This document shows, in pieces, positions 1 to 64,000 of a stretch of 64,000 nucleotides of DNA (positions within the stretch are counted from its first letter, which is position 1; each line of letters opens with the position of its first letter). The DNA comes from a candidate division WWE3 bacterium RIFCSPHIGHO2_01_FULL_40_23 (GTDB taxonomy: Bacteria > Patescibacteriota > WWE3 > UBA101185 > 2-01-FULL-41-18): contig MEUZ01000007.1 in NCBI GenBank assembly GCA_001772615.1, positions 108,283 to 172,282 of the forward strand, given 5' to 3'. The translations under genes and the position numbers were made by a program. The notes beneath the pieces are model-generated. The model was given only the letters and a program-made list of their open reading frames with translations, was not told where the DNA came from and ran no database searches.

Positions 1-684
1 GTTGCGTTTTGGCTCCATGTACATGATATTTTCCACAATTCCTACCTGGTACGAAGGGTTTACTTCTTTTATCGCTTTATAGGAAGCATTGTGCCCGCGG
101 ATTAAACCCACCCACCCATCAAGAAAATCAAGAAATGTGGTTTTCATTGAGGGAATCCAAAGCTTGACTAAATGCCTTAAAGCTACATACGCCTGGGGTT
201 CATTAAGAGTTATAAAAAAATCTATATGTTCTCCTAATCTTTCTGCAACAAGCTTTGAGTACCTTGCAAAATACATGGGCGTAAGAAGATTTCCCCACCC
301 CTTCTTATCTCTTAACCAGTGCGGAAGAGAAAAATGCCAAAGAGTAACAAAAGTGCTCATACCTTTGCTTTTCAGCGATTTAAGGACTTTTCTGTAATGC
401 TCTATCTCTCTTTCATCAATTATTCCCTCCTGCGGCTCAATTCTTGCCCATTCAATAGACATCCTATGTGCATTGTGGTTTAAACTTTTTGCGAGAGTAA
501 AATCTTCTTCATAGCGATTATAAGAATCACAGGCAATTCCTGATCTTTCTTTAGGCCCGCCATCCTTTCCCGCAAATTCCGTTTCCCACACCCACCAGTC
601 CGAATGGACGTTATTGCCTTCTATTTGATGCGCGGCAGTGGCCGCCCCCCAGTAAAAATTATCGGGAAATTTTAAGAAAGACAT
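1..684 (-). CDS. Glycoside hydrolase family 1 beta-glucosidase, N-terminal part (gene continues past window start)
   Basis: Minus-strand translation from ATG at 684 reads MSFLKFPDNFYWGAATAAHQIEGNN..., the GH1 N-terminal signature. The frame stays open to position 1. It is absent from the ORF track because it runs off the edge. Confidence 0.8.
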   Translation of the reverse strand, partial: MSFLKFPDNFYWGAATAAHQIEGNNVHSDWWVWETEFAGKDGGPKERSGIACDSYNRYEEDFTLAKSLNHNAHRMSIEWARIEPQEGIIDEREIEHYRKVLKSLKSKGMSTFVTLWHFSLPHWLRDKKGWGNLLTPMYFARYSKLVAERLGEHIDFFITLNEPQAYVALRHLVKLWIPSMKTTFLDFLDGWVGLIRGHNASYKAIKEVNPSYQVGIVENIMYMEPKRN

Positions 685-787
685 ATGATTATTCTATAAG
701 TTAACTTCAGCTTGGTCTAGAGTTTATTTAAACTGGCTTTAAATATTAATCTGTGCTAAAAAGTAAAAAGACAAAGGAGAGACTAAA

Positions 788-1216
788 ATGAACCTGATTC
801 GGAAGTTTGGGAACATTTCTTCGCTCGTGAGGGATCAATTCGGGCTCATCTTCGGAGTTTGTGCGACCTTGACGATGGTTCTTGGGGTCATTAACCTTTT
901 TCTTGGGCCTCTTGGGGTTCTGGTCGAAAGCAAAGTTGTCGACTGGACGTTCGCGATCTTAGAAGGAGTTACGGCCCTATGCCTGTTTGTGGTTCTCACC
1001 GGCCTTCTTGCCTTGGGTCTAGATGGCGGCGGTAGTTTAAGAACCGGGCATATACTGTTCCTTCTCTGTATAGCACTGGCCTTCGCTCTTTCAACGGTGC
1101 CGCCCCTATCCCTTTACCTTGGGGGAGAAATTGAGAAAGAAATGAGATTTATCCCGGTGGCGCAAGCTGTTTTGTTTCTCGTGTCCCTGTGGATCCTATC
1201 TCTCCCAAGGCGATGA
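788..1216 (+). CDS. hypothetical multi-pass membrane protein
   Basis: 142-aa ORF; AAAGGAGAG RBS 6 nt upstream of the ATG; several hydrophobic helices. Confidence 0.5.
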   Translation: MNLIRKFGNISSLVRDQFGLIFGVCATLTMVLGVINLFLGPLGVLVESKVVDWTFAILEGVTALCLFVVLTGLLALGLDGGGSLRTGHILFLLCIALAFALSTVPPLSLYLGGEIEKEMRFIPVAQAVLFLVSLWILSLPRR

Positions 1217-1297
1217 TTCTCTTTGAGTTCTACTCAACCGCTTGCCGGATACTCACAGCCGGCAAGCTTCTTTCTCTTATCATCCCAAATTCGCTTC

Positions 1298-1378
1298 GTC
1301 ATCCTGAACCTGACTGCCGGCAGGCAGGCTTGATTCAGGATCTGTATTTTAGATTCTGGATCAAGTCCAGAATGACAT
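1298..1378. repeat. Family-1 nested palindromic repeat copy (GTCATCCTGAAC...ATTCAGGATC / GATTCTGGATCAAGTCCAGAATGACAT)
   Basis: Same GTCATyC-hairpin-GrATGAC architecture as copies at 5301, 8085, 13080, 17193, 25213, 27921, 43774 and 58941. Confidence 0.7.
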
Positions 1379-1451
1379 AAACCAAACCCTAACTTTCATA
1401 TCGTTGATATTAGAAACGGCGTAATATAAAATCTTAGTGCCTCATTTAAAG

Positions 1452-1527
1452 GCCCGGATAGCTCAGTTGGTAGAGCACGTCCATGGTAAGGATGGGGTCC
1501 CGAGTTCGACTCTCGGTCCGGGCTCCA
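1452..1527 (+). tRNA. tRNA-Thr (anticodon GGT)
   Basis: Cloverleaf by eye: acceptor GCCCGGA/TCCGGGC, D arm GCTC..GAGC, anticodon stem CGTCC/GGATG with loop ATGGTAA, T arm CCGAG TTCGACT CTCGG, discriminator T, CCA encoded. Confidence 0.8.
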
Positions 1528-1615
1528 AATCAGACACCACAATATTTCTCCCTTAATACCACTCCAAGGAAATGGTAAAATATGGGCTAGGCAGATCCAA
1601 AAGATCCAGCCCTAA

Positions 1616-1702
1616 GCCAGGTTCGGATAGCGGCAATTCCAACAGACTGTAAATCTGTCGCCCTAACGGGCTACGAAGGTTCGAGTCCTTCACCTGGCAC
1701 CA
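1616..1702 (+). tRNA. tRNA-Tyr (anticodon GTA), class II with long variable arm
   Basis: Acceptor GCCAGGT/ACCTGGC, anticodon stem ACAGA/TCTGT with loop CTGTAAA, long variable arm CGCCCTAACGGGCTAC, T arm GAAGG TTCGAGT CCTTC, ACCA end. Confidence 0.85.
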
Positions 1703-1870
1703 AAATCTGAAAACACATCGGGGTCATGCAGACATATAAAGTCGAGGCGAAGTACATCGGACTCGAATGCCGGACCCGCCTCTCAAGCGAAGCGAGAGGG
1801 TGGGGAGGCGGGAACGCGAACCTTAGGAACTGTTGCGAATATTAATGAGCTACAGTTTCTTAGGATTCGT

Positions 1871-1894
1871 GTTCGAGTCCTTCACCTGGCACCA
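1871..1894 (+). repeat. Exact 24-nt direct duplicate of the tRNA-Tyr 3' end (GTTCGAGTCCTTCACCTGGCACCA)
   Basis: Identical to 1679-1702. No matching 5' half (GCCAGGT) lies upstream, so this is a fragment, not a second tRNA. Confidence 0.8.
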
Positions 1895-1982
1895 TCCTCC
1901 TTTTGACACAATTTATACAAACTGATAACCTCCCAACTAGTTATTTTGTTCACCAAATAAACAATCCTGAAGGAGAGAACAC

Positions 1983-2336
1983 ATGAAGCACGTTCAACAA
2001 AATCCAAAGAGAGGCGGCGTTGATCTTAACAAGCGATTCTTTGAACTCTCCATCATCAACGGCTATGTGGTATCAATCCTTTGGCCGCTGTTTGTAAAGC
2101 TGCCCGCGCAATTCCACTGGGGGCAACAACTTCTGATCTGGCTTGGAATTGAGCTTTCGTCCATGCTGGTTGTCTTTATCATGGCAGGAATGCTTTACAA
2201 CTTGTCCAAGAGGCAAAACATTCCGATGCTCATGCTGCCTGCTAGCATCTGTCTTGGGATAACGGCAGGTATCCTTGCCGCAATACTCACCGTGGTATTG
2301 GTAGCTATACTCTACCTCATCCCTCCGCCCAGATAA
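1983..2336 (+). CDS. hypothetical membrane protein
   Basis: 117-aa ORF; GAAGGAGAG RBS; hydrophobic; followed by a strong terminator. Confidence 0.55.
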   Translation: MKHVQQNPKRGGVDLNKRFFELSIINGYVVSILWPLFVKLPAQFHWGQQLLIWLGIELSSMLVVFIMAGMLYNLSKRQNIPMLMLPASICLGITAGILAAILTVVLVAILYLIPPPR

Positions 2337-2339
2337 CAA

Positions 2340-2380
2340 CCTCGGCCGGAAAAGACCAGACCGGCCGAGGCTTTATTTTT
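2340..2380 (+). terminator. Rho-independent terminator
   Basis: CCTCGGCCGG-loop-CCGGCCGAGG perfect GC stem followed by CTTTATTTTT. Confidence 0.75.
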
Positions 2381-2450
2381 AATCCCAATCCTTCACAAAT
2401 ACATTAAACTCCAATTAAAATCTGATAAAATATCAAAGGCCAGCCTGTTA

Positions 2451-2524
2451 GCCCCCATAGCTTAGTGGCAAAGCGGCGGTTTTGTAAACCGTTGACGGGA
2501 GTTCGATTCTACCTGGGGGCTCCA
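2451..2524 (+). tRNA. tRNA-Thr (anticodon TGT, by manual fold)
   Basis: Acceptor GCCCCCA/TGGGGGC, D stem GCTT/AAGC, anticodon stem GCGGT/ACCGT with loop TTTGTAA, T loop TTCGATT, TCCA end. The anticodon call rests on a hand fold. Confidence 0.7.
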
Positions 2525-2730
2525 AAAAGCACTATCCTACAGTCGGTTTCAGATGAAAAAACATACCAAAGTCTCACAAACATCTCAACACTTTATTAAA
2601 ATAGCCCACGAACTTGGAAAAAAATGCTCCAAAACCTTTATAGAACTTTCAACTAAATAATTCTTCAACCATATAGAGTCTAGCTGAACTATCAAGAAAG
2701 TACCAAAAGTAAGTTATAAACTGAACAGAC

Positions 2731-4386
2731 CTATTCTTCCTTTGCGTCTGATAAGCTCTCTAAAACTCTCTTTGCGTCCTTGTTTTGAGGGTCAAGCTCC
2801 AAAACTTTTAAAAGATAAGATTGGGCCCAGCTCACCCTACCCTTCACCAGCTCAACTTCTGACATATTGTAGTAAGACTGCCACATTAAAGGGTAATTAT
2901 TGATATTACCCATGAAAATCTTCTCCGCCTCATTGACCTTGCCAAGCCTTAAGTAGCTTAATCCGAGATTATTGTAAGCATCAGGGTAAACACCGCCTCT
3001 TAACTCAATTGCCTTCTTAAATTCATCGGAAGCCCCTTCGTAATCTTTTTTAGTTAGGTATGTTTCACCAAGCAGTTTGTGGGCTCTTGAGCTATTGGGT
3101 ACAACTCTTACTGCAGATTTCCATAAATTTTCGGGTGTTGACCACTCTCTGTTCCTAAAAATCACCTTAGTTGAGTACAATATTACTAATATACCCCCTA
3201 GAATCATTGCCAAACTGTCAAATCTTGCCTTTTTTGATATCCAGATAAAAAACAATGCGACAAGTGAGCAGAAAGCCACGTTCCCAAGATATAAATACCT
3301 TTCGGTAAAATAAGAAGATGTCTGAACCGGGCTGAAAGTCGGCCCAAGAGAAACAACAACAAACAAGAGAAGTCCCGATACTTCCCTGTAAATCTCCCAC
3401 AAATACAAAATCAGACCGAATACCACAACGGTGAAAGCCCAGAATACAAAAACATCAAAGTCAGTAACAACATCACCTTCGTGAAATATAGACAATCCCA
3501 GGGGAAAGGACAAAAGCTTAAAGTTACTATAAATCTCATAAGGAACTCTCTCAAAGTAGGGGGCGGAACCCTCAATATTTGCCTCAAATGAGCCTTGGAG
3601 GTAGTCAATTCTTGCTGAATACGGCCTTACAATAAGAAAAATGTGGATAAGCATGACAAAAATAAGAGGGATAAAACGGAATCGGGAGGATACTTTTTTC
3701 TCAAACTGATAGTTATAAATCTGATCAATGATTATTAAAAGTGGAATAAACATCACCGAAAAGCTGTTATTTACAAGAACAAGAGTAATTCCGTAAACGA
3801 CGACGGTGCCTAAAAAATACCTGATTTTATTGGTGTTTCTAAACAAAAGGTATAAAACGGCCATAAATAGAAAACCCATGGCGTTTGTTATGTAAATTGA
3901 GGCCGAAATCCATGAGACTGCCTCCGTATTTATCGGAGAAACGGCAAAAAGCAGGGACGACAATTTTGCCGTTTTTTTATCAAAAAGCATTGAAACAAGG
4001 ACAAAAACTAAAATAACGGCCAAAATATGAAACAAAACATGAGTCAAATGCAAAGGAACAGGATTTAAGTCGAAAAACCTGAAAGACATGGCATAAATGA
4101 CCTTCTGCAGATTTAGTGTTTTAAGAGAGGCTTTTAAATCCCTCACTTCGACGTTTTCTTTAAAGCCAAGAATATCATCCGCTACAAACTCCCCTTTTAA
4201 AGAGTTAAAGTAAATCCCCAAAGCCGCCAAAACCACAAGTAAAATGAACTTATAGTTGGATAAAAGGTAACGGAGTACATTTGAAATAGAGTTAAACTCC
4301 CCGCTTTGAGCCGCTTCGGGGGCTTTTATCTCCCCTACCCTATTTAACCCTTTATCAAGTTTTCTTTTGGCTTTAGCATTTTTCAT
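2731..4386 (-). CDS. Polytopic membrane protein with C-terminal TPR repeats (GT39/PMT-like glycosyltransferase fold suspected)
   Basis: 551-aa ORF; many TM helices in the N-terminal 400 aa; the C-terminus has TPR-type repeats (YNNLGLSYLRLGKVNEAEKIF..., WAQSYLLKVLELDP). Confidence 0.65.
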   Translation of the reverse strand: MKNAKAKRKLDKGLNRVGEIKAPEAAQSGEFNSISNVLRYLLSNYKFILLVVLAALGIYFNSLKGEFVADDILGFKENVEVRDLKASLKTLNLQKVIYAMSFRFFDLNPVPLHLTHVLFHILAVILVFVLVSMLFDKKTAKLSSLLFAVSPINTEAVSWISASIYITNAMGFLFMAVLYLLFRNTNKIRYFLGTVVVYGITLVLVNNSFSVMFIPLLIIIDQIYNYQFEKKVSSRFRFIPLIFVMLIHIFLIVRPYSARIDYLQGSFEANIEGSAPYFERVPYEIYSNFKLLSFPLGLSIFHEGDVVTDFDVFVFWAFTVVVFGLILYLWEIYREVSGLLLFVVVSLGPTFSPVQTSSYFTERYLYLGNVAFCSLVALFFIWISKKARFDSLAMILGGILVILYSTKVIFRNREWSTPENLWKSAVRVVPNSSRAHKLLGETYLTKKDYEGASDEFKKAIELRGGVYPDAYNNLGLSYLRLGKVNEAEKIFMGNINNYPLMWQSYYNMSEVELVKGRVSWAQSYLLKVLELDPQNKDAKRVLESLSDAKEE

Positions 4387-4483
4387 ATTAATTACAGATG
4401 GAAATCAGACAGAAGCCTAAGTTGATTTCCTTCGTAAAAATTGATACAAGTATATTATCCTATTCCCCCTATGGAGGTTAAAT

Positions 4484-4672
4484 ATGTCAGCCTTTTGGAC
4501 GGCAGGAGCGATCCTGGTCGTGGTTCTGCTGGTTCTGTTCTTCGCAGCTATGTACAGCGCAGACGAGCGTGCCCGCCGCCAGAAAGAGGCGGAGGAAAGA
4601 TACATGGCCCCGACTCCGGACATGGTCGCGCAACCATTCATCCGCGACGGGCCAAATGGCGGCGGACAATAG
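4484..4672 (+). CDS. small hypothetical membrane protein (62 aa) in a GC-rich patch
   Basis: GGAGG RBS 8 nt upstream; one TM helix; two downstream hairpin terminators at 4723-4763 and 4906-4940. Confidence 0.4.
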   Translation: MSAFWTAGAILVVVLLVLFFAAMYSADERARRQKEAEERYMAPTPDMVAQPFIRDGPNGGGQ

Positions 4673-4722
4673 TTTCTCCAACCCAAAATCACAAAAAGAG
4701 GCGGTCTAAAACAGGCTCATCA

Positions 4723-4763
4723 CACACGGAGGTTTACACCAAAATCTCCGTGTGTCTTATCTT
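4723..4763 (+). terminator. hairpin terminator (CACACGGAG...CTCCGTGTG + T-rich)
   Basis: 9-bp perfect stem followed by TCTTATCTT. Confidence 0.5.
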
Positions 4764-5300
4764 AAACTTGACGGCCATTTACAATTAAGGTATAAATTAA
4801 AGCAATGAAAGAAGCGGCAATTTTCCTGTTACAACGACATATTTCGTATTGGCACAGACACAAACAGCTTGGTGTTTGACTCCGGGTTTATTAACCCAAT
4901 AATGTAAGCTCGGAGCTAAATCCCGAGCTTTTTTGTTTTTCTCTAAAAAAGTTGGGGCTTGGTTAAAAAGACAAATTTTGTTTGCCTTTTAAACCCCGTC
5001 CTAACCGCTTTGCAAAACCGAATTTAGTTTTGTGAGGACATGACGTGGAGAAAGGATCGGACTTAGCCATGACGTACCCGAGCTACCGCCCGGCCTACCC
5101 GCCCCCGGCTCGCCCCGCTGATGATTACGATCATCCGCCCCAGGCGCGCACCGCGGACGATTGGCCGCCTCCCGCTCGCCCTAGCTAAACCGGCACGGGA
5201 GTAAGACATTGGACGGTAAGGAGAGTAGTTTGAAAGAAGCAGCTTCCTTACCGTCCAAGTTCATTTTACCATTAGCGTATACATCAATAAGCAGGCTCAC

Positions 5301-5439
5301 GATTCCGGGATTTAGATCCCCGCTTTCGCGGGGATGACATCTGTAATACGGAATGACAACCCCCCCACTTGTCATTCCGTGCCTGACACGGAATCTCTCT
5401 AGGTTGTCGTTGAGATTCCGCATCAAGTGCGGGATGACA
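5301..5439. repeat. Family-1 nested palindromic repeat cluster (3-4 hairpin units)
   Basis: Contains AGATCCCCGCTTTCGCGGGGATGACA, GTCATTCCGTGCCTGACACGGAATC and GATTCCGCATCAAGTGCGGGATGACA. Confidence 0.7.
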
Positions 5440-5499
5440 GTATGAGACGTAAATTGAGCTTTGATATTATCGGACTTGAGCTATATATTGACAACAAAT

Positions 5500-6588
5500 A
5501 TGAACGAAAAATTACAAAGGCTTTCAAAAAAATTAAAAGACCAAAAAGTTGACACGTTTCTCATATCCAATTACTACAGCATTTATTATTTGAGTGGCTT
5601 TAAAGGAGCCGTATCCGAAGACAGGGAGGTATATTTAGTCTATTCAAAGAAAAAATTGAACCTAGTGGCTCCACGCCTCTATCAGGAGGAAGCGAAGGCT
5701 CTCTCATCCAAAGACCTGAAGGTTTTTATAACCAGTGAAAGAGACAAGCTCCTTGCAACGGCTACCGACCTTCTTGATGCCAAACAAACCGTCGGCTTTG
5801 AATCCGAGGACTTGAAGTACAAGGAGTATGAGGAAACCAGGCTTTTGCTAAAGGAGAAAAAGCTCATAAGCCTTGAAAATTTAGTGCTTGGCATAAGGGA
5901 GATTAAGACGGGAGAGGAAATAAGCCTTATAAGAAAAGCGCAGGAGATTACCTACAAAGCTTTAAAAAAGGTTCTTCCTTTAATTAAAGAAGGGATAACT
6001 GAAAAGGAAATTTCCGAGAAACTGCGTCTTTCAATGCTCTCACTAGGCGCAGAGAGCGAGTCTTTTGGCTCAATTGTTGCGGCAAATAAAGGTTCCGCAT
6101 TGCCGCATTACGAAACATCAAATAAAAAAATTAAAAACGGGGACATGATTTTAATTGATTGGGGAGCAAAATATAAAGGATACTGCGGTGACTCAACGAG
6201 AGTTATATTTCTTAAAAAGGTTCCTGGTGACACAGTTGCAAACGTTTATAATCTTGTTCTTAAAGCACAGGAAAAGGCTATAAATGGCTTAAAGGCTGGA
6301 ATGACAGGAAGTGAGGGTTATGATATGGCTAATAAAGTTTTTGTTGAGAACAAAGTTGAAAAATATTTTACGCACGGGCTTGGGCATGGCATCGGTCTTG
6401 CAGTTCATGAAGAACCTTATTTAAGAAAAACGGTAGAGAAACCGCTTCTTGAGGGATCTGTATTTAGCGTAGAGCCCGGTTTGTACTTTACAAAATGGGG
6501 AGGAATAAGAATTGAGGACCTCGTTGCCCTTAGAGCAGACAAAGCCGAGGTGCTTGGCAGTTACCCAAAAGAAATCGTCATTTTATAA
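5500..6588 (+). CDS. M24 family Xaa-Pro aminopeptidase / prolidase
   Basis: HGLGHGIGLAVHEEP and pita-bread fold motifs. The likely start is the internal Met MNEKLQRL, which is the 14th codon of the tracked ORF. Confidence 0.8.
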   Translation: MNEKLQRLSKKLKDQKVDTFLISNYYSIYYLSGFKGAVSEDREVYLVYSKKKLNLVAPRLYQEEAKALSSKDLKVFITSERDKLLATATDLLDAKQTVGFESEDLKYKEYEETRLLLKEKKLISLENLVLGIREIKTGEEISLIRKAQEITYKALKKVLPLIKEGITEKEISEKLRLSMLSLGAESESFGSIVAANKGSALPHYETSNKKIKNGDMILIDWGAKYKGYCGDSTRVIFLKKVPGDTVANVYNLVLKAQEKAINGLKAGMTGSEGYDMANKVFVENKVEKYFTHGLGHGIGLAVHEEPYLRKTVEKPLLEGSVFSVEPGLYFTKWGGIRIEDLVALRADKAEVLGSYPKEIVIL

Positions 6589-6639
6589 AAGTTCAAGTCT
6601 TAATTGACACAGGTTTAACTTTCAAAGATAATTCAACGC

Positions 6640-6813
6640 ATGGCAAAAAAGACTTCAAGAATACTTTTGTTACTTGTTTGCACCCAATGCAAAAGTCAAA
6701 ACTACATAACGGCAAAAAATAAAATTAACTCAACCGATAAGATAACGCTTAAAAAATACTGCAAAAAGTGTAAAGCCCATACTGAACACAAAGAATCCAC
6801 CAAGCTTAAATAA
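6640..6813 (+). CDS. rpmG: 50S ribosomal protein L33
   Basis: 57-aa ORF MAKKTSRILLLLVCTQCKSQNYITAKNKINSTDKITLKKYCKKCKAHTEHKESTKLK with the Cys4 pattern of L33. Below the ORF-track size cutoff. Confidence 0.8.
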   Translation: MAKKTSRILLLLVCTQCKSQNYITAKNKINSTDKITLKKYCKKCKAHTEHKESTKLK

Positions 6814-6881
6814 CCTATAATTTGACAACTCAGCGGGTTCTATTAGAATATTCTTATCCACACAAACAAAAGGAGAGGGAA

Positions 6882-7199
6882 ATGGCAACTGACGTTCAAG
6901 TTCGCCCAGACGATATCAACCTCCAAACAACACTTAGAGATACATTTGGAAAATGGGAGGCGGAACTTGCCGCAACTATAATCGTAGTTTTCTGTAGGGA
7001 TCGCAGGGGTTGGGTGAAGTTTTCATCCGAAGACATCACTCGCCTTGCGCCAGGCAGGGACGGGATTCTCGCACAAGTTGGACTCGAAATACTGGTTGAA
7101 AAGCGCTGGATAACAAAGGTCGAGGGTGATCTTCTTCAAGTCACACCGGCTTTCATAGAAAGGTGCCATGAAAAGCATCCCGTGATTGCCAGGGCATGA
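6882..7199 (+). CDS. small hypothetical protein, paralog 1 of 3
   Basis: AAAGGAGAGGG RBS. Shares the L..T....W...LAAT.IV..C....WV.F......L.VT..F...C..KHP pattern with 7358 and 7689. Confidence 0.6.
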   Translation: MATDVQVRPDDINLQTTLRDTFGKWEAELAATIIVVFCRDRRGWVKFSSEDITRLAPGRDGILAQVGLEILVEKRWITKVEGDLLQVTPAFIERCHEKHPVIARA

Positions 7200-7204
7200 A
7201 TGAT

Positions 7205-7247
7205 TCCAGGAGGAAGCTTAAACACATAAACTTCCTCCTTTTTGTTT
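7205..7247 (+). terminator. Rho-independent terminator
   Basis: AGGAGGAAGC-loop-CTTCCTCCT followed by TTTTGTTTC. Confidence 0.7.
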
Positions 7248-7357
7248 CAAAAATAACTCTACTTGTACGACCTAAAACACCACTCGTCCCCTCCTGACTT
7301 GACCAGGAACCTAATTAAAGTAAAATCTACTTAACCCTAAAAAAGCGGAGAGAACCA

Positions 7358-7672
7358 ATGTTAACCAGCACAATCAAACCTGAAGATATTGACCCCGAGG
7401 GGGTGCTGATGCCTGGAAAGTACGTTATGAAGGGAATTGAAATAGTCTGGCCATTAATTGTGAGATGGTGTCAGACTAAAGGCGGGTGGGTCCCTTTCTC
7501 TAATGCGGAGCTTCTTCCTTTTTGCAAAAACCATGTGACGGATGACCTCTACGTTGGCATCGGCCTGATGCAGCTCCACGAGAAAGGGTTTTTAACAAAA
7601 CTGGGTCAGTTTACATACGAAGTTACGGAAGCATTTGTCCAACTTCTTCCGAGGAAACAACCACCTAGATGA
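7358..7672 (+). CDS. small hypothetical protein, paralog 2 of 3
   Basis: GCGGAGAG RBS; conserved W..C....GGWVPF core shared with paralogs 1 and 3. Confidence 0.6.
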   Translation: MLTSTIKPEDIDPEGVLMPGKYVMKGIEIVWPLIVRWCQTKGGWVPFSNAELLPFCKNHVTDDLYVGIGLMQLHEKGFLTKLGQFTYEVTEAFVQLLPRKQPPR

Positions 7673-7688
7673 GAAATAAGGAGAGAAA

Positions 7689-7994
7689 ATGCTTACAGTT
7701 CAAATCTTGCCTGAACACATTCTGTTAACGGAAGGTCTTCGCGGTACTTTCCCTGGATGGGAAGGGAATTTAGCCGCGACCGTCATAGTTACATATTGTA
7801 TGAGCAAACAGGCGTGGGTCCCCTTCACTATGGGGGATTTGACCGAGTGGATGAAGCTATTTAGCTCGGCGCAGGATGGTATCTACATCCTTCTTGGGTA
7901 TGGGTACCTGACAGAGGGAAAAGGAGGACAGCTTCAGGTAACAGAAGACTTCGTTCGGCTCTGCTACCAAAAGCACCCCCACCCCAGACTTTGA
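7689..7994 (+). CDS. small hypothetical protein, paralog 3 of 3
   Basis: AAGGAGAG RBS; core WEGNLAATVIVTYCMSKQAWVPF...QVTEDFVRLCYQKHP parallels paralog 1. Confidence 0.6.
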   Translation: MLTVQILPEHILLTEGLRGTFPGWEGNLAATVIVTYCMSKQAWVPFTMGDLTEWMKLFSSAQDGIYILLGYGYLTEGKGGQLQVTEDFVRLCYQKHPHPRL

Positions 7995-8003
7995 ATCCCA
8001 AAG

Positions 8004-8040
8004 GAGGAAGCCAAACCCACAGCTTCCTCCCTTTTATTTC
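8004..8040 (+). terminator. Rho-independent terminator
   Basis: GGAGGAAGC...GCTTCCTCC followed by CTTTTATTTC. Confidence 0.7.
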
Positions 8041-8084
8041 ATGTCTATATTCTCTTCGACACCCTGGGGATTTTTTTTCAGGTT

Positions 8085-8114
8085 GTCATTCTGGACCTGA
8101 TCCAGAATCATGTC
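8085..8114. repeat. Family-1 palindromic repeat unit (GTCATTCTGGACCTGATCCAGAATCATGTC)
   Basis: ATTCTGGA / TCCAGAAT stem between GTCAT and ATGTC flanks. Confidence 0.6.
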
Positions 8115-8171
8115 TTAATTTCATAAAAATTGTACTTTCAAGACTAAAAACTTATAATTAGAGAGCCATAT

Positions 8172-8245
8172 AGGGGTGTCGTTCAGCGGCAGGACGTTGG
8201 TCTCCAAAACCAATAACGGGGGTTCGATTCCCTCCACCCCTGCCA
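8172..8245 (+). tRNA. tRNA-Trp (anticodon CCA)
   Basis: Acceptor AGGGGTG/CACCCCT, anticodon stem TTGGT/ACCAA with loop CTCCAAA, T arm GGGGG TTCGATT CCCTC, GCCA end. Confidence 0.8.
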
Positions 8246-8324
8246 AACAACCTATAGTTTGACTTAGGAATTTAAATCTTATACACTATAACAAGTTAAT
8301 CTTGATCACAAAACGGAGCTTAAA

Positions 8325-8609
8325 ATGCCAATGCAACCTGGTGAGGCCATCAAAAAAGCAATTGAATGGTTGGTTAGCAATAAAGATAACCTTGAAGGAA
8401 AAAAATGTTCCCTTCCTTACGTGGAGGAGCATTTAATCAGGGTTTTCTTTGGCGGCAGTACCCCTGAAAGCAATGGCTGGATTGCCATTTGGACAACTAA
8501 CCGAAATCCAAATGACAAACTCAAAGCCGAAGAAAGTGCTGCAGATATTGTAGCCGCCCTACACAGAGAACTCAAACAAAAGGGATACACAGTTACGACA
8601 TATCATTAA
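8325..8609 (+). CDS. small hypothetical protein
   Basis: 94-aa ORF with ACGGAG RBS. Confidence 0.5.
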   Translation: MPMQPGEAIKKAIEWLVSNKDNLEGKKCSLPYVEEHLIRVFFGGSTPESNGWIAIWTTNRNPNDKLKAEESAADIVAALHRELKQKGYTVTTYH

Positions 8610-8633
8610 AGCTATGCAGAAAAGGAGACGGAA

Positions 8634-8900
8634 ATGTCAGACACTTCAACAGCAGGATCAGATCAAGACTGGAAGGCAGAGAGCGCTGGATTAAGCGCCT
8701 TGGACTGGCTCCTAAAGAACAGGCCAGAGCGCCATACCCAAAAGCAGATCTTTGCAGTTTCCAAGCCCGCCATACTACCCTTAGAGGACGCTTCGGGGTA
8801 TAGCGTTATAATGGCCCTAAAGGGGACCGGCGGTTACTGGTTCTATACTTTTGAGGTACGCGGAGAACAGGTTACTTTAATAAGTGAAGAACAAAAGTAA
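8634..8900 (+). CDS. small hypothetical protein
   Basis: 88-aa ORF with AAAGGAGACGG RBS. Confidence 0.55.
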   Translation: MSDTSTAGSDQDWKAESAGLSALDWLLKNRPERHTQKQIFAVSKPAILPLEDASGYSVIMALKGTGGYWFYTFEVRGEQVTLISEEQK

Positions 8901-8942
8901 CCTGCACGGACTAAACTAATCCCAAATCCAAAGGAGGATACG

Positions 8943-9179
8943 ATGGACCCTATGGCAATAGCTATACTGGCCCTTATAGCTGCAACTGGCGAGAGGGTAG
9001 CAACGATAACGCAGCTTGTGGCCTGGCCAGATAGTTACGAATTCTGTGCGGTGACAGAACTTGGAAGGATCTTCTGCGTGATCGTGAGGCAGAAGGAAAT
9101 GTCAGGAACACTCCAGGATCTTTCCGCGAAGAAGTCAAGCGAGTTCTCCTACACTCCCAACGGCGTCATACTACAATAG
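8943..9179 (+). CDS. small hypothetical protein
   Basis: 78-aa ORF with AAAGGAGGA RBS; terminator hairpin at 9188-9226. Confidence 0.55.
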   Translation: MDPMAIAILALIAATGERVATITQLVAWPDSYEFCAVTELGRIFCVIVRQKEMSGTLQDLSAKKSSEFSYTPNGVILQ

Positions 9180-9339
9180 CCTCTGATGTCGGAACAAAAC
9201 GGTTCTTCTAAAAAGAGCCGTTTTTTGTTACCCACTTCTCACAACAATTAATCTGAAAAACTATAAAAAATCCCAACTTCTTCCACCACCCCCCAAATAA
9301 TTGGTTGACAGAATTCTGTAAGAATTCTATAATTTACCT

Positions 9340-9627
9340 GTGACTCAAGAACAAATTATAAAAAAGGAAAGATTTACCAGCATTCAGGAAGCACAGGCAG
9401 GGCTCACGAACATCCTTAAAAAAGCTCAGGAAGGTGAATTTTTCTATAGAGTCCTTCGAAACAATGAACCGATCGGTGTTCTCCTTCCCAATAACCTCTG
9501 GGAGGACTTAATTGAAGATTTGGAAGCTCTTAGTTCACCAAACTATTTAAAAAGCATAAAAGAAGCCAGAAAATCTAAAAAATTCTATACTCTAGAAGAA
9601 GTAAAAAAACAACTCAACCTCAAATAA
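9340..9627 (+). CDS. Phd/YefM-family antitoxin
   Basis: GTG start. FTSIQEAQAGLTNILKKAQEGEFFYRVLRNNEPIGVLLP matches the Phd/YefM N-terminal fold. Sits immediately upstream of a RelE-like remnant. Confidence 0.7.
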   Translation: MTQEQIIKKERFTSIQEAQAGLTNILKKAQEGEFFYRVLRNNEPIGVLLPNNLWEDLIEDLEALSSPNYLKSIKEARKSKKFYTLEEVKKQLNLK

Positions 9628-9879
9628 TGTGCGAATTATATTATCCAAGCGGGCTTTAAAAGATCTAAAGAAGATTAGCGCTGATAAAGGCGCCAGATCA
9701 TTGATAAGCTTTCTTATTTTGAAAAGCAAGAAAACCCTTTGCTGTTCTCCGGACCGTTAACACACTCTACACTTGGGCAAGCCAAGTTTAGAATTGGAGA
9801 ATACAGAGTAACTTTTGACCATGATAACGAAAAAATAATAATCTTAAGAATTGGGCACAGGAAAGAAATTTACAAATAA
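9627..9879 (+). pseudogene. RelE/ParE-family toxin, disrupted by at least two frameshifts
   Basis: Three frames carry successive pieces: MCELYY; then SKRALKDLKKISADK; then QIIDKLSYFEKQENPLLFSGPLTHSTLGQAKFRIGEYRVTFDHDNEKIIILRIGHRKEIYK*, a typical RelE C-terminus. The start overlaps the antitoxin stop. Confidence 0.7.
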
Positions 9880-9917
9880 TACAGGGTTCTAACTTCTCCC
9901 CCCACTCCCTGCCAAGC

Positions 9918-10247
9918 TTAGAAACTTAACATCGGATAAACGTCAAAAGCTACTTCTTCATAAGGATGGACTTCCCTTACAGCCCTCATCACTGCTTCAA
10001 GTTTATCTTTCTCACAAACAGTCTCAATTCTTTCCTCTTCCACTAATACCAGCCCTCCGACTTTTCCAATTGCGGGATGTGAACCTTCCAATGGTTTGTA
10101 CCTACCCTCTCCCTTAACAGAAAAACTGCAGTGACTGTAATTGCCTATCTTCCCCGCACCAGAATTCCCAATTGCCTCTCTTACCCTATCCGCGTGTGTT
10201 TGAGGAACAAAAACCACCAATTTAACTAATTCACCTTCCTGATTCAT
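9918..10247 (-). CDS. small conserved hypothetical (PII/CutA-like or Nif3-insert-like fold suspected)
   Basis: 109-aa ORF; VVFVPQTHADRVREAI...GAGKIGNY...VHPYEEVAFDVYP pattern. The family assignment is uncertain. Confidence 0.45.
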   Translation of the reverse strand: MNQEGELVKLVVFVPQTHADRVREAIGNSGAGKIGNYSHCSFSVKGEGRYKPLEGSHPAIGKVGGLVLVEEERIETVCEKDKLEAVMRAVREVHPYEEVAFDVYPMLSF

Positions 10248-10364
10248 CCTAATATCAATTTAGCAAAAAACCCCAACTTCTTCCACCACTTCCCCGCCAA
10301 ATGGGACCGTTTAAACAGATATAAAATTCTTGATTTTCATTTAAACATATCTTATAATACCCCT

Positions 10365-10628
10365 ATGATACAAAAAGCATTTGGAATAGGAAATAGCGTG
10401 GCTGTTACTATACCTAAAAAAGTCGGAATAAAACCTGGCACTAAAGTTGTGTTTAAAATGGAGGACAATAAATTAATATATGAGGTATTGAAGCATAGAT
10501 CTCCTACCCCACAAGATAAACTGATCATAAATACCAGCGGAGCTTTTAAAATAAAGGTCAAGAATCTCAAACAAGTACTTAAAGATCTCAAAGACAATCA
10601 GTATGACAAAAAAATCAGTTTTCCTTGA
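10365..10628 (+). CDS. AbrB/MazE (SpoVT-AbrB fold) antitoxin, VapB-like
   Basis: GIGNSVAVTIPKKVGIKPG swapped-hairpin motif. Overlaps the downstream PIN gene by 26 nt. Confidence 0.65.
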   Translation: MIQKAFGIGNSVAVTIPKKVGIKPGTKVVFKMEDNKLIYEVLKHRSPTPQDKLIINTSGAFKIKVKNLKQVLKDLKDNQYDKKISFP

Positions 10629-11049
10629 TACAAGCTTTCTGGTAGCTTCTCAAGTCAAAGGGCATGAATTTCTGGAAAGAACCATTGAACTTAGAAAACA
10701 GTTCATTTATGAAAAGGCAAACCTGATAACAAGTCAAATTGTCTTTGATGATTTCTGGTATGTTCTAATCGGACTAAGCAAAGCGTCCGTTACAAACATA
10801 GATCCGAAAAAGCTTTACAGCCAATTAAAGAAAGCTACCCAAAATGTCCTTTTGTTTGAAGCTTTGAGTCTCTTGGATTTAGATCTTACTGCAAAAGAGC
10901 TGGTTGATACACTTGATATAATGTATAGATTCAAACAAAGACCGAGAGATGCAATTATTGTGAAGATCATGAAAAAGGCAAAGGTAAAATATATTGCCAG
11001 TTTTGATGAGCATTTTGATAAAGTTTCAGGGATTTCCAGAATTTATTAG
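10603..11049 (+). CDS. PIN-domain toxin, VapC-like
   Basis: VFLDTSFLVA (Asp box 1), DAIIV and SFDEHF acidic motifs; partnered with the AbrB-type gene. Confidence 0.7.
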   Translation: MTKKSVFLDTSFLVASQVKGHEFLERTIELRKQFIYEKANLITSQIVFDDFWYVLIGLSKASVTNIDPKKLYSQLKKATQNVLLFEALSLLDLDLTAKELVDTLDIMYRFKQRPRDAIIVKIMKKAKVKYIASFDEHFDKVSGISRIY

Positions 11050-11478
11050 AAACTTTTGTTATCATCCCTATTCCCACATCGTAACAAAAAGATCAGCTAT
11101 TTAGACTGATCTTAGTGAACAGGATTTCAACAGACGGTTAAGGATTGTAATCTTCCGTCACAATAATCACCCTCACTTTGCCCTGGGGAATTATGTTAGT
11201 CACTCTCCCCGTCAAAATTTCCGCTTTCTCCCCCTTCAAGAGAAATAAATTCTCCAATCTCCAACACACCGCCGAAAACGTGAGGCTCCACAATTTGAAC
11301 AACTACACCCGTATTCACATGACTCATTTGGATTTCTCCTCTCTTTTAGCTTTAGGCGATTATAACATCACTCCGAATACCTACTGGTTCCAAGATTAAT
11401 TGAGTTGAAGCAAATGAAGCCCATAGTTGTGTATTGGAGTTGTTGATGGTAAAATCAGTGAATTCAAAGGAGACTGAC

Positions 11479-11865
11479 ATGCTAGCATTCCAAAAAGGCA
11501 GATTGTACGTGCGCCTGATGAACGGTGGTATCACGTTTTTCTTCTACACCTTAGAAGACGTTCAGCAGGGATACCAGTTTTTTGATGCTCAAAACATAGC
11601 TGAAATGAGAGGCGGCCACGGCCAACCCTCTTTCGGCGATGACATAGAGTATACCAGGGACGGCGGAGTTGTCGGCCTCGGAACGGTAACGTTTAGAGAG
11701 GCTACCCGCGAAGACTTCATGGCCCTCATTCAAAATTGGTCAGAAAGGACTACGGGAGTCTCGGTGCAAACCTGGCTGGAGGCGGTAATGGGGGTTCCCG
11801 GCGGTCTACTACAAAGCGAAAAAGAAAGAATCCTCCAGGCAGCAAACGCAGCCAACGTCCTGTGA
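11479..11865 (+). CDS. hypothetical protein (first gene of the GC-rich island)
   Basis: AAGGAGACTGAC RBS then ATG (MLAFQKGRLYV...). High GC third positions. Confidence 0.55.
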   Translation: MLAFQKGRLYVRLMNGGITFFFYTLEDVQQGYQFFDAQNIAEMRGGHGQPSFGDDIEYTRDGGVVGLGTVTFREATREDFMALIQNWSERTTGVSVQTWLEAVMGVPGGLLQSEKERILQAANAANVL

Positions 11866-11992
11866 TAAGAACGGAAGGAGCCATTACATTTCAATGGCTC
11901 CCTTTCACTTTTCTAAATTAAAATCCCATAGAAGCTCACTTCATCTAAAGTTAAAATTTTAAATTACACTAGGTTGTAAATTGAATTTTGGA

Positions 11993-12030
11993 AAATAAAA
12001 AAAAGCGCAGGTTCAGGCGAACTTGCGCTT
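11993..12030 (-). terminator. Rho-independent terminator for the 12061-12396 gene
   Basis: On the minus strand: GCGCAAGTTCGCCTGAACCTGCGC followed by TTTTTTT. Confidence 0.7.
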
Positions 12031-12060
12031 TGTTTCCGATGTGATTTTGGCTTGAGGCCT

Positions 12061-12396
12061 TTATTCTTCCTTCTCCTTCAACTCACCCCTTTGCCACGTG
12101 TAGATTATCCTTGCAATTGCCCCAGCGATGGCAAGGACCAAGAGCACCAAAGGTAGAACCTGGATCAAAATGGCCACAAATAGCAAAACTATAAACATGA
12201 CAACCCCGGCTCCAATCGGCGCACCTATGACAGTAACCCAGATAAACCAATATGGATGCCGCGAACCCCTGTGGATCACGTACAACACCCCAGCCGCGGC
12301 AACAAGTGTCAGTAAAACAAACACCGTCCGGCCGGGGAGTGTGTTAAACAGGCTGTCCAAGAAAACCTGAGCGGCTTGCTTCCAAAATTCCATCAT
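12061..12396 (-). CDS. small membrane protein, paralog A
   Basis: 111-aa ORF; 3 TM helices; N-terminal MMEFWKQAAQVFLD parallels the downstream paralog. Confidence 0.55.
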   Translation of the reverse strand: MMEFWKQAAQVFLDSLFNTLPGRTVFVLLTLVAAAGVLYVIHRGSRHPYWFIWVTVIGAPIGAGVVMFIVLLFVAILIQVLPLVLLVLAIAGAIARIIYTWQRGELKEKEE

Positions 12397-12517
12397 TTTC
12401 TCTTCTCGCTTTCTTTTTGCGTAGGTTTGTATGTAAAGCTTATAGCATCATAATAAATTTGGTTTTTGTTTGCAAATCGTATTGGGTAAAAAGATTATTC
12501 ATAAACAGATTTAGGAA

Positions 12518-12549
12518 GTAAAAAGCGCAGATTTTTTTGGACCTGCGCC
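12518..12549 (-). terminator. Rho-independent terminator for the 12577-12921 gene
   Basis: Minus strand: GGCGCAGGTCC...CTGCGC followed by TTTTT. Confidence 0.65.
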
Positions 12550-12576
12550 TCGGCTTGCGTATTTCGTTCTCTCCCA

Positions 12577-12921
12577 CTAAGTCTTATGCATTTTCTTCTG
12601 CAGGAAGGAAAAGAACAAAGCCATTATCAACCCGAACCCTGAAATCGGCAGGAGATATGGAGTAAGCCAAATGATCAGGGCTATTGCAGCCCAAATGACT
12701 GACAGTACCATCCCAGAACCCACGGGGAAAAGCAGCGAGAAAAGGAATAGTTCCCAAAACGGTGTAGGACGACCCGCCTTCCTCAACAACCAGTAGTTAA
12801 CAGCTTCCCCGATCACAATCGATCCTATGACCAGGAAAGGCAGACCTGATGGTGTGAAAGGAATATTTAAAAACTCCCCTGCCAGCTTCTTCCAGAACTC
12901 CAGCTGAAGTAGTGGTAACAT
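12577..12921 (-). CDS. small membrane protein, paralog B
   Basis: GGAGAGAAAA RBS before MLPLLQLEFWKK. Architecture parallels the 12061 gene. Confidence 0.55.
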   Translation of the reverse strand: MLPLLQLEFWKKLAGEFLNIPFTPSGLPFLVIGSIVIGEAVNYWLLRKAGRPTPFWELFLFSLLFPVGSGMVLSVIWAAIALIIWLTPYLLPISGFGLIMALFFSFLQKKMHKT

Positions 12922-13079
12922 TTTTCTCTCCATTCTTTTTTGATTTTGTGTCTTATAGTACTATACATAAATAGAGCTTTTGGGGCAAATCATTTCAATT
13001 TGAAGAATTTTATGTGAAGGTATATGAATCTTGTGGTTAATAAATGGGTTAGCCTTTTAAAGTGACATTTATTCTAAAT

Positions 13080-13148
13080 GTCATCCTGAACTTGATTCAG
13101 GATCTCATATTTTTACAGCAGAGATCCCGGATTTGATCCGGGATGACA
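13080..13148. repeat. Family-1 nested palindromic repeat (two hairpin units)
   Basis: GTCATCCTGAACTTGATTCAGGATC...AGATCCCGGATTTGATCCGGGATGACA. Confidence 0.7.
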
Positions 13149-13528
13149 TGCAAGCATATCACCTTAAAACGCCAGCCCAAATGAAAGGAAGAACCCGAAA
13201 GCCTGTCCGACGAAGCTTTTAGCGAAGTCGGATTCTTGTTCTTCCGTTTGGGCCGAATGGGAAAGATACAGGTTATCATTATCTCCAATGCATGCAATTT
13301 GCACATTGGTATCGGGCCGCCATCTCAAAACCTCCCAGCATACTCTTCCCGAAGTATGAAGGTACTGAAACCTAGCCCGTCGCCTTTTCGGCTTCGTCGC
13401 TCACTAATTTAGTAAGCCAAGGTCCAAACGAAATTTTTAATGGACCGCCTAGTCAGTTTTTACCCGCGTTCACTCTGGAGCGCAGGAGGCCAAACCGACA
13501 ACCTACACACCAAATCTACAAGGAGAAG

Positions 13529-13864
13529 TTAATCCTCCCAGTAGACCATTGACCCATCGCAAGTGCATTCAGGGTCAATGCAGACTCCGCCTTCCCTAAA
13601 GACTTTGGGGTTACCCAAAGAATCCAACCTATAATCGGAGTAATAGATCCAAGTAACCCCGATTGATGGGTTCTCCTTAAGGAACATTTTCGCATCCTCA
13701 AGGGAAAGGAACATACGGGAATTGGAAAAACCCCACAGTCTTACATAACCCAACAGTCTCATTCTCTCATTGGTCCAAGCCTGAACCATCTGATCAAAGA
13801 GAGTTTCCCTGTCCCTACCGACAAATAGAGCTCGAAAGAGGGCCAGGGTTAAAGTATCAGCCAT
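13529..13864 (-). CDS. hypothetical protein
   Basis: AAAGGAGAAG RBS before MADTLTLALF...; C-terminal CxC. Confidence 0.5.
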   Translation of the reverse strand: MADTLTLALFRALFVGRDRETLFDQMVQAWTNERMRLLGYVRLWGFSNSRMFLSLEDAKMFLKENPSIGVTWIYYSDYRLDSLGNPKVFREGGVCIDPECTCDGSMVYWED

Positions 13865-14251
13865 TTTTTCTTCTCCTTTTATCCCTAAGCTCATGGCAAA
13901 AGCTTGGGAAAGACTTAATTACCCTCAAGCCAATTCTTGAGAGCAGAATTTTAGAATCCATTAATCAAACATGAATCCCAAAATCCCATCAAAAAAGCCG
14001 GGAACCAAAGAGAAAACTTCTCTTAAGATCTCGGCCTTCCAACTCGCGCGAAACTATGAAAAAGATCATTGGACAAGCTTGGATCTCTGGTATCCTAGGT
14101 ACACCTTATTATACTATAAGTCATAGATAATGCCAAGCTAAACAAAAGGCCCGGGCGTATTTTTAATTCTCACCAAATACGCCGGGCCTTAACGAGAGTT
14201 CCACTTATCGTTTTTATAACCGGGAGACGTGTCAGCTCACGGTAACCAGGT

Positions 14252-16939
14252 TTATTCTTCAGCGTTATCCTGGAGAGCTTTTTTGAAGGCCGCGCTCATA
14301 GAAGTTTCTCCCTCTTCCCCACCTTCAGTGTAAAAAGGAGGTTTCTCGGGTTTGGCCTTCCTTGTGCCGCTTGGAATCGGAAAGGCCTTGATCTCCTCAA
14401 GCTTTTGCCTTGCGGTAGCAAGCTCAAGGCGGGTCTTTGCAATTTCCTCTTCATAGTCTTTCGGACCATAAATTGGAATCGCAAAATACCCATAGATCCT
14501 TACCTTCCGTCCTCCGCGGCCATTGGGACCCTCGGGATTATTGCCTTGATACTCAAACAGATGTAGCTGTGTTGAGTTCTTGGCCCTCACCCGAGCGTAG
14601 CATCGCACACCGGTCTTGGCCTGTGTGCGTGTGTAGGGATCAGCAATGAGCTTCACCCAGGTCCCGCTTGCCTCGTCAAAGAACGGACCAGCAATGAAAT
14701 TACTCTCGTCGCGGGAGCCTTGCTCACCGGTGATAAAAGTAACTTCAAACGCCGCCCCATCTTCAACGGGCATCAAACCATAAGCTGAAGAAAGGCGCTC
14801 AATAGCAGCCGCTTCAGCCTGGTCAACCTCGGTAGCGGTTTCATTGCGACTCCGTTCCAAGTCGCGAAGAGCCCACTCAAGCTGACCAATTTCTTCTTCC
14901 GCCGCCTTAATCGCCTTGCGGCGCTTGGTGACCTCGGGGCTTGTGGAAGAATAACACCACCCATTAAAATCCGGATCGTAGTCGTCACCGACAATTTCCG
15001 GATCCCAGCCGTAAACTTCGCACGGCCAGACGGTGGTTTCTTCCTCACCCGAAGCGGGTTTGAAGGACCGGATCGGATCCTCCCTTTCCTCACGGGAAAC
15101 GTGAATCGTCACATTCCCAACGTAGGAAAGGTCAAATCCCGTCCCCTCTCCGCGGAAGCGCTCGTGCGGTTCAAGTTCACGAGCTTTTATGGTCTGAATA
15201 CCGGTTATTCCTGAAGCGGGGAGCTTCACAACCTCCCAGCTCTCATCAAACCGGTTGTCAACTTGCCAGCGTGACCAACGCAAGGCAAGCATTTCGGGGC
15301 CAACCATCTCCCAGCGCTTTACGCCTTCCGAGGTATAGCGCTTGCGATAGTCAGTCCCCGACGGCTCAACTTCCTCCCCGTCAGGGCCGATAACCCACAG
15401 ATCACTCTGTTCGTTGTCGCCCATCCAGCGGAAGTGGCCGGAAAAGTTAAGAAGAATCCGGCCGCTTTCTGCTTCTGACAGAATCTCCTCACACTCGCGG
15501 ATCTTTTCAAGAGCCGCCGCGTAGTCCTGCTTTTTAGCCTGCAGGATACCCGCCACAGCCCTCGCCTGCTCGGAATCTTTACCCAGTTTTTCAACCAGGT
15601 TTTGATATCCACCAAGCGCTGCGAGTCGGCCGGCTTCCGAACCCCTTAACCTTATGGCCAGACTCTTCTCGGCCATAAAGTCATGCTCGGTCAGGGAGGG
15701 AAGCTCAACTTCCGATTTCCCTTTTACCTGCGAGTCGTAGTAAAAATCTCCTTTCTTCTCGCAGTCCCCGACCCGAACGTAGCCCCCAAGCCAAGCTACC
15801 AGCTCAACGAGCTGGTTTCCCACCGCCTGCGGCAAAAACTGCAGGACGGTGAGGGCTGCAGGAGAAAACTTGGAGCCGAAAACACCTTTTTCGGTGAAAT
15901 AGTAGAAGGCAAAATCCTTCCATTCTTTCACAAGGTGGTCTCGATCCCACTCGCTTTCAAGGTGATCCAGTGTTGAAGCAAGGATCACCTCTCCGGCTTC
16001 CCGCGGCAGGGCATCCACAGAAAGGAGAAGCTTAGCCATATCGGCAACTTCCAGCCTCTTCTCCATCTGAAATTTCTCCGCGATAATCTGCTCCGCTTTT
16101 TCATAACGGAGGCAGTTACCACAGATCATCCGGCCTTGGATCCACCACGGATACTTTCCTTCCCGCGTGTCCCCCCAGCCGGAGCAATCCTTGCCACATC
16201 GGCCGCAAGTTTCTTCGTGCCGGCAGGTTTCGCATTTGGGATATGAATCCCAAACTTGCAAATCCCGCCGCTTACGACCGCACGGGCATGGGGGGTAAGC
16301 TGACTCCAGCTCGGTCTGATACCAAGCTGGAAGGTAGCGAACGGACAAAACCACTTTCCAAGCCGGGTCGTACACCGGATCTAAGCGATGAAAATACCAA
16401 TCGCCTCGGTCCTGTACGACCAGCTTGGTCAGCTGGTTTATTATTACCGGCAAAGCTTCTTCCCGTTCGCCGGTCTTCTCCCACGCAAGCTCACCCCTAA
16501 AGCTTACTTTCTCCCGCTCAAGAGGAGTCACCCGAATCTGGTGCTCCTCAAGAATGGAAGACGAAAGGTCGGCACCCCACACTAGTGTGTAGGTTCTCCT
16601 GTAGAAAGGAGTGCCGTTCCTCTCCTGAATCGGCCGTTCGTCACGCACACCTTCTTCGCTCTCGTTAAAGAGCCAGTCGGTTGCGATCGTAACCAGACCG
16701 ATCATCCCGTTTCCCAGATCTTTCCACCTTTCGGTGTAAAGAGGAGGGGCGGGTTTCCCCCGATACATCGTCCGGCCACGACCATCTTTCTTCGTTGTAA
16801 TCTCCTCCAGCTCCACACGCACCGTTTTATTAACGGGGGTGCCGGAGGGGAGAAAGACGATACACCTTCCGTAGGAGGCAACAGCCTCCCCGGGATTCTT
16901 GCCCTCGCGTGTTTCGAGGGTAACGATTTCTCCGGACAT
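14252..16939 (-). CDS. Large hypothetical protein: N-terminal TRAM-like domain, central Cys cluster (Zn-ribbon-like), C-terminal coiled coil
   Basis: AAAGGAGG RBS. N-terminal GEAVASYGRCIVFLPSGTPVNKTVRVELEEITTKKDG resembles a TRAM fold. CPCGRKRRD...CETCRHEETCGRCGKDCSGW...CGNC gives 12 Cys in 60 aa. A heptad-rich segment follows (EEEIGQLEWALRDLERSRNETATEVDQAEAAAIERL). Confidence 0.6.
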   Translation of the reverse strand: MSGEIVTLETREGKNPGEAVASYGRCIVFLPSGTPVNKTVRVELEEITTKKDGRGRTMYRGKPAPPLYTERWKDLGNGMIGLVTIATDWLFNESEEGVRDERPIQERNGTPFYRRTYTLVWGADLSSSILEEHQIRVTPLEREKVSFRGELAWEKTGEREEALPVIINQLTKLVVQDRGDWYFHRLDPVYDPAWKVVLSVRYLPAWYQTELESAYPPCPCGRKRRDLQVWDSYPKCETCRHEETCGRCGKDCSGWGDTREGKYPWWIQGRMICGNCLRYEKAEQIIAEKFQMEKRLEVADMAKLLLSVDALPREAGEVILASTLDHLESEWDRDHLVKEWKDFAFYYFTEKGVFGSKFSPAALTVLQFLPQAVGNQLVELVAWLGGYVRVGDCEKKGDFYYDSQVKGKSEVELPSLTEHDFMAEKSLAIRLRGSEAGRLAALGGYQNLVEKLGKDSEQARAVAGILQAKKQDYAAALEKIRECEEILSEAESGRILLNFSGHFRWMGDNEQSDLWVIGPDGEEVEPSGTDYRKRYTSEGVKRWEMVGPEMLALRWSRWQVDNRFDESWEVVKLPASGITGIQTIKARELEPHERFRGEGTGFDLSYVGNVTIHVSREEREDPIRSFKPASGEEETTVWPCEVYGWDPEIVGDDYDPDFNGWCYSSTSPEVTKRRKAIKAAEEEIGQLEWALRDLERSRNETATEVDQAEAAAIERLSSAYGLMPVEDGAAFEVTFITGEQGSRDESNFIAGPFFDEASGTWVKLIADPYTRTQAKTGVRCYARVRAKNSTQLHLFEYQGNNPEGPNGRGGRKVRIYGYFAIPIYGPKDYEEEIAKTRLELATARQKLEEIKAFPIPSGTRKAKPEKPPFYTEGGEEGETSMSAAFKKALQDNAEE

Positions 16940-16966
16940 GGCTTTTTAGCCTCCTTTTATTTTTTT

Positions 16967-17033
16967 GTCATCGCAAGTGAAGGGCGGTGGTCCTGACTTG
17001 ATTGCTTCGGTCGCTCTGCTTCCTCGCAATGAC
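16967..17033. repeat. Family-2 palindromic repeat (GTCATCGCAAG...GATTGCTTCGG...CTCGCAATGAC)
   Basis: Nested palindromes with outer GTCAT/ATGAC and inner GATTGCTTCG; see other copies. Confidence 0.7.
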
Positions 17034-17192
17034 GAATAATTGGTCATTCTGATGCCTGCCCGCCTCTGGTGGGAAAGCCAGAATCTAGCTGCCTTACAGG
17101 CAACAACCCGCTCCCAAGATAGCAGACTGAATTAAAATTTTTTGAATTGGACCTACCTTCCAATTCCAATCTTATTCAGCCAATCCCACTTT

Positions 17193-17249
17193 AGATCCCG
17201 CATCAAGTGCGGGATGACAGAAGAGTCATTCCCGCGAAAGCGGGAATCT
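17193..17249. repeat. Family-1 nested palindromic repeat
   Basis: AGATCCCGCATCAAGTGCGGGATGACA...GTCATTCCCGCGAAAGCGGGAATC. Confidence 0.7.
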
Positions 17250-17431
17250 AAACATAGGAATTTTCTCCTGATCTTGGAAACGGATTGCTGCCAACAAATT
17301 TTAGAAATGAGCCGACAGCAGGATTAATACCTGTTACCTGTCGGCTCATGTGATTGCTTTGGAAACCTTTCTACCCCATAACCTAGAAGGTAGTTTCCAT
17401 TGAAGGTCTTGTACACGGCAATCCCATTTCA

Positions 17432-17509
17432 GATTGCTTCGCTACGCTCGCAATGACTAAATACATTGTCATCGCGAGGAGGCAGCCTATTGGCTGACAA
17501 CGAAGCGAT
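17432..17509. repeat. Family-2 palindromic repeat
   Basis: GATTGCTTCGCTACGCTCGCAATGAC...GTCATCGCGAGGAGG...CGAAGCGATC. Confidence 0.7.
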
Positions 17510-19273
17510 CTAAAAGTGGGAGAAGATTTGCTTCTCAGCGGTTTCGGCCGTGAATTTCGAAACCAGTTCTATCCGATCCGCGAACTCTTGGACAGTCGCG
17601 ATTGAGCTGGAACCAACATCGCACAAAATTACAAAGATGTTGATTTCCAATTCTTTCTTAACTGTTTTGAGAAAGCGGATAAACTCCGAGCTGACCGCGC
17701 ATTCGCCATCAGTGATGAGACAAATGTCGGCTTTTTTAAGGCCTTCTTCTTGAATCATCTCAATGGCTTTGCGCAGGGGTCGCTCAAAGTCAGTCCCGCC
17801 CCCTGCTTGGGCTTCGGCCAGCTCAAGCATTTGCTGGCCGGTCATCTGGCCCTGCGGATACACCTTTGACAGTTTTAGAACAGAGTCAAAGAGTATCCAG
17901 CCAAACGACCGTTTCTGGAGTTTTGCATAGTGAGCAAGAGACAACGTTGCTGCCTTTGCCCACTGTTGCTTTTCTCCCTCCATGGAACCCGATCCGTCTT
18001 CACAGACGATCACGGGGCCATGGCCCATCTTTTGCCGAACTTTCTGGCCATGAAGCCTAAGCTCCCCACGCGTCCACCTTTGAAGGGCTTTCGCGCGAAG
18101 AGCCGGGTGCACCAATGCAACCAACTCGGTCCTTTGAGCGCGCTTGAGATCGCGACCGGTTTCAACCGTTGCGACCCGCACGCCCTCCCCCGCGATTCTG
18201 GACCTAGCTTTGCGGGACGCGATCTTTCGAACACGCCCAAGCAAAGAAGCAAACTTTTTAAGCGCCTCGTTGCGCTTCATCCGTTCAAGTATCCCCAAAG
18301 TTTGCGGGATTCCCTGGCGGGTGAGTTCGCTTTCTTCCAAGCCCCAGGCCTCAATGGTTTCGGAAACCTCTTCCACCTTGGTCTGGGCATTGCGGACGGC
18401 TTGAAGTCCTATACGAGTCAGCTCACGCAGTTTTTCCTGCGCTTGCTGACTGCCGGGTTCCCCAAGCAGATCCCCTGCCAGTTTTTCGGCTTTAGCTTTT
18501 GCCAAATCAGCCTTTTGCTTTGCAGAATCCGCATTTGCTTTCGCATCGGCGGCTTCTTTAGCAAGCTGATCGGCAATTGCCCGCGCTTCCTCCTGGGTCA
18601 TACCAGAAGACAGCGCGCCCTCCATAGCTTCGTCAGAAGCGACGGAGGGTTGAGCCTGTTCCGAAGTCAACTGCCCTTGGCCGCCTGAGAGTTGACCACT
18701 TGGCTGTCCGCCTTGTGGTTGACCTCCCTGTTGACCTTGGGACTGACCCGAACCTTGTTGACCGGTCGCTTCCGCTGCAGCATCCGCCAACTGCTGAAGC
18801 ATCTGCGCTTGGGTTTGCGCCTGTTGCGCCTGTTCTTCAGCCTGATTGGCTTCCCCTTGAGCGGTTGCCTGCTCCCGGAGCTTTTGCCGATCCTCTTTTG
18901 GCACCAAAGCTAGGACGGATTCGCCCATTGCGACAGTCCCAAGGACCGACTTCAGCTCCGAAAGCGCCGTATCGGCATGAAGCTCCTGGTAAGCACCCGA
19001 TTTAAGGGCTTGCCCCAAAAGCTCCCACCAATACCGCCGATCGGCAGGGACCTCATCACTCACCTGCGGTTCTGGCGACCACAGGGTGTGATAAAGATCC
19101 AACAAGCAACCCTCAACTCCCGGAAGTGCCTCGGCACCTTTTTCTTCCAGTTCCGGGATTGAGGGTACATTCTCACGGTGACGGAGGTAACGCAGTGCCG
19201 TAAAGGCATCCGCGTCGGTCACCGCAAGCGCAAGTACTTCCTGCCGGGTGACCGGCCGTGGCCTAGTGGCCAT
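17510..19273 (-). CDS. von Willebrand factor A (vWA) domain protein with MIDAS motif; long Q/G/A-rich low-complexity and coiled-coil N-terminal half
   Basis: GGAGGAAGA RBS. C-terminal VIVCEDGSGSM (DxSxS MIDAS)...GGGTDFERPL...ICLITDGEC matches the vWA fold. Pairs with the upstream AAA+ gene as in RavA-ViaA / MoxR-vWA systems. Confidence 0.75.
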   Translation of the reverse strand: MATRPRPVTRQEVLALAVTDADAFTALRYLRHRENVPSIPELEEKGAEALPGVEGCLLDLYHTLWSPEPQVSDEVPADRRYWWELLGQALKSGAYQELHADTALSELKSVLGTVAMGESVLALVPKEDRQKLREQATAQGEANQAEEQAQQAQTQAQMLQQLADAAAEATGQQGSGQSQGQQGGQPQGGQPSGQLSGGQGQLTSEQAQPSVASDEAMEGALSSGMTQEEARAIADQLAKEAADAKANADSAKQKADLAKAKAEKLAGDLLGEPGSQQAQEKLRELTRIGLQAVRNAQTKVEEVSETIEAWGLEESELTRQGIPQTLGILERMKRNEALKKFASLLGRVRKIASRKARSRIAGEGVRVATVETGRDLKRAQRTELVALVHPALRAKALQRWTRGELRLHGQKVRQKMGHGPVIVCEDGSGSMEGEKQQWAKAATLSLAHYAKLQKRSFGWILFDSVLKLSKVYPQGQMTGQQMLELAEAQAGGGTDFERPLRKAIEMIQEEGLKKADICLITDGECAVSSEFIRFLKTVKKELEINIFVILCDVGSSSIATVQEFADRIELVSKFTAETAEKQIFSHF

Positions 19274-19287
19274 ATCTTCCTCCAGTT

Positions 19288-19354
19288 GTCATCGCGAGCG
19301 AAGCGTGACGATCTCGGCTTGATTGCTTCGGCCGCTCCGCTTCCTCGCAATGAC
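19288..19354. repeat. Family-2 palindromic repeat
   Basis: GTCATCGCGAGCGAAGCG...GATTGCTTCGGCCGCTCCGCTTCCTCGCAATGAC. Confidence 0.7.
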
Positions 19355-19359
19355 ATGAA

Positions 19360-20568
19360 TCACCTATTCGGTGCGATGAAAACCGCGATCACTTTCTGCT
19401 TCACGGCCTCCACCTGCTGGTGCAAATTGGCAATTTCCTGCCGCATTGCATCACCACCTTCCACCTCACCCTCAAGGCGCATCAGCTCTTTCACAGCGCT
19501 TTCGCACTGGGTCAGAGCCGCAACGCCCTTAGTGCGGTCACCACCCAAAACGATCTGAACGGTGCCGCCGGGGGCGAGGAGGCTGTCAACGAGCTCTTGG
19601 GCCTCCGTGAGCGCTGTCTGGGTATACGGCGCGAGCTTCGCCTTGACAACGGCGATTTGCTCGGGCGTATACCAGAGCAACCACTCAAGGACGACGAGGT
19701 CCTGCTTTCCAACCACTGTCCGACCGTTGAGCAAGGCGTTAGCCTGCATCACGTCGAACAGACGGCCGAAACGCCGATCGTCGTCCCAAGCCCACTTGAA
19801 GTCCGCCGAAGTGTCATCAACCAGCTCCTGGAGGATATCCAGGGTGGTGTCGATGATCGCCTCGGGGACCTCGACGAACAGACGAGCCTTGCGCAGAACC
19901 TCAACATCCGCCAGGGTTAACTGGGCGACTGCCTGACTCCGCGAGCTTGCGCGGTCGCGGCTGAGCCGAGCCTGCACAAGCTTCTTCTTCCCACCCCGAT
20001 CCAGTGGGTTCACCACAACACGGATGGTCATACGAGACCACACCGCACTAAGGTTTCCTTCCTGATCGGGCAGCTCGTTGCTAGCAGCGAGGAAAGCCAA
20101 TAATGGCGTTCTCACCATCTGGCCTTCATGCCTCACCCCATCGCCTTTAGAGAGATCGAGGAGAGTCTGAAGCACGCTGGCTTCCGACTTCCAGATCTCG
20201 TCGGCGAAGACGATGTGCGCGAGGGCCGCGCGCCCGAGCTGATCACGCGTTCGGATCTGCTTCCCACCATCCGCGGTCGGAACTTCTTCGATCGAGGTTG
20301 ACTCGACCAAAAGCTGTTCCACCGAGACGATGGTCGGCATGAGCGCGTCGTAAAAGACCGCGCCCGAAATCCGACGCACCAACGCCTGGATCGTTCCCGT
20401 CTTGTCAATCCCGGGCGATCCGAGGAAGAAAGCCGGACGACCAGACACGAGGGCAAGCCATGTTGCCCAAACGATATCGCTGCGCTGGATGTGGCTTGCT
20501 TCCACATCAGCGCTGATGTCCCTCACCTTGGGGGCAAGGGCTAAAGCCTCTTTTAGCAAGGCTTCCAT
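19360..20568 (-). CDS. MoxR/RavA-like AAA+ ATPase
   Basis: GAGGAGGTGGGG RBS. Walker A GSPGIDKT (GxPGxxK[ST] as in RavA), Walker B IVFADEI, sensor-1-like ASNELP. 402 aa. Confidence 0.7.
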   Translation of the reverse strand: MEALLKEALALAPKVRDISADVEASHIQRSDIVWATWLALVSGRPAFFLGSPGIDKTGTIQALVRRISGAVFYDALMPTIVSVEQLLVESTSIEEVPTADGGKQIRTRDQLGRAALAHIVFADEIWKSEASVLQTLLDLSKGDGVRHEGQMVRTPLLAFLAASNELPDQEGNLSAVWSRMTIRVVVNPLDRGGKKKLVQARLSRDRASSRSQAVAQLTLADVEVLRKARLFVEVPEAIIDTTLDILQELVDDTSADFKWAWDDDRRFGRLFDVMQANALLNGRTVVGKQDLVVLEWLLWYTPEQIAVVKAKLAPYTQTALTEAQELVDSLLAPGGTVQIVLGGDRTKGVAALTQCESAVKELMRLEGEVEGGDAMRQEIANLHQQVEAVKQKVIAVFIAPNR

Positions 20569-20753
20569 TTTTCCCCACCTCCTCGGGGGGGTATTCTAAT
20601 AATTGGGATTTGAAAGGTTTCCGGATTTACCGGAAAGAGGGTTTCTCCTCTCTAAAACTAAAACAACTGCGTTGAGTATAAATATTGTTTTAATCTTAGA
20701 GAGAAGGGCCAGCAGAAAGTATCTTTTGAATACATTGCTGACCCAGGCAATCC

Positions 20754-21096
20754 TTATATCTCCTCGAATTCAAAATGAAGCGCTTTAATCCGGCGGAACT
20801 CAACAAACTTGTACCACCGCCCTTTAACGCTCACTTCCCCTTCAGCCGGTGGAACCTGTTGCATTTGGGCCCACAAAGGCTTGACGCCAAGTTCCACGAG
20901 CTTTGCGATCACGGAGAGGGGAGCCCACGACAACGATGTCATCGTAACCACCACTACGAAACCGCACGACGATATCCTCAGCCGATGAAAACGGCTTCGG
21001 ATCCTTCACCACCTCAACCTCACCAAAAATCCGCTTGAGAGCAGAAATCTGAGAGGGGAGGGGCTCATGCTGGGACATCCACAAGATCTTCTTCAT
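20754..21096 (-). pseudogene. small hypothetical gene apparently split by a frameshift (or assembly indel) near 20950
   Basis: GGGAGG RBS before MKKILWMSQHEP... (ORF 20842-21144). The protein-like sequence continues in another frame (ORF 20754-20954). The in-frame continuation of the first piece is R/G-rich junk. Confidence 0.35.
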
Positions 21097-21277
21097 TTTT
21101 TGGGCCTCCCGTTTCCGATCAGTATAGTTGCTATTTTCCAGCACCAGCTATACCAATCGGTTTTGGCACTTTGGGTTTCGATCCAAGCTCGCCATCTATC
21201 ATGCGAGTCGGTTCTTCGCATCAATCTCCCAGCGAGAATCTTAAACCAAAGTTTTAAGAACTCCCAGAGGACCTCAA

Positions 21278-21553
21278 TCATTTCTCACCTCCGCGGAGTT
21301 CTTCCACCGCTTTTTTGAAAGCTTCTTCTCCTTCATCGCGACGGATAACTGCCAACCAGCGCGTACCCTTGGCAAAAGTCAGATTCGTCATCTGATCTTT
21401 TCCCATCAAACGCGTATACAAGCCAGCCGCATCAAACGAAGCCGATGGGGATTTGGATCCTGCAATTTCAATCGCCTTCTCAATATCTTTCCCATCGACC
21501 CTTCCCTCCTTATACAGAAGGGTCAAAAACTGGACACCGGTACGAGCATCCAT
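21278..21553 (-). CDS. small hypothetical protein
   Basis: AAAGGAG RBS; 91 aa. Confidence 0.55.
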   Translation of the reverse strand: MDARTGVQFLTLLYKEGRVDGKDIEKAIEIAGSKSPSASFDAAGLYTRLMGKDQMTNLTFAKGTRWLAVIRRDEGEEAFKKAVEELRGGEK

Positions 21554-21710
21554 CTTAAATCTCCTTTTTTTAATGGGCCAATATCAATATTAAGAAAAAG
21601 GTTATTCACCTCACAGAATTTTCTATTAACTAAATTGAAATAAAAAACTCTGAGAAAGGCTTAAGAGACTGGATTTACCAAAATCTTAAGCCTATGTGTG
21701 GGTCAGGATC

Positions 21711-22175
21711 TCAAACGGCGTACCGCCCGTCAGAAAGCGTGTACACCAAATCCCTCCTTTCACCAGCTAAACACTTGGCCCCCGCACTCTCCATAATTTC
21801 CGGAGTGAGCTGGACCCAGCCTTCCCCTGGTGAAGAAAGACCGAGGGTTGCCACCTTAAACATCTGGCTGTTCCAGTCTTGCGAAAGCCAGAACGTCCAG
21901 GAAGCGGCCTGATCTTCCGAAACCCACTCGGGAAGATCGAGCCGAAAGCCAGCAATCGCGGTTACGGCGATCATTGGCTCTATTCTCCCCTCCTCCCCAA
22001 ACCGGAAACCATGTGTTTCCTGGTAAGGTGGGGAAGGGTTTACCTCCCAACTCCCGTCGATGAAAGCGACAACGTCGCCCACGACGAGAGCTCCTTCTCT
22101 GCCTTCGACAGACAGAGCACGGACCGATGATCCGAGCTGCTGCCACTCAACGGCAGACGGGTATCTGATCTTCAT
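21711..22175 (-). CDS. hypothetical protein
   Basis: AAAGGAG RBS 8 nt upstream; 154 aa. Confidence 0.55.
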   Translation of the reverse strand: MKIRYPSAVEWQQLGSSVRALSVEGREGALVVGDVVAFIDGSWEVNPSPPYQETHGFRFGEEGRIEPMIAVTAIAGFRLDLPEWVSEDQAASWTFWLSQDWNSQMFKVATLGLSSPGEGWVQLTPEIMESAGAKCLAGERRDLVYTLSDGRYAV

Positions 22176-22271
22176 CTCAACACTCCTTTGTTTCCCGTCG
22201 GGCTCAAGGCCTTAATGGGATGTTGTTGAATGATTTCTTCTTTGAGCTTTCGCTCTCAAAATCTTCCATTA

Positions 22272-22361
22272 GATTGCTTCGCTACGCCTGCCTGCCGGCA
22301 GGCAGGCTCGCAATGACTTTAAACCAGGTCATTGCGAGGCTACAAAGTAGCCGAAGCAATC
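22272..22361. repeat. Family-2 palindromic repeat (extended, with CTGCCTGCCGGCAGGCAGG core)
   Basis: GATTGCTTCGCTACGCCTGCCTGCCGGCAGGCAGGCTCGCAATGAC...GTCATTGCGAGGCTACAAAGTAGCCGAAGCAATC. Confidence 0.75.
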
Positions 22362-22585
22362 TTGAGTAAATGGAAAACTTTAAGAGCGAGCCGACAGAAG
22401 AAGTACAAAGTACATTCCAAATTCTGTCGGCTCTAAGAGATAAATTGCTTTGTTGGTTTGATTTCTAATCGACGTTAGCGCGTCGTCAGGCTCAAACCTT
22501 CCTAAAAGCCTTTGGTTTCGGGTTCGGGTTAGAAGATCCAGGAATTAAGTCTCTCCCTTTTCTTCACCCCCGATTCCATTTTACT

Positions 22586-23851
22586 TTAAAGCGGAAACGG
22601 AATCACACTCCCAACAGGAACCTGGCTATCGTTTGAAAAAACAACGACAGCAGGCCCATGGCTGGGGTGAAGTTCGCTCCACTTTTTCCCGCTGACGGTG
22701 CGGGAAGACTCCCCAGGTTCAAATACAGCAACCCAGGAAGTTCCAGATTTGGTGTAGGACCTGGCGATAGCGCCGGTTAGCCACCGTGGCGCCTTGCCCG
22801 AAATCACTATACCCTTCTCCGTTTTCACGGAGGGCGGGATCACCAAGGGCAAATTCTTTACATCAAAAATCTGCCCGGGGATGCCAAACTCGACAAGAGT
22901 ATGATCATCCCTCTCCTCAACCCGCCAGTTGAGAAGTTGGCTGCCCTCACCCTGCGGTTCAACCTCCGGTATTCCTACATAACCCCAAGCTACCTTGGGA
23001 TCATAATAGAATACCTTCGTTGACTTTAGCCCGCAGGCGAGGGCATGGTATGGGGCTCCAAGCGGCGTGTTTCCCCAGAGGCACACCTTGCTTTGGCCGG
23101 CAACCTTTGCCGATACCATTGCAAGTAGCCCGGGGAGAACCGCCGGGAGCCAATCCCGATCCGATCCGCCATTTCGGACAGGGAGATTCAGACCCTCAGC
23201 CAGTCGCGGAAAGTTCACATCCGCAAGCTCGGACCCATCGGTCCAAGGCTCTGGCTGACCCGCAAGCTTTATTAAAAGCTCGGCCACCGCGCGGGCAGTC
23301 GGTGACCCAATCGGTGGCGTTTCCCGCTCAAGCCTCGTAATTCTGGCTTTGAGTGGAGCCCCCGTCTCAAACACCTCGTCCTCGGCCCCGACCAGAACCG
23401 ACTCCAGAATCGCCAAGGGTTTTACCCCAAGGCGCCCCGCTTCGGAAATCCAAGTCGGAACCACCTCGTCATATTTCGGCGACGCAATCACCAGAAGGTA
23501 ATCGCACCCCGAAAGAATGCGCTCGTTTTGGGAAGTCAGTTTAACCCCTGTCGGGGAAAACCTCCCTTCCACATCGAGCAACATCCCGCCAAGGTCGACG
23601 AGAGTCACGGGCATTCGGGAGTTGCGAACCGAGTCAACGACCCAGTCCACAAACCCATCAAGAAACTTGCCCTTGCGGCGAACCGCCTTGACAAGTTCCG
23701 GGTCCGCTTCAAAGCTCCAGCCGGTGATGCCCTCACCGTCAGGAGCCGCCTCAACGACGACAAAACTATCGCGAGGCAGAAGGGTCCGAAGCAGACCCAT
23801 GAGAACAGTCTTCCCCGAGTGGGGAGGACCGCCGATGGCCACTTTGACCAT
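22586..23851 (-). CDS. P-loop NTPase domain fused to an uncharacterised C-terminal domain
   Basis: AAGGAGGAGG RBS before MVKVAIGGPPHSGKTVLMGLL (Walker A GxxxxGKT); Walker-B-like LVDLGG. The C-terminal ~220 aa has no motif I recognise. Confidence 0.6.
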   Translation of the reverse strand: MVKVAIGGPPHSGKTVLMGLLRTLLPRDSFVVVEAAPDGEGITGWSFEADPELVKAVRRKGKFLDGFVDWVVDSVRNSRMPVTLVDLGGMLLDVEGRFSPTGVKLTSQNERILSGCDYLLVIASPKYDEVVPTWISEAGRLGVKPLAILESVLVGAEDEVFETGAPLKARITRLERETPPIGSPTARAVAELLIKLAGQPEPWTDGSELADVNFPRLAEGLNLPVRNGGSDRDWLPAVLPGLLAMVSAKVAGQSKVCLWGNTPLGAPYHALACGLKSTKVFYYDPKVAWGYVGIPEVEPQGEGSQLLNWRVEERDDHTLVEFGIPGQIFDVKNLPLVIPPSVKTEKGIVISGKAPRWLTGAIARSYTKSGTSWVAVFEPGESSRTVSGKKWSELHPSHGPAVVVFSNDSQVPVGSVIPFPL

Positions 23852-24124
23852 TTCCTCCTCCTTTTGGGGAGATAATCGAAGGGCGAATTCCCTTCTTAAC
23901 ATTTTGTTTAGTAAGTTTGATCAGCGTTAACTTACATCCGGTTAGTCTTCCGGAGAGCGCGGCAGTTGCGGAAAGAAAACCTGCTCAAGGTTAACTTTCC
24001 GTCCCTAATTCAAGTATGGCTGGGCTGACCCTTCCATTGTTTCATGAAGATTAAACTGCATCTCCACTACTCCATTCGATATTGCTATCGAAACTTAATT
24101 TGACAATCAGGGATTTGTAAAAAA

Positions 24125-25009
24125 CTAGGCCTTGGTCTCGCAGGTGGCCGAGGTGATGGCCAGGCGGAAAACCTGCCCACCTGGGAAGGCCACCGAGATG
24201 GTGCCCTCGCCGGCCTCGACCGAAACGCCATACGTACCGAGCTCGCTCGCCAATTGGCGAAGAGTCCCGGCGGTGGCGTCCGACTGCCACTTGGCAGTCA
24301 TGTTCGTGCCCCACAGGCGCATGTCCTGGGGGTCCACGATCTCACCAACGTGGAACGCCTTGTCGGCGCCACTGGCGAGGCGGATGGTCCGCGGCCAGCT
24401 CTCCGAAAGGCCGTGAATCGTCGCGGCTTGGAGAGCCGCGGCAAGACCGGCGCCCGCGGGGAGGTATAAAACCCGCCGCGAGGCCCAGTCGGCCTTGGTC
24501 AAACCGGTTGCGATCAGCCGGTCGACCATACCCTTGGTCGGGTCGGCCCAGTCGATTTGGCCGACGTTCGCGTCAATGGCGCGAATTTCCTCGACCGCCA
24601 CGTCGAGGATTTGGGCAAGCTCCCCAAGCTGCCCAGCGCTCATCCCCCGCCCGGACCCGTCCAAGACGGTGTAGCCGAGAAACGCTTCCCCTTGGGGGAC
24701 ATCACCGCGGCGACTGCGGACCGCCTGATGGCGGTAGCCACCGAGGTCCAAAACCCCCACCCGCTCGGCCTTTTGGCCGATCGAGTACAACGTCAGCGTC
24801 GGCAGTCCGCTGACCATTTCCAACCCCGCCGTGGCCAAAATGGCCGCCACGGCCTGCCCGGGAAGCGCGACCTCGCCCGCGGTCCGAAGACCGGGGCCGG
24901 CGGACTCCAAAATCTTTTGGACCTGGGCCAAAAAGTTCTGGCCAAAGTCCAGGGTTGCCGGCACGACCACGTCGGCCGGCAGGGCCAGATGAAACGAAAA
25001 TTTGGTCAT
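24125..25009 (-). CDS. hypothetical protein, possible ASKHA (actin/sugar-kinase-like) ATPase fold
   Basis: AAGGAGAAATCTC RBS. Gly-rich phosphate-loop-like segments VGVLDLGGYRH and YTVLDGSGRGMSAG. The fold call is weak. Confidence 0.45.
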   Translation of the reverse strand: MTKFSFHLALPADVVVPATLDFGQNFLAQVQKILESAGPGLRTAGEVALPGQAVAAILATAGLEMVSGLPTLTLYSIGQKAERVGVLDLGGYRHQAVRSRRGDVPQGEAFLGYTVLDGSGRGMSAGQLGELAQILDVAVEEIRAIDANVGQIDWADPTKGMVDRLIATGLTKADWASRRVLYLPAGAGLAAALQAATIHGLSESWPRTIRLASGADKAFHVGEIVDPQDMRLWGTNMTAKWQSDATAGTLRQLASELGTYGVSVEAGEGTISVAFPGGQVFRLAITSATCETKA

Positions 25010-25212
25010 GAGATTTCTCCTTTCTTCCTAGCCAACACTAATCCTTCCTGTTTTGTTTAAATCCCTCGGACGAAGCTATCCTTGGAAACAGAAAGGTTGA
25101 TAAATCCTGAATCTGCTCCAACTAAATTTTTGCCGTCACAAAAATCCGGTTGGAGAAAATCCAACGAATATACCCAATCCTTTAGTTTTTATTTCTAATC
25201 TGAACTTATGAA

Positions 25213-25264
25213 CGTCATCCTGAACTCGATTCAGGATCTAGATCCTGACTTGCGTCAGGATGAC
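25213..25264. repeat. Family-1 nested palindromic repeat
   Basis: GTCATCCTGAACTCGATTCAGGATCTAGATCCTGACTTGCGTCAGGATGACA. Confidence 0.7.
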
Positions 25265-25544
25265 AATTAGTAAGGACTTTTCAGAATGGGAACTTAAAAT
25301 GAAATTTCCAATCCGCAGAGCTCTTGCCAGCCATGCGACTTTAACTCAAAGTTAGAAGCCCACGCACCTTTAGTTGCGAGATACGGATTGGAATAAGAAA
25401 TGATTGCTGCCGTCTTCTCCGGAGTTAATTATTTTGATTACTCCAAAGAAAACCGGTCATAGGCAAATATTTTCCAAAGGGTATCTTTGGCCTTTTGTAA
25501 TTCCCGCCGCGAATACCACTGGAGGTTTCGCCTTTGCCATTTGT

Positions 25545-26012
25545 AGTGGCGGGAAGCTCAAGGATTTTATTAGTCTCGTCCGGGTTTCTCTATCCTCTTT
25601 GAGGTTCCACCGGGCGCCTTCGGCATTTCACAACAGCTTTTTTCAACTTATGAAGAGATACTTCACAAGTACTGTTGGATATTTGGGGCCGATTAGGTTG
25701 CATGCTTTTATGCATGGGGTATCCCAAACCCCGGGTGACTTGTTTTTAACCTTACCTGGGTCGATTCACCATTTCCCAGTACCAATACTTATCGCTTTTT
25801 AGGCGCCTTGGCAGGGCTATGCAATTTTAACGAAGGCATATCCTTCGGATAATCTATTTCGTGATTATCAATGTACGGGATTTACCCATCCTTGCGGATT
25901 GGGTTTCCTCTAATCGCCGGATCCTTCGGACCTGCCCACTGAAAAGTGGACTTGTCCTCCGTAGCCTTGGCGAAGGAGGATGAGTGACAAAGCCTAAATC
26001 CCTTCAGGCTTC
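25545..26012 (-). ncRNA. rnpB: Structured RNA with RNase P RNA hallmark motifs (candidate rnpB)
   Basis: Minus strand, 5'->3' in canonical order: GGAGGACAAGUCC (P4 5' strand-like), GGGCAGG, GAGGAAACCCA, CAGGUAAGG, UUCAUAAG, AGAGAAACCCGGAC (P4 3' strand-like). No protein-like ORF spans it; ORF 25404-25802 lies over it and is probably spurious. The P4 pairing is imperfect in my hand alignment. Confidence 0.45.
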
Positions 26013-26018
26013 GGGGGG

Positions 26019-26258
26019 CTAGTCGGCATGCATGACCTCTTCATGCACCCGGATCGCTTCCGCGATCAGGGCGTTGAAGTCGGTCGCCGGGTCCACGTGA
26101 AAAACCTGCACATAGACCGTAGGGCGGCCCTCTTTGACTGGATAAACCAGTCGGAAGGCCCCAACCTCGGCTACCCGATTCCCCCCATCAAATACCACCA
26201 CATTGTGGAGGTACTCCCCAGTCCGGTAGTTCCGGACGGGGACAAAGCTAAGACTCAT
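26019..26258 (-). CDS. small hypothetical protein
   Basis: AAGGAGGG RBS before MSLSFVPVRNY; 79 aa. Confidence 0.5.
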   Translation of the reverse strand: MSLSFVPVRNYRTGEYLHNVVVFDGGNRVAEVGAFRLVYPVKEGRPTVYVQVFHVDPATDFNALIAEAIRVHEEVMHAD

Positions 26259-26439
26259 CTTCAACCCTCCTTTCCTGCTCAAGGCTCATCCGCCTATGGC
26301 GGACGGTTGCGATTACTTAAATCGCAAGGAGCATGCCCACCCAGTGGACGAAGGAAGAAAATGAGTAATTGCCCACCCGATTTTGATAAGCAAATACTCA
26401 TCTTCTTTACTAAACTCTTGCTTTCAAAATTTTCTATAA

Positions 26440-26505
26440 GATTGCTTCGCTCCGCTCGCAATGACGTTAAACTAGGTCATAGCGAGGCTACAAAGTAGCT
26501 GAAGC
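26440..26505. repeat. Family-2 palindromic repeat
   Basis: GATTGCTTCGCTCCGCTCGCAATGAC...GTCATAGCGAGGCTACAAAGTAGCTGAAGC. Confidence 0.7.
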
Positions 26506-26969
26506 TTGAATAAATAAAAAACTTTGAAAGTGAGCCGACGGCAGGAATAGTACCTGTAGTTTACATCGGCTCAGAGATTTATTGCTTGCCATTTTCCCTT
26601 CAACCGTTACCGGATGTCGGGCACAACCCAATAGATTAACTTAAGTTTTGATCTCGCCTAAGATCTCACTTAAGAGCCGTTTCCTTTTTCATCACTCCGC
26701 GCGGTCCCCAGGGTAAGGTCTTAACCCGTAACCGCTTTGCGCTCATGCTTATCCCTCCGTCTCTATCAGGCGTTCAGGAGGTGCTCATCAGCCGCATGAG
26801 ATCGGTCCGTTCCGTTTGCTCTTCAAGGCTCTCCCTAAAGGAAAGCTCAAACGGAACTTTCCTCAGGGAGCCTCTTCACAAGAAACGAAGAGACCGTTCG
26901 CCTTAACCGGTTTTTCGCACATGGTGCCATGTTTCCGGAAAGGCAGGGTTTGCTGATAACCCTTTCACA

Positions 26970-27401
26970 CTAGGCGCGGGCGTGAAGGGCCTTGTGGACC
27001 TTCTGCCGCGCCTTCCGGCTTCCCCCTCCGCCGTACAACGCCCCCTTCTGCCCGGGAGCGCCCTGGGCTTTCCGGGAGTCCTGGGCCCGGGCGGCCTGCC
27101 GAGCCGCGCGAGCGCTCTCGCGGGCCGCGTTGAGGGCCCTCGCCTCGGGACTCCCAGGGGCTGGGCGGCGGGCTACCGCGGCGGACGCTTGTCGGCGCCC
27201 GAGTTCCCCTGCCGCTTTGCGAGCGGCCTCCTCCCCCCTGAACTTCTCCCAGGCCTCATCGGCCTGGACCTTCACCGTGCGGAAAGCACGGCACGCACGG
27301 TCGCAAAAGCTCTGCGACCTTGAGCTCCCCCACGTCGGGGGGAAAACGACCGTGGCGGTCGCGAGGGCTTTCGCCCCGCAACCGCAGTTAATAATATTCA
27401 T
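26970..27401 (-). CDS. hypothetical protein with N-terminal Cys cluster and Arg/Ala-rich tail
   Basis: AAAAGGAGAAG RBS; MNIINCGCGAK...CDRACRAF followed by low complexity. Last gene of the GC-rich island. Confidence 0.45.
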   Translation of the reverse strand: MNIINCGCGAKALATATVVFPPTWGSSRSQSFCDRACRAFRTVKVQADEAWEKFRGEEAARKAAGELGRRQASAAVARRPAPGSPEARALNAARESARAARQAARAQDSRKAQGAPGQKGALYGGGGSRKARQKVHKALHARA

Positions 27402-27494
27402 TTTTTACTTCTCCTTTTTGATTTATTTTTCCGTTCAAAGATTCCTTCCTTAAAAGAAATCCTCCAAAGGCAAAACAACTCTTTGGAGAAATAT

Positions 27495-27574
27495 GTCATC
27501 GCGAACGAAGTGAAGCGATCTCTTCAGATTGCTTCTCCGCTTCTGACAGTTGGCGGATAGTGGATCGCAATGAC
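27495..27574. repeat. Family-2 palindromic repeat
   Basis: GTCATCGCGAACGAAGTGAAGCGATC...GATTGCTTCTCCGC...GATCGCAATGAC. Confidence 0.7.
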
Positions 27575-27920
27575 TCAAGGAGGATAGGTTTTGGGGAGAA
27601 GGCAGGCTTACGAAAAACCTCACCCTCTCCCCTAACCTCAAAATACAAATTTCAAGTAATAGTTTATTCAATTGTCAAAGTGCTTTTGGGCCGTTATGAA
27701 AGTGTTAAAATACTAAATGAGTCAATAACGCAATCAAAAAACCCAAAAACGTACACAAAGCATTAATAAATGGATCAATACTTTGTCCAGTTTGGAGGCC
27801 CTACCACCTCCATCCTGGATAAAAGTCAACTACTTTTCATTTGGTAGGTTTAGTAATTGACCCTTCTTGATTGACAAGTCTCTTGTCAATCAAGAAGTTG
27901 ATTCATCGTTTACGGGTTCT

Positions 27921-28031
27921 GTCATTCCGGCGAAAGCCTGTCATCCTGACGTAAGTCAGGATCTAGATCCCGGGTCAAGCCCGGGATGACAAGGATCCAG
28001 TCCTGTACGACATAAAGTCAGCTCAGGATGA
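27921..28031. repeat. Family-1 nested palindromic repeat cluster (four hairpin units)
   Basis: GTCATTCCGGCGAAAGCC, GTCATCCTGACGTAAGTCAGGATC, AGATCCCGGGTCAAGCCCGGGATGACA and AGTCAGCTCAGGATGAC. Confidence 0.75.
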
Positions 28032-28326
28032 CTTAAAAAATTTAAATTTGGCTTAGGAAAATGAAGGTAGGGTTAAGTCTCTCCCCTAACTTCAATCCTA
28101 TTCATCCTAATCTGAACCTCCTTTTAAGAGGTTCAGTTAAGATCCAAACTGTGAGGAGTAATCCTCACGCTTGGGTTCTCTCCCCTCGTACCAAACATGA
28201 ATTTATTGGCAGGTTACGAAGGTAGGTTTCAGGCTTTAGCCTGATTCGTAAACAAATTAATGTTTACTACTTGTTTATAGTCCGCGCGGATTACTCCGGG
28301 CTAAGACTCCTTCAGTTTCAGCTTGA

Positions 28327-28383
28327 GATTGCTTCTCCCTCAACATCCACCTGCCTCAGGCAGGAGCTCGGGATCGCAATGAC
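28327..28383. repeat. Family-2 palindromic repeat
   Basis: GATTGCTTCTCCC...CTGCCTCAGGCAGG...GATCGCAATGAC. Confidence 0.65.
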
Positions 28384-29349
28384 GTACTGAAAGCAAAGAA
28401 CTTTAGCCCTGCTTCGCCCTTCGGGCTACACAGGACTTAAGAAACTGTATTTTCGCCAATGGCGAAAACAGTTTCTAAAGCAATCAATCTCTCGTATTAG
28501 AGGCCACCCTTTCCACCGGTTGGCGGACCAGATTCCTCAAGCATTTCCGGCAAAGCCGGTACTAATAAGCTTATTTACTCGCGGTAGGAGGCTAAATTTA
28601 CTGTCGGTGTTGGGATATACCCAAAACAGGCTCAAAGAGCGTAAACAAGCCAAGCTTTCAATAAACTACAGGTCTTGTCATACTTTTTCGCTAATTTACC
28701 GATACTTATAGGACAAGCCTTTAAACTGCGTGCTTTGTTATTTACCCTACTCCGTCCGCCTGTCGGCTGACTACGCAGGGCTTAAGAGCTCCCAATCTGC
28801 TTCGCAGGAAGAAGCCTCTAAAGCAGGCATAAATCTATCTGCACGGTCGGTAGGACCTTAAAAATCTCTCCCCTTTCAAGGCAGGTTAAACCTCCTAAAT
28901 ATCGGGTGTTTTCAAGTATTTCCGTGCCATGTAGACAGATCTCTACCTGCTATTTCTCTCATTGTCATATAACTATAGGTTCTTCTAATCCGGTTACCCT
29001 TAAAGGCCAACAGGACAAGACAAAGCTTTAGCCTTCTAACCCAAGTTATAGGCAACAAAAAAGCCAGGATCTAAGGAAAAGACTTTTCCCTAAATCCCGG
29101 CTTTCTATGAGAGTTACAAGCTTTGGTAGGCTTTAACTTAAGCACAAAGGATATGGTAGGTCTCTCCCTTCACTTAATTTCAATTTTCAAAGTCCATTTG
29201 ACTTTACGATCTTATTATATCCTATAGCAAACATTCTGTCAAGTGCTCTGACAAAATACACAAAATGAAAAGAAGCAATTTAGCTTCCATCACAGCACTA
29301 TAATACTACAGGTCTTGACATTTGTCAATAACTTTGACACTATTTCTTT

Positions 29350-30141
29350 ATGGATGTGTTTGAGGATACACTTTATCATTGCGGCTTGTCAGAGCCTGAA
29401 GCTAAAGTCTACACTGCTCTCCTTAACTCCGGAGGCCAAACTGTTTTACAGCTATCCGCCCACGCTTCGCTTAAGCGCACAAACCTCTATAACGTTCTTG
29501 AGGACCTCACCAAAAAAGGCGTTGTAGCGGGAAAGAAGGTTAGAGGCAAAACCTTATATTTCCCTGAATCACCCAGAAGACTTGAAGACCTGCTCCTTGT
29601 CAGGGAAAACAGTATTTACACGGCAAGACAAACCCTGGAACTTGTGATGGGCATCCTGCAATCAAAATTCAACCTGATTACCAACAAACCCGTAATAACC
29701 TATCTTGAGGGTCTGCCGGGACTTAAAAGGCTGTACCAAGATATCCTTGATACCGGCCAAGATATCCTTCTATTCAGATCAACTTTTGATGATAAAAGAG
29801 CCGATGTTGACAGGCTCATTAAAAAGCAAATCACCGACCAGGTAAAAAGGGGGATTCACGCCCGGGTCATAAGCCCCTTTGAAACGGACGCCAAGGAAAT
29901 GTATTTAAAATACGACAAGTTCAGGCTGGTATCGCAAAAGTTCACTACAAAATTTCCCTTAAACCTTCCCGCCCAGATAATTATTTATGGAAATAAAATC
30001 TCAATGTCTACAATAAGAAAGGACATCATCATTACTTTAATTGACAATAAAGACATAACCGAAACCTTTAAAGTCCTCTTTGAGTTTGTTTGGGCTTATC
30101 TTGAAACGGAGCACAAAGAGCTTGTAAAAAACTGGAAGTAA
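29350..30141 (+). CDS. TrmB-family transcriptional regulator
   Basis: N-terminal winged HTH LSEPEAKVYTALLNSGGQTVLQLSAHASLKRTNLYNVLEDLTKKGVV is typical of TrmB; 263 aa. A TTGACA -35-like hexamer lies at ~29317. Confidence 0.7.
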   Translation: MDVFEDTLYHCGLSEPEAKVYTALLNSGGQTVLQLSAHASLKRTNLYNVLEDLTKKGVVAGKKVRGKTLYFPESPRRLEDLLLVRENSIYTARQTLELVMGILQSKFNLITNKPVITYLEGLPGLKRLYQDILDTGQDILLFRSTFDDKRADVDRLIKKQITDQVKRGIHARVISPFETDAKEMYLKYDKFRLVSQKFTTKFPLNLPAQIIIYGNKISMSTIRKDIIITLIDNKDITETFKVLFEFVWAYLETEHKELVKNWK

Positions 30142-30145
30142 AGCC

Positions 30146-31684
30146 TTAAAACTTTTCTGATAAGTAATTATCAAACTTTCTTGCGGCCTGCGGGAATCTC
30201 TCCGCTAGTTCTCCTGAAAAAGAGGCTTCATTGTGGGCTTTCTCTATACTCACAAGGGCTAAAACCTTACCCGGCCTTTCAGAAGGATAAACTTTCCTCT
30301 TTACACCGTCCTCCGTCACCGTCTCAATCCTTCCGACGCCAAGATCAAGCGAAACAGCTTTGTGCCCTCGGGTTTTTAAGTCACTAAGATCAATTGCAAC
30401 CCTTCCCTCTTCTTTAGTTCTCCCATGTGTAGATTTAAAATTAATCCTGGCTTCTCCCCCCTCCACAGATTCAGGCCTGATGTTAACAACAAGTCTATCT
30501 AAAGTATCCGGGTTAATAAACTCGTATACCGTGGCATTGTTCCTCTTATCAACATTTTTAGGCTTCTCCAGTACAAGAGGAGAAGGGCTTAAAGACAGGT
30601 TTCCAATTAATGTAAGAGTATGCCTTATTATTCTCATGTTATCTAAAATATCTTTAACTTCTATATCTGTATCCCCACCGCTTCTTCCGAGTATTAAAGC
30701 CGCCCTCATAAACTCTGCGCTTTTTCTAATTAACGCCTCATAAGCCTGGTCTGAAAAGGATACGCCCACAGCTGTTTCAGTATTACGAAGGATGCTTCTT
30801 AATGAATCGGCTTCTTGCGTCAAAGCATTAAATTCATTAAACATGCTGATTTTCTCATGAAATGAAACTCTCTCTGACTTTGAAAACTCTAATATCTCTT
30901 CTCCGCTTGCTCCATAATCCATTGTTAGGAACGCTTTAAGACCGCTTTCTCCAAAGACTCTGATAAACTCTGTAAATTCGGTTTTTTTATCTTCCTCCAA
31001 AGATGAGTAATGAACTACAAACCAGCCTTGCTCATGTAATTTAAGTGAACTTAGTTTAACGCCCGTTTTCTTGTCCATTTCATCAAAAAGCTTTCCATAT
31101 CCAGACAAAAAAAGCTGAAGGAAGAATTCCCGTGAGGCTCTTTGCTCTTCAGTTTCATCCGCTTTTGGTAAAAATACATCTTTGGAAGAAAGTTCTAACA
31201 CAAGGGCATCAACTGCTTTTGCCTCTTCTTCCAAATCAAGTTTAAAAAACCCCAAAAGCCTCCCATCTCCTTGAAAAACACCAATCGAACCGCTATTGTC
31301 TATTCTTTGAACATAAGAATCACCGCTTCCATAAAGCCTTACAAAAAATTCAGGATCCTTCTCTTTTACAAGATGGTAAACTTTATCAAAATAATTTACC
31401 CCTTCCTCGCTCTCTACACCTATTTTTCCAAGCTCCAGCCTATATAAAACTTCCGCCGACATTCTTTTAGTTAGAACGTCACTGCTTTCAAGATTCGCAA
31501 GAAGAGGCTCATAAGCGTCATTAATACCAAGCTTTTCAAAAGCCTGCACATAGTGCCTAAGGGCACCATTTGATTGGTATCGCATAAAGTCACAAAGAAA
31601 ACCGATTAATGCCTCCTTGTCCTCTGAAGTCCCGGATTCTCCAAATCTAACAAGATAATCAAGCACATCAAGATGAAGGAGCAT
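30146..31684 (-). CDS. hypothetical protein; downstream segment of a TAG-interrupted ~900-aa ORF
   Basis: Same frame as 31853-32842. Protein-like translation continues for 56 codons upstream of the first ATG right up to the TAG at 31853-31855. No SD precedes the ATG at 31684. Confidence 0.55.
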   Translation of the reverse strand: MLLHLDVLDYLVRFGESGTSEDKEALIGFLCDFMRYQSNGALRHYVQAFEKLGINDAYEPLLANLESSDVLTKRMSAEVLYRLELGKIGVESEEGVNYFDKVYHLVKEKDPEFFVRLYGSGDSYVQRIDNSGSIGVFQGDGRLLGFFKLDLEEEAKAVDALVLELSSKDVFLPKADETEEQRASREFFLQLFLSGYGKLFDEMDKKTGVKLSSLKLHEQGWFVVHYSSLEEDKKTEFTEFIRVFGESGLKAFLTMDYGASGEEILEFSKSERVSFHEKISMFNEFNALTQEADSLRSILRNTETAVGVSFSDQAYEALIRKSAEFMRAALILGRSGGDTDIEVKDILDNMRIIRHTLTLIGNLSLSPSPLVLEKPKNVDKRNNATVYEFINPDTLDRLVVNIRPESVEGGEARINFKSTHGRTKEEGRVAIDLSDLKTRGHKAVSLDLGVGRIETVTEDGVKRKVYPSERPGKVLALVSIEKAHNEASFSGELAERFPQAARKFDNYLSEKF

Positions 31685-31852
31685 ATGTTCATGAGATCCC
31701 CACTCAAGTTCCGAAGGGGTAAAATACTCTTCGTCGGTTAAAGGACCAGCGGGTACTATGGTATCCGAGAGATCGACGGTATCAAAGAAGCCAAGCTCAC
31801 CGGTTTTGGTATTAAAAGCCCAAACAGCGTCTGAGGAGGGTGAAATACCGAC

Positions 31853-32842
31853 CTACTGTTTTATAATTGCCGTGCTCCGTTCACTTGAATCCCTTATCTT
31901 TTCTGACAAGTCTTCAAAAAGTTCTTTAACATAAGGAAGGCCGGAAACTCCGCCTACATTAACGACTGATGCGGCAAATTCATATCTTAATGTGTTAAAC
32001 ACCCCATGATCCGTATGAAAATGACTGGTAGCAAAATCGGATAAAGATTTCATGGCTTCTTCTTTTGATGCCTGATCAAAAGTTTTTGTCGCTTCTTCAT
32101 AGCTTTTTAAAGCGGGAACTAAAAACTCATTCATGAAATGAGCATGGCTGCCTCCCGCTCTGGTATCAAAGGTGTCGGTAAAAGAGAACATCATTGCCGG
32201 CATTTCTGACTTAAAAACCGGATATACATTATTTTCTAAAAGACCAATATAGGCTTTTACAGTTTCATCTGGGGATCTAGGGGCTGCCTGATTTTCGATC
32301 TCGGCAAGCCTTAAGCTAAATGAAGAAGATTGAGGCAAATATTTTGCTTTAGACTTTAAGTAATCCTTTCTTGAGTTATATTGAACCGGATAAAATCTTC
32401 TAGCAGCCCTTTCCTCATTCAATATTCTGGATTCTTCAAAGGAATCCCTTTTGGGTATCGGCTGTCCCTTACCGGAAAGCTCTCTAAACTCTTCAATTGT
32501 TATCGTACTTTCTGGTTGTACGTAGGCATTTGGGAAAAGTTGTGATTCATCCATACCTTTAAAAACAGGAGGAATATAATCGCCTGGTTCTGGTTTAAAC
32601 CAATCATGGGGGAGACTATCGTCATAACCGGGCTCCTCATCATTTTTTTTATCAGGTCTTTTTTTAGAATCATTAGAAATGGCTGCGCCTGGAAAGAGCT
32701 CACCTACAAGCGAGGTGTCTTCTTGTCCAGGAATTTTGGTTTGTGCATCGGGATCTATATCAAAACTTACATCGGAGGCGGATTTATTACCCACAAAACT
32801 ATTATACTTAAATCCAATCCTGAATGAACTAGTGAAATTCAC
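31853..32842 (-). CDS. hypothetical protein; upstream segment of a TAG-interrupted ORF
   Basis: 329 aa ending at TAG; acidic, Pro-rich N-terminal part. Confidence 0.55.
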   Translation of the reverse strand: MNFTSSFRIGFKYNSFVGNKSASDVSFDIDPDAQTKIPGQEDTSLVGELFPGAAISNDSKKRPDKKNDEEPGYDDSLPHDWFKPEPGDYIPPVFKGMDESQLFPNAYVQPESTITIEEFRELSGKGQPIPKRDSFEESRILNEERAARRFYPVQYNSRKDYLKSKAKYLPQSSSFSLRLAEIENQAAPRSPDETVKAYIGLLENNVYPVFKSEMPAMMFSFTDTFDTRAGGSHAHFMNEFLVPALKSYEEATKTFDQASKEEAMKSLSDFATSHFHTDHGVFNTLRYEFAASVVNVGGVSGLPYVKELFEDLSEKIRDSSERSTAIIKQ

Positions 32843-32913
32843 TTTCGCGAGTTTGAGAGCCTACGCGGCAATTTGATAATTATGATAATATCAACAAAGA
32901 AAGGAGAAAGGCC

Positions 32914-33234
32914 ATGGCTTACCTTACTTTTGACCCCTCAGACAAGGGTTTGGAAGATATTCTGGTTCAATACGCCCACCTGCTGGAAAAAGCCCTGGTG
33001 GAGGGGCTTATTCCGTTTGGAGTGGACGAAGACGACGTTATTGTGAGGGTCCTGAAGTGCACAACCCGCATTTGTAACAAAATGCACATCAAGGTCACTT
33101 TGGAAACAGATAACCCCGCTGTAACTGCCGACGCCGTTACCGTCATGCTTCGCAAGGTGCTGACTGCTGAACCCTTCGAGGTCTCCCGCATCTTTGTCGG
33201 CGATGAAGGGGACTGGGCTTCAAATTACGAATAA
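32914..33234 (+). CDS. small hypothetical protein
   Basis: GAAAGGAGAAAGG RBS; 106 aa. Confidence 0.55.
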   Translation: MAYLTFDPSDKGLEDILVQYAHLLEKALVEGLIPFGVDEDDVIVRVLKCTTRICNKMHIKVTLETDNPAVTADAVTVMLRKVLTAEPFEVSRIFVGDEGDWASNYE

Positions 33235-33312
33235 CTCAGAAACGGCGGCACCGGATTCCCAACTGCCGCTTAGCTTTATCGCCTCCGGTTTTATCAGAAC
33301 CTCGGAGGCGTT

Positions 33313-34497
33313 TTAACTCTCATCCGGGGAAAACCTCTTCGCATTCCACTTACCATCAGCTTTTTCCAAAACAATATATGGCTTTCCACGATCGTCTAAG
33401 TAACAATCCCTTAAAACTATCAAACGGTCGGAGATTACTAACGGTTCAAAATTTCTCCCCGTCCTCTTGCCAAGATCAGAACCGGGCTCATGGGTATAAA
33501 GCAAACTCTCCATTAATGAAAAATTATTCGGGTCACTTTCATCCCAAGTGACAAAACCATCTCTCCGCAGTATTCCCTCGTCATCCCTCTCAAGGCTAAG
33601 ACGATGGAATAATTCCTGAAGTGCGTTAGGTTTTTCTCCGGTCATAAAAACGCCCCTAACTATAGTGGAATTTTTATCAAAAAAATTAAGAAGCTTTTCG
33701 CGCGCAGTGTCATCAGGAACTTCTAAATTAACGCTGGATTGAATTTCCTGACCCTGCGGTGTATTTTCTAATGCTTGGATACCAGAAATCGTAGCTCCGG
33801 TTTGTGGGCCTCCTTTGTAAAACCTTGGGTAAAGCGCCCTCACATCATCATTCGAAAGCAAAACCCGTTTACCCTCCTCGTCTGAAAAATACGGAGATCC
33901 GGTTTTGGTATCGTACTCTACGTGAATCTCATTCCCTTCTTTATCCTTAAACCTTATTGTCTCTATCGGTCTATTGGTATCGGAAGTGTCTCTCATTCCC
34001 TTCCCAAGCGCGGCCATAACCAATGCTCTGGCTTTTGCTATCTGCGAATCTTTAATGTTATCCGGATCAATTTTAGGATCAGGTTCAAGTTTTCTAATAG
34101 TCAAACCCTCGTATTCGCCCTCGGCAGAATTCACTAAGTTCTGAGATGCCCCCTCCTTAAGCCCAATGCTTAATTTAATATCAGCGCGTACAGCTTTATC
34201 TTCTTCAAACATCCTATTAACAACCTTTCCCCAGACCGCTCCGTTCAAAATGTTGTGGGCCTCCAAAGGATCCATTCCTTTTGGCATGATAATAACTCCA
34301 GATGCCGGTATTAGAACAATCCCATCGGTAGTTGTTATTGTTTCAATGGAATTCCCTGCAGCTTTGCCTAAAATTTTTTCTGTCAGCTCCGCACCGAATG
34401 TATCAAATAAATCGGAAACTAAGCGCTCATTCAATTCTTCTATTTGAGAGGTTGAAAGTTCGTTTTTTATACCCTCTGTCTCGGCGACATTACTCAC
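33313..34497 (-). CDS. hypothetical protein
   Basis: 394-aa ORF with consistent codon usage; no motif recognised. Confidence 0.5.
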   Translation of the reverse strand: MSNVAETEGIKNELSTSQIEELNERLVSDLFDTFGAELTEKILGKAAGNSIETITTTDGIVLIPASGVIIMPKGMDPLEAHNILNGAVWGKVVNRMFEEDKAVRADIKLSIGLKEGASQNLVNSAEGEYEGLTIRKLEPDPKIDPDNIKDSQIAKARALVMAALGKGMRDTSDTNRPIETIRFKDKEGNEIHVEYDTKTGSPYFSDEEGKRVLLSNDDVRALYPRFYKGGPQTGATISGIQALENTPQGQEIQSSVNLEVPDDTAREKLLNFFDKNSTIVRGVFMTGEKPNALQELFHRLSLERDDEGILRRDGFVTWDESDPNNFSLMESLLYTHEPGSDLGKRTGRNFEPLVISDRLIVLRDCYLDDRGKPYIVLEKADGKWNAKRFSPDES

Positions 34498-34551
34498 ATA
34501 CTTAGCTTACAAGATTTTAATTGTGAAAGTAAAGCCGGACTTAAAATTTAC

Positions 34552-36135
34552 TTAAAGATACCTGATCTTTAATCCACCGTCTCTTAACTCCATCACCTTA
34601 TCCACATCAACCTCGCTCACAAAGTACCTGTCGTGGGAGACAAGAAGCAGAGCGCCCTGATACTCCCTTAACGCACTTTCAACAGCTTCCTTTGCCGAAA
34701 TATCAAGGTGGTTTGTGGGCTCATCAAGGATCAAAAAATCATATTCACCGCAGGCAAAGACCGATAGCTTCAACCTTGCACGCTCCCCCGGGCTTAACAT
34801 TTTAAGTTTTTTATTTAATGCCTCCCTTTCAAATAAGAAGTTTTTCAGGTGAGAGTAAGCCTTGTCATATATCAGAGAGGAGTTCTGTAAAAAGTAGTCC
34901 AATACATTTAGATCAAGGTTAATTGGCTCATTTGATTGAGCAAAGTACCCAATTTTCAACCTCTCCCCTACTCTTAGATCTCCGGAATCAGCTTTTAATA
35001 GGCTTATAGCGCTATTTTCCGGTGATTTATCATTCCTCAAAAGATAATTTGAGTAAATTAGTTTAACAATGGTGCTTTTTCCCGCTCCATTTGGCCCAAA
35101 AAGCCAAATTTTCTCTTTGCCTCTTATTTCAAAATCAACATCAGAGATAACAGGCTTTCCATCAAAAGATTTGGCCAGCTTTTCAGCTTTTACGATAAGC
35201 TTTCCCGAGTGGGTATCACCCGCAATGCGTAAGTTTTCCATTTTCTTAATTTCATATCTTGAAACTTTATTTTCTTCAATCTCCCTCTTAAAACGGCTTT
35301 TGGCTGCTTTTACAGCTCCGGTTTTGCTCCCTACTATCTTGTGAGCAAGGGCTAAAAGATCCTCAAGCTTCTTCTTTTTCTTTAAAAATCTTGTATATTC
35401 ATCCTTTTTCTTCTCGAGAAACTGAAACTTTTGCTCCTGGAAAGTATCATAATTTCCTTCAAAAACATGAAATTCTTTATTCTCAAGCTCAAAAACCCTT
35501 GAGACCGTGTTATTTATGAAAGATCGGTCATGGGAAATCATTAAAACATTTCCCTTAAAATTTTTTATAAAATCCTCAAACCATAAAATACCGTCTATAT
35601 CCAGGTGGTTTGTAGGTTCATCAAGTAAAAGGCTCGTGGGTTCATCCGCTAAAACTTCAAGGAGCTTTAGCTTCATCTGTTCTCCCCCGCTCAAAGAGCC
35701 TATTTTTGTGTATTCATCAAAATTTGAAAAGCCAAGGCGTGACAAGAGAGCGTCAACAAGATGCTTTTTACCCATTTTTAGGATAATTTTTTCTAAAAAT
35801 TCTCCTGCCAAGATTTCAAGAGGCAGATCAAGTTCCTGCGGAAGAAATCCGAGTTTTTCCGATTCAAGGAGAACTGAACCGCCTGTTTTTTCCTCAAGCC
35901 CTGCAATTATCTTAAGAAGCGTGGTTTTGCCGCAGCCATTCGGGCCGGTTAAAGCGACTTTTTCATTTTTAGAAAGCACAAAAGTAACCCCTTGAAAGAG
36001 GGTTTCGCCTGCAAAGTATTCTTTTGCGAGGTCCTTAACCTTAATCACGGAAGAAGTATAGGGTAAAAAAAGGCTATATGAAAGCATAAAAAACCGGCCT
36101 AGGGTTAATAGGCCGGTGATTCCTGCAATCTTCAT
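34552..36135 (-). CDS. ABC-F family ATPase (tandem ABC domains, no TMD)
   Basis: Two Walker A motifs (GPNGCGKTT, GPNGAGKST), two ABC signatures (LSGGEQMKL, LSPGERARL) and an inter-domain linker. The start is coupled to the upstream stop (TAA CTG ATG). Confidence 0.8.
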   Translation of the reverse strand: MKIAGITGLLTLGRFFMLSYSLFLPYTSSVIKVKDLAKEYFAGETLFQGVTFVLSKNEKVALTGPNGCGKTTLLKIIAGLEEKTGGSVLLESEKLGFLPQELDLPLEILAGEFLEKIILKMGKKHLVDALLSRLGFSNFDEYTKIGSLSGGEQMKLKLLEVLADEPTSLLLDEPTNHLDIDGILWFEDFIKNFKGNVLMISHDRSFINNTVSRVFELENKEFHVFEGNYDTFQEQKFQFLEKKKDEYTRFLKKKKKLEDLLALAHKIVGSKTGAVKAAKSRFKREIEENKVSRYEIKKMENLRIAGDTHSGKLIVKAEKLAKSFDGKPVISDVDFEIRGKEKIWLFGPNGAGKSTIVKLIYSNYLLRNDKSPENSAISLLKADSGDLRVGERLKIGYFAQSNEPINLDLNVLDYFLQNSSLIYDKAYSHLKNFLFEREALNKKLKMLSPGERARLKLSVFACGEYDFLILDEPTNHLDISAKEAVESALREYQGALLLVSHDRYFVSEVDVDKVMELRDGGLKIRYL

Positions 36136-36138
36136 CAG

Positions 36139-36519
36139 TTAGACGTCCACAAAAACCTCGCCTGTATGATCAACTTGGGAAAAGAGAACCATGAAGGCTA
36201 CACCCCACAGATCTCTTCCGGTCCCCGGCCAGTCGCTACTTACCTCACCGGTTTCCTGGTTAAAGAAATTCCTCCGAGAGTAAGCGAACCTGGGAAGTGA
36301 TTCGTCTTCTGGATCAAATCCTTTGCCGGAGAGTGTTTTGTACATCAGATCTAACATACCTTGTTCATACGCCATCTCCCCCGTTTCAATCTTTACAAGC
36401 GCGTAAACTGTCCTTCTTCCATCTCTGGCACAGCGACTGCAGTTGTAAATAAGCCTCTCCTCCTTTGGAGGAAAAACTTCCTCCCCGCAAAACGGGCAAG
36501 TTAGTTTTGCCATCGTCAT
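36139..36519 (-). CDS. hypothetical Zn-ribbon protein
   Basis: AAGGAG RBS; CPFCGEE...CSRCARDG (CxxC...CxxC). Confidence 0.55.
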   Translation of the reverse strand: MTMAKLTCPFCGEEVFPPKEERLIYNCSRCARDGRRTVYALVKIETGEMAYEQGMLDLMYKTLSGKGFDPEDESLPRFAYSRRNFFNQETGEVSSDWPGTGRDLWGVAFMVLFSQVDHTGEVFVDV

Positions 36520-36849
36520 TCTCCTTTCAAGTTTTCGAATTGTGAAATTTTAATTATACAAAAATAACAAAGCAAGACCCAATTTTAAAGGGTGATACGA
36601 TTAGGTAAAGAATTAGCGGGAACTTTCGTTAAGTATAAATTCTAAAGAAATAAAGATAAGACCGCGCCCCGATGATGCCGACGGCTTGTTAGTGATCCCC
36701 CTCAAAATAACGTGGGTATTCTCATTCACACTCCACAGAATGCGAAAATTTGAATTCCCTTTATCTAAAGGTTGAGGAAATCAATTAGTCACCAAGCCAT
36801 GCTCGTGCATCTCAGGACTAACTATATTTTATAATATTATAGATAACTG

Positions 36850-37233
36850 TCAATATACTTTTTTTGCTTCAGTTGAAGGGTTTTCCTTATGCAGGAAAAA
36901 AACGGAAACAAAAATTAAAAACCAGCCAAACATTTGCAAAAAAACAGGAAAGAGTTTTGAAAAAAACAAGTCGGCAAGGTTGAAAGATCTCCTGTGAGGA
37001 TCAACAAGTATGAGTTCGGTGACATTCTCCCTCACATGAGGCACAAGATGCTTTGTATACTCAAATTCAAAAAGAAGAGATAAAAATCCAAGAGCCAAAA
37101 ACGCGTAAAATCTTGATGGCTTAATAACAAGCCTTAAAAAGCACAAAAGCGCGAAACCCCCAAAATACACAAGCTCCCAGTTATGTGAATAAAAGCTGTA
37201 AGCCGTATTTATTAGGTTAATAAATGTTGTCAT
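36850..37233 (-). CDS. small membrane protein
   Basis: Start MTTFINL overlaps the upstream stop (ATGA 4-nt overlap, translational coupling); 3-4 TM helices. Confidence 0.5.
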   Translation of the reverse strand: MTTFINLINTAYSFYSHNWELVYFGGFALLCFLRLVIKPSRFYAFLALGFLSLLFEFEYTKHLVPHVRENVTELILVDPHRRSFNLADLFFSKLFPVFLQMFGWFLIFVSVFFLHKENPSTEAKKVY

Positions 37234-37844
37234 AGAAGAAGCTTGACTAAGAACCCGACCGGAAGTGAGACAAAATAATCGGTCACATTGGCAAAAATCA
37301 AAAGAAGGAGTATCCAAAGACCGTATGGTGCAAGATCAAGCCACTGCTCCGATAGATCGGGGGGCAAAAATCCCCACACAACTTTAAATCCATCAAGTGG
37401 ATGCACCGGAATAAGGTTAAAAAAACATAGAATCAAGTTAAAGTAAACCAAAGACTCTAAAATGTTTCCGATAAACCCCAGTCCAAATACCTTATGAATT
37501 AAACCAAATACAACCGCAAACAAGAAATTAGATGCAGGCCCGGCCAGTGAAATAAGCGCCGCGTCTCTTTTAGGACTGCGCAGGAAGTTTAAATTAAAAG
37601 GAACGGGTTTCCCCCATCCAAACCCCACAAGGGCAAGAAGGAGGGTCCCTACCGGATCAAGATGGGCAAGAGGATTAAGAGTAACTCTACCTGAAGCTTT
37701 AGCCGTCGGATCCCCAAGTTTTAAAGCAATAAAAGCGTGCGAAAACTCATGAATCGTTATGCACACGACAAGCATTGAAAACACGATCAGAAAGGCTAAA
37801 AGGCCAATCAATGGGTTTGCCCCGCTTAAGAAATTAAAAAGCAT
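37230..37844 (-). CDS. M50 family (site-2 protease-like) zinc metalloprotease
   Basis: HEFSHA HExxH motif in a TM helix, downstream LDG motif; polytopic; 204 aa. Confidence 0.7.
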   Translation of the reverse strand: MLFNFLSGANPLIGLLAFLIVFSMLVVCITIHEFSHAFIALKLGDPTAKASGRVTLNPLAHLDPVGTLLLALVGFGWGKPVPFNLNFLRSPKRDAALISLAGPASNFLFAVVFGLIHKVFGLGFIGNILESLVYFNLILCFFNLIPVHPLDGFKVVWGFLPPDLSEQWLDLAPYGLWILLLLIFANVTDYFVSLPVGFLVKLLL

Positions 37845-37898
37845 AAAGAGATGATAACACTTTTTTGAAGCCCTTTCTTATGCTAAAATCCTAAAATC

Positions 37899-38075
37899 AT
37901 GCTAAGTTTTTTTAAGGAGGCGTACTACGAGCTAACCAAGGTAAATTGGCCTGATAAAAAGCAGACCGTGCGCTTGACTCAATATGTGATAGGTGTTAGT
38001 TTGGTCGTTGGCATTTACGTAGCCATACTTGATGCCGTTTTTGGCCTCGGCCTTGAAAGATTTATCATAAGATAA
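37899..38075 (+). CDS. secE: Preprotein translocase subunit SecE
   Basis: 58-aa ORF MLSFFKEAYYELTKVNWPDKKQTVRLTQYVIGVSLVVGIYVAILDAVFGLGLERFIIR with a single C-terminal TM, immediately upstream of nusG. Below the ORF-track cutoff. Confidence 0.75.
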   Translation: MLSFFKEAYYELTKVNWPDKKQTVRLTQYVIGVSLVVGIYVAILDAVFGLGLERFIIR

Positions 38076-38078
38076 AAT

Positions 38079-38666
38079 ATGGATGACGCGCTATTAAAAC
38101 AGGATGAAAAAGGAATAATTAATATATCCGATACGGTTAATCCGAACGCGATTTGGTATGCCGTCCACACATACTCCGGCCATGAAAATAAGGTCGCAAT
38201 TACGCTTAAACAGCGGGCTGAATCTTCAGGCTATCAGGATAGAATTTGTCAGATTCTTGTCCCCACACAGGAAAAAATTGTAATCAGCGAAGGGAAGAAA
38301 AGGAAAGTTGACGAGCATCTTTTACCCGGATACATCCTTGTCAATATGGTAATGAGCGATGATGCCTGGCACCTTGTAAGGTCAACCACCGGCGTTACGG
38401 GATTCGTCGGAACGGGCACCACGCCGACACCGCTTCCCGAAGCCGAGGTTAAGTCCATCCTTAAGTTTATGAAAATGGAGGCCCCCAAGTTTGAGGCTAA
38501 GTTTAAGGTCGGAGACAGCGTAAAGATAATTGACGGACCATTTACTGACTTTCTTGGAAAAGTTGACGAAGTTAACGACAGCGCCGGAAAAGTGAAGATT
38601 TTGGTTTCGGTTTTTGGGCGAGAGACTCCCATGGAGCTTGATTTTTTGCAGGTAGCTCCTTTGTAA
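38079..38666 (+). CDS. nusG: Transcription termination/antitermination factor NusG
   Basis: NGN domain (WYAVHTYSGHENKV) and C-terminal KOW (FKVGDSVKIIDGPFTDFLGKV); conserved secE-nusG-rplK synteny. Confidence 0.9.
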   Translation: MDDALLKQDEKGIINISDTVNPNAIWYAVHTYSGHENKVAITLKQRAESSGYQDRICQILVPTQEKIVISEGKKRKVDEHLLPGYILVNMVMSDDAWHLVRSTTGVTGFVGTGTTPTPLPEAEVKSILKFMKMEAPKFEAKFKVGDSVKIIDGPFTDFLGKVDEVNDSAGKVKILVSVFGRETPMELDFLQVAPL

Positions 38667-38687
38667 AAGTAGTTTCTAGACCAACAC

Positions 38688-39110
38688 ATGGCTAAAAAGA
38701 TAAAAGCTTTTGTAAAACTTAATATACCTGCGGGAAAAGCTACCCCCGCTCCCCCGGTCGGACCGTCTCTTGGACAGCACGGCGTTCCCCTCATGGAATT
38801 CTGCAAGGAATTTAATGCGAGAACGGCCAAAATGGGAGATGACATAATACCGGTCGTTTTAACTGTCTATGAGGACAGAAGCTTTACCTTTATAACTAAA
38901 ACACCCCCGGCCTCATCTCTTCTTCTTAAAGCCTCGGGAGTTGCCAAAGGTTCGGGCACACCAAACAAACAAAAAGTCGGACAGGTTACAAAAGATCAGG
39001 TTTTGGAAATAGCTAAAAGAAAGATGCCTGATTTAAACGCGAGGGATATTAACCAGGCGGTAAAGATTGTGGAAGGAACTGCAAGGTCTATGGGTATTTC
39101 AGTAGTTTGA
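38688..39110 (+). CDS. rplK: 50S ribosomal protein L11
   Basis: [33 protein letters not shown] is canonical L11. Confidence 0.95.
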
Positions 39111-39111
39111 T

Positions 39112-39810
39112 ATGAAAAAACAAATTACTTTAAAATCAAAAAAGCATCAGAAGGCCTCAAAACTCCTTGAAGAAGGTAAGATGTACTCATTAGATCAGGC
39201 TTTAGATCTTTCAAAAGAAACTTCGTACTCAAATTTTGATGCGACTCTTGAAGCCCATTTTAATCTGGATCTTGACTTAAAAAGTGGTGATCAAAATATC
39301 AGAACAACAGTCACTCTCCCCCATGGAACCGGAAAGACCGTAAAAGTGGCGGTGTTTTCAACAGAAAAAGTAAAAGGCGCCGACCTCTCATTAGGTGAAG
39401 AAGGAATTACAATGATAGAGCAAGGGAAAATAAAACCTAAAACCGATTTTGACATAGTCGCTTCGGAACCTTCGTTCATGCCTAAACTTGCAAAAGTTGC
39501 CAAAATTTTAGGACCTGCGGGAATGATGCCAAACCCTAAAACTCAAACCGTTTCAAATGACCTTGAAAAAACTGTCTCCGATTTAAAAAAAGGAAGAATT
39601 GAACTTAAACTGGAAGCCAACGCACCAATCATTCACACAAAAATAGGCAAAATGAGCTTCTCAAAGGATGCCCTTAAAGAAAATTTTCTGGAAGTGTTAA
39701 AAGCGCTTAAGGCAAACAAACCGCAGAAAGCTTCACCGAGCTGGATTAAATCTTGTTTTTTATCGGCTACCATGGGCCCCTCAATCAAAGTAGATTTTGA
39801 AAGCCTCTAG
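39112..39810 (+). CDS. rplA: 50S ribosomal protein L1
   Basis: L1 family sequence; position after rplK; TAG stop. Confidence 0.9.
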   Translation: MKKQITLKSKKHQKASKLLEEGKMYSLDQALDLSKETSYSNFDATLEAHFNLDLDLKSGDQNIRTTVTLPHGTGKTVKVAVFSTEKVKGADLSLGEEGITMIEQGKIKPKTDFDIVASEPSFMPKLAKVAKILGPAGMMPNPKTQTVSNDLEKTVSDLKKGRIELKLEANAPIIHTKIGKMSFSKDALKENFLEVLKALKANKPQKASPSWIKSCFLSATMGPSIKVDFESL

Positions 39811-39967
39811 CTTCTTATACTTGACAAGAGAAAGGGGCTCATGTAACCTTTCTTCGTTTCCGTAGAAAGTAAGGTCCCGCTGTCAGCCAACTGGCGACAC
39901 GGGTCAATTAGAGGAATCTAGCCTACCGAGGAAAAACAATTTAAGATCCCTTTGCATTAAACTTTAA
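39811..39967 (+). promoter_or_regulatory. Structured leader upstream of rplJ (L10 leader-like)
   Basis: 157-nt untranslated, GC-balanced spacer between rplA and rplJ. Hairpin candidates GAAAGGGGCTCATGTAACCTTTCTTC and CGCTGTCAGCCAACTGGCGACACGGG. The position matches known L10(L12)4 autoregulatory leaders. Confidence 0.5.
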
Positions 39968-40528
39968 TTGTTATCCTCTAAGCTTGAAAATCAAATGCCA
40001 AATCAAAAAAACAAAGAGCAGGTTTTTGCTCTAAAAGATAAAATTTCAAAGGCTAAGTCCATTGTTTTTACCGACTATAAAGGGCTTAACTCAAATCAGG
40101 CAAACGAGTTAAGAAGGAAGCTTTCAGAAGAAGGCTCTGAAATAGAAATTGCCAAAAACACTCTTCTTAAAATCGCACTTAAGGAGTCAGGATATGAAAT
40201 AAAGGAAGTTGAAAAAACTTTTGAGGGATCAACCGCGGCAATTCTTTCTTACAGCGATCCTATCTCACCTCTTAAAAAGCTCTTTGAATTTATTAAAACG
40301 GCAGGTTTGCCAAAAGTTAAACTTGGAATCTTTGATGGCGGATTTCTCCCCGAGTCGGATGTGGAAACATTAAGCAAACTGCCTTCCAAAGAAGTCTTAG
40401 TGTCCAAGCTTCTTTCAACTTTCAACTCCCCTATCTTTGGATTTGTAAATGTCTTATCGGGAACCAAAAGAAAATTCGTTTACGCGCTAAATGAGATTAC
40501 AAAGAAGAAAGGTGGGGCCGCTTCTTAA
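39968..40528 (+). CDS. rplJ: 50S ribosomal protein L10
   Basis: L10 family (SIVFTDYKGLNSNQANELRRKL); position before rplL. Confidence 0.9.
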   Translation: MLSSKLENQMPNQKNKEQVFALKDKISKAKSIVFTDYKGLNSNQANELRRKLSEEGSEIEIAKNTLLKIALKESGYEIKEVEKTFEGSTAAILSYSDPISPLKKLFEFIKTAGLPKVKLGIFDGGFLPESDVETLSKLPSKEVLVSKLLSTFNSPIFGFVNVLSGTKRKFVYALNEITKKKGGAAS

Positions 40529-40587
40529 AAAGAAGCGCTTACGGGCATCAAAAATCCCGACAGAAGTCGGGACCTTTGAAAAGCTCA

Positions 40588-40725
40588 CTTAGTGAGAGTT
40601 TATTGGAACTACCAATCCTGGTGTATTGTACAACGCAGCTTTTTGTTTTGTCAATATTTCTTTGGTGGACCCTAGGGGAATTGCACCCCTGGGCTTTGGA
40701 TTGGTAGTTCCAAACCCACACTAAG
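40588..40725. repeat. Long inverted repeat in the rplJ-rplL spacer (28-31 bp arms enclosing an internal GC hairpin)
   Basis: Arm 1 CTTAGTGAGAGTTTATTGGAACTACCAATCC. Arm 2 GGATTGGTAGTTCCAAACCCACACTAAG. Internal hairpin CCCTAGGGGAATTGCACCCCTGGG. Confidence 0.7.
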
Positions 40726-40800
40726 TAGGGCCCACCAGTAATCTATATAACACAAGTTTAACTATACTACAATATATATTGTATAAAGGGGGTGTTAAAA

Positions 40801-41202
40801 ATGGCAGAATTATCAAAACATGCGGAAAAAGTTATGGAGCTTGTTGAAAGCATGACCGTTCTTGAACTTAATGATCTAGTAAAAGCGCTTGAAGAAAAGT
40901 TTGGTGTGTCGGCATCAGCACCCATGATGAACATGGTTATGCCTCAAGGAGGCGCAGCCAATGCTTCGGCCGAGCCGGTTGAAGAAAAAACATCATTTGA
41001 TGTGGTACTAGCCGATGCTGGAGCCACCAAAATCAATGTCATTAAAGCAGTAAGAGAAATAAATCAGCAGTTAGGGCTTGTTGAGGCCAAAACTCTTGTT
41101 GAATCGGCTCCTAAAGTCATTCTTGAAGGAGTTAAAAAAGAAGCGGCTGAAGCAGCAAAGAAAAAGCTTGAAGAGGCAGGCGCTAAAGTTGAGCTCAAAT
41201 AA
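40801..41202 (+). CDS. rplL: 50S ribosomal protein L7/L12
   Basis: AAAGGGGG RBS; [36 protein letters not shown] is canonical L7/L12. Confidence 0.95.
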
Positions 41203-41276
41203 TCATAGGGAGTAGAAGTTCACAACCCTCAATTCATTGACATTACAGAGCGCAAGCTAAATAATTTAAATGTCAA

Positions 41277-43664
41277 ATGAACCTGCTTGGGAAGAACTCA
41301 CAAAACAAAAAAGTCAGCTTTTCTATTTTCAAGTTGCCAAACGCTCTTGCAATTTCACTCCCGTTTTTACTCCTATTAGCAGGTATTGTGTACGCGGCCT
41401 CCGTTTTCTCTTTTGAAGCCGAGGAGGCTTCATTTCCAAATTCCGATCCAATTGACATCGGAACCGACCCTAATGCTTCGGGAAGAAAATATATAAAATT
41501 TAAAACCCCAACCACAATGCCCGCTTCCAAAAAATTTAATTATTTTCAAGACTTTCAGATCAAGCTTTCCGGGACCATGGAGTCTATCCTTTACCCAATC
41601 CGTAATTTTCAGCAATGGAAGGGCCAATTTGCTTGGCAATCGGTAAAATCAGATGCCAACCCTTCAGTCCTTTCATCTTCCGTTTTTACTTTCACAGCAG
41701 GAGGCGATACGGACGCAAACAGTGAAGCCACTATAGTCTTAAACAATATCGCCGCGTCGCAGGGAGCGTTTCATCTTCACCTTGGCGGAATGAGTTTTAA
41801 CACAATTACACCCGAACAGAGTTGGTGCAACTACGTAAACTTTTACGATTACCCCAAAAATAGCACTCCCAGATTTCCTTTTGGCTTCCCGTATGAAATA
41901 GTTTCAGGCGAGACCGAAGATAATGGTCCGTACGGACTCATTGATAACTTTGCTTCATGTCTACCCCATTCCGGGACAGCATTTGGGCCTTTGCCCGGAG
42001 GATCTTTATACGCCAAAGAGTACTATTTTGATTATGCAGGATTAGCCAGGATTATTCTGATATCTCCTGATCTTACGTTCGGATCCGAAACTTATGATTA
42101 TTCTTCAGGCGCACACAGAACATGGCTAACAAACACCATAGACTCTGCAAGATCACAAAATATTCCATGGGTGGTTGTTGGGATGCACAAAAACTGCATT
42201 ACCATGGGGGTTAAATCATGTGAAATATCACAGTCCCTTATGAATCTTCTTATTGAAAAGAAGGTGGATCTTGTGCTTCAGGGTGGAGAGCACAGCTATC
42301 AAAGGAGCAAACAGCTTGCTATCAACCCAAATTGTACGGGAGTATCCGCGAACACATATAACTCCGATTGCGTGACTGAAGACGGCTTGGACGGAGAACT
42401 CACTAAGGATGCGGGGACCGTGTTTGTAATAGTGGGAACAACCGGCGCGGGATTTCAGGGGGTAAACACATCCGATTCCGAAGCGCCCTACTTTGCAAGG
42501 TGGATGGGAAACGCAAATAATGTCTCAATCTGCAACAACCCGACATCAGGCTGCACCGCGAGAAAGGGATTTTTAAAGGCTACGGTAACAGACACCCAGC
42601 TTGTCGCAAATTATGTAGGCGTAACAAACGGCAACTTCTCTGACGGTTTCACAATTAGTGCCCCACTCCCTACACCCACGCCCTCTCCAACTCCGACACC
42701 CCCACCTGACACTACTCCACCGGTAGTATCAAACGGATCTCCGACCATTGAGCTTCCCGAAGGCACAACCTTCACAACAATCAGCGCAACAACCGACGAG
42801 AATGCCACATGCAGATATGACAGCGCTCCTGACATCTCATATCCCCTTATGAGATGGCCTTTTGCGGCAACCGGAGGCACTTCTCATTCTTCACTTGTCA
42901 CCGGTCTTGAGGACGGCACTTCCTACACAATTTACGTTAAATGTGCCGATACTCTCGGGAACGTAAACACAACAGACTATAACTTTACCTTCAGTGTGGC
43001 GGCACCGACATGCGTAACGCTTCCGACAAATACAGGTACGGCTACATTGATTTTATCTTTTGATCAAGGAACTTATAAAGTCTGGAGCAGAATAATGTCG
43101 GCAGGTGATTCTTCAAACTCTTATTACCTGCAGGTAGATGGGGGCTGCGCCATGAACGTTTCAGACTTAAACGGAATGCCAGTCAATACCTGGACATGGG
43201 TTGATTATCAAGACGGGGTAACTTCAGATAAAACCGAGGTTACTTTAACTGCGGGAACCCACACTGTGAAGCTGATTGGAAGAGAGGCTGATACCAAAGT
43301 TGACAGAGTTATCTTTACATCTGATCTTGCCTGTGTTCCAAACGGCAAAGGCGATAACTGCGCCGCACCAACATCAAGTGATGCTACAGCGCCTACGGTA
43401 TCTATAACATCGCCGTCAAACGGGGCCATTGTGCAGAGAAACTCTTCGGTTACAATTGATGCTACCGCTTCCGATAATGTGGGTGTTACAAAAGTTGAAT
43501 TCCGCGCCAATAATTCCGCTCTGTGTTCGGATCTTTCCGCTCCCTACTCCTGTGCCTGGCAAGTTGGAAACAAACCCAATGCATCTTATACATTATCATC
43601 AAAAGCCTTTGATGCCGCGGGCAATACCTCCACAACCTCAATAACTGTCTACTCTTCCCAGTAG
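41277..43664 (+). CDS. Secreted/anchored metallophosphoesterase-like protein with degenerate catalytic motifs, PT-rich linker, extra beta-rich domain and C-terminal Ig-like domain
   Basis: N-terminal signal anchor. Metallophos scaffold aligned to the downstream paralog, but GDxxY becomes HLGGMSF, GNHE becomes SGETEDNG and GHDH becomes QGGEHSY. PTPTPSPTPTPPP linker. C-terminal DNVGVTKVEF Ig-like domain. Confidence 0.65.
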   Translation: MNLLGKNSQNKKVSFSIFKLPNALAISLPFLLLLAGIVYAASVFSFEAEEASFPNSDPIDIGTDPNASGRKYIKFKTPTTMPASKKFNYFQDFQIKLSGTMESILYPIRNFQQWKGQFAWQSVKSDANPSVLSSSVFTFTAGGDTDANSEATIVLNNIAASQGAFHLHLGGMSFNTITPEQSWCNYVNFYDYPKNSTPRFPFGFPYEIVSGETEDNGPYGLIDNFASCLPHSGTAFGPLPGGSLYAKEYYFDYAGLARIILISPDLTFGSETYDYSSGAHRTWLTNTIDSARSQNIPWVVVGMHKNCITMGVKSCEISQSLMNLLIEKKVDLVLQGGEHSYQRSKQLAINPNCTGVSANTYNSDCVTEDGLDGELTKDAGTVFVIVGTTGAGFQGVNTSDSEAPYFARWMGNANNVSICNNPTSGCTARKGFLKATVTDTQLVANYVGVTNGNFSDGFTISAPLPTPTPSPTPTPPPDTTPPVVSNGSPTIELPEGTTFTTISATTDENATCRYDSAPDISYPLMRWPFAATGGTSHSSLVTGLEDGTSYTIYVKCADTLGNVNTTDYNFTFSVAAPTCVTLPTNTGTATLILSFDQGTYKVWSRIMSAGDSSNSYYLQVDGGCAMNVSDLNGMPVNTWTWVDYQDGVTSDKTEVTLTAGTHTVKLIGREADTKVDRVIFTSDLACVPNGKGDNCAAPTSSDATAPTVSITSPSNGAIVQRNSSVTIDATASDNVGVTKVEFRANNSALCSDLSAPYSCAWQVGNKPNASYTLSSKAFDAAGNTSTTSITVYSSQ

Positions 43665-43773
43665 AATGGCAGAAAAGACAACAGGATATGCCTCTACGGG
43701 GTCACGTCCGCTAGTCTCTAATAATTAATTGTATAGCACAGAACTCGCGGCGTTCTTTCTCGCGCAATGCAAT

Positions 43774-43855
43774 GTCATTCTCGTGAGAGCGGAGATCAAC
43801 ATTGTCATTCCCGCGAAAGCGGGAATCTAGATCCTGGATCAAGTCCAGGATGACA
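43774..43855. repeat. Family-1 nested palindromic repeat
   Basis: GTCATTCTCGTGAGAGCGGAGATC, GTCATTCCCGCGAAAGCGGGAATC, AGATCCTGGATCAAGTCCAGGATGACA. Confidence 0.7.
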
Positions 43856-43906
43856 AAACATTGCGCTCCGAGTTCCCCTTAAGAGGCATATCCTGTTGTC
43901 TTTCAA
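43852..43906. repeat. ~55-nt repeat element B (GATGACAAAACATTGCGCTCCGAGTyCCCCTTAAGAGGCATATmCTGTTGTCTTTC); second copy at 56905-56961, inverted partner at 43674-43696
   Basis: Near-identical copies in two unrelated intergenic regions. The 3' arm is the reverse complement of GAAAAGACAACAGGATATGCCTCT at 43674. Confidence 0.65.
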
Positions 43907-44007
43907 ACCCGAACCACGGCGGGCCTACTGCACCGTTTGACAGCCTGGAGCATTCTGTGAGAGCATAAACTTTAAGGAAGGTTTTTTGCCCTCGCCTAGT
44001 AAAACAA

Positions 44008-45729
44008 ATGAAGCCTTTATCTAAACTCAAATTAAAAACATTCTTTTTCTTACTAACCGCCGTAGCGGTTCTATTTTTGAGTCCAAAACCGCTCCAAAAA
44101 CTCGCTAGAGCCAACGTTGAATACTCCATGCAGGTTGAAAATCAAGATATTGAGGCTGATACCGTTTATGCCTCAAAAATCTCCGAGCTGTCAAAACCTG
44201 TAATAAAGAGTGAAAGCGGGGCCTCCGTGCCGCTTTCAGAATATTTACTTGATCTAGCCAGGAAGCTTCAAAGCCTTTTAATAGGAACTCTTTTTGGGCC
44301 TGGTGAGAATAAGGCTGAAACTTCACAAACACTCTCGGCGACCGCTTTTACGTTCTCGGCCGCAGGAGATATGGGCGGAAGCTCGGACGCCAGGGCAGTC
44401 CTGGACTCAATAGCTGCCAATGGCTCAACCTTCTTCATCCACCTCGGAGACTTAAAATACGGAGCCTTCTCAACGGCTGCTTCACCGGAAACGGAGTGGT
44501 GCAACTTTGTCAAATACTCAAACTACCCCACAAATACAATAAGGAGATTCCCCGAAGGCTATCCTTATGAGCTCATTTCGGGAAACCACGAAGACAATGG
44601 AGATGACGGGCTGATAGACAATTTTAAGGTTTGTCTTCCCCATGGAAGCTCCACACTGGGGCCTTTGCCGGGAGGAAGTGACTATGCAAAAGAATACTAT
44701 TTTGATTACCAAAACCTGGTAAGGGTAATTTTAATATCCCCCGCTTTAACTTACGGATCGGAAACCTACAGCTACTCTTCGGGCGCACACAGAGACTGGC
44801 TTATTAATACCATAGACTCGGCAAGAGCGGCCCAAATCCCATGGGTAGTTGTTGCCATGCATAAAAACTGCATCACCATGGGAGTTAAATCATGCGAGAT
44901 TTCAACTAGCCTTTTAAACCTCCTCATTGACAAGAAAGTTGATCTAGTTCTTCAGGGACATGACCATGATTACCAAAGGAGCAAGCAGCTTCTCCATTCA
45001 ACAACCTGTACGGCAATCAGTTCAGGCTCATATAATGCAGGGTGCGTTTCTGATGATGGTTCCGATGGAAGTTACACAAAAGGCAACGGGCCAGTTGTAG
45101 TGATTGCGGGGACGGCAGGCGCGGGCTTATACTCCCTTAATACTGCAGATCCCGAAGCTCCTTACTTTGTCAGATGGATGGGAGACAACATTTGCAATAA
45201 CCCTTCAAGCGGATGCACCAAAAGGAAAGGGTACTTAAAAGTTGATGTTTCAAGTTCAGAATTAAACGCTTCATATGTAGGCTTGCCTTCCGGTAATTTT
45301 ACGGATTCGTTCATAATAAGCCAAACCGCTTCACCTACACCGACACCTACTCCCACTCCAACAACGACTTCCACTCCAACGCCAACACCTACCCCGACCC
45401 CTACACCAACTGCCACCCCCACTACCACTGCAACCCCCGCACCCGACTCAACTCCTCCCTCGGTAAACATCACTTACCCACTTAATACCGCGATCATACA
45501 AAGAAACGCCTATATAACCATTCAGGCAACGGCAACAGACAACGTAGGCGTTACAAAAGTTAACTTTTATGTTAATGGAGCTTTAAAATGTGCGGATACG
45601 ACCTCCCCCTACACGTGCTTATGGAAGCCGACAGGCAAACCAAACGCAAGTTATACAATTAAAGCCACGGCCTATGACGCCGCTGGAAACAACACTTCCC
45701 ATTCAATCACCGTAAGAACATTAAAATAA
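44008..45729 (+). CDS. Secreted calcineurin-like metallophosphoesterase (purple-acid-phosphatase-like) with PT-rich linker and C-terminal Ig-like domain
   Basis: Signal anchor. Intact motifs GDMG, HLGDLKYG, SGNHEDNG, MHKNC, QGHDHDYQRS. (PT)n linker and DNVGVTKVNFYVNG Ig-like C-terminus. Confidence 0.75.
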   Translation: MKPLSKLKLKTFFFLLTAVAVLFLSPKPLQKLARANVEYSMQVENQDIEADTVYASKISELSKPVIKSESGASVPLSEYLLDLARKLQSLLIGTLFGPGENKAETSQTLSATAFTFSAAGDMGGSSDARAVLDSIAANGSTFFIHLGDLKYGAFSTAASPETEWCNFVKYSNYPTNTIRRFPEGYPYELISGNHEDNGDDGLIDNFKVCLPHGSSTLGPLPGGSDYAKEYYFDYQNLVRVILISPALTYGSETYSYSSGAHRDWLINTIDSARAAQIPWVVVAMHKNCITMGVKSCEISTSLLNLLIDKKVDLVLQGHDHDYQRSKQLLHSTTCTAISSGSYNAGCVSDDGSDGSYTKGNGPVVVIAGTAGAGLYSLNTADPEAPYFVRWMGDNICNNPSSGCTKRKGYLKVDVSSSELNASYVGLPSGNFTDSFIISQTASPTPTPTPTPTTTSTPTPTPTPTPTPTATPTTTATPAPDSTPPSVNITYPLNTAIIQRNAYITIQATATDNVGVTKVNFYVNGALKCADTTSPYTCLWKPTGKPNASYTIKATAYDAAGNNTSHSITVRTLK

Positions 45730-45989
45730 AAAGGCTTGACAATTTTTCTATATTATCAAGCCTTAAACAAGTCTCTCTATGAATGTAAAGTGCCGGTGAG
45801 GAATCCTTTGAAGATGCGCTGACTGATCATCAGTTATTCTTTGGAGGAGGGATCCCTCACACGGCACCTAAAGCAGGCGGAAAGTAAAACCCCAGCGGTG
45901 AATGCTCGGTGCAGCCACCAATCGTCTTGCTCTCCGCCTGCCACTCGCAATAATATACAAAAGGAAAAGAATGTCAAATAATGGGAATG

Positions 45990-46886
45990 TCAAATATTCT
46001 CTCTTAAAAGCTTTGCGGCGTCTTCAGGGGTGGCTTTATCCGATACCCAAATCCCCGCCCCAAGCTCAATTGCGCCAAACACTTTTAAGTGAGGCAAAAA
46101 ACCCACATGCCAGTGAAAAGGGTCAAATCTTTCAGTATGAATCCAGAAATTTCTGTCGGGATAATTAAATGCGTTTCCATAAGCCTGCACAACTTTCTGC
46201 AAAACCCCGGCAAAATTATTAATCTCGGTTTCGTCAATAAAAACAAGGCTTGGGCGGTGAGTTTTCGGGGTAATTCTGATTTCATAAGACCATCTGCAGG
46301 CTTTCGGCACAAAAACCACAAAATGACTGGTTTCAAGTATGACCCGGTCTTTCCCCGCAAGGACCTCGCTGATCTCGTCGCACCAATAGCACGTGTTTTT
46401 CTCATCGTAGTAGCGGATTGACCACTCTTTCTCACTCTGCAGAATCCCAGGAAAGCCTTTTAATGCAATGATCTGTGAATGGGGGTGGACAAGCGAAGCT
46501 CCAGCCTTTTTTCCGCGGTTATTAAATATAAACACCTCTTTTTCCTGCGAGCCGTAAAAATTGGCGCGGTTTAAATAAGCCCTTATTACTCTTACCACCT
46601 GCTCGTGGTCCAAGTCCTCAAGGTCTTTATCATGATCGGGGCTGTGGATGATAACCTCATGATCCTCAACTATGGGATACTTATTCTTAATTACCCTAAC
46701 GTGCCAGTCTTCCTGGTCTTTATAAGTGGCAGGAGGAGTTAAATGCTCGTTTCCCTTACAAAAGTAGCAAACATGATCGGTAACCGACATGGTCCCCGCT
46801 TTTGCCGTCTCCTCGGGTCTTTTTGCTCTTTCAGTAGCTAAAATTGTCGGCTCCCCAGTTAAGGGATCAAAAATAAACTTGCCCAT
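45990..46886 (-). CDS. GalT-like hexose-1-phosphate nucleotidyltransferase (HIT superfamily)
   Basis: FNNRGKKAGASLVHPHSQI matches the GalT motif FxNxGxxxGASxxHPHxQ; Zn-binding Cys/His near the N-terminus. Confidence 0.65.
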   Translation of the reverse strand: MGKFIFDPLTGEPTILATERAKRPEETAKAGTMSVTDHVCYFCKGNEHLTPPATYKDQEDWHVRVIKNKYPIVEDHEVIIHSPDHDKDLEDLDHEQVVRVIRAYLNRANFYGSQEKEVFIFNNRGKKAGASLVHPHSQIIALKGFPGILQSEKEWSIRYYDEKNTCYWCDEISEVLAGKDRVILETSHFVVFVPKACRWSYEIRITPKTHRPSLVFIDETEINNFAGVLQKVVQAYGNAFNYPDRNFWIHTERFDPFHWHVGFLPHLKVFGAIELGAGIWVSDKATPEDAAKLLRENI

Positions 46887-48317
46887 TTACTTTCTTAATT
46901 CTATCACCTTCTTATAAAGCTCTTTGTATTCTTTCGCGCTTTTTGACCACGAAAAATCATTTTTTAGTGCATTTTTAACCATGGCATCCCATTTCCTGCT
47001 TCCGTAAAGTTTGTAAGCCCTTGTGACCGCTCTTAAAAAAGCGTTAGGAGAGAAAATATTGAATGAAAAGCCGTCAATACCATCCTTAACAGTGTCTTTA
47101 AGCCCGCCCACGTTATGAACTACAGGCAAAGCCCCATATCTCATTGCAATCATTTGTGAAAGGCCGCACGGCTCCGTTCTTGAGGGCATCAAAAATATAT
47201 CGGAGGAAGCGTAAATTCTTCTTGCTAAACCCTCGTCAAAGCCTAGAGAGATGGAAAGCTTTTCATGGTATTTTTTAACTTTTGAAAGGTTTGCAAGCAT
47301 CTCTTCATATTTTTTATCTCCCTTCCCAAGAAGCACAAACTGAAGATCAAGCTTTAAGATGTCCTTTAGGCTTTCCCACAGGAGGTCAAGACCCTTTTGC
47401 TTGGGATCAAGCCTAGAGATAAGAGACACGAACGGGACGTTTTTAACTGGAAGAGAAAGCTCCTTCTGCAAAAGGGCTTTATTTTCATTTTTTGCTTCTT
47501 TCCAGTCTCTTACGCCGAATCGGTATTTGATATTTCTGTCTTTTTCGGGGTCAAAATATGAATTATCAATGCCATTTAAAATTCCAAAAAACCTTCCGCT
47601 TCTCCCTCTTAAAATATCGGAGATTTGCCCGCCAATATCATCAAAAAGAAGCTCTTTAGCATATGAAGGTGATACAGTGTTAACGGCGTCTGCCGAGGCT
47701 GCACCCTCAAGCATAAAGTTAATATTATTATCTTCAAGATCCCATTGAAGAATCCTATGAAGCGGAATGCTTAAATCAACTTCTCTTACAAGCTCAAGAC
47801 TTGACTGTCCCTGATAAGAAACATTGTGGATGGTTAAGAGAGTTGCAGGCCTTTCCTCCCCGACTTCCTCCTCCAATAGATGCGTTATAAGCCCTGTGTG
47901 CCAGTCATTGCAATGAATGAGATCATAAATGTTAAATGAAGCTTTAATAAACTCAACAACCGCCTTGTTAAAAAAGGCAAATCTCGCTACCTCGTCTTTT
48001 AAAGAAGAAAAGGCATCAACTCCGCCCCCCGAGAGAAATCTTTGATTAAAAAGAAGGATAACATCAACGTTTGAGCCGGGAATTTTAGTTTTATATACCG
48101 AAACATCATGCGTTTCCCCCGAATAAGGGACTTCTATGGTCAACTGCTTGATAATCTTGTAATCTCCTCTTTTTATAATTGAATAAAAAGGAACAATAAC
48201 GTCAACATCAACCCCAAGTTTTTCCAAAGCCTTGGGAAGTGAGCCGGCCACATCACCCAAACCCCCTACCTTTATAATTGGGGCAACCTCCGAAACAGCA
48301 AACAAAACTTTCATCAC
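46887..48317 (-). CDS. glgA: Glycogen/starch synthase-like GT5 glycosyltransferase
   Basis: N-terminal KVLFAVSEVAPIIKVGGLGDV (KxGGL motif); GT-B fold; sits in the glycogen gene cluster. Confidence 0.75.
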   Translation of the reverse strand: MMKVLFAVSEVAPIIKVGGLGDVAGSLPKALEKLGVDVDVIVPFYSIIKRGDYKIIKQLTIEVPYSGETHDVSVYKTKIPGSNVDVILLFNQRFLSGGGVDAFSSLKDEVARFAFFNKAVVEFIKASFNIYDLIHCNDWHTGLITHLLEEEVGEERPATLLTIHNVSYQGQSSLELVREVDLSIPLHRILQWDLEDNNINFMLEGAASADAVNTVSPSYAKELLFDDIGGQISDILRGRSGRFFGILNGIDNSYFDPEKDRNIKYRFGVRDWKEAKNENKALLQKELSLPVKNVPFVSLISRLDPKQKGLDLLWESLKDILKLDLQFVLLGKGDKKYEEMLANLSKVKKYHEKLSISLGFDEGLARRIYASSDIFLMPSRTEPCGLSQMIAMRYGALPVVHNVGGLKDTVKDGIDGFSFNIFSPNAFLRAVTRAYKLYGSRKWDAMVKNALKNDFSWSKSAKEYKELYKKVIELRK

Positions 48318-48374
48318 GTCAAGTTTAACAGTTAAGATTTATGGTGTGAAGAACAAACGGGATGACAAACCGAC

Positions 48375-48728
48375 CTAGACGGGAAAATACCTCTCCATCC
48401 TCTCTTGTATTAGCTTAACCAGCTCTGGGTCCCCGCGAATGTAGTTATCGGGAATGTTAAAGTCTATGATCCTTTTCTTCATGGGTCTTAAATAAGGAAA
48501 CTTCTGATATAGCTTAAAGGCGTGCCTATCCTCCTTATCACTCATTACCACTACCGTATCGGCCCAGTTCACAAGTTCTTTTGTTACAGGCTGTGTCGCC
48601 CCCAGCTCTGTCCCTGCGGATTTTACCTGAAACCTCGGATCATTTTTATATAAATCCTCCGCAGTAGTGCTTCTGTCTTTATTATTGCTGCAAACAAAAA
48701 GCAGTTTAATCGGCATAATTTTTGTCAA
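48375..48728 (-). CDS. Low-molecular-weight phosphatase family protein (LMW-PTP/ArsC-like)
   Basis: LLFVCSNNKDRS P-loop (CxxNxxRS). Confidence 0.55.
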   Translation of the reverse strand: MTKIMPIKLLFVCSNNKDRSTTAEDLYKNDPRFQVKSAGTELGATQPVTKELVNWADTVVVMSDKEDRHAFKLYQKFPYLRPMKKRIIDFNIPDNYIRGDPELVKLIQERMERYFPV

Positions 48729-50154
48729 TGAAAACCAAAAGCTCCTTTATTCTGTTTCTTAGCTGGGTCGCTCTTTCAAACTCAAGATTCCCTGAAAGCT
48801 CATTCATCTCTTTTGTAAGCCTATCAACCATTTCTAAAACATCCTTCTTTGAGTATTTGGAAAGATCCTTATCAACAACCATTTTGATTTCTTCATCATA
48901 CTTTCTTGATGTCTCGTCAACTTTTCCCGTTCTCTGCCACTCAAAACCGGTCGTTATAATATCAAAGTAGAACTTTCTTGCTTTTTCTTTATCTTTTTCA
49001 GTTGAGTCAGGCGCCGTATCTACTACGTCTGATAACTCCTTAGCTCCACGCTCAATCATCTCAAGGCTCCACCACGGCTTAGCACTTGCCCACCAGAACT
49101 GATCGGAATGAAGTGATCTATCCAGGAGGTTTCTTGCTTTTTTATACTTTTCCACCTCAAATTCAGATAATTTGGACAACTCTTCATCTTTCAGACCCGA
49201 AAAAGATGATCTGTTCACACATTCTATAGCAAGGTATGTCAAGTCCCACTGCATTTTATGAATTATGTTGTCAGGATCGTCCCATCTGGCAAATGGAACA
49301 CCGGAAGTGATATCAATTTCCATTAACGCCCAAGTTGCAGGTAAGGTTTCAACCTCGCAAATCTCAAAAGGAAGTTCTAAAAGCTCTGATATTTTTTTTG
49401 GGTCAATGCTTTTGTCCCTATAGATTTCAGCAAGTGTTTTATCAAGACCCGGTCTGTGATGGCCGAAGGTCTCCCCATCCATTGCCGTCAGGAAGTATTT
49501 TCCCGAAGTTCCTTTCTCCTTGAACTCTTCAAGAAATAATTTTGAGGTGGCAAGTTGGCCTGAAAGAACTTTGAATGAGGAGTACCTGTCTCTAAAAAAT
49601 ATGATGAGGTCGGTCCCTTTTACCTTATACAATCGGGAGAAATCAATTTTTCCAAACTCATAAGCATAAGAGAGCTCTTCTGCAAGAATCCACCTGTATC
49701 CAAGCTCCCCCACAATCCTTGCCAAATGTGATGAGTAAGCCATTTCCGGTGGAAAGAACCCTTTTAAAGAAATCTGACCTCCGTCTTGATACTTTTTTGA
49801 CAGAATTGGACCCTCGATACCAAAGTATTTATAAAGGGAGAGTTCATTCAGGTATATCTGGCGCTTAATTTCACTATCTGGGAGTTTAGGAAGAAGAGGA
49901 TGATATTTCGCTGAACCCGTAAGTTCAATTTGACCTCTTTCAAGAAGAGTCCTGATCTTATTAATAACATCATGATGGCCGTATGTGTCCCAGAGTTCAC
50001 ATAAAACGGCGCTTACATTTAACGTGAGCTTTGCATTCTCATTTTGAAGCAAATGATCCACTATCTTCCTGTAAGATTCCTCCGTAATTTTATCAACCCA
50101 GTATTTTTTTTGTGTAGGAGGCTGATAAAAATGTAAAAAATTAACCCAAAGCAT
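48706..50154 (-). CDS. GH57 family glycoside hydrolase with C-terminal UVR domain
   Basis: N-terminal WVNFLHFYQPP GH57 signature. C-terminal ELSGNLEFERATQLRNRIKEL resembles the UvrB/UvrC UVR motif. Confidence 0.7.
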   Translation of the reverse strand: MLWVNFLHFYQPPTQKKYWVDKITEESYRKIVDHLLQNENAKLTLNVSAVLCELWDTYGHHDVINKIRTLLERGQIELTGSAKYHPLLPKLPDSEIKRQIYLNELSLYKYFGIEGPILSKKYQDGGQISLKGFFPPEMAYSSHLARIVGELGYRWILAEELSYAYEFGKIDFSRLYKVKGTDLIIFFRDRYSSFKVLSGQLATSKLFLEEFKEKGTSGKYFLTAMDGETFGHHRPGLDKTLAEIYRDKSIDPKKISELLELPFEICEVETLPATWALMEIDITSGVPFARWDDPDNIIHKMQWDLTYLAIECVNRSSFSGLKDEELSKLSEFEVEKYKKARNLLDRSLHSDQFWWASAKPWWSLEMIERGAKELSDVVDTAPDSTEKDKEKARKFYFDIITTGFEWQRTGKVDETSRKYDEEIKMVVDKDLSKYSKKDVLEMVDRLTKEMNELSGNLEFERATQLRNRIKELLVFIDKNYAD

Positions 50155-50163
50155 ACAAAGTTT

Positions 50164-51438
50164 CTATTTGATAGAATTTAGCACCCTTTCCTTTAATACT
50201 TTAATATCCTTTAATATATCTTGGTCCAACGGGCTTATTTTTTCAGCAGACTTTACAAAAAGCTCAAGACTTCGTTTTATAAGATTAACGTCAAAAAAAG
50301 GATTTTTTGATGACCACCAGTATTTATCAGAGTTAAGAGCTTTATCTAAAAGTATTCTTGACTTAATAAAACTTTTTTCATTCTCCGATAAATCGGAGCT
50401 GACTGAAACCTTATTAAAGTCCCAGACCGGAAGATTTCCAATATGGTCTCCGCTGGTCTTACCTCCCATTTCTTTGCTTACTTTAGATAAACTGCTTAGC
50501 ATAAGAGATTCAAAATCGCTGAAAGCACTATGAACTTCATTGCCAGATAAATACCATTTAGGATAAACATTCCCCTCTTTCATATCTTCATCCGAAGCCC
50601 CCCATGAAGCTTCCACCACAGGCGTTTCTTTCTTACTATCAAATTCGTGCATAAGATTGCTAAGTGTACTAAATGTATGTCCTTCCGCTAAAATCGAATC
50701 TAACAAGTTATCAAGAAGGTCTATGCCTCCTTTGTTATGGTGACCAAAAGTTTCTCCGTCTAAAACTATCAAGGCAAATTTTCTTCCCAAAGAGCTTAAA
50801 AACTTCAAACCTTCTATGAAATCACCAGGATCAGAATCTCTTTTATAAGCAACGCCCAAACTTAACCCCCTGTCTCTAAAACAAATCTTGAGGTTAGATC
50901 CCAAAAGCCTGTAAAAGATTCCGGAGCTTTTTACCTCCTCTCTTTTATCCCCCGGAATACTAACTTCGTCCAGAATTACCCATTCATAACCCAAACTCTC
51001 TACAAGCTTCCCTAAGTCCGAGTTAAAAGCCATTTCAGGGGGGAAAAAACCTCCTAAGTTTTTTATCATAAAGGCATTCTCACCCTCAAAACCCTGCCTT
51101 CTGCCTAAATAATACCCAAGACCTGCCTCATTTAAAATGATCTGCCTTTCAACTTCGGCCTCACTTAATTTAGTAAGAATCGGGTGATAGGCTGCGCTTC
51201 CGGTAAGCTCAATCACTTCTTTATCCCTCAAAAGCGCAATTTCTTCCGTAAAGCCTTCCACTTTCTCTTTATCAAACCATTCAAGAAGACTTAAGGGAAT
51301 GTTAAGAGTTGCTCTAAACTCCTTTTTTCTTTTTAAAAGTCTTACAAGAGGAACGTAGCACTCACTCGCTAGCTCGTGAAAAATGCGAGCATACTGAAAA
51401 GGGGGTTGATAAAGGTGCAAAAGAAATGAAACAATCAT
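50164..51438 (-). CDS. GH57 family glycoside hydrolase
   Basis: N-terminal FLLHLYQPP motif; paralogous to the upstream GH57 gene. Confidence 0.7.
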   Translation of the reverse strand: MIVSFLLHLYQPPFQYARIFHELASECYVPLVRLLKRKKEFRATLNIPLSLLEWFDKEKVEGFTEEIALLRDKEVIELTGSAAYHPILTKLSEAEVERQIILNEAGLGYYLGRRQGFEGENAFMIKNLGGFFPPEMAFNSDLGKLVESLGYEWVILDEVSIPGDKREEVKSSGIFYRLLGSNLKICFRDRGLSLGVAYKRDSDPGDFIEGLKFLSSLGRKFALIVLDGETFGHHNKGGIDLLDNLLDSILAEGHTFSTLSNLMHEFDSKKETPVVEASWGASDEDMKEGNVYPKWYLSGNEVHSAFSDFESLMLSSLSKVSKEMGGKTSGDHIGNLPVWDFNKVSVSSDLSENEKSFIKSRILLDKALNSDKYWWSSKNPFFDVNLIKRSLELFVKSAEKISPLDQDILKDIKVLKERVLNSIK

Positions 51439-51447
51439 TAACTTTAT

Positions 51448-53070
51448 TTACATTCCAAAACTAGAGACGTGGGAAACCGAACTTTTCTTGTGAAATTCCA
51501 TTGCTCTTCTGTAAATCTTTGCATACTCTTTTGCGCTTTTATTCCAGCTGAAGTCTTTCCTCATAGCGTTTTTCTGAATTACTCTCCATACCTCTTTATG
51601 CTTAAAGCTTTCAACAGCACGCACAAGCTGGCCATAGAAGGCTATTACATCATAATCTTCAAAAACAAAACCTGTACCTTTGTGAGTTTTGGGGTCAAAA
51701 TTCTCAACTGAATCAGCCAAACCTCCGACTTTCCTCACAATAGGTATCGCTCCGTACCTCATTGCCTCAAGCTGTACAATGCCGCAAGGTTCAAACTTTG
51801 AAGGGTACAGGATCATGTCACATCCCGCGAAAATAAGCCTTGGAAGGGTGAAATTAGGAAGCAGGTGAAGTCCCACATTTTTAGGAAAAGCCGATTTAAG
51901 TTCTCTAAACTGCTCCGTATAAGTAAGGTCCCCTCCCCCAACCTGCACAAACTGAACGCCGAAGTCTTTAATCAGATACTTCATCGCAGGAACTATAAGG
52001 TCAATACCTTTCTGCTGATCAAGCCTTCCCACAAAGCCGATCAGAGGTATTTCATCCGAAACGGCTATGTTGTACTCTTTCTGGACTGCCACTTTGTTTG
52101 CCGTCCTCTGCTCCAAAGAAAAGGCGTCATAATTTTTCTCTATGACTTTGTCGGTCGCGGGGTCAAACGATTCAGTATCCAAGCCGTTTAAAACTCCATA
52201 GACTTTGCTTCTGACCTCAAGCAAAAGCCTGTCTAGACCTGCACCAAATTCCTGGGTTAGTATCTCTTTAGAGTAAGTTGGCGAAACCGTGTTCACCGCG
52301 TCGGAGTAAATAATTCCTCTTTTCATAAAATTCTGCTTGTTAAGCGCTTCGGAGAAAAAAGGTGCAACATCGGATTTTCCATCGTCAAAGTCAAGCTCGC
52401 TTATATTTTGTGGGTCAAAAAGCCCCTGATAATAAAGATTATGAATTGTTAACAGTGAGGCAACCTTGGAAAGCTTCGGGTCGTTATTGTAATAAGAGCT
52501 TAAATAGTTAGGGAGAACACCAGTATGCCAATCATTACAATGAATTACATCAGGGTAAAAATCATCGTCAAGAAACTCCTCTGTTTCGGGAAGCCTTTTT
52601 AGAAATTCTAAAGCGCCTCTTGATAAAAGAGCCCAGCGAGTGGGGTCGTCAGAGTAGCCGTAAACATTGGCTCTTTTTTCGTAATACTCCATGTTTTCAA
52701 GAAAATAAACCGTTACACCGGAAGGAAGTACACATTTTTTAACATTGCAGATAAGATTTGGGGTGGCTTCGTCTCCCGTCGGAACCGCTAAATCCGCAAA
52801 AACCATCTCAAGCTCATATTTCTCTTCGTCAATAAAACCAAATTTTGGCAAAAACACTCTTGCCTCATGTCCGGTTTTTCTTAAAGCTGTGGAAAGGGCT
52901 TCTATCACCCTTGAGAAGCCGCCGACGGCGGCAAAAGGCGAGGATTCAGCCGCCACTATTAAAACCTTAAGAGGCGGTTCTTTCCCTACAATCCCTTCAA
53001 GTTTTGAAAAAAGACCGTTATTTTTCCCGCTCATATTTCTCCCACTAAATTGTACGCAAAATTTAGACAC
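51448..53070 (-). CDS. Glycogen/starch synthase-like GT5 glycosyltransferase, second copy
   Basis: KVLIVAAESSPFAAVGGFSRV (KxGG motif), GT-B C-terminal half. The true start may be an internal Met. Confidence 0.7.
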   Translation of the reverse strand: MSKFCVQFSGRNMSGKNNGLFSKLEGIVGKEPPLKVLIVAAESSPFAAVGGFSRVIEALSTALRKTGHEARVFLPKFGFIDEEKYELEMVFADLAVPTGDEATPNLICNVKKCVLPSGVTVYFLENMEYYEKRANVYGYSDDPTRWALLSRGALEFLKRLPETEEFLDDDFYPDVIHCNDWHTGVLPNYLSSYYNNDPKLSKVASLLTIHNLYYQGLFDPQNISELDFDDGKSDVAPFFSEALNKQNFMKRGIIYSDAVNTVSPTYSKEILTQEFGAGLDRLLLEVRSKVYGVLNGLDTESFDPATDKVIEKNYDAFSLEQRTANKVAVQKEYNIAVSDEIPLIGFVGRLDQQKGIDLIVPAMKYLIKDFGVQFVQVGGGDLTYTEQFRELKSAFPKNVGLHLLPNFTLPRLIFAGCDMILYPSKFEPCGIVQLEAMRYGAIPIVRKVGGLADSVENFDPKTHKGTGFVFEDYDVIAFYGQLVRAVESFKHKEVWRVIQKNAMRKDFSWNKSAKEYAKIYRRAMEFHKKSSVSHVSSFGM

Positions 53071-53413
53071 TTGACAACAAAGCCTAAAATTATTTAGAGT
53101 ACATACAGTACACTGCCCAGTTTCATCTCACTGGCAAGGCGCTTGCAAAAGTGAGTAATTTTAAGGCGCATTACTATGCGCTACTTGGCACATTGAAAAG
53201 TAAATAAGCCAAGCCTCAAATCCTTTTTAAAGCTTGTAGCCGTCTGCTTTTGCAATCGGAGGAAGTTTTTAATACACGTCTTTATGCTTACTCCCCGGCT
53301 GACTAAGGTATAAAGACATACAAACTACGGATTTGAAGGAGAGAAATCTTTCTAAAGAAAGGGAGGACAAAACCCCCGGATGGGTAAGCTGTTTTGATAC
53401 TGTAAAAAAACGC

Positions 53414-53446
53414 CCCCAAACGGGGGTTTATTCGTCTTCGAGCAAC
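53414..53446. terminator. Bidirectional GC hairpin flanked by A-run and T-run
   Basis: AAAAAAACGCCCCCAAACGGGGGTTTATT reads as stem plus U-tract on either strand. Confidence 0.5.
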
Positions 53447-53677
53447 AATGGGCAACAATTTATAAGAAACTAACAAATACATCCGCAGTGGGCCTGCCGG
53501 AGTAAGTGCTTGGACGGATACTAGTCCACCTAGTCCAACCGAGTGCTGCCCTCAATATCTAGTGATATATTCCCTACCCATAAGTAATCCTAAGGTAACG
53601 CTATCGCGAAAGCCCCTAAGAGGGCTAGTACCGCCAAGCACTTCTCCGCCACCCCTACGGATGAATGTTCACTCTAT

Positions 53678-54802
53678 TTAACCTTCCACGAGTTCAAGCT
53701 CGGAGGCGTATTGGTCCTCGCCTGCCTCCGCCAGATCTTTTTTAAGCCTAATCGTTGAAACGACTTTAAGCCCGTGCATCTCTTTTAAGGTGTCAAATAT
53801 AAAACTGTCATTAGTTACTATAAGACAAAGTTGAGCGAGGTTTTTATTAGCTGGAGCAAGCTGCAAAACCTTCTCAAAAAAAGCTTTATGCTCCGGTTTT
53901 ATATAAGCATGAAGAATAGAAAAAGGTCTTATGGTTTTGTATAAAGACATTCCGGCATACATTGTAAAGGCGTAGGGAACATTGGAATTTACAGCCGATT
54001 TATGTAAAGCATTAGCTATCTCTTTTAGCCCTGGAAGGCCACTCGTGTAATAGTAAAACCCAAGCCCTTCTTCAGGCAGTTCTTCTTTTGCAGCCGGCGG
54101 CTCTTTAACGACAGGTGTTTCTTTCGGTTCTTCCGAAATACTTTGAACTGTAGGTTTATCTGCCATTCTTTGAGTAGCCTGAAATTTAGGTGCTGTTTCC
54201 CTAAGCTTACCGAATTTTGAACTGAAATCGTACTGATCTGCAAGACTTGCGCCGCTAGCGGCTGTTTGAGGACTGGAAGGCGCCTCACTGGATGTTTCGG
54301 AAGGCGTTTCTGTCACTTCTGCGGGCTTTTCCGCTAATTTTTCGCGGGCTTCTTTAAATTTTGCTAGCCAATCAACAGTTTCCACTGGTTTTGAGGGTTC
54401 GGCGCTCTGCGATGACATTATATTTGAATGTGCAACTGGAGTGCTGACATCAGAAGAAGGTTTATCCAGCGTTGTTTCGGTCGTGTGCTTTTCTTGTGCG
54501 GCTCTGAACCTTGCAAGCCAATCAACTTCCGAAACAGGCTGTTTTATTGCATCTTCATCCTTTTTAAGAGCTCGCCTACCCGGACTGAATTGAACATCGG
54601 ACAATGATTGACGGGAAGGAACTCTCTGGGAGGGATAAAGAAAGTCAAGAATGTTTTGTTTAGAAAACCTATGCCTTCCCGTAGCGGTTTTGACGTCGGC
54701 TTTGATTTTGCCGTCTTCGAGATATCTGTACACGGACCTTAAACTGACCCCAAGGATCTCTGAAACTTCCGTGGAGGAATAAAGCCTGTCTTCTAATTCC
54801 AT
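53678..54802 (-). CDS. HTH (MerR/excisionase-type) domain protein with disordered linker and uncharacterised C-terminal domain
   Basis: N-terminal STEVSEILGVSLRSVYRYLEDGKI HTH; S/T/P/E-rich middle; 374 aa. Confidence 0.55.
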   Translation of the reverse strand: MELEDRLYSSTEVSEILGVSLRSVYRYLEDGKIKADVKTATGRHRFSKQNILDFLYPSQRVPSRQSLSDVQFSPGRRALKKDEDAIKQPVSEVDWLARFRAAQEKHTTETTLDKPSSDVSTPVAHSNIMSSQSAEPSKPVETVDWLAKFKEAREKLAEKPAEVTETPSETSSEAPSSPQTAASGASLADQYDFSSKFGKLRETAPKFQATQRMADKPTVQSISEEPKETPVVKEPPAAKEELPEEGLGFYYYTSGLPGLKEIANALHKSAVNSNVPYAFTMYAGMSLYKTIRPFSILHAYIKPEHKAFFEKVLQLAPANKNLAQLCLIVTNDSFIFDTLKEMHGLKVVSTIRLKKDLAEAGEDQYASELELVEG

Positions 54803-54866
54803 AAAAATAGTATGATACTAAATGAAATAAATGTCAATAAAAAGAAATTTTGAAGGGCTTAACGTC

Positions 54867-55781
54867 CTATTTTTTCATTAAAGATCTAAAGTAAACAAGA
54901 AGTGGAAAATAAGGAAAAGCGCTAAGAACTCTACCTAACCTCTCAAAGGCCAGTTTGCCGTTTGACAACTCTGAAAAAGGTCTAAAAAAAAGCTCAAGCC
55001 CCCGTTCCTGTAAAAATTTAGGAGCTCTTTTTCTTCTTCCCGTTATAAAATCAAAAGCCCCTCCCACCCCCATCATAACTTTAAAAGGAAGCCTTCTTAT
55101 GTTCTCCTTTATCCAAAGCTCCTGCTTCACCTGACCGAAAGCGACAAAGCAAAAATCAACTGATTTTAACCCTGAAACTTTGATATCGGAATCAATTTTG
55201 TTAATAACATCTTGAATGGGTACAAAGTTGAAGCTTCCGTCTTCTTTTTGATATCTGCCGGAGCATGAACCAACAAACTTAATGAGGGGGAAACGCTCTT
55301 GTAATAAGCTTAAGGCATTTCTAGCACTTTCTACTTTGGTCTGATAAGAAGTCCCCACCAAATACACGGAAATACCTTTTTCACGATAAAAATCAAAGAT
55401 TTTTAGCATCAAATCCGTCCCTGTCACCCTCTCATTCAACACGTCAAGTGAACTTGGATTTAAGAATCCCAAAATTCCAATATTTATTCCGAGAAGGAAA
55501 GATTTTACAGGAAAAAGAAAGCCTCTTTTTAACTCATTAACATCTCGTAAATACTTAGCCGCGTATAGGACTCCGAACCCATCGGGTATAGAAAGATCGG
55601 CAGAATTTAGAGCGTTCAGAAATTCCTTATTCCCCTGCGCGTTAAGAATAAATTCGGAGTTAGTTGTCACAATCTGATGTTTTTTTTGATCTTTGAGCAT
55701 TTGATCAATCTCAAAAAGTGATTGCTTATAACCAACTTTAGACACTTTTACGCCTAGAATTTCAATGTTTGTCATAGTCAA
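54867..55781 (-). CDS. tagA: WecB/TagA/CpsF family glycosyltransferase
   Basis: IVTTNSEFILNAQ...ADLSIPDGFGV matches the TagA family N-terminal motifs. Confidence 0.7.
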   Translation of the reverse strand: MTMTNIEILGVKVSKVGYKQSLFEIDQMLKDQKKHQIVTTNSEFILNAQGNKEFLNALNSADLSIPDGFGVLYAAKYLRDVNELKRGFLFPVKSFLLGINIGILGFLNPSSLDVLNERVTGTDLMLKIFDFYREKGISVYLVGTSYQTKVESARNALSLLQERFPLIKFVGSCSGRYQKEDGSFNFVPIQDVINKIDSDIKVSGLKSVDFCFVAFGQVKQELWIKENIRRLPFKVMMGVGGAFDFITGRRKRAPKFLQERGLELFFRPFSELSNGKLAFERLGRVLSAFPYFPLLVYFRSLMKK

Positions 55782-55808
55782 AAAATAAACAGGGTAAGTG
55801 ATTGAAAA

Positions 55809-56813
55809 CTACCTCTTCATTACACTTTTGCCATATAAATCCATGCTTTCCATAGCCTGTGCCACACCTCTTACCACGCAAAGGAGAGGCTCGTCTGCTA
55901 CATGAGTCGGAACCCCCGTAGCTTGGGAAATAAAGGAGTCAAGGCTTCTTAAATGCGCCGTTCCCCCACTAAGAACGAAGCCTTTATCAATAATGTCGGA
56001 AGATAATTCAGGCGGTGTTTGCTCCAATACGTTCTTGATAGACAAGACAATTTGTGACAAAGGAGACTGAATAGCTTGTGAAACTTCATGTGAACCAACT
56101 AGGATCGTCTTAGGCAAACCTGAAATTGAATCCCTACCCTTGACCTCAAGAAACTCCTCTTTGTCCAAAGGAAAGGCAGTACCAATTGTTTTTTTAACGT
56201 CTTCACTGGTTTTGTCGCCTATTATCAATCCATACTTCCGTCTGATATGTTGTCCGATTGCTTCGTCAATCTTGTTACCCGCTACCCTGACACTGCCAAA
56301 TACAACTATGCCATAAAGTGACACTACTGCTATTTCACTCGTCCCCCCACCTATATTTACTATCATATTACCTGACGGTTCTGATATTGGCAGTCCAGTA
56401 CCAATGGCTGCTGCAAGAGGTTCAGGTATAAGATAAGCGTACCTTGCACCCGCCGAGTAGGCCGCGTCCAAAACCGCTCTTGCTTCAACCGAAGTTACCC
56501 CAGCAGGGACCGACACCATAACATCCGGTTTAAATATCCTTGAACCGCCGACTGACTTATTAATAAAATACTTAAGCATTGCCTCGGTAACCGCGTAGTC
56601 GGCAATTACGCCATCCCTTAGAGGCCTTAAAGCCGTTATCCCCTCCGGTGTTTTCCCAAGCATTTCCTTGGCGTCATTCCCTACGGCAACAACCCTTTCG
56701 TCATCCTCGGTGATGGCAACAACAGTCGGCTCATTAAGAACAATCCCCTTGCCAAGCACATACACAACTGAATTCGCGGTTCCAAGATCAATGGCAATTC
56801 TTTTATTAAGCAT
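55809..56813 (-). CDS. mreB: Rod shape-determining protein MreB
   Basis: IDLGTANSVVYV phosphate-1, DGVIADY, GGGTSEIAVVS phosphate-2; 334 aa. Confidence 0.9.
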   Translation of the reverse strand: MLNKRIAIDLGTANSVVYVLGKGIVLNEPTVVAITEDDERVVAVGNDAKEMLGKTPEGITALRPLRDGVIADYAVTEAMLKYFINKSVGGSRIFKPDVMVSVPAGVTSVEARAVLDAAYSAGARYAYLIPEPLAAAIGTGLPISEPSGNMIVNIGGGTSEIAVVSLYGIVVFGSVRVAGNKIDEAIGQHIRRKYGLIIGDKTSEDVKKTIGTAFPLDKEEFLEVKGRDSISGLPKTILVGSHEVSQAIQSPLSQIVLSIKNVLEQTPPELSSDIIDKGFVLSGGTAHLRSLDSFISQATGVPTHVADEPLLCVVRGVAQAMESMDLYGKSVMKR

Positions 56814-56904
56814 GTAACAGATTATATACCACGGAAAGAGCCCCTGATGCTATAAAGACTTGCTTTTACCGCCATCTGCCAACTGGCGGGAGCGGACAGG
56901 TTCA

Positions 56905-56961
56905 GGATGACAAAACATTGCGCTCCGAGTGCCCCTTAAGAGGCATATACTGTTGTCTTTC
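56905..56961. repeat. Repeat element B, second copy
   Basis: GATGACAAAACATTGCGCTCCGAGTGCCCCTTAAGAGGCATATACTGTTGTCTTTC. Preceded by a partial family-1 unit CAGGTTCAGGATGACA. Confidence 0.65.
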
Positions 56962-57018
56962 TGAAGTATGCGAGCGGATGGCTGTGAAGAAACCCCACTT
57001 TCATGGTAAAATCGGCTC

Positions 57019-58161
57019 ATGAAAAAGGTCTTTGCTACAGCTCTGATTTTTGCCGTTCTTGGCGGCATTACAATTGCAATTTACCTCTATTCAACCGGCT
57101 ACCGTGTGAACGTAAAAAAAGGAGAAATAACCCCGACCGGAATGATAGCGGCAAAATCAATACCCGATGGGGCGCAGGTATATGTTGATGGCGTACTGAC
57201 AACTGCAACAAACGGCACAGTTACAGGCATAAAACCTGGCACTCACAAACTTAAAGTTGTAAAAAACGGCTTTGTAACCTGGGAAAAAGATATTGAGGTT
57301 TTTGAACAACTTGTAACCGACATAACAGCCGTGCTTGTATCTAAAACACCTCGCCTTGAGCCGTTAACAAGTGAAGGGGCCAATTCGCCCGTTATCTCCC
57401 CCACCCTCACAAAAATTGCCTATTTTACAAAAGACGGCAAGAAGCCAGGTGTGTGGGTTTTCCCCCTCGGAGGAAATATCCAGGTCAACTTATTTAAAAC
57501 CGCCCCCGACGTCATTTTAGAAGACACGGCAAAAATCATCTTTTCAAACGGGGAATACATTGAATGGAGCCCCGACGAAAAAGAGCTTCTGGTTAAAGTA
57601 GACGAAAATAGACTTTTTACGGCAGACCTTGCTTCAAAGGTATTTGAGACAACCACCTCGGCAGAGCTCACCAGAAAAACATGGAACGAAAAAATTATGG
57701 AAAAAAGGTCGCTTTTCCTTTCAAGGCTTGCTCTTTCCGATGAAGTTAATAAACTTGCTCTTGACCCCGAAACAGTCTGGTCGCCCGATGAAAAAAAGTT
57801 CATGTATAAAGAAAAAGATGGAGACTTCACTTTATATAAAGTGTATAACCTTGAAAAACCGCTCCCTGTGGGTGAGAAAACAAACTATACGGTCTTTTCA
57901 GTAAAAAACGACACGCCCCAGCCTAAAGTTTACTGGTACAATGACAGCTTCCATTTAATTACGGTTGAAGGCGACATAAAAAAGGAAAATAAGGGAAGTA
58001 TTTACCTTATTAGAATAGACGGGACCAACAAAACTGAAGTCTATAACAATACTCTTTACTCGGATATTGCCTTTTCAACACCTTACGGAGATAAAATAGT
58101 AATCCTGACTTCTTTCAGATCTAATAATCAAACTGATCTGTATGCAATTGGTATAAGGTAG
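57019..58161 (+). CDS. Membrane-anchored PEGA-domain protein with beta-propeller-like C-terminal region
   Basis: N-terminal TM; PEGA motif PDGAQVYVDGVLTTATNGTVTGIKPGTHKLKVVKNGFVTWEKDIEV. Confidence 0.6.
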   Translation: MKKVFATALIFAVLGGITIAIYLYSTGYRVNVKKGEITPTGMIAAKSIPDGAQVYVDGVLTTATNGTVTGIKPGTHKLKVVKNGFVTWEKDIEVFEQLVTDITAVLVSKTPRLEPLTSEGANSPVISPTLTKIAYFTKDGKKPGVWVFPLGGNIQVNLFKTAPDVILEDTAKIIFSNGEYIEWSPDEKELLVKVDENRLFTADLASKVFETTTSAELTRKTWNEKIMEKRSLFLSRLALSDEVNKLALDPETVWSPDEKKFMYKEKDGDFTLYKVYNLEKPLPVGEKTNYTVFSVKNDTPQPKVYWYNDSFHLITVEGDIKKENKGSIYLIRIDGTNKTEVYNNTLYSDIAFSTPYGDKIVILTSFRSNNQTDLYAIGIR

Positions 58162-58885
58162 TGTCTATTACCGAGGGGGCGCGGGATGACGTAAAAAGCC
58201 CCGAGTCAAAGTAGCCGAAACTCCCCACCTCAATTAGTTTTGCAGTCACAACCAACCTATTAATAGTAGTCCCGGGCGGGTCACACGTCTGAAGGGTCAA
58301 AGTGGGATCAAGTACCTTTCTTGTTAAAGGCTTTGTATCAAACCCCTTTACAACTTCCTTTCCTATAACCTCATAAATGTAATCTTTATTCTGGTAAAAT
58401 ATATGGACTTTATCCCCTTTTTCAAGCTTTCTTAAAAGATTAAACGTGGTAGCGTATTTCCCAAGCTCAAAGAAATTAAGAGATGAATGAGCAAAAAGGT
58501 ATACATTTCCCTTCTCACCCGGGAAAGCCGTCCCAGCGGCATGTGCGACCCCGCTTTTAAGAGACTCTTTATAGGCTTTCTCATCAATAACTGACACATT
58601 GGGTACAATCGGCGCATTCACGTCAATTTTTTCAATGACTATAGAAAACTCTCGGTTAACAGGCACTATTTTAATGGGCTTTGAAGAAAGGTACCTTGCA
58701 AAAACGCTTGCTTGCCCAGAGCCTGTCGAAGCGCCAAGAGAATACTCCTGCTTCTTAAAGACTTTGAGCTGATACCAGACTTCCCCTACTAAAATAGGTA
58801 TATAGGTATATCCAAGTACGGCAAAACCGCCCAAAATTAGCAAATTCGCCAGAAACCTTGCCAGAAAGACCTTAAACTTACTCAT
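58121..58885 (-). CDS. Sortase-family transpeptidase
   Basis: TLQTCDP (TLxTC catalytic Cys), LFAHSS His, downstream Arg (NRLVV); N-terminal signal anchor from MSKFKVFLARF. The upstream extension of the ORF runs into a family-1 repeat. Confidence 0.6.
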   Translation of the reverse strand: MSKFKVFLARFLANLLILGGFAVLGYTYIPILVGEVWYQLKVFKKQEYSLGASTGSGQASVFARYLSSKPIKIVPVNREFSIVIEKIDVNAPIVPNVSVIDEKAYKESLKSGVAHAAGTAFPGEKGNVYLFAHSSLNFFELGKYATTFNLLRKLEKGDKVHIFYQNKDYIYEVIGKEVVKGFDTKPLTRKVLDPTLTLQTCDPPGTTINRLVVTAKLIEVGSFGYFDSGLFTSSRAPSVIDTTLYQLHTDQFDY

Positions 58886-58940
58886 AATAAAGCCAAGTAT
58901 ATCATCTTTACGCTCAAATCTTCCAAAGCCCTTCGTAACA

Positions 58941-59031
58941 GTCATTCCAGCGAAAGCTGGAATCTAAGATTAAAGATGCCGGATCATCTGCCGGCTGGCG
59001 GACGGCATGACATAAAAGTCAGTCCAGGATG
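58941..59031. repeat. Family-1 nested palindromic repeat
   Basis: GTCATTCCAGCGAAAGCTGGAATC (compensatory C->A / G->T relative to the CCCGCGAAAGCGGG copies) followed by GATGCCGGATCATCTGCCGGC...CATGAC. Confidence 0.7.
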
Positions 59032-59086
59032 GCAACTTGCGCTTCCCTAAAGCCTGGCTGTATTATAAAAGAGTCTGGAAACGAAA

Positions 59087-60067
59087 ATGTCAAAAACTTT
59101 CTTTGCAAAACTCCTGCTCCTTCTTTTATGCATCATTTCCTTATGGTTTATTTCCTCCGCGGTCACAAGAAGGAACCTTTCTCAATCGATAAATGATGCC
59201 TCAAAAGACAAAGAACTTCTTATTGCTAAACTAGCAGCAAAAGCGCTTGAAGATAAATTCAGCCTGACTGCGGTAAAAATCCAGACTCTTTCCAGGCTTC
59301 CCGAAATTAAAGAAGGGGACAAAAGCGAATGTGAGGAGATTCTAAAATCCCTTACACAAGGGAGTGATGAAACTCTCTTAAGAGCTGATGAGAAAGGCGC
59401 GGTTAACTGCTCTTCCAACTCGGAGCTTTTTGACCCTGACGCTGTGAAACTTAACCCCAAACTTAGTGAGTTCTATAAAGACCCAATACCCTCCGGCGCC
59501 CTTGTAAAGTCTTTTATAACCGACATAAGCTCGGAACCAGCATTTTTAATCCTCTACCCTATTTCTGACAACGAAGGTGATTTTAACGGAATTCTAGGGG
59601 CAGTCCTTCCATACGACAAGCTCTTTAATAAATACCTTGAAGCCATAAACACCAATAAGGGGGGAAGCGTGTCTATCCAAGATCAGGAAGGCTTAATAAT
59701 TTATCACCAAAGCAAGGCCTTTGCAGGCAAAAACTTCTGGTCGGAGGAGATCCAGAATACCATCACCCAAAGGGAAGCCTTAAATACAGCGATCAAGGAA
59801 GTCGCTTCAGGAAATAAGAAAGATACTTTCTTGAACCATAAAGAAGGTGATAAAGAGCTCATCACCGTAATTGCTTCATCAGAGATATTTCCCAATACAA
59901 GACTTCTTGTTGTGTCCTCAATCCCTTCAGACGGCATAGAAAAAAGTGTAATGAACCTTAATGTGGGTACTGGCCTTAACCTTCTTGCAATCCTTATGGC
60001 GGCCGTAACTATTCTTATTATCATCTCATTTGTGATGTACGTAAGAAAGATGAATGAGGCCATATAA
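59087..60067 (+). CDS. Membrane protein with extracytoplasmic Cache-like sensor domain
   Basis: N-terminal and C-terminal TM helices flanking a ~270-aa periplasmic-type domain; no output domain. Confidence 0.5.
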   Translation: MSKTFFAKLLLLLLCIISLWFISSAVTRRNLSQSINDASKDKELLIAKLAAKALEDKFSLTAVKIQTLSRLPEIKEGDKSECEEILKSLTQGSDETLLRADEKGAVNCSSNSELFDPDAVKLNPKLSEFYKDPIPSGALVKSFITDISSEPAFLILYPISDNEGDFNGILGAVLPYDKLFNKYLEAINTNKGGSVSIQDQEGLIIYHQSKAFAGKNFWSEEIQNTITQREALNTAIKEVASGNKKDTFLNHKEGDKELITVIASSEIFPNTRLLVVSSIPSDGIEKSVMNLNVGTGLNLLAILMAAVTILIIISFVMYVRKMNEAI

Positions 60068-61253
60068 ACATCACTTTTCAACGCTGCTTCATTTACCCCG
60101 CCGGCCAAGCGAGTTCCTCTCGCTTCTCTACTTAGTCGCTGTGATCAGAAACCTGGTCTTTATTCTTCTCAATTTGTTTCTTCCCATCTTTGTTTTTAAG
60201 ATCTTTCTTGAACTGGGATCTTCTGAAAAGGAGGCGCTTATTTTAATTGGACTTACCTTTCTTTACTTTCAAACGGTTCACGGGATTTTGACTTTTGCGG
60301 TATCTAAAGTTATTTCTCACTACGGGACCAAGGTTGGTTTTATTATAGGTCAGGTAGCTCTGTCCGGCTCTCTATATATGTTATTTCACTCCAAAAGTCT
60401 TGAAGGCGTATTTGCAAGTTTCCTTATTTGGGCCGTCGCGGCGGCATTTTACTGGATTTCATATCACACTTTCTTTCTTGAAATGGGAAAACCGGGCAAA
60501 TTTGGCGAGGAGCTTGGCCTTGTTGAGATGTTAACAATCCTCACAGGCTTAACTGCCCCAGCCCTCACAGGAGCTCTTATAGCCTTAAAGGGTCCCCAAA
60601 TCTTATTTACCGTCTGCGTTCTCCTTATTCTGGTAACTCTAGTCCTTATTCTTTTAGTTAAAGACAATCAAAAACTTGGCTCTGTCGGACTTAAAACGAC
60701 TCTGTTGGATATCCGCGGTAACAAAAGAGACTTCATTAGCTTCATTGGAGCCGGAGGGCAGGAAATTATATACTCTGTAGCCTGGCCTCTTATCCTTTTT
60801 GCAGTCTTTAAAAACTATCTTGAAGTTGGAATTATTGCCTCAATTATCCTTTTGACAAGCGGTTTGACCTCATTTTTTGTCGGAAAGTTAAGTGACCACG
60901 TAAACAAAGTGAGTATTGAAAAAATAGGCTCGGCGGTTATTTCGGCAACCTTTATTGGAAGGGTTTTTTTCCAGACTCCCCTTTCCTTATATGCTTTAGA
61001 CTCAATTTATAAGATTTTCTCCTCCGCGTTTAACCTTCCTCTTGAGGCTTTAGCTTATACAAAAGCCGTAGACGGAGACAAGGTAAGGTATATTGTCTTT
61101 AGGGAGCTTGGTTATAAAGCGGGTGGGATTCTTGGAATGGTTTCTTTCCTTGTGGTTTTATACCTTGGGCTGTCATTTTGGTGGACATTTGCCTTCGCGG
61201 CTTTATTTTCTCTGCTTCCTATGGCCGCAAGGCAAAAGAATTTTGAAGCCTAA
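60054..61253 (+). CDS. polytopic membrane protein (transporter-like)
   Basis: About 10-12 TM helices; overlaps the upstream stop. Confidence 0.5.
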   Translation: MRPYKHHFSTLLHLPRRPSEFLSLLYLVAVIRNLVFILLNLFLPIFVFKIFLELGSSEKEALILIGLTFLYFQTVHGILTFAVSKVISHYGTKVGFIIGQVALSGSLYMLFHSKSLEGVFASFLIWAVAAAFYWISYHTFFLEMGKPGKFGEELGLVEMLTILTGLTAPALTGALIALKGPQILFTVCVLLILVTLVLILLVKDNQKLGSVGLKTTLLDIRGNKRDFISFIGAGGQEIIYSVAWPLILFAVFKNYLEVGIIASIILLTSGLTSFFVGKLSDHVNKVSIEKIGSAVISATFIGRVFFQTPLSLYALDSIYKIFSSAFNLPLEALAYTKAVDGDKVRYIVFRELGYKAGGILGMVSFLVVLYLGLSFWWTFAFAALFSLLPMAARQKNFEA

Positions 61254-61552
61254 TGAGTTCCCCTGCCAAAAAGCTTTCTTAACTCGTCCTTTGATTTTTC
61301 AAGCACCTTCAGCCGACTTTTAGGAAGGCCTTTCCCCGCTCTATTTATATAAAAGTTAAGCATTGACATAGCTGACTGAAAGGATGAGACTTTTCTTCTC
61401 TTACTATCGTCAGCCGATCTTTTTAGCGATTTTGCAACTTTTAGAGGGTCGCTAAAGGTAAAGACCCCTTTCTCAAGGTCAAGCGCGTTACTGTTTTTGG
61501 TTACACCAGCCGACCAGTATTTTCTACTTTTCCTACCAGTTTGTGTTGTCAT
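61250..61552 (-). CDS. small basic hypothetical protein (DUF3175-like, tentative)
   Basis: 100-aa ORF; KRSADDSKRRKVSSFQSAMSMLNFYINRAGKGLPKSRLKVLEKSKDELRKLFGR pattern recalled from DUF3175 proteins. Confidence 0.45.
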   Translation of the reverse strand: MTTQTGRKSRKYWSAGVTKNSNALDLEKGVFTFSDPLKVAKSLKRSADDSKRRKVSSFQSAMSMLNFYINRAGKGLPKSRLKVLEKSKDELRKLFGRGTH

Positions 61553-61621
61553 ATGTGAAAGCTTGCTCTCTGCTTCATTAATGGCTGTGCCAAGTTAAAC
61601 TTGCGAAAGCAAGTTTTTACG

Positions 61622-61698
61622 TGGTCGGGGTGCTCGGACTTGAACCGAGAACCTCTGCGTCCCGAACGCAGCGCGCTAGCCAATTGCGCCACACCCCG
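61622..61698 (-). tRNA. tRNA-Pro (anticodon CGG)
   Basis: Minus strand: CGGGGTG TG GCGC AATTGGCTA GCGC G CTGCG TTCGGGA CGCAG AGGTT CTCGG TTCAAGT CCGAG CACCCCG A CCA. Confidence 0.85.
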
Positions 61699-62379
61699 TC
61701 AAACGGACTGGCCTTGTGGTTCATCATTATCAACTCTGCATATGATAGGCTACCACAGTTTTTATTATATCCCACCCATCAAACATTCGAAAACGATAGG
61801 AACTATATAAGTGTACTATAACGACAAATTAATAACTTATAGATATCTGACTTGCTCTTCTTTAGCAGCATATGCATAGGTTAAGCAATGCATAGGCATT
61901 AGATATGCATAGGTTGCTGACCCAACAACCAAAGCCGATTTTAGTGTGTACTCTTGTACTCATTTTGCCCTATCAAGCGAAGGCACATCCACAAAACCAA
62001 ATATCTTATATAACATTTCTTATAAGCCTAATGGTAGAACGCTTAAAAAACAGCTAAAGTTCTGAATGACTCCTTAGGGAGTCCGGAAAACAGAACCCCG
62101 CTAGTGGCCCTGCCATAGTCTGTCAAGGGTACCACACAGAAATCAAAATGTACCTTCAAAGAAGGATTCTCGCAGCCATTGCCTTGTATCTACGAATTAA
62201 TACTTTATAGCAATGGCGAGAGGAAGGGGCTGCGTGGCTGATGAGTTAACAGTTCTGTAACGTACCGCAAGATCCCGTGCCTTCAAGAAGGTATATTTTG
62301 ATTTCTGCTTTAAACCTCGTACGTCTCACGCAGGATACCCTGTATAAGTGACCTATGTACAAGCTTTCAAAGGCTCTGG

Positions 62380-63339
62380 TTAAAGCCTTATGTAACTTAC
62401 CGACCTGCCTTTACCGCTAGTTATAAGAAGGCCTAAAGAGGCAAGTTTAGCAAGGTCTCTGGAAGCCGTTATCTGTGATATCCTAAACATCCCCCGCACC
62501 TTCCGGTTTGTAATTGAAACCCCCGGTTGTTCAAGATATTCCATAATCCCCTTCTGCCTGTCGTTTAAGGCAAAATAAGCCGAGTGTACACTCTTAATAA
62601 AACTTAATTGCCTGACGGTCTCAAATGATTTTTCAGCCTGCAAAAGGAAGGATGAAGCAAAGTATTCAAGCCAGTAGGTAAGACTTCCCGAAACGGCCGC
62701 ACTTTCATACGCCTGGCTGAAAGAAACAAGGTCTTTTTTAAAGTGCTCCTCAAGGCACAAGAAACCCCTAAAATCATACCCATGCTTATACAGAAACAAA
62801 AGTGCTAGAAGCCTTGAAATCCTTCCGTTCCCCTCCTCAAAGGGCTTTATCCTTAAAATTTGCGCCATGGCTACCCCCGCCTGCACCACCGGGTGGTCAT
62901 TTCCCTTTTCCAGATATGAGAGAAAATGCTCAACTGACTCTTGCGCCTCACGCGCGCGAAATTTCTTCAACTTTCGCCCTAAAGGGCTAAAAAGCAGTCT
63001 ATGAACTTCCTCTACATCTTCCCCCGTGACGGGATCAGTTGAAGCAAGCCATTCATAACCTATAAGGCTTAAAGCATTTCTGTAAGCTAGGACGTTATAG
63101 TCATCCCGCATTACTTTCCCCCTACCCGCGTTAGTTAAAATCTTGATCACATCTTGTCTCGTTATGGAGCTTTTGGTAAGGGCCAAAGACCAATAAATTC
63201 TGTTAACGGTAAAATCCCATTTTAACCTTAGTTCATTTTCCGGAGATATTGGGGTCAAAAGTATCTCCCTGCGGATCGTTTCTATCCGATCAAGAAGTTC
63301 TATAAGTTTTGACGAAACATTGTAGGATAAAAGAAGCAT
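62380..63339 (-). CDS. Fic-family protein with C-terminal winged HTH; catalytic His replaced by Lys
   Basis: Fic core motif reads KPFEEGNGRISR instead of HPFx[DE]GNGRxxR (codon AAG at the His position). C-terminal ITNRKVRGMFRISQITASRDLAKLASLGLL HTH. Confidence 0.7.
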   Translation of the reverse strand: MLLLSYNVSSKLIELLDRIETIRREILLTPISPENELRLKWDFTVNRIYWSLALTKSSITRQDVIKILTNAGRGKVMRDDYNVLAYRNALSLIGYEWLASTDPVTGEDVEEVHRLLFSPLGRKLKKFRAREAQESVEHFLSYLEKGNDHPVVQAGVAMAQILRIKPFEEGNGRISRLLALLFLYKHGYDFRGFLCLEEHFKKDLVSFSQAYESAAVSGSLTYWLEYFASSFLLQAEKSFETVRQLSFIKSVHSAYFALNDRQKGIMEYLEQPGVSITNRKVRGMFRISQITASRDLAKLASLGLLITSGKGRSVSYIRL

Positions 63340-63540
63340 CCCAATCCCAACTCAAAACTTATCATATACTAGTCATTAAAGCAACATTTCTTAAAAGCTT
63401 GTTATCAGAACTAAAAACACTCAACCGGATAAGATTAGGATAAGCTTTGCCTATGCATTGGTTAACTATTGACTAGGTAGGTTTAGTGTGATGTAATTAA
63501 GAAAAGATAAGTATTGCATAGGTAATTTGCAACACTGTAA

Positions 63541-64000
63541 ATGAAAAAGAACCTGCCCGACAAACCCCATAAAGATAAAAAACTTGTATCCATAGGCGAA
63601 GCTGTGGATATTTTAGGTGTTTCCATTGACACTTTAAGAAGATGGGACAAAAACGGTACTCTAAAGTCAGTAAGACCCGATGGCAAAAACAGATTCTTCC
63701 CGCTTGAAGACATAGAAAACCTCAAATTTTCAAAACCTCTCTCCATCGGTGAAGCCTCAAAACAGCTTGATCTTTCAACATCAACGTTAAGAAGGCTTGA
63801 AGAAAAAGGTTTTATAGAACCTATAAGAAACAAAGCCGGGGAAAGATTGTACACAAAAGACTCTCTTGATAGATTCCTCCACTCCGAATATTACCTAAGA
63901 CAGAAACAAGTTGAGGAAAAAATACTTGAACCTCTTAAAAAACCCGAAGAAGTTACCGAAACTTCGTCCGTTACGGGGCCGAAAATAAACCCGAAGACTA
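63541..64000 (+). CDS. Tandem MerR/excisionase-type HTH protein (partial, runs off window end)
   Basis: From ATG 63541: MKKNLPDKPHKDKKLVSIGEAVDILGVSIDTLRRWDKNGTLK...LSIGEASKQLDLSTSTLRRLEEKGFIEP gives two HTH_17/MerR-like repeats. Open to the end of the window. Confidence 0.6.
   Translation, partial: MKKNLPDKPHKDKKLVSIGEAVDILGVSIDTLRRWDKNGTLKSVRPDGKNRFFPLEDIENLKFSKPLSIGEASKQLDLSTSTLRRLEEKGFIEPIRNKAGERLYTKDSLDRFLHSEYYLRQKQVEEKILEPLKKPEEVTETSSVTGPKINPKT

What the first reader, a model, noticed from the sequence alone, without database searches (positions are those of the whole stretch)
27921..28031. Family-1 repeats: modular GTCATyC-[hairpin]n-GrATGAC elements with compensatory stem changes
At least 11 copies occur: 1298, 5301, 8085, 13080, 17043, 17193, 25213, 27921, 43774, 56890 (partial) and 58941. 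Each is built from 1-4 hairpin units of the form ATyC-NNNN-loop(GAAA/TCAAG/TTTGA/CTTGA)-NNNN-GrAT, bracketed by GTCAT and ATGAC. The 4-nt stem cores differ between copies (CCGC/GCGG, CAGC/GCTG, CGGA/TCCG, TGGA/TCCA, TGAC/GTCA) but always stay complementary. That pattern is selection for structure, not primary sequence. All copies are intergenic, often directly abutting stop codons. They resemble REP/BIME-type elements and are the likely source of the VIPAKAGIQ / SFPRKRES-type pseudo-ORFs, such as ORF 17142-17327.
Basis: seen in the sequence. Interest (0 to 1): 0.6.

Follow-up and report, generated by a model that had tools for sequence, protein, structure and literature searches.

The report
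Ssn-associated hairpin repeats (NTS/SRM family)
The repeats are real copies of a small DNA hairpin motif known from Neisseria (dRS3/NTS), shown in 2025 to be the single-stranded-DNA target of a small GIY-YIG nuclease (Ssn), and here they are scattered through the intergenic DNA of an uncultured candidate-division WWE3 bacterium, so this is a new host for a known element, not a new kind of element.

Summary
The window has 11 intergenic clusters with about 19 full and 6 partial copies of one unit, (T)GTCATYC-core4-loop-core4'-GRATC(TAG). There are 16 perfect hairpins against 0.58 expected by chance. The stem cores vary but stay complementary, in the window and in 82 distinct units from many genomes (97.6% paired against 83.7% in shuffles).

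The interpretation needs correcting. These are not RAYT-type REP/BIME elements. They belong to the NTS/SRM family (Neisseria dRS3/NTS; Chenal et al. 2025), the ssDNA hairpin targets of the ~94-aa GIY-YIG nuclease Ssn. Unit 43803-43830 matches the 28-nt Neisseria NTS consensus at 27 of 28 positions. The two experimentally critical features, GTC 5' of the palindrome and C 3' of it, are present in 16 of 16 units.

In 80 metagenomic loci chosen only by Ssn protein similarity, this frame flanks the gene upstream in 31 of 71 and on both sides in 22 of 64, as U(+)-ssn-U(-). The canonical doublet here (U + TA + inverted U) therefore looks like an ssn-less miniature of that cassette.

No ssn or RAYT gene lies in the window or the ~12 kb of flanking DNA I could reach. 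Independent assemblies reproduce the copies covered by retrieved contigs. None abuts a stop codon.

The parts
1298..1376 (.). Cluster 1. U(+) 1298-1342 has a ~20-nt GC palindrome (CCTGACTGCCGGCAGGCAGG) inserted in its loop. A 9-nt spacer follows, then U(-) 1352-1376 (core TGGA, loop CTTGA). It lies 82 nt after the stop of ORF 788-1216 and 76 nt before tRNA-Thr (1452).
5315..5438 (.). Cluster 2. U(-) 5315-5338 (CCGC/GAAA), solitary head GGAATGAC ending at 5357, U(+) 5371-5395 (CGTG/CCTGA), an 18-nt spacer, and U(-) 5414-5438 (CGCA/CTTGA, with a C.A mismatch at the Y/R pair). It sits just upstream of the M24 peptidase gene. The called 80-aa ORF 5181-5423(-) runs through the repeats and has no Pfam hit on record, so it is probably spurious.
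8085..8109 (+). Cluster 3. Solo U(+) GTCATTCTGGACCTGATCCAGAATC, 91 nt after the stop at 7994 and 63 nt before tRNA-Trp (8172).
13080..13147 (.). Cluster 4. U(+) 13080-13104 (TGAA/CTTGA), an 18-nt spacer, and U(-) 13123-13147 (CGGAT, 9-bp stem). It lies at the low-GC side of the high-GC island. Several short-read contigs end here.
17043..17248 (.). Clusters 5 and 6. U(+) 17043-17085 has an enlarged loop. A 108-nt non-coding 'cargo' follows, then U(-) 17194-17218 (CGCA/CTTGA), 6 nt, and U(+) 17225-17248. The stretch 17224-17251 equals the NTS consensus with 2 mismatches and contains an exact dRS3. This is the source of pseudo-ORF 17142-17327.
25214..25264 (.). Cluster 7. Canonical doublet: U(+) 25214-25238 (TGAA/CTCGA) + TA + U(-) 25241-25264 (TGAC/GCAA). 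It lies between the divergent gene starts at 25009 and 25404.
27921..28032 (.). Cluster 8 (the reported coordinates). Truncated U(+) 27921-27938 (GTCATTCCGGCGAAAGCC) is followed directly by T + canonical doublet 27940-27990 (TGAC/GTAA + TA + CGGG/CTTGA) + A, then AGGATCCAG, a possible 3' remainder of the truncated unit. That arrangement would be a nested insertion. A partial inverted unit ends at GGATGAC 28026-28032.
43774..43854 (.). Cluster 9. Degenerate U(+) 43774-43797 and canonical doublet 43804-43854. The stretch 43803-43830, TGTCATTCCCGCGAAAGCGGGAATCTAG, equals the Neisseria NTS consensus with 1 mismatch. It lies 110 nt after the stop at 43664 and is identical in four independent assemblies.
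56890..56911 (-). Cluster 10. Partial inverted unit (...CAGGTTCAGGATGAC) fused to a 53-nt sequence (56909-56961) that also follows cluster 9 (43852-43904).
58941..59030 (.). Cluster 11. U(+) 58941-58964 (CAGC/GAAA), then a GC-rich hairpin ending in CATGAC, and a partial inverted unit (...CAGGATGGC). The head GTCAT supplies, on the other strand, the annotated ATG of the sortase gene 58121-58945(-).
17023..28383 (.). Related sub-family B, GTCATTGCGAG-[hairpin]-CGAAGCAATC. There are 11 heads at 17023, 17447/17468, 19288/19344, 22307/22328, 26455/26476, 27564 and 28373, all in the spacers of or next to the high-GC island. It has the same GTCAT head and ATC tail but a different stem base.

Best explanation
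These are members of the NTS/SRM family of hairpin repeats (the Neisseria dRS3/NTS and the 'Ssn-related motifs' of other bacteria), present in a candidate-division WWE3 (CPR/Patescibacteria) genome.

The basic unit U is (T)GTCATYC-core-loop-core'-GRATC(TAG). When the DNA is single-stranded (incoming transforming DNA, replication or repair intermediates), U folds into an 8-9-bp hairpin capped by a G-N-A-N tetraloop or a YTTGW-type pentaloop. Several match the GCGAAAGC type, which I recall from the literature as unusually stable in DNA.

In characterised members, an Ssn-family nuclease (~94 aa, single GIY-YIG domain) binds this hairpin on one strand only and cuts the ssDNA a few nucleotides 5' of it. 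Binding depends on the stem and on the C after the palindrome. Cutting depends on the three nucleotides (GTC) before it. The interior of the stem need only pair, which explains the free but compensated variation of the 4-nt cores.

The ssn gene is typically carried between two inverted units, U(+)-ssn-U(-). The doublets here (U + TA + inverted U, or with 9-18-nt spacers or a 108-nt cargo) are best read as ssn-less miniatures of that cassette. They accumulate in intergenic DNA and next to each other, giving the 1-4-unit mosaics.

What is shown here: the anatomy, the excess over chance, the covariation, the identity of the frame with NTS, and the association of this frame with Ssn-type genes in other genomes.

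What is inferred: that a cognate Ssn exists elsewhere in this genome (or once did), that it cuts these units, and that the consequence, as in N. meningitidis, is modulation of recombination with incoming ssDNA and/or spread of the element.
For: - Literature: the NTS is CGTCATTCCCGCGMAVGCGGGAATCYRG and contains dRS3 (ATTCCC-N8-GGGAAT). SsnA binds and cuts it only as ssDNA, on one strand, and not as RNA or dsDNA. The critical bases are the C after the palindrome and the 3 nt before it. ssnA is flanked by the motif in many phyla (PMC11893778).
- Window match to NTS: 43803-43830 matches with 1 mismatch and 17224-17251 with 2 (0 expected). There are two exact dRS3 sites.
- 16 of 16 perfect hairpins carry GTC 5' and C 3' although the scan did not ask for them.
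- Covariation: in 194 distinct units from loci found with a pattern that left the 11-14 central bases free, the Y/R pair is T-A 112, C-G 77, other 5. Core positions 1 and 4 are 89% and 87% Watson-Crick. Positions 2-3 are either Watson-Crick or a tandem G.A/A.G.
- Formal test on 82 distinct 24-mers: 97.6% of cells paired against 83.7 +/- 0.8 in shuffles (0/500); 110 double-change cells against 30.6; covariation score 0.462 against 0.188 (0/500) and at most 0.148 in slid controls. Loop positions 1 (G) and 3 (A) are at least 90% conserved.
- Association with Ssn, tested independently of the paper: 4 of 118 motif-selected loci carry a ~95-aa GIY-YIG ORF (Pfam PF01541, E 1e-14 to 1e-16) directly between inverted units. 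In 80 loci selected by protein only, the unit lies within 200 nt upstream in 31/71 (28 of 35 units in + orientation), downstream in 27/73 (27 of 32 in - orientation), and on both sides in 22/64. About 0.003 per locus is expected by chance.
- In the 92-aa L086 protein, Y6, Y17 and E64 fall at the residue numbers mutated in Nm SsnA.
- Ssn homologues occur in CPR genomes (Patescibacteria, Roizmanbacteria, Levybacteria).
- The frame is cross-phylum. More than 118 doublet hits fall in Rickettsiales, CPR, Chloroflexia, Ignavibacteriales, Pedobacter, Deltaproteobacteria, Planctomycetes, Peptococcaceae and others. The exact 24-mer GTCATTCCCGCGAAAGCGGGAATC occurs in eight motif-selected loci from seven genomes of other phyla.
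Against: - No Ssn/GIY-YIG ORF or remnant was found in the window, in 9.2 kb upstream or in 3.8 kb downstream (hmmsearch --max and precomputed Pfam tables). The rest of the ~250-kb scaffold and of the genome could not be read, so the units may be orphans here.
- Only 3 of ~19 units fit the published SRM search expression (0.28 expected). Most cores (TGAA, TGGA, TGAC, CGCA, CAGC) and the pentaloops fall outside it, so membership rests on the shared frame rather than on the published regex.
- 41 of the 71 ssn-selected loci with room upstream have no unit of this exact frame near the gene, so Ssn proteins of this clade also pair with other motifs.
- Cleavage, strand specificity and any effect on recombination are untested for these sequences.
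Confidence: 0.8

Rival explanations
1. REP/BIME or REPIN elements, mobilised or maintained by a REP-associated tyrosine transposase (RAYT, IS200/IS605-like Y1 HUH enzyme).
For: Short intergenic palindromes occur in inverted pairs and mosaics with a conserved 5' head. They are formally like REP doublets (REPINs) and BIMEs. The Ssn paper itself draws this analogy.
Against: No Y1_Tnp/RAYT domain appears in any gene of the window or its flanks. The head is GTCAT, not the GTAG-type REP head (recalled from the literature, not tested). The frame equals NTS. The only recurrent gene found between inverted units is a GIY-YIG nuclease. Units within one genome are far more diverse in their cores than I recall REP families being.
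Confidence: 0.04
2. Classical MITEs, that is, deletion derivatives of a DDE-transposase insertion sequence, with GTCATYC... as terminal inverted repeats.
For: Doublets have inverted ends (TGTCATYC...GRATGACA) and a small size (50-53 bp). They occur in many phyla.
Against: There is no target-site duplication. In 127 distinct doublets, direct repeats of 3-6 nt at the flanks are at or below chance; only T at -1 (89%) and A at +1 (87%) are conserved. Each 'TIR' is itself a complete hairpin that also occurs alone. The two arms usually differ (4 of 101 doublets have identical arms). No DDE transposase was found between inverted units.
Confidence: 0.04
3. RNA-level elements: transcription terminators, mRNA 3'-end stabilisers or small structured RNAs.
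For: The hairpins are stable. GAAA/GTAA/GCAA loops look like GNRA tetraloops. All copies are intergenic.
Against: There is no T-run after the stems. Only one unit (13083-13103) passes a lenient terminator scan, and terminator-like sites are not enriched (22 against 24.5 in shuffles). Units occur in both orientations (10 +, 8 -) and as inverted pairs, so only half would present the same loop in a transcript. Several lie between divergent gene starts. There is no Rfam family at gathering threshold. In the Ssn study, Nm SsnA did not act on RNA. A secondary effect on transcripts is not excluded.
Confidence: 0.07
4. Orphan relics or recombination joints. The units arrived with horizontally acquired DNA, or from an ssn element since lost. 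They now persist without a cognate nuclease, at most as hotspots for recombination that stitch island modules together (as proposed for Neisseria NIME arrays).
For: No ssn was found in the window plus the ~12 kb of flanking DNA that could be read. Clusters sit at every junction of the high-GC island (13080, 17043-17248, 25214, 27921). In Neisseria, dRS3 arrays flank variable genes and mark recombination end points (PMC1797815). 19% of genomes with more than 200 SRMs lack ssn.
Against: 16 perfect hairpins with an intact GTC/C frame, including many outside the island, argue for ongoing constraint rather than decay. Most of the genome is unexamined.
Confidence: 0.15

Closest known systems
NTS / Ssn-related motifs (SRM) with the Ssn GIY-YIG ssDNA nuclease (Chenal et al., Nat Commun 2025, PMC11893778)
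   Same: Same head (GTCAT), same stem base (TYC/GRA), same C after the palindrome and TAG tail, and the same loop pattern G-M-A-V in the tetraloop class. There is 27/28 identity to the NTS consensus at 43803-43830. The copies are intergenic, multicopy and clustered. The same frame flanks Ssn-type genes as U(+)-ssn-U(-) in other genomes.
   Different: The host is a CPR (WWE3) bacterium. The published census searched NCBI reference/representative genomes and described Ssn as mainly in Pseudomonadati. Most units here have other cores and 5-nt loops and escape the published SRM expression (3 of ~19 fit). The tight doublet U-TA-inverted U is the commonest arrangement here; word searches of the paper for 'inverted' and 'MITE' found no description of it. 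No ssn gene lies in the DNA that could be examined.
dRS3 repeats and neisserial intergenic mosaic elements (NIMEs) (Parkhill 2000; Bentley et al. 2007, PMC1797815)
   Same: A 20-bp palindrome with conserved ends and a free centre (ATTCCC-N8-GGGAAT). Two exact instances occur here. Units flank short non-coding 'RS-like' cargo (17043-17218) and form arrays. Arrays lie next to variable or acquired genes.
   Different: Only 2 of ~19 units meet the strict dRS3 definition, because the stem base here is ATYC rather than ATTCCC. Arrays are much shorter (1-4 units). NIMEs were thought to be specific to Neisseria.
REP / BIME / REPIN elements with RAYT (Y1 HUH) transposases
   Same: Works alike in outline. 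An ssDNA hairpin with a conserved 5' head is recognised by a small nuclease whose gene sits between inverted copies. Inverted doublets and mosaics form in intergenic DNA.
   Different: The enzyme fold and chemistry differ (GIY-YIG hydrolytic nuclease against HUH tyrosine transesterase). The head sequence differs. Transposition has not been demonstrated for Ssn. No RAYT is present here.
IS200/IS605 and their palindrome-associated miniatures (PATEs)
   Same: There are subterminal hairpins and no target duplication. Insertion appears to occur next to a fixed short sequence (here T|A flanks). Gene-less miniatures exist.
   Different: In IS200/IS605 the left and right ends differ and the element is asymmetric. 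Here both ends are the same kind of unit in inverted orientation, and the encoded protein is not TnpA/TnpB.
Bacterial MITEs such as Correia elements (Neisseria) and Rickettsia palindromic elements
   Same: Small, abundant and intergenic, with terminal inverted repeats. They co-occur with these units in Rickettsiales loci (a ~110-nt TIR element is the L100/L098 indel).
   Different: Those elements are 100-160 bp with long TIRs and (for Correia) TA duplication. The present units are 24-25-nt autonomous hairpins without duplication.

Membership tests
NTS/SRM (Ssn-related motif) | Conserved 5' flank GTC immediately before the palindrome (determinant of cleavage in Nm SsnA) | tested here: met
   16/16 perfect hairpins found without constraining the flanks have GTC 5' in unit orientation. 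T precedes it in 85-89% of units in other genomes, where Neisseria has C.
NTS/SRM (Ssn-related motif) | Cytosine immediately after the palindrome (most critical base for SsnA binding), followed by YRG | tested here: met
   16/16 have C 3'. The tail is TAG, TAA, TCT/TCA or ATG in the window and TAG in 73% of 398 units elsewhere.
NTS/SRM (Ssn-related motif) | 20-50-nt inverted repeat able to form a hairpin in ssDNA | tested here: met
   8-9-bp stems; DNA folds with z-scores of -4 to -6.5 for clusters; covariation.
NTS/SRM (Ssn-related motif) | Match to the published sequences (NTS 28-mer; SRM expression HGTCWYN(0-2)YYVSBRHN(0-5)WNVSBRGN(0-2)RNCYNB) | tested here: inconclusive
   NTS: 1 mismatch at 43803-43830 and 2 at 17224-17251. 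SRM expression: only 3 units fit (0.28 expected). The others share the frame but have cores or loops outside the expression.
NTS/SRM (Ssn-related motif) | Many dispersed copies, intergenic and clustered | tested here: met
   About 19 full and 6 partial units in 11 clusters in 64 kb, all intergenic (gene calls in 27, 28, 45, 51).
NTS/SRM (Ssn-related motif) | Genome encodes a cd10448-type single-domain GIY-YIG protein (Ssn), usually flanked by the motif | tested here: inconclusive
In other genomes the same frame flanks Ssn-type genes (31/71 upstream, 27/73 downstream, 22/64 both). Ssn homologues exist in CPR.
NTS/SRM (Ssn-related motif) | Bound and cut by Ssn as ssDNA, one strand only | not testable with these tools
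   Needs biochemistry.
dRS3 (Neisseria) | ATTCCC-N8-GGGAAT | tested here: not met
   Only 2 units fit (17228-17247, 43807-43826). The family here is broader (ATYC-N12/13-GRAT).
REP/BIME with RAYT | RAYT (Y1_Tnp) gene in the genome, flanked by the repeats | tested here: not met
   No PF01797-type hit for any window or flank gene. The gene found between inverted units elsewhere is GIY-YIG. The whole genome was not examined.
REP/BIME with RAYT | Near-identical REP sequence within a genome, with a conserved GTAG-like head | tested here: not met
   The head is GTCAT. There are 9 different cores among ~19 units. The family definition is recalled from the literature, not tested.
MITE (DDE-type) | Terminal inverted repeats plus target-site duplication | tested here: not met
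   No flanking direct repeats above chance in 127 doublets.
Intrinsic terminator | GC-rich stem followed by a T-run, oriented with the upstream gene | tested here: not met
   1 unit passes a lenient scan; there is no enrichment; units occur in both orientations.

The most novel reading that the evidence does not exclude
The doublets (U-TA-inverted U), the U-cargo-U unit at 17043-17218 and the U(+)-ssn-U(-) cassettes seen in other genomes may together be the non-autonomous and autonomous forms of a mobile element. Its 'transposase' would be a ~95-aa GIY-YIG ssDNA nuclease. That would be a transposition chemistry not yet demonstrated: insertion without target duplication, between T and A, spreading across phyla including CPR. 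Its units would end up marking, and perhaps mediating, the junctions of horizontally acquired island modules such as the high-GC MoxR/VWA/Csx3-like island here.

Points consistent with this:
- a possible nested insertion at 27921-27999;
- accretion of different extra units at an orthologous spacer in Tisiphia and Rickettsia;
- near-equal similarity of a Patescibacteria Ssn to homologues from Kapabacteria, Thermodesulfovibrionales and Deltaproteobacteria;
- the same 24-mer in several phyla.

No empty site or excision product has been seen.
Probability: 0.25. Interest if true: 0.7.

Novelty: new member of a known kind. Interest (0 to 1): 0.33.

Why it matters
The element class is already known, so the finding is confirmatory rather than a discovery. 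It still adds four points.

1. It places NTS/SRM-type hairpins at a density of about one unit per 3.4 kb in a CPR (WWE3) genome. This group was outside the reference genomes used for the published census, and its members are thought to depend on DNA uptake. An ssDNA-specific nuclease/target system could affect that process.

2. The published search expression misses most units of this genome, so the family is probably more widespread and more variable than reported.

3. The tight inverted doublet, together with U-ssn-U cassettes, gives a concrete and testable miniature/autonomous relationship for the 'IS-like' idea raised in the Ssn paper.

4. For annotation, these units explain a class of spurious ORFs (VIPAKAGIQ, SFPRKRES) and contig breaks in metagenome assemblies.

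Tried and rejected
- Rfam at gathering thresholds found only tRNAs.
- A literature search for the pseudo-peptides found nothing. Searching the DNA strings gave the key paper.
- The Ssn gene is not in the window. A regex, phmmer with a GIY-YIG sequence recalled from memory, and then an HMM of three real homologues with filters off gave no hit. The best hit (9828-9926, 8.4 bits) aligns only 24 residues of the model and lies in the spacer before the PIN toxin cassette.
- Attempts to reach the rest of the genome failed. Exact-protein look-ups gave 9.2 kb upstream and showed the 250-kb scaffold ends 3.8 kb downstream. Walking further is blocked because only window-encoded proteins may be looked up.
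- One abundant Ssn cluster (P0073) was checked as a candidate WWE3 gene. It belongs to a genome encoding flagellar genes. The top 120 of at least 8000 Ssn homologues include none named WWE3.
- RAYT or other transposases were sought by Pfam on about 50 ORFs plus precomputed tables. None was found.
- No target-site duplication was found.
- Y/Z-like alternation of tetraloop and pentaloop units within doublets is not enriched (22 observed against 34.5 expected).
- The terminator hypothesis is not supported.
- Phage carriage is rare. The doublet occurs in 1 of 2.9 million viral contigs, and no full-length Ssn homologue is found there.
- No presence/absence polymorphism of the window's copies was seen among assemblies. 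All are clonal, at 99.9-100% identity.
Full report
**1. What is in the sequence**

Reading the eleven listed positions shows one recurring unit, which I call U: (T)GTCATYC - 4-nt core - 4/5-nt loop - complementary core - GRATC, usually followed by TAG.

- GTCATYC occurs 35 times against 11.15 +/- 3.07 in shuffles.
- A scan for ATYC-core-loop-core'-GRAT with perfect core complementarity finds 16 units against 0.58 +/- 0.81.
- All 16, read in U orientation, have GTC 5' and C 3', although the scan did not demand either.
- A looser scan adds units with enlarged loops (1298-1342, 17043-17085) and one with a mismatch (5414-5438). It finds no genuine unit outside the eleven clusters.
- In total there are about 19 full units (10 on +, 8 on -, plus 1298) and about 6 truncated or degenerate ones.

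The arrangements are as follows.
- Three canonical doublets U + TA + inverted U (25214-25264, 27940-27990, 43804-43854).
- Three convergent pairs with 9- or 18-nt spacers (1298-1376, 5371-5438, 13080-13147).
- One convergent pair enclosing 108 nt of non-coding DNA (17043-17218).
- One divergent pair (17194-17248).
- Three solo units (5315, 8085, 58941).

As single-stranded DNA the clusters fold as predicted (z-scores of -4 to -6.5).

**2. Context**

The window is 100% identical to contigs from several independent groundwater assemblies (ENA, JGI, Logan). Its proteins are annotated as candidate division WWE3 bacterium RIFCSPHIGHO2_01_FULL_40_23 / RIFCSPLOWO2_01_FULL_41_18, a CPR lineage. The repeat clusters covered by those contigs are reproduced base for base. 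Short-read contigs tend to end at them (L130, L132), as expected of genuine repeats.

Using the gene calls attached to those contigs, all clusters are intergenic. None abuts a stop codon; the nearest are 82-110 nt away. Several lie between divergent gene starts. Unit 58941 supplies the annotated ATG of a sortase gene. ORF 17142-17327 (...EESFPRKRES...) and the called 80-aa ORF 5181-5423 are probably artefacts of the repeats.

**3. Identification**

A full-text search for the unit sequence led to Chenal et al. 2025 (PMC11893778). That paper reports the following.
- In Neisseria, the 20-bp dRS3 repeat (ATTCCC-N8-GGGAAT) is part of a 28-nt oriented motif, the NTS: CGTCATTCCCGCGMAVGCGGGAATCYRG.
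- The NTS forms a hairpin in ssDNA. It is bound and cut, only as ssDNA and only on one strand, by SsnA, a 94-aa single-domain GIY-YIG protein (cd10448).
- The base most critical for binding is the C after the palindrome. Cleavage depends on the three bases before it.
- ssnA genes in many phyla are flanked by related motifs (SRM).
- In N. meningitidis the system lowers integration of NTS-containing transforming DNA.

Window 43803-43830 equals the NTS consensus except for its first base. Window 17224-17251 differs at two positions, and both contain exact dRS3. The two experimentally critical features are exactly the parts that are invariant in the window's units, while the interior of the stem varies. 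Only three units satisfy the published degenerate SRM expression (0.28 expected). The rest share the frame but have other cores or 5-nt loops.

**4. Independent tests with other genomes**

These fell in Rickettsiales (Tisiphia, Rickettsia), many CPR lineages, Chloroflexia, Ignavibacteriales, Pedobacter, Deltaproteobacteria, Planctomycetes, Peptococcaceae, Omnitrophota and others; about 0.07 hits are expected by chance (my estimate).

In the 398 units (194 distinct) of those loci:
- the Y/R pair is T-A 112, C-G 77, other 5;
- core positions 1 and 4 are 89% and 87% Watson-Crick with several pair types;
- positions 2-3 are either Watson-Crick or a tandem G.A/A.G.

On 82 distinct 24-mers, 97.6% of cells pair (shuffles 83.7 +/- 0.8, 0/500). 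There are 110 cells with changes on both sides against 30.6. The covariation score is 0.462 against 0.188, and at most 0.148 for slid partners. All five variable pairs show double changes. Loop positions 1 (G) and 3 (A) are at least 90% conserved, as in the NTS. The compensatory-change claim is therefore solid.

An orthologous spacer in Tisiphia and a Rickettsia MAG even shows a compensated change (GATCCC..GGGATGAC to GATACC..GGTATGAC), with different extra units added beside the shared doublet.

*Ssn association.* Four of the 118 loci contain a ~95-aa ORF with a GIY-YIG domain (PF01541), lying directly between inverted units as U(+)-ssn-U(-). No other gene recurs between inverted units.

In 80 metagenomic loci selected purely by similarity to these proteins, a unit of this exact frame lies within 200 nt:
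- upstream in 31/71 (28 of 35 units in + orientation);
- downstream in 27/73 (27 of 32 in - orientation);
- on both sides in 22/64.

This agrees with the 42% reported in the paper. The protein family is very large (at least 8000 hits, saturated) and includes CPR members.

*Other properties.* Doublets carry no target-site duplication; only T at -1 and A at +1 are conserved. Their two arms are usually different units. Viruses almost never carry them.

**5. Explanation**

The units are NTS/SRM-type ssDNA hairpin targets of an Ssn-family nuclease. The core may vary because only pairing is read, whereas GTC, the stem base, the loop G/A and the 3' C are read as sequence. The doublets have the same geometry as the ends of the U-ssn-U cassette with the gene removed, so they are most simply its miniatures.

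Still inferred, not shown:
- whether Ssn also catalyses their spread;
- whether a cognate Ssn is present in this WWE3 genome at all. None is in the window or the ~12 kb of flanks I could reach, and the remainder was inaccessible;
- what the system does in a CPR cell.

By analogy with Neisseria, I expect it to act on incoming or transiently single-stranded DNA and so influence recombination. It is suggestive that clusters sit at each junction of a high-GC, probably acquired, island.

**6. Rivals**

RAYT-type REP/BIME, DDE-type MITEs, terminators or RNA elements, and artefact each fail at least one direct test (see the rival and membership tables). The 'orphan relic' reading remains open until the whole genome is searched.

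**7. Verdict**

- It is a new host and a more variable variant set of a family described in 2025 (and, as dRS3, in 2000), so it is a new member of a known kind.
- Interest is moderate to low.
- The open and more interesting question is whether GIY-YIG Ssn cassettes and their doublets are a genuine mobile element.

Noticed in passing
window 14252-27453 (boundaries near 13.1 kb and 28.0 kb): High-GC island (coding GC 52-66% against about 41% elsewhere). It holds a bpMoxR AAA+ / VWA pair (19360-20568, 17510-19273), a protein with a Csx3-like domain (22586-23902) and an 895-aa protein without a Pfam match (14252-16939). Family-1 clusters sit at every junction between its modules.
   Followed up: partly
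window 17023, 17447/17468, 19288/19344, 22307/22328, 26455/26476, 27564, 28373: A second repeat sub-family, GTCATTGCGAG-[variable hairpin]-CGAAGCAATC. It has 11 heads against 0.63 expected and is confined to the spacers of or next to the high-GC island. It is also abundant in the doublet-selected (209 heads in 862 kb) and ssn-selected (119 in 335 kb) loci, so it is probably another Ssn-type motif.
   Followed up: partly
window 43852-43904 and 56909-56961: A 53-nt sequence (GACAAAACATTGCGCTCCGAGT.CCCCTTAAGAGGCATAT.CTGTTGTCTTTC) occurs twice. Each copy directly continues from the GGATGAC end of a unit. It may be a longer composite repeat.
   Followed up: no
window 1309-1328 and 22287-22306: The GC palindrome CCTG(A/C)CTGCCGGCAGGCAGG sits inside the loop of a family-1 unit (1298) and of a sub-family B unit (22307), as if inserted into or templated within hairpin loops.
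   Followed up: no
window 27863-27897: A perfect 16+16-nt palindrome, CTTCTTGATTGACAAG / CTTGTCAATCAAGAAG, lies 24 nt upstream of cluster 8. It is unrelated in sequence to the units.
   Followed up: no
window 58941-58945: The annotated ATG of the sortase gene (58121-58945, minus strand) is the reverse complement of the unit head GTCAT. The repeat may have created or displaced the start codon, or the true start may be further in.
   Followed up: no
L134 (JGI 3300025015 contig, 2737 bp) against window 9788-11782: 1995 bp including the PIN-toxin cassette are 100% identical to the window. In this contig they are joined to AT-rich DNA encoding a ribosomal protein L35Ae, a family I know only from archaea and eukaryotes. 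This is either a chimeric assembly or a shared mobile toxin-antitoxin cassette.
   Followed up: no
window 38079-45729: The secE-nusG-rplK-rplA-rplJ-rplL cluster is followed not by rpoB but by two large secreted-type proteins with Big_7 Ig-like domains (41277-43664, 44008-45729). Cluster 9 lies between them.
   Followed up: no
L028 6900-7250 against L056 (Tisiphia against Rickettsia sp. nzgw532): An orthologous spacer keeps the same doublet but with a compensatory C:G to A:T change at the stem base. Different additional units lie beside it, which is direct evidence that clusters grow and turn over.
   Followed up: partly
L100 1479-1587 against L098 2823-2825: A ~110-nt insertion with long terminal inverted repeats (CAAATGATCTGAAGAATTGG...CCAATTCTTCAGATCATTTG) is present in one Rickettsiales genome and absent in the other. 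It is a different MITE-like element (resembling a Rickettsia palindromic element) sharing genomes with the Ssn-type units.
   Followed up: no
L218/L219 (IMGVR_UViG_3300025309_000053): This is the only viral-collection contig with the doublet. It has 57-58% GC and carries nine units of the CTGAGCG..CGAAG type. It is possibly a prophage or a misclassified chromosomal fragment.
   Followed up: partly

What the first reader, a model, noticed from the sequence alone, without database searches (positions are those of the whole stretch)
30146..32842. ~900-aa ORF interrupted by a single in-frame TAG
ORFs 31853-32842 and 30146-31684 are in the same frame. The 56 codons between the TAG (31853-31855) and the first ATG read as ordinary protein (VGISPSSDAVWAFNTKTGELGFFDTVDLSDTIVPAGPLTDEEYFTPSELEWGSHEH). 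There is no SD or alternative start in that stretch. TAG is a functional stop elsewhere in the window: rplA ends with it. The most likely reading is a recent nonsense mutation, or a sequencing error, in a large hypothetical gene. Programmed readthrough is the less likely alternative.
Basis: seen in the sequence. Interest (0 to 1): 0.5.

Follow-up and report, generated by a model that had tools for sequence, protein, structure and literature searches.

The report
Real nonsense mutation splitting a WWE3 gene
Two neighbouring "hypothetical" genes of an uncultured groundwater bacterium (candidate division WWE3) are the two halves of one ~900-residue gene cut by a genuine GAG-to-TAG nonsense mutation. 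This is an ordinary early pseudogene or split gene, not a sequencing error and probably not recoding.

Summary
On the minus strand, ORF A (32842..31853) and ORF B (31852..30146) share one frame and are separated by one TAG (31855..31853). The 56 codons before the first ATG (31684) look coding.

- **One ancestral gene.** An exhaustive HMMER search found 297 homologues, nearly all single proteins of 720-900 aa. The positional orthologue P0124 (885 aa, same convergent TrmB neighbour) aligns with A (residues 59-289) and with B from its first codon (292-874). It has GAG (Glu291) where the window has TAG.
- **Not an error.** Eleven independent assemblies covering the TAG are 100% identical here.
- **TAG is a normal stop.** It ends MreB, L1 and 9 of 30 confident genes.
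- **No readthrough signal.** No orthologue has a stop at this site, and no RNA structure follows it.
- **No decay yet.** B keeps the family's conserved residues (0 of 23 deviations).

Whether B is still translated, from ATG 31684 or by leaky readthrough, cannot be decided from sequence. The family has no Pfam match and no significant match to any solved structure. Interest is low.

The parts
31856..32842 (-). ORF A (329 codons from GTG 32842; public gene calls also use GTG 32794, giving 313 aa). It is the N-terminal part of the ancestral gene: a disordered tail plus a helical N-domain. The start codon is uncertain, because the first in-frame ATG is codon 97.
   Evidence: BLASTP to P0124 residues 59-289 gives 38% identity, E 7e-50. 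Deposited as OGC49911.1/OGC55556.1, a 313-aa hypothetical protein. In the AF2 model of P0124, residues 1-116 are low-confidence and helices span 122-291.
31853..31855 (-). The in-frame TAG (CTA on the + strand). It aligns with Glu291 (GAG) of the orthologue P0124, which implies a single G>T change at its first base (window position 31855).
   Evidence: The base is identical in 11 independent assemblies.
31685..31852 (-). A 56-codon stretch between the TAG and the first ATG. It is former (or still) coding sequence, homologous to P0124 residues 292-347, which form a beta-hairpin and short helices.
   Evidence: Coding log-likelihood. 34/56 residues identical to P0124. phmmer aligns query residues 2-568 with P0124 residues 293-874. 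pLDDT is 77-92 for this part of the P0124 model.
30146..31684 (-). ORF B (512 aa from ATG 31684, TAA stop at 30146-30148). It contains the whole conserved core of the family: one PBS-HEAT-like repeat, a beta domain, a helical middle part and a C-terminal beta-rich domain with the motifs GGEARINF, SLDLGxG and HNEASF.
   Evidence: all conserved columns lie at fused positions 447-883. (alphaRep/HEAT-like match). Deposited as OGC49910.1/OGC55555.1.
29350..30141 (+). A convergent TrmB-family regulator gene (263 aa). It is the conserved neighbour of this gene family and serves as the synteny anchor for orthology.
   Evidence: Pfam TrmB, E 3.8e-13. The same convergent TrmB (256-265 aa) follows the intact gene in L026, L027, L028 and L029. 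It is 57-60% identical to those copies.
31758..31934 (+). A 58-aa antisense ORF that public gene callers place over the TAG region. It is most likely a spurious call filling the apparent gap between A and B.
   Evidence: Called in L009-L012, L017, L018, L020, L024 and L025. The conserved, coding-like frame here is on the minus strand.

Best explanation
ORF A and ORF B are the two parts of one ancestral ~900-codon gene of a candidate division WWE3 (Patescibacteria) bacterium. A single G>T substitution turned a Glu codon (GAG) into TAG at the end of the N-terminal helical domain. The mutation is real and was the only allele recovered in every assembly of the sampled aquifer population. It is recent on the scale of divergence between known WWE3 genomes, because nothing else in the 898 codons is broken and the conserved residues are all kept. 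Ribosomes terminate at this TAG as they do at other TAG stops of the genome, so the main product is the 329-residue N-terminal fragment and the full-length protein is no longer made in bulk. This makes the locus an early-stage pseudogene or truncation. Shown: one ancestral gene, the position and nature of the change, the reality of the base call, and TAG acting as a stop elsewhere. Inferred: that the mutation is recent, and that the downstream 512-568 codons are now translated little or not at all.
For: Frame continuity and a single stop. Coding signal runs through the TAG and the 56 codons. There are 297 homologues, nearly all single 720-900-aa proteins. The best, P0124 (885 aa), aligns from the first codon after the TAG (query 2-568 with protein 293-874), and ORF A aligns with its residues 59-289 at E 7e-50. 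P0124 reads ATA ATG CAG GAC GAG CTG GGA where the window reads ATT ATA AAA CAG TAG GTC GGT. Synteny supports orthology: the intact gene plus a convergent TrmB occurs in four other genomes. Eleven assemblies from different samples and assemblers cover the TAG at 100% identity over 3.0-5.3 kb, and two GenBank MAGs carry the same two pieces. TAG ends MreB at profile position 323/327 and L1 at 198/198, and ends 9 of 30 confident genes. No orthologue has a stop at this column. The 161 nt around the TAG fold no better than shuffles (z = +0.78). The context of the ORF B ATG resembles internal ATGs: 0.56 AT against 0.57 for internal ATGs and 0.69 +/- 0.09 for real starts. If B were untranslated, the absence of any further stop bounds the time since the mutation at about 0.036 substitutions per site (95%). 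Another family member, L031, carries a frameshift plus an in-frame TAG, so the family can be lost in WWE3 lineages.
Against: B shows no sign of relaxed constraint. It deviates at 0 of 23 (>=90% conserved), 2 of 48 (>=80%) and 5 of 75 (>=70%) conserved columns, like its intact relatives. This fits a very recent mutation, but it fits continued function equally well. The TAG lies in an indel-rich, variable part of the family alignment, at the end of a long helix and before the conserved core, which is a place where a split might be tolerated. ORF B's ATG lies upstream of every conserved column. There is no within-population variation and no relative closer than 47% identity, so neither the age of the mutation nor dN/dS could be measured. 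No expression data were available.
Confidence: 0.72

Rival explanations
1. Functional gene fission. The nonsense mutation split the gene at a domain boundary and both pieces are still made and used: A as a free N-terminal helical domain, and B from ATG 31684 (or from a non-canonical start nearer the TAG) as the conserved core.
For: B retains essentially all family-conserved residues. All conserved columns lie downstream of the ATG. The TAG is at the end of helix 241-291 of the orthologue model, in the most variable and indel-rich part of the family. Most genes of this genome start without an SD, so its absence is no obstacle. mRNA structure around the ATG (-8.1 kcal/mol) is within the range of real starts (-7.6 +/- 3.2). 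Met at this column is unique to the target.
Against: No other family member is naturally split. The two short homologues are a scaffold gap and a multi-lesion pseudogene. The 56 codons upstream of the ATG are still open and 61% identical to the orthologue, more than the rest of the protein. That is not expected if they had been untranslated spacer for long, so any fission would have to be recent. AT content upstream of the ATG matches internal ATGs, not starts. The stretch that an ATG-started B would lack is confidently structured in the orthologue model.
Confidence: 0.17
2. Leaky or programmed readthrough of the TAG. A fraction of ribosomes inserts an amino acid at UAG (by a near-cognate or suppressor tRNA), giving both a 329-aa N-terminal protein and the full-length ~898-aa protein.
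For: An uninterrupted frame and full coding signal continue past the stop. The stretch directly after the TAG is the best-conserved segment relative to the orthologue. B shows no decay.
Against: The stop is not conserved: orthologues have a sense codon there (GAG in P0124). There is no stable RNA structure around or after the stop (z = +0.78). TAG is a frequent, effective terminator here (9/30 genes, including MreB and L1). The five tRNA genes in the window include none with a CUA anticodon and no Pyl-type tRNA. The context CAG-UAG-G resembles other genuine TAG stops in the window, for example GAA-TAG-G at 2731 and AAA-TAG-G at 54867.
Confidence: 0.07
3. Sequencing or assembly error. The true sequence has a sense codon and the TAG is an artefact of one assembly.
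For: None found. It was a reasonable prior for a metagenome-assembled genome.
Against: Eleven assemblies covering the TAG are 100% identical over the region with no mismatch or gap. They comprise ENA ERZ27254752, ERZ27254756, ERZ27254846, ERZ27254728, ERZ4903070, ERZ909589, ERZ28563591 and ERZ28564264, JGI 3300025323 and 3300002502, and Logan SRR2090153. They were made with different assemblers.
Confidence: 0.01
4. Reassigned genetic code or pyrrolysine: TAG is a sense codon in this organism.
For: Only the open frame past the TAG.
Against: TAG ends MreB and ribosomal protein L1 exactly where their Pfam profiles end and ends 9 of 30 confident genes. No other long same-frame ORF pair in the window is joined by a TAG without its own nearby start. 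No Pyl-type tRNA is in the window.
Confidence: 0.01

Closest known systems
Uncharacterised ~730-900-aa protein family of candidate division WWE3 (e.g. OGC58526.1/OGC64270.1, 818 aa; P0124, 885 aa)
   Same: Homology covers both halves (38% identity over A, 47-50% over B with P0124). The conserved motifs and the convergent TrmB neighbour are shared.
   Different: The window's copy is interrupted by one TAG and is deposited as two separate hypothetical proteins. All close relatives that could be checked are single ORFs.
Classical nonsense (amber) pseudogenes and polymorphic amber alleles in bacteria, such as the rpoS amber alleles of E. coli K-12 lineages (from general knowledge, not tested here)
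   Same: A single base change creates UAG inside an otherwise intact gene. The rest of the frame is preserved because the event is recent. The possible outcomes are the same: a truncated product, low-level suppression, or restart downstream.
   Different: Here the gene has unknown function and the host is an uncultured CPR bacterium. No suppressor background or revertant allele is known, and only one allele was seen in every sample.
Programmed stop-codon readthrough (e.g. the phage Q-beta A1 protein) and pyrrolysine decoding of UAG (from general knowledge)
   Same: An open, coding-like frame continues beyond an in-frame stop.
   Different: The stop is not conserved among orthologues. There is no downstream stimulatory structure, no Pyl machinery or suppressor tRNA in the window, and TAG is used as an ordinary terminator.
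PBS-lyase-type HEAT repeats (alphaRep scaffolds)
   Same: One repeat in ORF B (LLANLESSDVLTKRMSAEVLYRLE) matches alphaRep sequences with the family profile at E 1e-7 to 1e-5. Weak Pfam HEAT/HEAT_2 hits occur in homologues.

Membership tests
WWE3 uncharacterised ~730-900-aa protein family (P0124 / OGC58526.1-like) | Significant sequence similarity over the conserved core | tested here: met
   phmmer E 4e-159 to P0124. 297 hits at E <= 1e-3, of which 38 at E <= 1e-30. 0/23 deviations at columns >=90% conserved.
WWE3 uncharacterised ~730-900-aa protein family (P0124 / OGC58526.1-like) | N-terminal domain present upstream of the core in the same polypeptide | tested here: not met
   The N-domain homologue exists (ORF A against P0124 59-289, E 7e-50), but a TAG separates it from the core. 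40 of 43 homologues have 170-413 residues before the core in one ORF.
WWE3 uncharacterised ~730-900-aa protein family (P0124 / OGC58526.1-like) | Conserved neighbourhood: a convergent TrmB-family gene immediately downstream | tested here: met
   Window TrmB is at 29350-30141. The same arrangement occurs in L026, L027, L028 and L029.
Pseudogene by nonsense mutation | In-frame stop at a position where orthologues have a sense codon, with orthologues uninterrupted | tested here: met
   TAG against GAG (Glu291) in P0124. Other homologues have E, Q, T and other residues, or a gap.
Pseudogene by nonsense mutation | The stop is a real base in the organism, not an artefact | tested here: met
   11 independent assemblies are 100% identical across it.
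Pseudogene by nonsense mutation | Relaxed constraint or further lesions downstream of the stop | tested here: not met
   There are no further stops or frameshifts in 898 codons and conserved residues are kept. An apparent rate excess (85 against 23 unique changes) is matched by the neighbouring TrmB (27 against 4-9), so it reflects the genome's long branch. This is compatible only with a recent event, under ~0.036 substitutions per site.
Pseudogene by nonsense mutation | Loss of the full-length product | not testable with these tools
   Needs proteomics or ribosome profiling of the aquifer community.
Programmed stop-codon readthrough / recoding | The stop codon is conserved at the site among orthologues | tested here: not met
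   No homologue has a stop at this column. The four orthologous loci are uninterrupted ORFs.
Programmed stop-codon readthrough / recoding | A stimulatory RNA structure or special context 3' of the stop | tested here: not met
   MFE is -36.5 kcal/mol against a shuffle mean of -39.5, z = +0.78. The context resembles other genuine TAG stops.
Programmed stop-codon readthrough / recoding | A decoding agent: suppressor tRNA(CUA) or pylT/pylS | tested here: inconclusive
   None among the 5 tRNA genes of the window. The rest of the genome was not available.
Alternative genetic code with TAG as sense | TAG does not terminate conserved genes | tested here: not met
   MreB and L1 end at TAG at the ends of their profiles. 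TAG ends 9 of 30 genes.
Split gene (fission) with two independently translated products | Start codon with a start-like context for the second piece | tested here: inconclusive
   ATG 31684 exists. Upstream AT content is 0.56, like internal ATGs at 0.57 and unlike real starts at 0.69 +/- 0.09. Local folding does not discriminate. The genome mostly lacks SD.
Split gene (fission) with two independently translated products | The split state is shared by relatives | tested here: not met
   Relatives are single ORFs. The short forms are a scaffold gap (L030) or a broken copy (L031).

The most novel reading that the evidence does not exclude
The TAG is tolerated or even used. It sits at the junction between the N-terminal helical domain and the conserved core. 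The cell would then make a free N-domain plus either a separately initiated core protein or, by low-level UAG readthrough, some full-length protein. That would be a freshly born two-product locus in a streamlined CPR genome, and the perfect preservation of the downstream 568 codons would reflect selection rather than youth.
Probability: 0.2. Interest if true: 0.4.

Novelty: new member of a known kind. Interest (0 to 1): 0.15.

Why it matters
The practical value is mainly for annotation. OGC49910.1/OGC55555.1 and OGC49911.1/OGC55556.1 should be treated as fragments of one gene, and the 58-aa antisense call over the junction is probably spurious.

The case also documents an uncharacterised WWE3-associated family. 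It has about 300 detectable relatives, is always paired with a convergent TrmB gene in the loci examined, and has no Pfam match and no significant match to any solved structure. The family appears dispensable in at least two lineages.

For CPR biology it is one small data point: nonsense alleles can become the only detectable allele in a clonal aquifer population of a small-genome bacterium. It does not open a new mechanism unless expression data show that the downstream part is still made.

Tried and rejected
1. **Fused query.** The search for homologous proteins with the fused 882-aa sequence (X at the stop) returned nothing. The same database found P0124 and eight others when queried with the 568-aa piece. 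The empty result was therefore a query artefact, not evidence that the gene is an orphan.
2. **Locus searches.** The search for related loci with the fused protein found nothing in genome contigs or metagenome contigs. With the neighbouring ABC-F protein, genome contigs gave only relatives of <=30% identity.
3. **Family libraries.** Pfam, NCBIfam, PHROGs, PADLOC and PDB sequence searches on both halves gave no significant family.
4. **Internal duplication** between A and B: none.
5. **Repeats, promoters and terminators** around the TAG: nothing above chance. RNA structure: none.
6. **Relative-rate test** as evidence of decay. The target has 85 unique changes against 23 for P0124 (p = 1.5e-9). 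This was rejected because the neighbouring TrmB shows the same asymmetry. The genome is simply the long or outgroup branch.
7. **Short homologues** P0131 and P0133 as natural core-only forms: rejected. One is split by a run of N, and the other has a frameshift plus a stop.
8. **Synteny via the 62%-identical ABC-F** (P0002, L008): the target gene is absent there.
The afdb50 fold library was unavailable.
10. **Fold searches** gave only generic helical-bundle hits. Weak, non-significant Foldseek hits to the Pct1 RNA triphosphatase tunnel fold (E 0.4-2.4) were not pursued.
11. **Strain variants.** The 90% clusters of both pieces contain no full-length version.
Full report
**Observation.** On the minus strand the sequence reads ...ATT ATA AAA CAG TAG GTC GGT ATT TCA..., with the TAG at 31855..31853. 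The ORF listing gives ORF A at 31853..32842 (329 aa, GTG start) and ORF B at 30146..31684 (512 aa, ATG start). The stop-to-stop frames 31853-32860 and 30146-31852 abut in one frame. There is no in-frame ATG, GTG or TTG before 31684.

A codon-usage log-likelihood trained on 24 other genes of the window stays clearly positive in this frame through the TAG and the 56 codons, as high as inside either ORF. It falls to negative values only outside 30146-32842.

**Organism and reality of the base.** The neighbouring ABC-F protein (34555-36135, minus strand) is identical to OGC49914.1/OGC55559.1 of a candidate division WWE3 bacterium (Patescibacteria). Looking up contigs that encode this protein and ORF B returned many independent assemblies of the same population. 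They come from ENA, JGI and Logan, from different samples and assemblers.

Eleven of them cover the TAG and are 100% identical to the window over 3.0-5.3 kb, without a single mismatch or gap. A sequencing or assembly error is therefore excluded. The population appears clonal here, so there is no polymorphism to exploit. GenBank carries the two pieces as separate hypothetical proteins: a 512-aa entry (OGC49910.1/OGC55555.1) and a 313-aa entry (OGC49911.1/OGC55556.1). Their 90% clusters hold no full-length variant.

**One ancestral gene.** The first protein search, with a fused query containing X, returned nothing. This was later shown to be a query artefact. An exhaustive phmmer search of 1.84 billion representatives with the 568 residues following the TAG found 297 homologues, of which 38 scored below E 1e-30. 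Almost all are single proteins of 720-900 aa in which the matching region begins at residue ~250-410.

The best hit, P0124 (885 aa), aligns from query residue 2, the codon right after the TAG, to the end (293-874; E 4e-159). ORF A aligns with P0124 residues 59-289 (38% identity, E 7e-50) and B-extended with 292-874 (47%). At the junction P0124 reads ATA ATG CAG GAC GAG CTG GGA (IMQDELG), where the window reads ATT ATA AAA CAG TAG GTC GGT (IIKQ*VG). One G>T change from GAG therefore accounts for the TAG.

P0124 is a positional orthologue: its gene is followed by a convergent 263-aa TrmB gene, as in the window. The same pair, an intact 764-872-aa gene with a convergent TrmB, occurs in three further genomes (L027, L028, L029).

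Two shorter homologues were checked. P0131 (554 aa) is cut by a run of N in a scaffold. P0133 (459 aa, L031) is a copy with a frameshift and its own in-frame TAG at another site. Neither is a natural core-only form, and L031 shows that the family can decay in WWE3 lineages.

**Is TAG a stop here?** It is. TAG ends MreB at profile position 323/327 and L1 at 198/198, and ends 9 of 30 confident genes of the low-GC part of the window (TAA 17, TAG 9, TGA 4). The other same-frame neighbouring gene pairs in the window each have their own start within 0-9 codons of the upstream stop and their own complete domains.

The five tRNA genes in the window include none with a CUA anticodon and no Pyl-type tRNA. 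The 161 nt around the TAG fold no better than shuffled sequence (z = +0.78). Nothing positive therefore supports programmed readthrough, and the key criterion, conservation of the stop among orthologues, fails.

**How old, and is the downstream part still used?** In an alignment of the fused target with 43 homologues, the target deviates at 0 of 23 columns conserved at >=90%, 2 of 48 at >=80% and 5 of 75 at >=70%. These figures are similar to those of its closest intact relatives. All these columns lie at fused positions 447-883, downstream of ORF B's ATG (position 387).

The 56-codon stretch is 61% identical to P0124, against 35% for A and 48% for the rest of B. It has therefore been translated for nearly all the time since the two lineages split.

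A relative-rate test at first suggested acceleration in the target, with 85 unique changes against 23 (p = 1.5e-9). The neighbouring TrmB gene shows the same asymmetry, with 27 singleton changes against 4-9, compared with 53 against 10-22 for the big protein. The excess therefore reflects this genome's long or outgroup branch, and I rejected it as evidence of decay.

If B were untranslated, the lack of any further stop in its 1704 nt bounds the age of the mutation at about 0.036 substitutions per site (95%). Either the mutation is recent or B is still under selection. Sequence alone cannot separate the two.

The start-site evidence is weak:
- The 25 nt upstream of ATG 31684 are 56% AT, like internal ATGs (57%) and unlike real starts (69 +/- 9%).
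- Local folding does not discriminate.
- SD absence is uninformative, because most genes here lack one.

**Structure and function of the family.** AlphaFold2 on P0124 with a 45-sequence alignment gave mean pLDDT 82.5 and pTM 0.79. The model has these parts:
- A low-confidence N-terminal ~116 residues.
- A helical N-domain (helices 122-291).
- A beta-hairpin with short helices (300-342), which is the equivalent of the 56-codon stretch.
- A helical region containing one PBS-HEAT-like repeat.
- A beta domain (442-509).
- A long helical part (525-708).
- A C-terminal beta-rich domain (715-817).

Glu291, the TAG equivalent, is the last residue of the long helix 241-291, at pLDDT ~91. The cut therefore falls at the end of the N-domain, in the part of the family alignment richest in indels.

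No function can be assigned:
- No Pfam or NCBIfam family matches.
- A family profile hits only alphaRep/HEAT repeats over ~35 residues.
- More distant relatives share only the middle module and carry other C-terminal domains, for example a methyltransferase in P0155.

**Verdict.** This is one large hypothetical gene of a WWE3 bacterium interrupted by a genuine, apparently fixed GAG>TAG nonsense mutation. Sequencing error is excluded, a reassigned code is excluded, and programmed readthrough is unsupported but not formally excluded.

The most likely state is an early pseudogene or truncation. A recent functional split, or leaky readthrough that keeps the core in use, remains possible at about 0.2-0.25 combined. 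The phenomenon is ordinary. The useful outputs are an annotation correction and the delineation of an uncharacterised, TrmB-linked WWE3 protein family.

Noticed in passing
window 14000-28000; L028 9800-14470: A GC-rich block (GC 0.51-0.585 against 0.39-0.45 elsewhere) whose genes have strong Shine-Dalgarno sites, unlike most low-GC genes. It encodes bpMoxR AAA+ (19360-20568), a VWA protein (17510-19273), an 895-aa protein with no Pfam match (14252-16939) and a Csx3-domain protein (22586-23902). This looks like a MoxR-vWA ternary-type conflict system. The same order (big gene, TrmB, Csx3-like, MoxR at 66% identity) and the same GC rise occur in another WWE3 contig, L028. It is therefore a conserved WWE3 neighbourhood rather than a chimeric assembly.
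   Followed up: partly
L031 1-1934 (Logan SRR22388351): An independent broken copy of the same family. It has a frameshift near nt 165-185 and an in-frame TAG at nt 546-548 inside the conserved HEAT-like motif (LGA*EAVPHLL), where homologues mostly have Glu. This is again compatible with GAG>TAG.
   Followed up: partly
L030 4460-6665 (GCA_964373525.1): The 554-aa family member P0131 is an artefact. The gene is cut by a run of N (a scaffold gap), and the N-domain continues in the upstream 186-aa call.
   Followed up: yes
window 31758-31934 (+): A 58-aa antisense ORF is called over the TAG junction in many public assemblies of this contig. It is probably a gene-caller artefact caused by the apparent gap between the two pieces.
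   Followed up: partly
window 45990-53070 (-): A glycogen/starch-type cluster with duplicated genes: two GT5 starch-synthase-like genes (46887-48317, 51448-53070), two tandem GH57 genes (48706-50154, 50164-51438) and a GalT-like gene (45990-46886). Several are in the same frame and separated by 0-9 nt, including a TAG followed 9 nt later by ATG between the GH57 paralogues.
   Followed up: partly
window 38079-45729 (+): The nusG-rplK-rplA-rplJ-rplL cluster is followed not by rpoB/rpoC but by two large Big_7 Ig-domain proteins (795 and 573 aa, the second with a metallophosphatase domain).
   Followed up: no
homologues P0155, P0164 (not in the window): Distant relatives share only the HEAT-like, beta and helical middle module of ORF B (query ~75-400) and carry different C-terminal domains. 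P0155 has a SAM methyltransferase domain, and P0164 has a weak cyclodipeptide-synthase-like hit. This suggests a modular family.
   Followed up: no
tool behaviour: The word-indexed protein search returned no hit for the fused query containing an X, but it found the 47%-identical orthologue when given the 568-aa piece. The negative result should not be read as absence of homologues.
   Followed up: yes
window 32843-32913 and 32914-33234 (+): ORF A has no in-frame ATG before codon 97, so it must start at GTG 32842 or GTG 32794. A divergent 106-aa ORF with a strong SD (GAAAGGAGAAAGGCC ATG) starts 71 nt upstream on the other strand. It has no Pfam, PHROG or PADLOC match.
   Followed up: no

What the first reader, a model, noticed from the sequence alone, without database searches (positions are those of the whole stretch)
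41277..45729. Two secreted metallophosphoesterase paralogs occupy the position after rplL where rpoB is normally found; the first is catalytically degenerate
The secE-nusG-rplKAJL block is normally followed by rpoBC. Here rplL is followed instead by two paralogous secreted proteins sharing a calcineurin-like phosphoesterase scaffold, a PT-rich linker and a C-terminal Ig-like domain. The second keeps all metal-binding motifs (GDxxY, GNHE, GHDH). The first has lost three of them (HLGGMSF, SGETEDNG, QGGEHSY) and gained an extra ~250-aa beta-rich domain. This points to a pseudo-enzyme or binding-protein role. A family-1 repeat and repeat element B lie between the two genes.
Basis: partly seen in the sequence, partly recalled or inferred. 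Interest (0 to 1): 0.55.

Follow-up and report, generated by a model that had tools for sequence, protein, structure and literature searches.

The report
Dead and live secreted phosphoesterase paralogs
A groundwater CPR bacterium (candidate division WWE3) carries two adjacent secreted purple-acid-phosphatase-like genes, one intact and one with a destroyed metal site but an otherwise conserved fold; their place after rplL is not unusual, because rpoB does not follow rplL in this lineage.

Summary
W1 (41277-43664, 795 aa) and W2 (44008-45729, 573 aa) are paralogs: 61% identical over a 334-aa phosphoesterase core and 57% over a C-terminal Big_7 Ig domain. W2 has the full purple-acid-phosphatase signature. 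W1 has lost 5 of 8 signature residues, and it is the only single-domain protein among 248 family proteins with 3 or more losses.

W1 is not decaying. It is W2's sister (200/200 bootstrap) and evolves at the same rate (37 vs 35 unique changes). Five of its six private changes at conserved columns are catalytic residues. It is most likely a maintained non-catalytic binding or adaptor paralog.

Its extra ~240 aa are two modules, one FN3-like and one CBM35/6-like. Both occur in other family members, so they are not clearly a gain.

The rpoB framing fails. None of 12 named Patescibacteria loci with at least 3.6 kb of downstream sequence has rpoB within the up to 10 kb after rplL. The genes are nevertheless a lineage-specific 4.8-kb insertion, since three close relatives have rplL directly facing the glycogen operon.

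The organism is candidate division WWE3 RIFCSPHIGHO2_01_FULL_40_23. Low to moderate interest: a new member of a known kind.

The parts
37899..41202 (+). secE-nusG-rplK-rplA-rplJ-rplL block that precedes the pair. rplL is 40792-41202.
   Evidence: Pfam hits for NusG/KOW, L11, L1, L10 and L7/L12. SecE was called on the identical ENA contig.
41237..41265 (+). Sigma-70-like promoter match (TTGACA-17-AATAAT, 11/12) in the 74-bp rplL-W1 spacer. No terminator-like hairpin lies between rplL and W1.
   Evidence: Relatives L007, L013 and L019 have G+C-rich hairpin plus T-run terminators right after rplL.
41277..43664 (+). W1, 795 aa: a secreted, catalytically degenerate PAP-like metallophosphoesterase paralog (NCBI hypothetical protein A2716_01000).
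41667..42659 (+). W1 metallophosphoesterase-fold core (aa 131-461). Degenerate motif II is GGMSF (41784-41798), motif III is GETE (41907-41918) and motif V is GGEH (42282-42293).
   Evidence: AF2 block-mean pLDDT is mostly above 90. Foldseek matches plant PAPs at E 5e-11. The signature is DGFETHGH. All invariant cysteines are kept.
42717..43007 (+). W1 FN3/Ig-like module (aa 481-577), absent from W2.
   Evidence: Sub-threshold Pfam hits to Pur_ac_phosph_N (E 6e-4), Big_13 and Big_3_3. It is 51-56% identical to two repeats in P0003. UniRef names the protein 'Fibronectin type-III domain-containing'. AF2 confidence here is low.
43008..43376 (+). W1 CBM35/CBM6-like beta-sandwich module (aa 578-700), absent from W2.
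   Evidence: AF2 pLDDT 91. Foldseek best matches are CBM35, CBM6 and CBM36 modules, probability 1.0, TM 0.5-0.6. Weak Pfam hits to GH115_C and CBM_6. The module is present in 16 of 119 homologs at 33-62% identity.
43392..43646 (+). W1 C-terminal Big_7 Ig-like domain.
   Evidence: Pfam Big_7, 73.6 bits. Foldseek matches 9kvu and CbhA X1 modules with TM 0.82-0.85.
43674..43903 (.). 230-bp nested palindromic repeat element between W1 and W2. It has perfect 22-nt terminal inverted repeats and internal hairpins that belong to window-wide repeat families.
   Evidence: Its RNA fold is -105.6 kcal/mol, z = -8.7. A partial copy lies at 56897-56961. Rfam has no match.
44008..45729 (+). W2, 573 aa: a secreted PAP-like metallophosphoesterase with an intact binuclear-site signature. 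Core is 44329-45321, PT linker 45328-45450, Big_7 45457-45717.
45731..45764 (-). Hairpin with a T-run on the minus strand, a likely terminator of the convergent glycogen operon.
45990..53070 (-). Convergent glycogen operon (galT-like, glgA, a LMW-phosphatase-like ORF, two GH57, glgA). In relatives it abuts rplL directly.
   Evidence: Pfam. Synteny in L007, L013 and L019. The operon is described for WWE3 by Kantor et al. 2013 (PMC3812714).

Best explanation
W2 is an exported binuclear metallophosphoesterase of the purple-acid-phosphatase type. It belongs to an uncharacterised family that is usually fused to carbohydrate-binding or cell-surface modules. It most likely hydrolyses phosphomono- or phosphodiester bonds on extracellular, probably glycan-associated, substrates for a nutrient-scavenging CPR cell.

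W1 arose from the same ancestral gene by a duplication within this lineage. It then lost the bridging Asp, the Tyr and Asn ligands, the catalytic His and one His ligand, so it cannot build the canonical two-metal site. Its fold, its disulfide cysteines and its accessory modules (FN3-like, CBM35-like, Big_7) stay under constraint. It therefore acts as a non-catalytic binding, targeting or scaffold protein, that is, a pseudoenzyme.

The pair sits in a variable slot between rplL and the convergent glycogen operon. It does not replace rpoBC, which is not linked to rplL in Patescibacteria.

Shown: paralogy, motif states, fold, sister relation, equal rates, insertion relative to sister genomes, and lack of rplL-rpoB linkage in the lineage. 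Inferred: export, substrate class, and the binding or adaptor role.
For: - Paralogy: 61% and 57% identity.
- W2 reaches Pfam Metallophos and aligns motif-for-motif with kidney-bean PAP.
- Of 257 family domains, 223 carry DDYNHHHH. W1 carries DGFETHGH and is the only single-domain protein with 3 or more changes.
- Of 77 columns that are at least 90% conserved in 80 homologs, W1 has six private changes (D171G, Y174F, N212E, H213T, H337G, Y375L). Five of them are signature residues. Five further differences are shared with W2.
- W1 and W2 are sisters in 200/200 NJ bootstraps. Unique changes against the family consensus are 37 and 35, chi2 0.06.
- The best hit of the W2 core among 1.84 billion representatives is W1 at 59%; the next hits are 57% or lower.
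- The AF2 core has block-mean pLDDT mostly above 90, and Foldseek matches PAPs at E 5e-11.
- The CBM35/6-like fold of aa 578-700 is supported.
- Family partners are CBM96, GH99, fn3, dockerin, PKD, malectin and PA14.
- The identical W1 protein is found in independent assemblies.
- Gene order is documented.
Against: - No biochemical data exist for any member of this family, so the substrate is a guess.
- W1 keeps three ligand positions (D144, H304, H339) and has new acidic residues at or next to former ligand positions (E212, E338). A remodelled metal site is therefore not excluded.
- Model coordinates could not be inspected.
- Signal peptides were judged by eye only.
- Purifying selection on W1 is inferred from a relative-rate comparison and conserved columns, not from dN/dS.
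- No expression data are available.
Confidence: 0.6

Rival explanations
1. W1 still catalyses a reaction through a remodelled site. The site could be mononuclear or use E212 and E338 as replacement ligands, possibly with a different substrate or chemistry.
For: - Three ligand positions survive: D144, H304 and H339.
- Asn212 is replaced by Glu, and a Glu sits inside the former GHxH motif.
- The rest of the pocket is conserved.
- Family members with one or two substitutions are fairly common, for example DDYDHHHH and DDYNHHNH.
Against: - The bridging Asp is replaced by Gly and the general-acid His by Thr.
- Five of eight signature positions changed together.
- No other stand-alone family member is this degenerate.
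- W1 falls below the Pfam Metallophos threshold.
Confidence: 0.12
2. W1 is a functionless duplicate on its way to becoming a pseudogene.
For: - The catalytic motifs are lost.
- No ortholog closer than W2 was found in two protein collections or in the scanned metagenome contig collection, so conservation across species cannot be shown.
Against: - The ORF is an intact 795 codons and is identical on 13 contigs from several assemblies.
- W1 shows no rate acceleration relative to W2.
- 66 of 77 conserved columns are kept, including all invariant cysteines.
- The accessory CBM-like module is up to 62% identical to homologs, which is higher than the core.
Confidence: 0.1
3. The position after rplL is functionally meaningful: the genes displaced rpoBC or are regulated as part of the ribosomal-protein operon.
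For: - No terminator-like hairpin lies between rplL and W1, whereas relatives have one. Read-through from rplJL is therefore possible.
- rplL-rpoB linkage is widespread in other phyla (PMC8046335).
Against: - rpoB is absent after rplL in 12 of 12 named Patescibacteria loci with adequate downstream sequence.
- The ancestral neighbour is the glycogen operon.
- A promoter-like site precedes W1.
- The slot after rplL holds unrelated genes in other CPR genomes.
- Homologs sit in unrelated contexts.
Confidence: 0.05

Closest known systems
Purple acid phosphatases (plant PAPs such as kidney bean 1kbp/4dhl, sweet potato 1xzw, lupin PPD1 3zk4) and bacterial PAP-like enzymes such as M. tuberculosis Rv2577/MmpE (PMC7642983, PMC12999176)
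   Same: - The fold is the same: Foldseek E 5e-11 for W1, and phmmer E 4e-5 for W2.
- W2 has the five motifs GD / GDxxY / GNHE / H / GHxH with the PAP-specific Tyr.
- Both W2 and these enzymes are exported.
   Different: - Sequence identity is only about 16-20%.
- There is no N-terminal FN3-like Pur_ac_phosph_N domain before the core.
- The cysteine pattern is different.
- C-terminal PT linkers with Big_7 and CBM-like modules are present here.
- No activity data exist.
- W1 lacks 4 of 7 metal ligands and the catalytic His.
Non-catalytic proteins with a metallophosphoesterase fold. VPS29 of retromer is a scaffold (PMC5748213). The B-subunits of archaeal and eukaryotic DNA polymerases are a second example, cited from my own knowledge and not tested here.
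   Same: A calcineurin-like fold is kept while metal ligands are lost, and the protein is used for binding or scaffolding.
   Different: - Those proteins are cytosolic, ancient and widely conserved.
- W1 is extracellular, species-specific and recent, and sits next to its active parent.
- There is no sequence relationship beyond the superfamily.
Tandem-domain members of the same family (P0006, P0007, P0009, P0012, P0014, P0125)
   Same: They pair one intact or nearly intact PAP-like domain with one domain that has 3-5 signature substitutions. This is the same intact-plus-degenerate pairing as W2 with W1.
   Different: - The pairing is within one polypeptide, not across two genes.
- The substitution patterns differ (for example RDYDHHQG), so the degenerations are independent.
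- PKD domains replace Big_7 and CBM-like modules.
secE-nusG-rplKAJL-rpoBC conserved cluster (PMC8046335)
   Same: secE-nusG-rplKAJL is intact and collinear.
   Different: rpoBC does not follow rplL, either here or in the other Patescibacteria examined.
REP / MITE-like intergenic palindromic repeats
   Same: These are short GC-rich hairpin units dispersed in intergenic regions. A 230-bp composite with perfect 22-nt terminal inverted repeats lies between W1 and W2.
   Different: There is no sequence relationship to the REP families of E. coli and no Rfam match. Mobility was not shown.

Membership tests
Calcineurin-like metallophosphoesterase superfamily (Pfam PF00149) | Profile match above the curated threshold | tested here: met
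   W2 scores 44.3 bits against a cutoff of 21.5. This row is met for W2 only: W1 gives no Metallophos hit even at E 0.1.
Calcineurin-like metallophosphoesterase superfamily (Pfam PF00149) | Beta-alpha-beta-alpha-beta sandwich fold | tested here: met
   The W1 AF2 core has block-mean pLDDT mostly above 90. Foldseek matches PAPs at E 5e-11 and PhoD at 7.6e-9, probability 1.0. For W2 the fold is inferred from 61% identity to W1.
Purple acid phosphatase-type binuclear site | Seven metal ligands (D; D, Y; N; H; H, H) plus the catalytic His of GNHE: test on W2 | tested here: met
   The W2 signature is DDYNHHHH, in register with kidney-bean PAP.
Purple acid phosphatase-type binuclear site | Seven metal ligands plus the catalytic His: test on W1 | tested here: not met
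   The W1 signature is DGFETHGH. The bridging D, Y, N, catalytic H and first H of GHxH are replaced. The alignment to W2 has no gaps at the motifs.
Purple acid phosphatase family (plant/animal type) | N-terminal FN3-like domain (Pur_ac_phosph_N) preceding the catalytic domain | tested here: not met
   No such domain lies before the core in W1 or W2. In W1 the only match is sub-threshold (E 6e-4, 20.7 bits against 30) and lies C-terminal to the core.
Purple acid phosphatase family | Acid phosphatase activity with an Fe(III)-M(II) centre | not testable with these tools
   This needs purified protein.
CBM6/CBM35 clan (W1 aa 578-700) | Beta-sandwich (jelly-roll) fold similar to CBM35/CBM6 | tested here: met
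   AF2 pLDDT is 91. Foldseek top matches are CBM35, CBM6 and CBM36 modules, probability 1.0, E 7e-4 to 1e-2, TM 0.5-0.6.
CBM6/CBM35 clan (W1 aa 578-700) | Sequence-profile membership and sugar or Ca2+ binding residues | tested here: inconclusive
   Pfam CBM_6 gives E 0.067 and GH115_C gives E 0.008, both below their cutoffs. Binding residues were not examined.
Big_7 bacterial Ig domain | Profile match above threshold | tested here: met
   73.6 bits for W1 and 67.6 bits for W2, cutoff 24.1.
Conserved secE-nusG-rplKAJL-rpoBC cluster | rpoB immediately downstream of rplL | tested here: not met
   No rpoB is found in the window. None of 12 named Patescibacteria loci with at least 3.6 kb downstream has it. 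rpoB lies 19-382 bp after rplL in most non-CPR loci that have it, with one exception at 2.4 kb.

The most novel reading that the evidence does not exclude
W1 and W2 form an extracellular heterodimer. This would be the two-gene equivalent of the family's tandem proteins that join one intact and one degenerate PAP-like domain. In this reading the dead subunit supplies the CBM35-like and FN3-like modules that dock the live subunit onto a phosphorylated glycan, for example on a host cell wall. Obligate pairing of active and inactive domains would then be a recurrent design in this uncharacterised enzyme family.
Probability: 0.2. Interest if true: 0.45.

Novelty: new member of a known kind. Interest (0 to 1): 0.25.

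Why it matters
CPR bacteria depend on other cells and on scavenging, so their secreted and surface proteins are where most of their unknown biology lies.

This locus gives a clean natural example of an enzyme and pseudoenzyme pair. The duplication is recent, the losses are concentrated on the active site, and the rate of change is unchanged. The family it belongs to has about 600 representative clusters at E 1e-30 or better and no characterised member. The pair could guide experiments on what this family binds and cleaves.

The analysis also corrects a tempting misreading. The rplL-rpoB linkage taken for granted from model bacteria does not hold in Patescibacteria, so genes after rplL in these genomes should not be read as 'replacing' rpoB.

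Tried and rejected
- **Structured RNA.** I searched Rfam at permissive E-values over 41150-46050 for a structured RNA in the intergenic elements. Nothing was found.
- **Split CBM35 domain.** I tested whether the N-terminal strand motif 'EAE...ASGG' complements the C-terminal CBM-like module. The motif occurs only in proteins that have that module (4 distinct cases against 0 true cases in about 226 others). However, most proteins with the module lack the motif, and AF2 gives pLDDT below 50 for W1 44-82. I left this as a hint.
- **Horizontal transfer.** GC3 of W1 and W2 (0.44) lies within the range of their neighbours (0.32-0.49), so there is no compositional signal.
- **Closer orthologs.** I looked for orthologs that would date the inactivation. 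None was above about 57% identity in the word-indexed protein search, the exhaustive representative search or the metagenome contig scan. W2 itself is missing from the protein collection, so absences there are not absolute.
- **dN/dS between W1 and W2.** Not attempted, because at 61% amino-acid identity synonymous sites are saturated. The one full-length variant (P0124) has 6 substitutions, all outside the core, and came without DNA.
- **Locating rpoB.** It is not in the window, and the tools could not reach the rest of the assembly.
- **Conserved neighbours of homologs.** None was found.
- **Literature.** A search for 'metallophosphoesterase' together with 'pseudoenzyme' returned no papers.

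Full report
**Source and coordinates.** W1 is 100% identical to hypothetical protein A2716_01000 of candidate division WWE3 bacterium RIFCSPHIGHO2_01_FULL_40_23, a Patescibacteria/CPR genome from groundwater. The same protein lies on 13 contigs; the places shown come from ENA, JGI and Logan assemblies, and the database also lists NCBI as a source. Upstream lie secE (37899-38075), nusG, rplK, rplA, rplJ and rplL. Downstream on the opposite strand lies a glycogen operon: galT-like, glgA, two GH57 genes and a second glgA. Kantor et al. 2013 described this operon for WWE3 (PMC3812714).

**Paralogy and motifs.**
- W1 and W2 share 61% identity over 334 aa (E 6e-148) and 57% over the C-terminal 90 aa.
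- Pfam finds Big_7 in both but Metallophos only in W2.
- W2 aligns with kidney-bean purple acid phosphatase so that GD, GDLKY, GNHE, MH and GHDH fall on GDLG, GDLSY, GNHE, MH and GHVH.
- I tabulated eight signature positions: seven metal ligands and the catalytic His. Among the 127 domains retrieved with W1, 115 read DDYNHHHH and W1 reads DGFETHGH.
- After adding the 150 best representatives from an exhaustive search of 1.84 billion cluster representatives, 223 of 257 domains are canonical. W1 is the only single-domain protein with three or more substitutions.
- The alignment of W1 to W2 has no gaps at any motif, so shifted ligands are very unlikely.

**W1 is a maintained protein, not a decaying one.**
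- Of 77 alignment columns that are at least 90% conserved in 80 other homologs, W1 departs at 11 and W2 at 6. Five departures are shared.
- The six private to W1 are D171G, Y174F, N212E, H213T, H337G and Y375L. Five of these six are signature residues.
- All invariant cysteines are kept.
- In a neighbour-joining analysis of the core, W1 and W2 are sisters in 200 of 200 bootstraps.
- Against the family consensus, W1 has 37 unique changes and W2 has 35 (chi2 0.06), so W1 shows no acceleration.
- The best hit of the W2 core in the whole representative library is W1 at 59%; all others are 57% or lower. No closer relative was found in the metagenome contigs that were scanned.
- The duplication is therefore specific to this lineage, and the inactivation removed the catalytic residues while leaving the scaffold constrained.

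**Structure.** The AF2 model of W1 is confident for the core (aa 131-461, block-mean pLDDT mostly above 90), for aa 585-695 (about 90) and for Big_7 (about 95). It is poor for the N-terminal 130 residues and for aa 478-575. Foldseek places the core with plant purple acid phosphatases (E 5e-11) and PhoD, and places the last domain with CbhA X1-type Ig modules.

**The extra region of W1 is two modules.**
- aa 481-577 is FN3/Ig-like. It has sub-threshold Pfam hits, is 51-56% identical to two repeats in P0003, and carries a UniRef FN3 name.
- aa 578-700 was modelled alone at pLDDT 91. Its best structural matches are CBM35, CBM6 and CBM36 modules.
- The CBM-like module follows the catalytic domain in 16 of 119 homologs at up to 62% identity. 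P0005 has the order MPE-fn3-CBM-like-dockerin. P0002 matches W1 585-791 at 56%.
- The W1 architecture therefore exists elsewhere in the family, and 'gain in W1' cannot be separated from 'loss in W2'.

**Family.** About 600 representative clusters match at E 1e-30 or better. Members carry CBM96, GH99, fn3, PKD, dockerin, CARDB, malectin or PA14 modules. None has a characterised function, and neighbours are not conserved. Nine proteins carry two phosphoesterase domains. In six of them one domain is intact or nearly so and the other has 3-5 signature substitutions. The pair W2+W1 is the same combination encoded as two genes. This motivates the heterodimer idea but does not demonstrate it.

**Gene order.**
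- I fetched 80 loci around relatives of this rplL from species-representative genomes.
- As the rpoB probe I used the 1271-aa ORF that follows rplL in Sporomusa ovata, confirmed as rpoB by Pfam.
- Twelve loci are named as WWE3, Collier-, Gottesman-, Yanofsky-, Shapiro- or Gracilibacteria or 'Patescibacteria group' and have at least 3.6 kb of downstream sequence. None of them has an rpoB match anywhere in the locus.
- In contrast, 20 of 28 non-CPR loci with adequate downstream sequence have rpoB, 19-382 bp after rplL in all but one, where the gap is 2.4 kb.
- The window itself has no rpoB.
- In the closest relatives (WWE3 L007 and L013, Patescibacteria L019) rplL faces the galT-glgA-GH57-GH57-glgA operon directly, across 115-310 bp.
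- In more distant Microgenomates-like loci the same junction holds 1.5-6.5 kb of unrelated genes, often PT-rich membrane proteins.
- So the pair is a 4.8-kb lineage-specific insertion into a variable slot. It is not a replacement of rpoBC.
- Relatives have clear terminators after rplL. This window has none in the 74-bp spacer, but it does have a TTGACA-17-AATAAT match. Read-through from rplJL is possible but untested.
- The base composition of the pair is unremarkable.

**Intergenic repeats.** Between W1 and W2 lies a 230-bp element (43674-43903) with perfect 22-nt terminal inverted repeats and nested hairpins. It folds far better than shuffled controls (z = -8.7). Its internal hairpins belong to families with 4-8 copies in the window, and its right end recurs at 56897-56961. 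Two short Logan (short-read) contigs end inside its left terminal repeat. Rfam has no match. Their role is unknown; by analogy with REP elements (my own knowledge) they may affect mRNA stability or the relative expression of the two genes.

**Verdict.**
- The descriptive part of the finding is right, and the pseudoenzyme reading is well supported by sequence and predicted structure.
- The genomic-position argument that gave the finding its title does not hold for this lineage.
- What remains is an active/inactive paralog pair from an uncharacterised family of secreted PAP-like enzymes. It is a new member of a known kind of phenomenon. The nearest parallels are VPS29 (PMC5748213) and other inactive metallophosphoesterase-fold proteins.
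- Interest is low to moderate.

Noticed in passing
window 14000-25100: A block with 50-63% GC (GC3 0.55-0.81) sits in a genome of about 40% GC. Its minus-strand ORFs include a VWA protein (17510-19273), a MoxR of the MoxR-vWA-beta-propeller ternary-system type (19360-20568), a protein with a Cas_csx3 domain (22586-23902), and 895-aa and 294-aa ORFs without Pfam hits. It looks like a horizontally acquired, conflict-system-like island.
   Followed up: partly
window 1348-1378, 5410-5440, 13119-13149, 17190-17220, 27962-27992, 43826-43856, 58971-59001; also 16965-17033, 19286-19354, 22306-22357, 26454-26505: Several families of short GC-rich hairpin repeats are scattered in intergenic regions. Examples are ...GATCCCGGATCAAGTCCGGGATGACA..., GTCATTCCCGCGAAAGCGGGAATC, and GCTCGCAATGAC...GTCATTGCGAG. 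They resemble REP/MITE systems.
   Followed up: partly
window 41412-41501 (W1 aa 46-75) and 43008-43376 (aa 578-700); P0002, P0019, P0225: An N-terminal 'EAE...ASGG(K/E)(Y/F)' segment, typical of the first strands of CBM6/35 modules, occurs only in family proteins that also carry the C-terminal CBM-like module (4 distinct proteins against none of about 226 others). This hints at a discontinuous CBM with the catalytic domain inserted into it. AF2 confidence is low there.
   Followed up: partly
proteins P0006, P0007, P0009, P0012, P0014, P0125 (homologs): Six of the nine family proteins with two phosphoesterase domains combine one intact or nearly intact domain with one degenerate domain. The substitution patterns are independent of each other.
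   Followed up: partly
loci L011, L043, L030, L028, L051 (downstream of rplL): In Microgenomates-like genomes the rplL to galT junction holds 1.5-6.5 kb of variable genes. These include a recurrent membrane-anchored PT-rich protein (MDKFFSVFGK...). Several of these MAGs are labelled 'uncultured Gammaproteobacteria' but have CPR-like ribosomal operons with large insertions between nusG, rplK, rplA and rplJ.
   Followed up: no
window 40529-40791: The rplJ-rplL spacer is unusually long at 263 bp. It contains a G+C-rich terminator-like hairpin at 40671-40693 on the + strand. No Rfam family matched it in the whole-window gathering-threshold scan.
   Followed up: no
window 8172-8245 versus 37899: tRNA-Trp, which often directly precedes secE-nusG in bacteria (my own knowledge), lies about 30 kb upstream of secE here. 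The high-GC island and many ORFs without Pfam hits lie in between.
   Followed up: no
window 44008-45729: The exact W2 protein is absent from the 15-billion-protein collection, although the gene is called on the same contigs as W1. This explains why it did not appear among the hits to W1, and it shows that absences in that collection are not absolute.
   Followed up: yes
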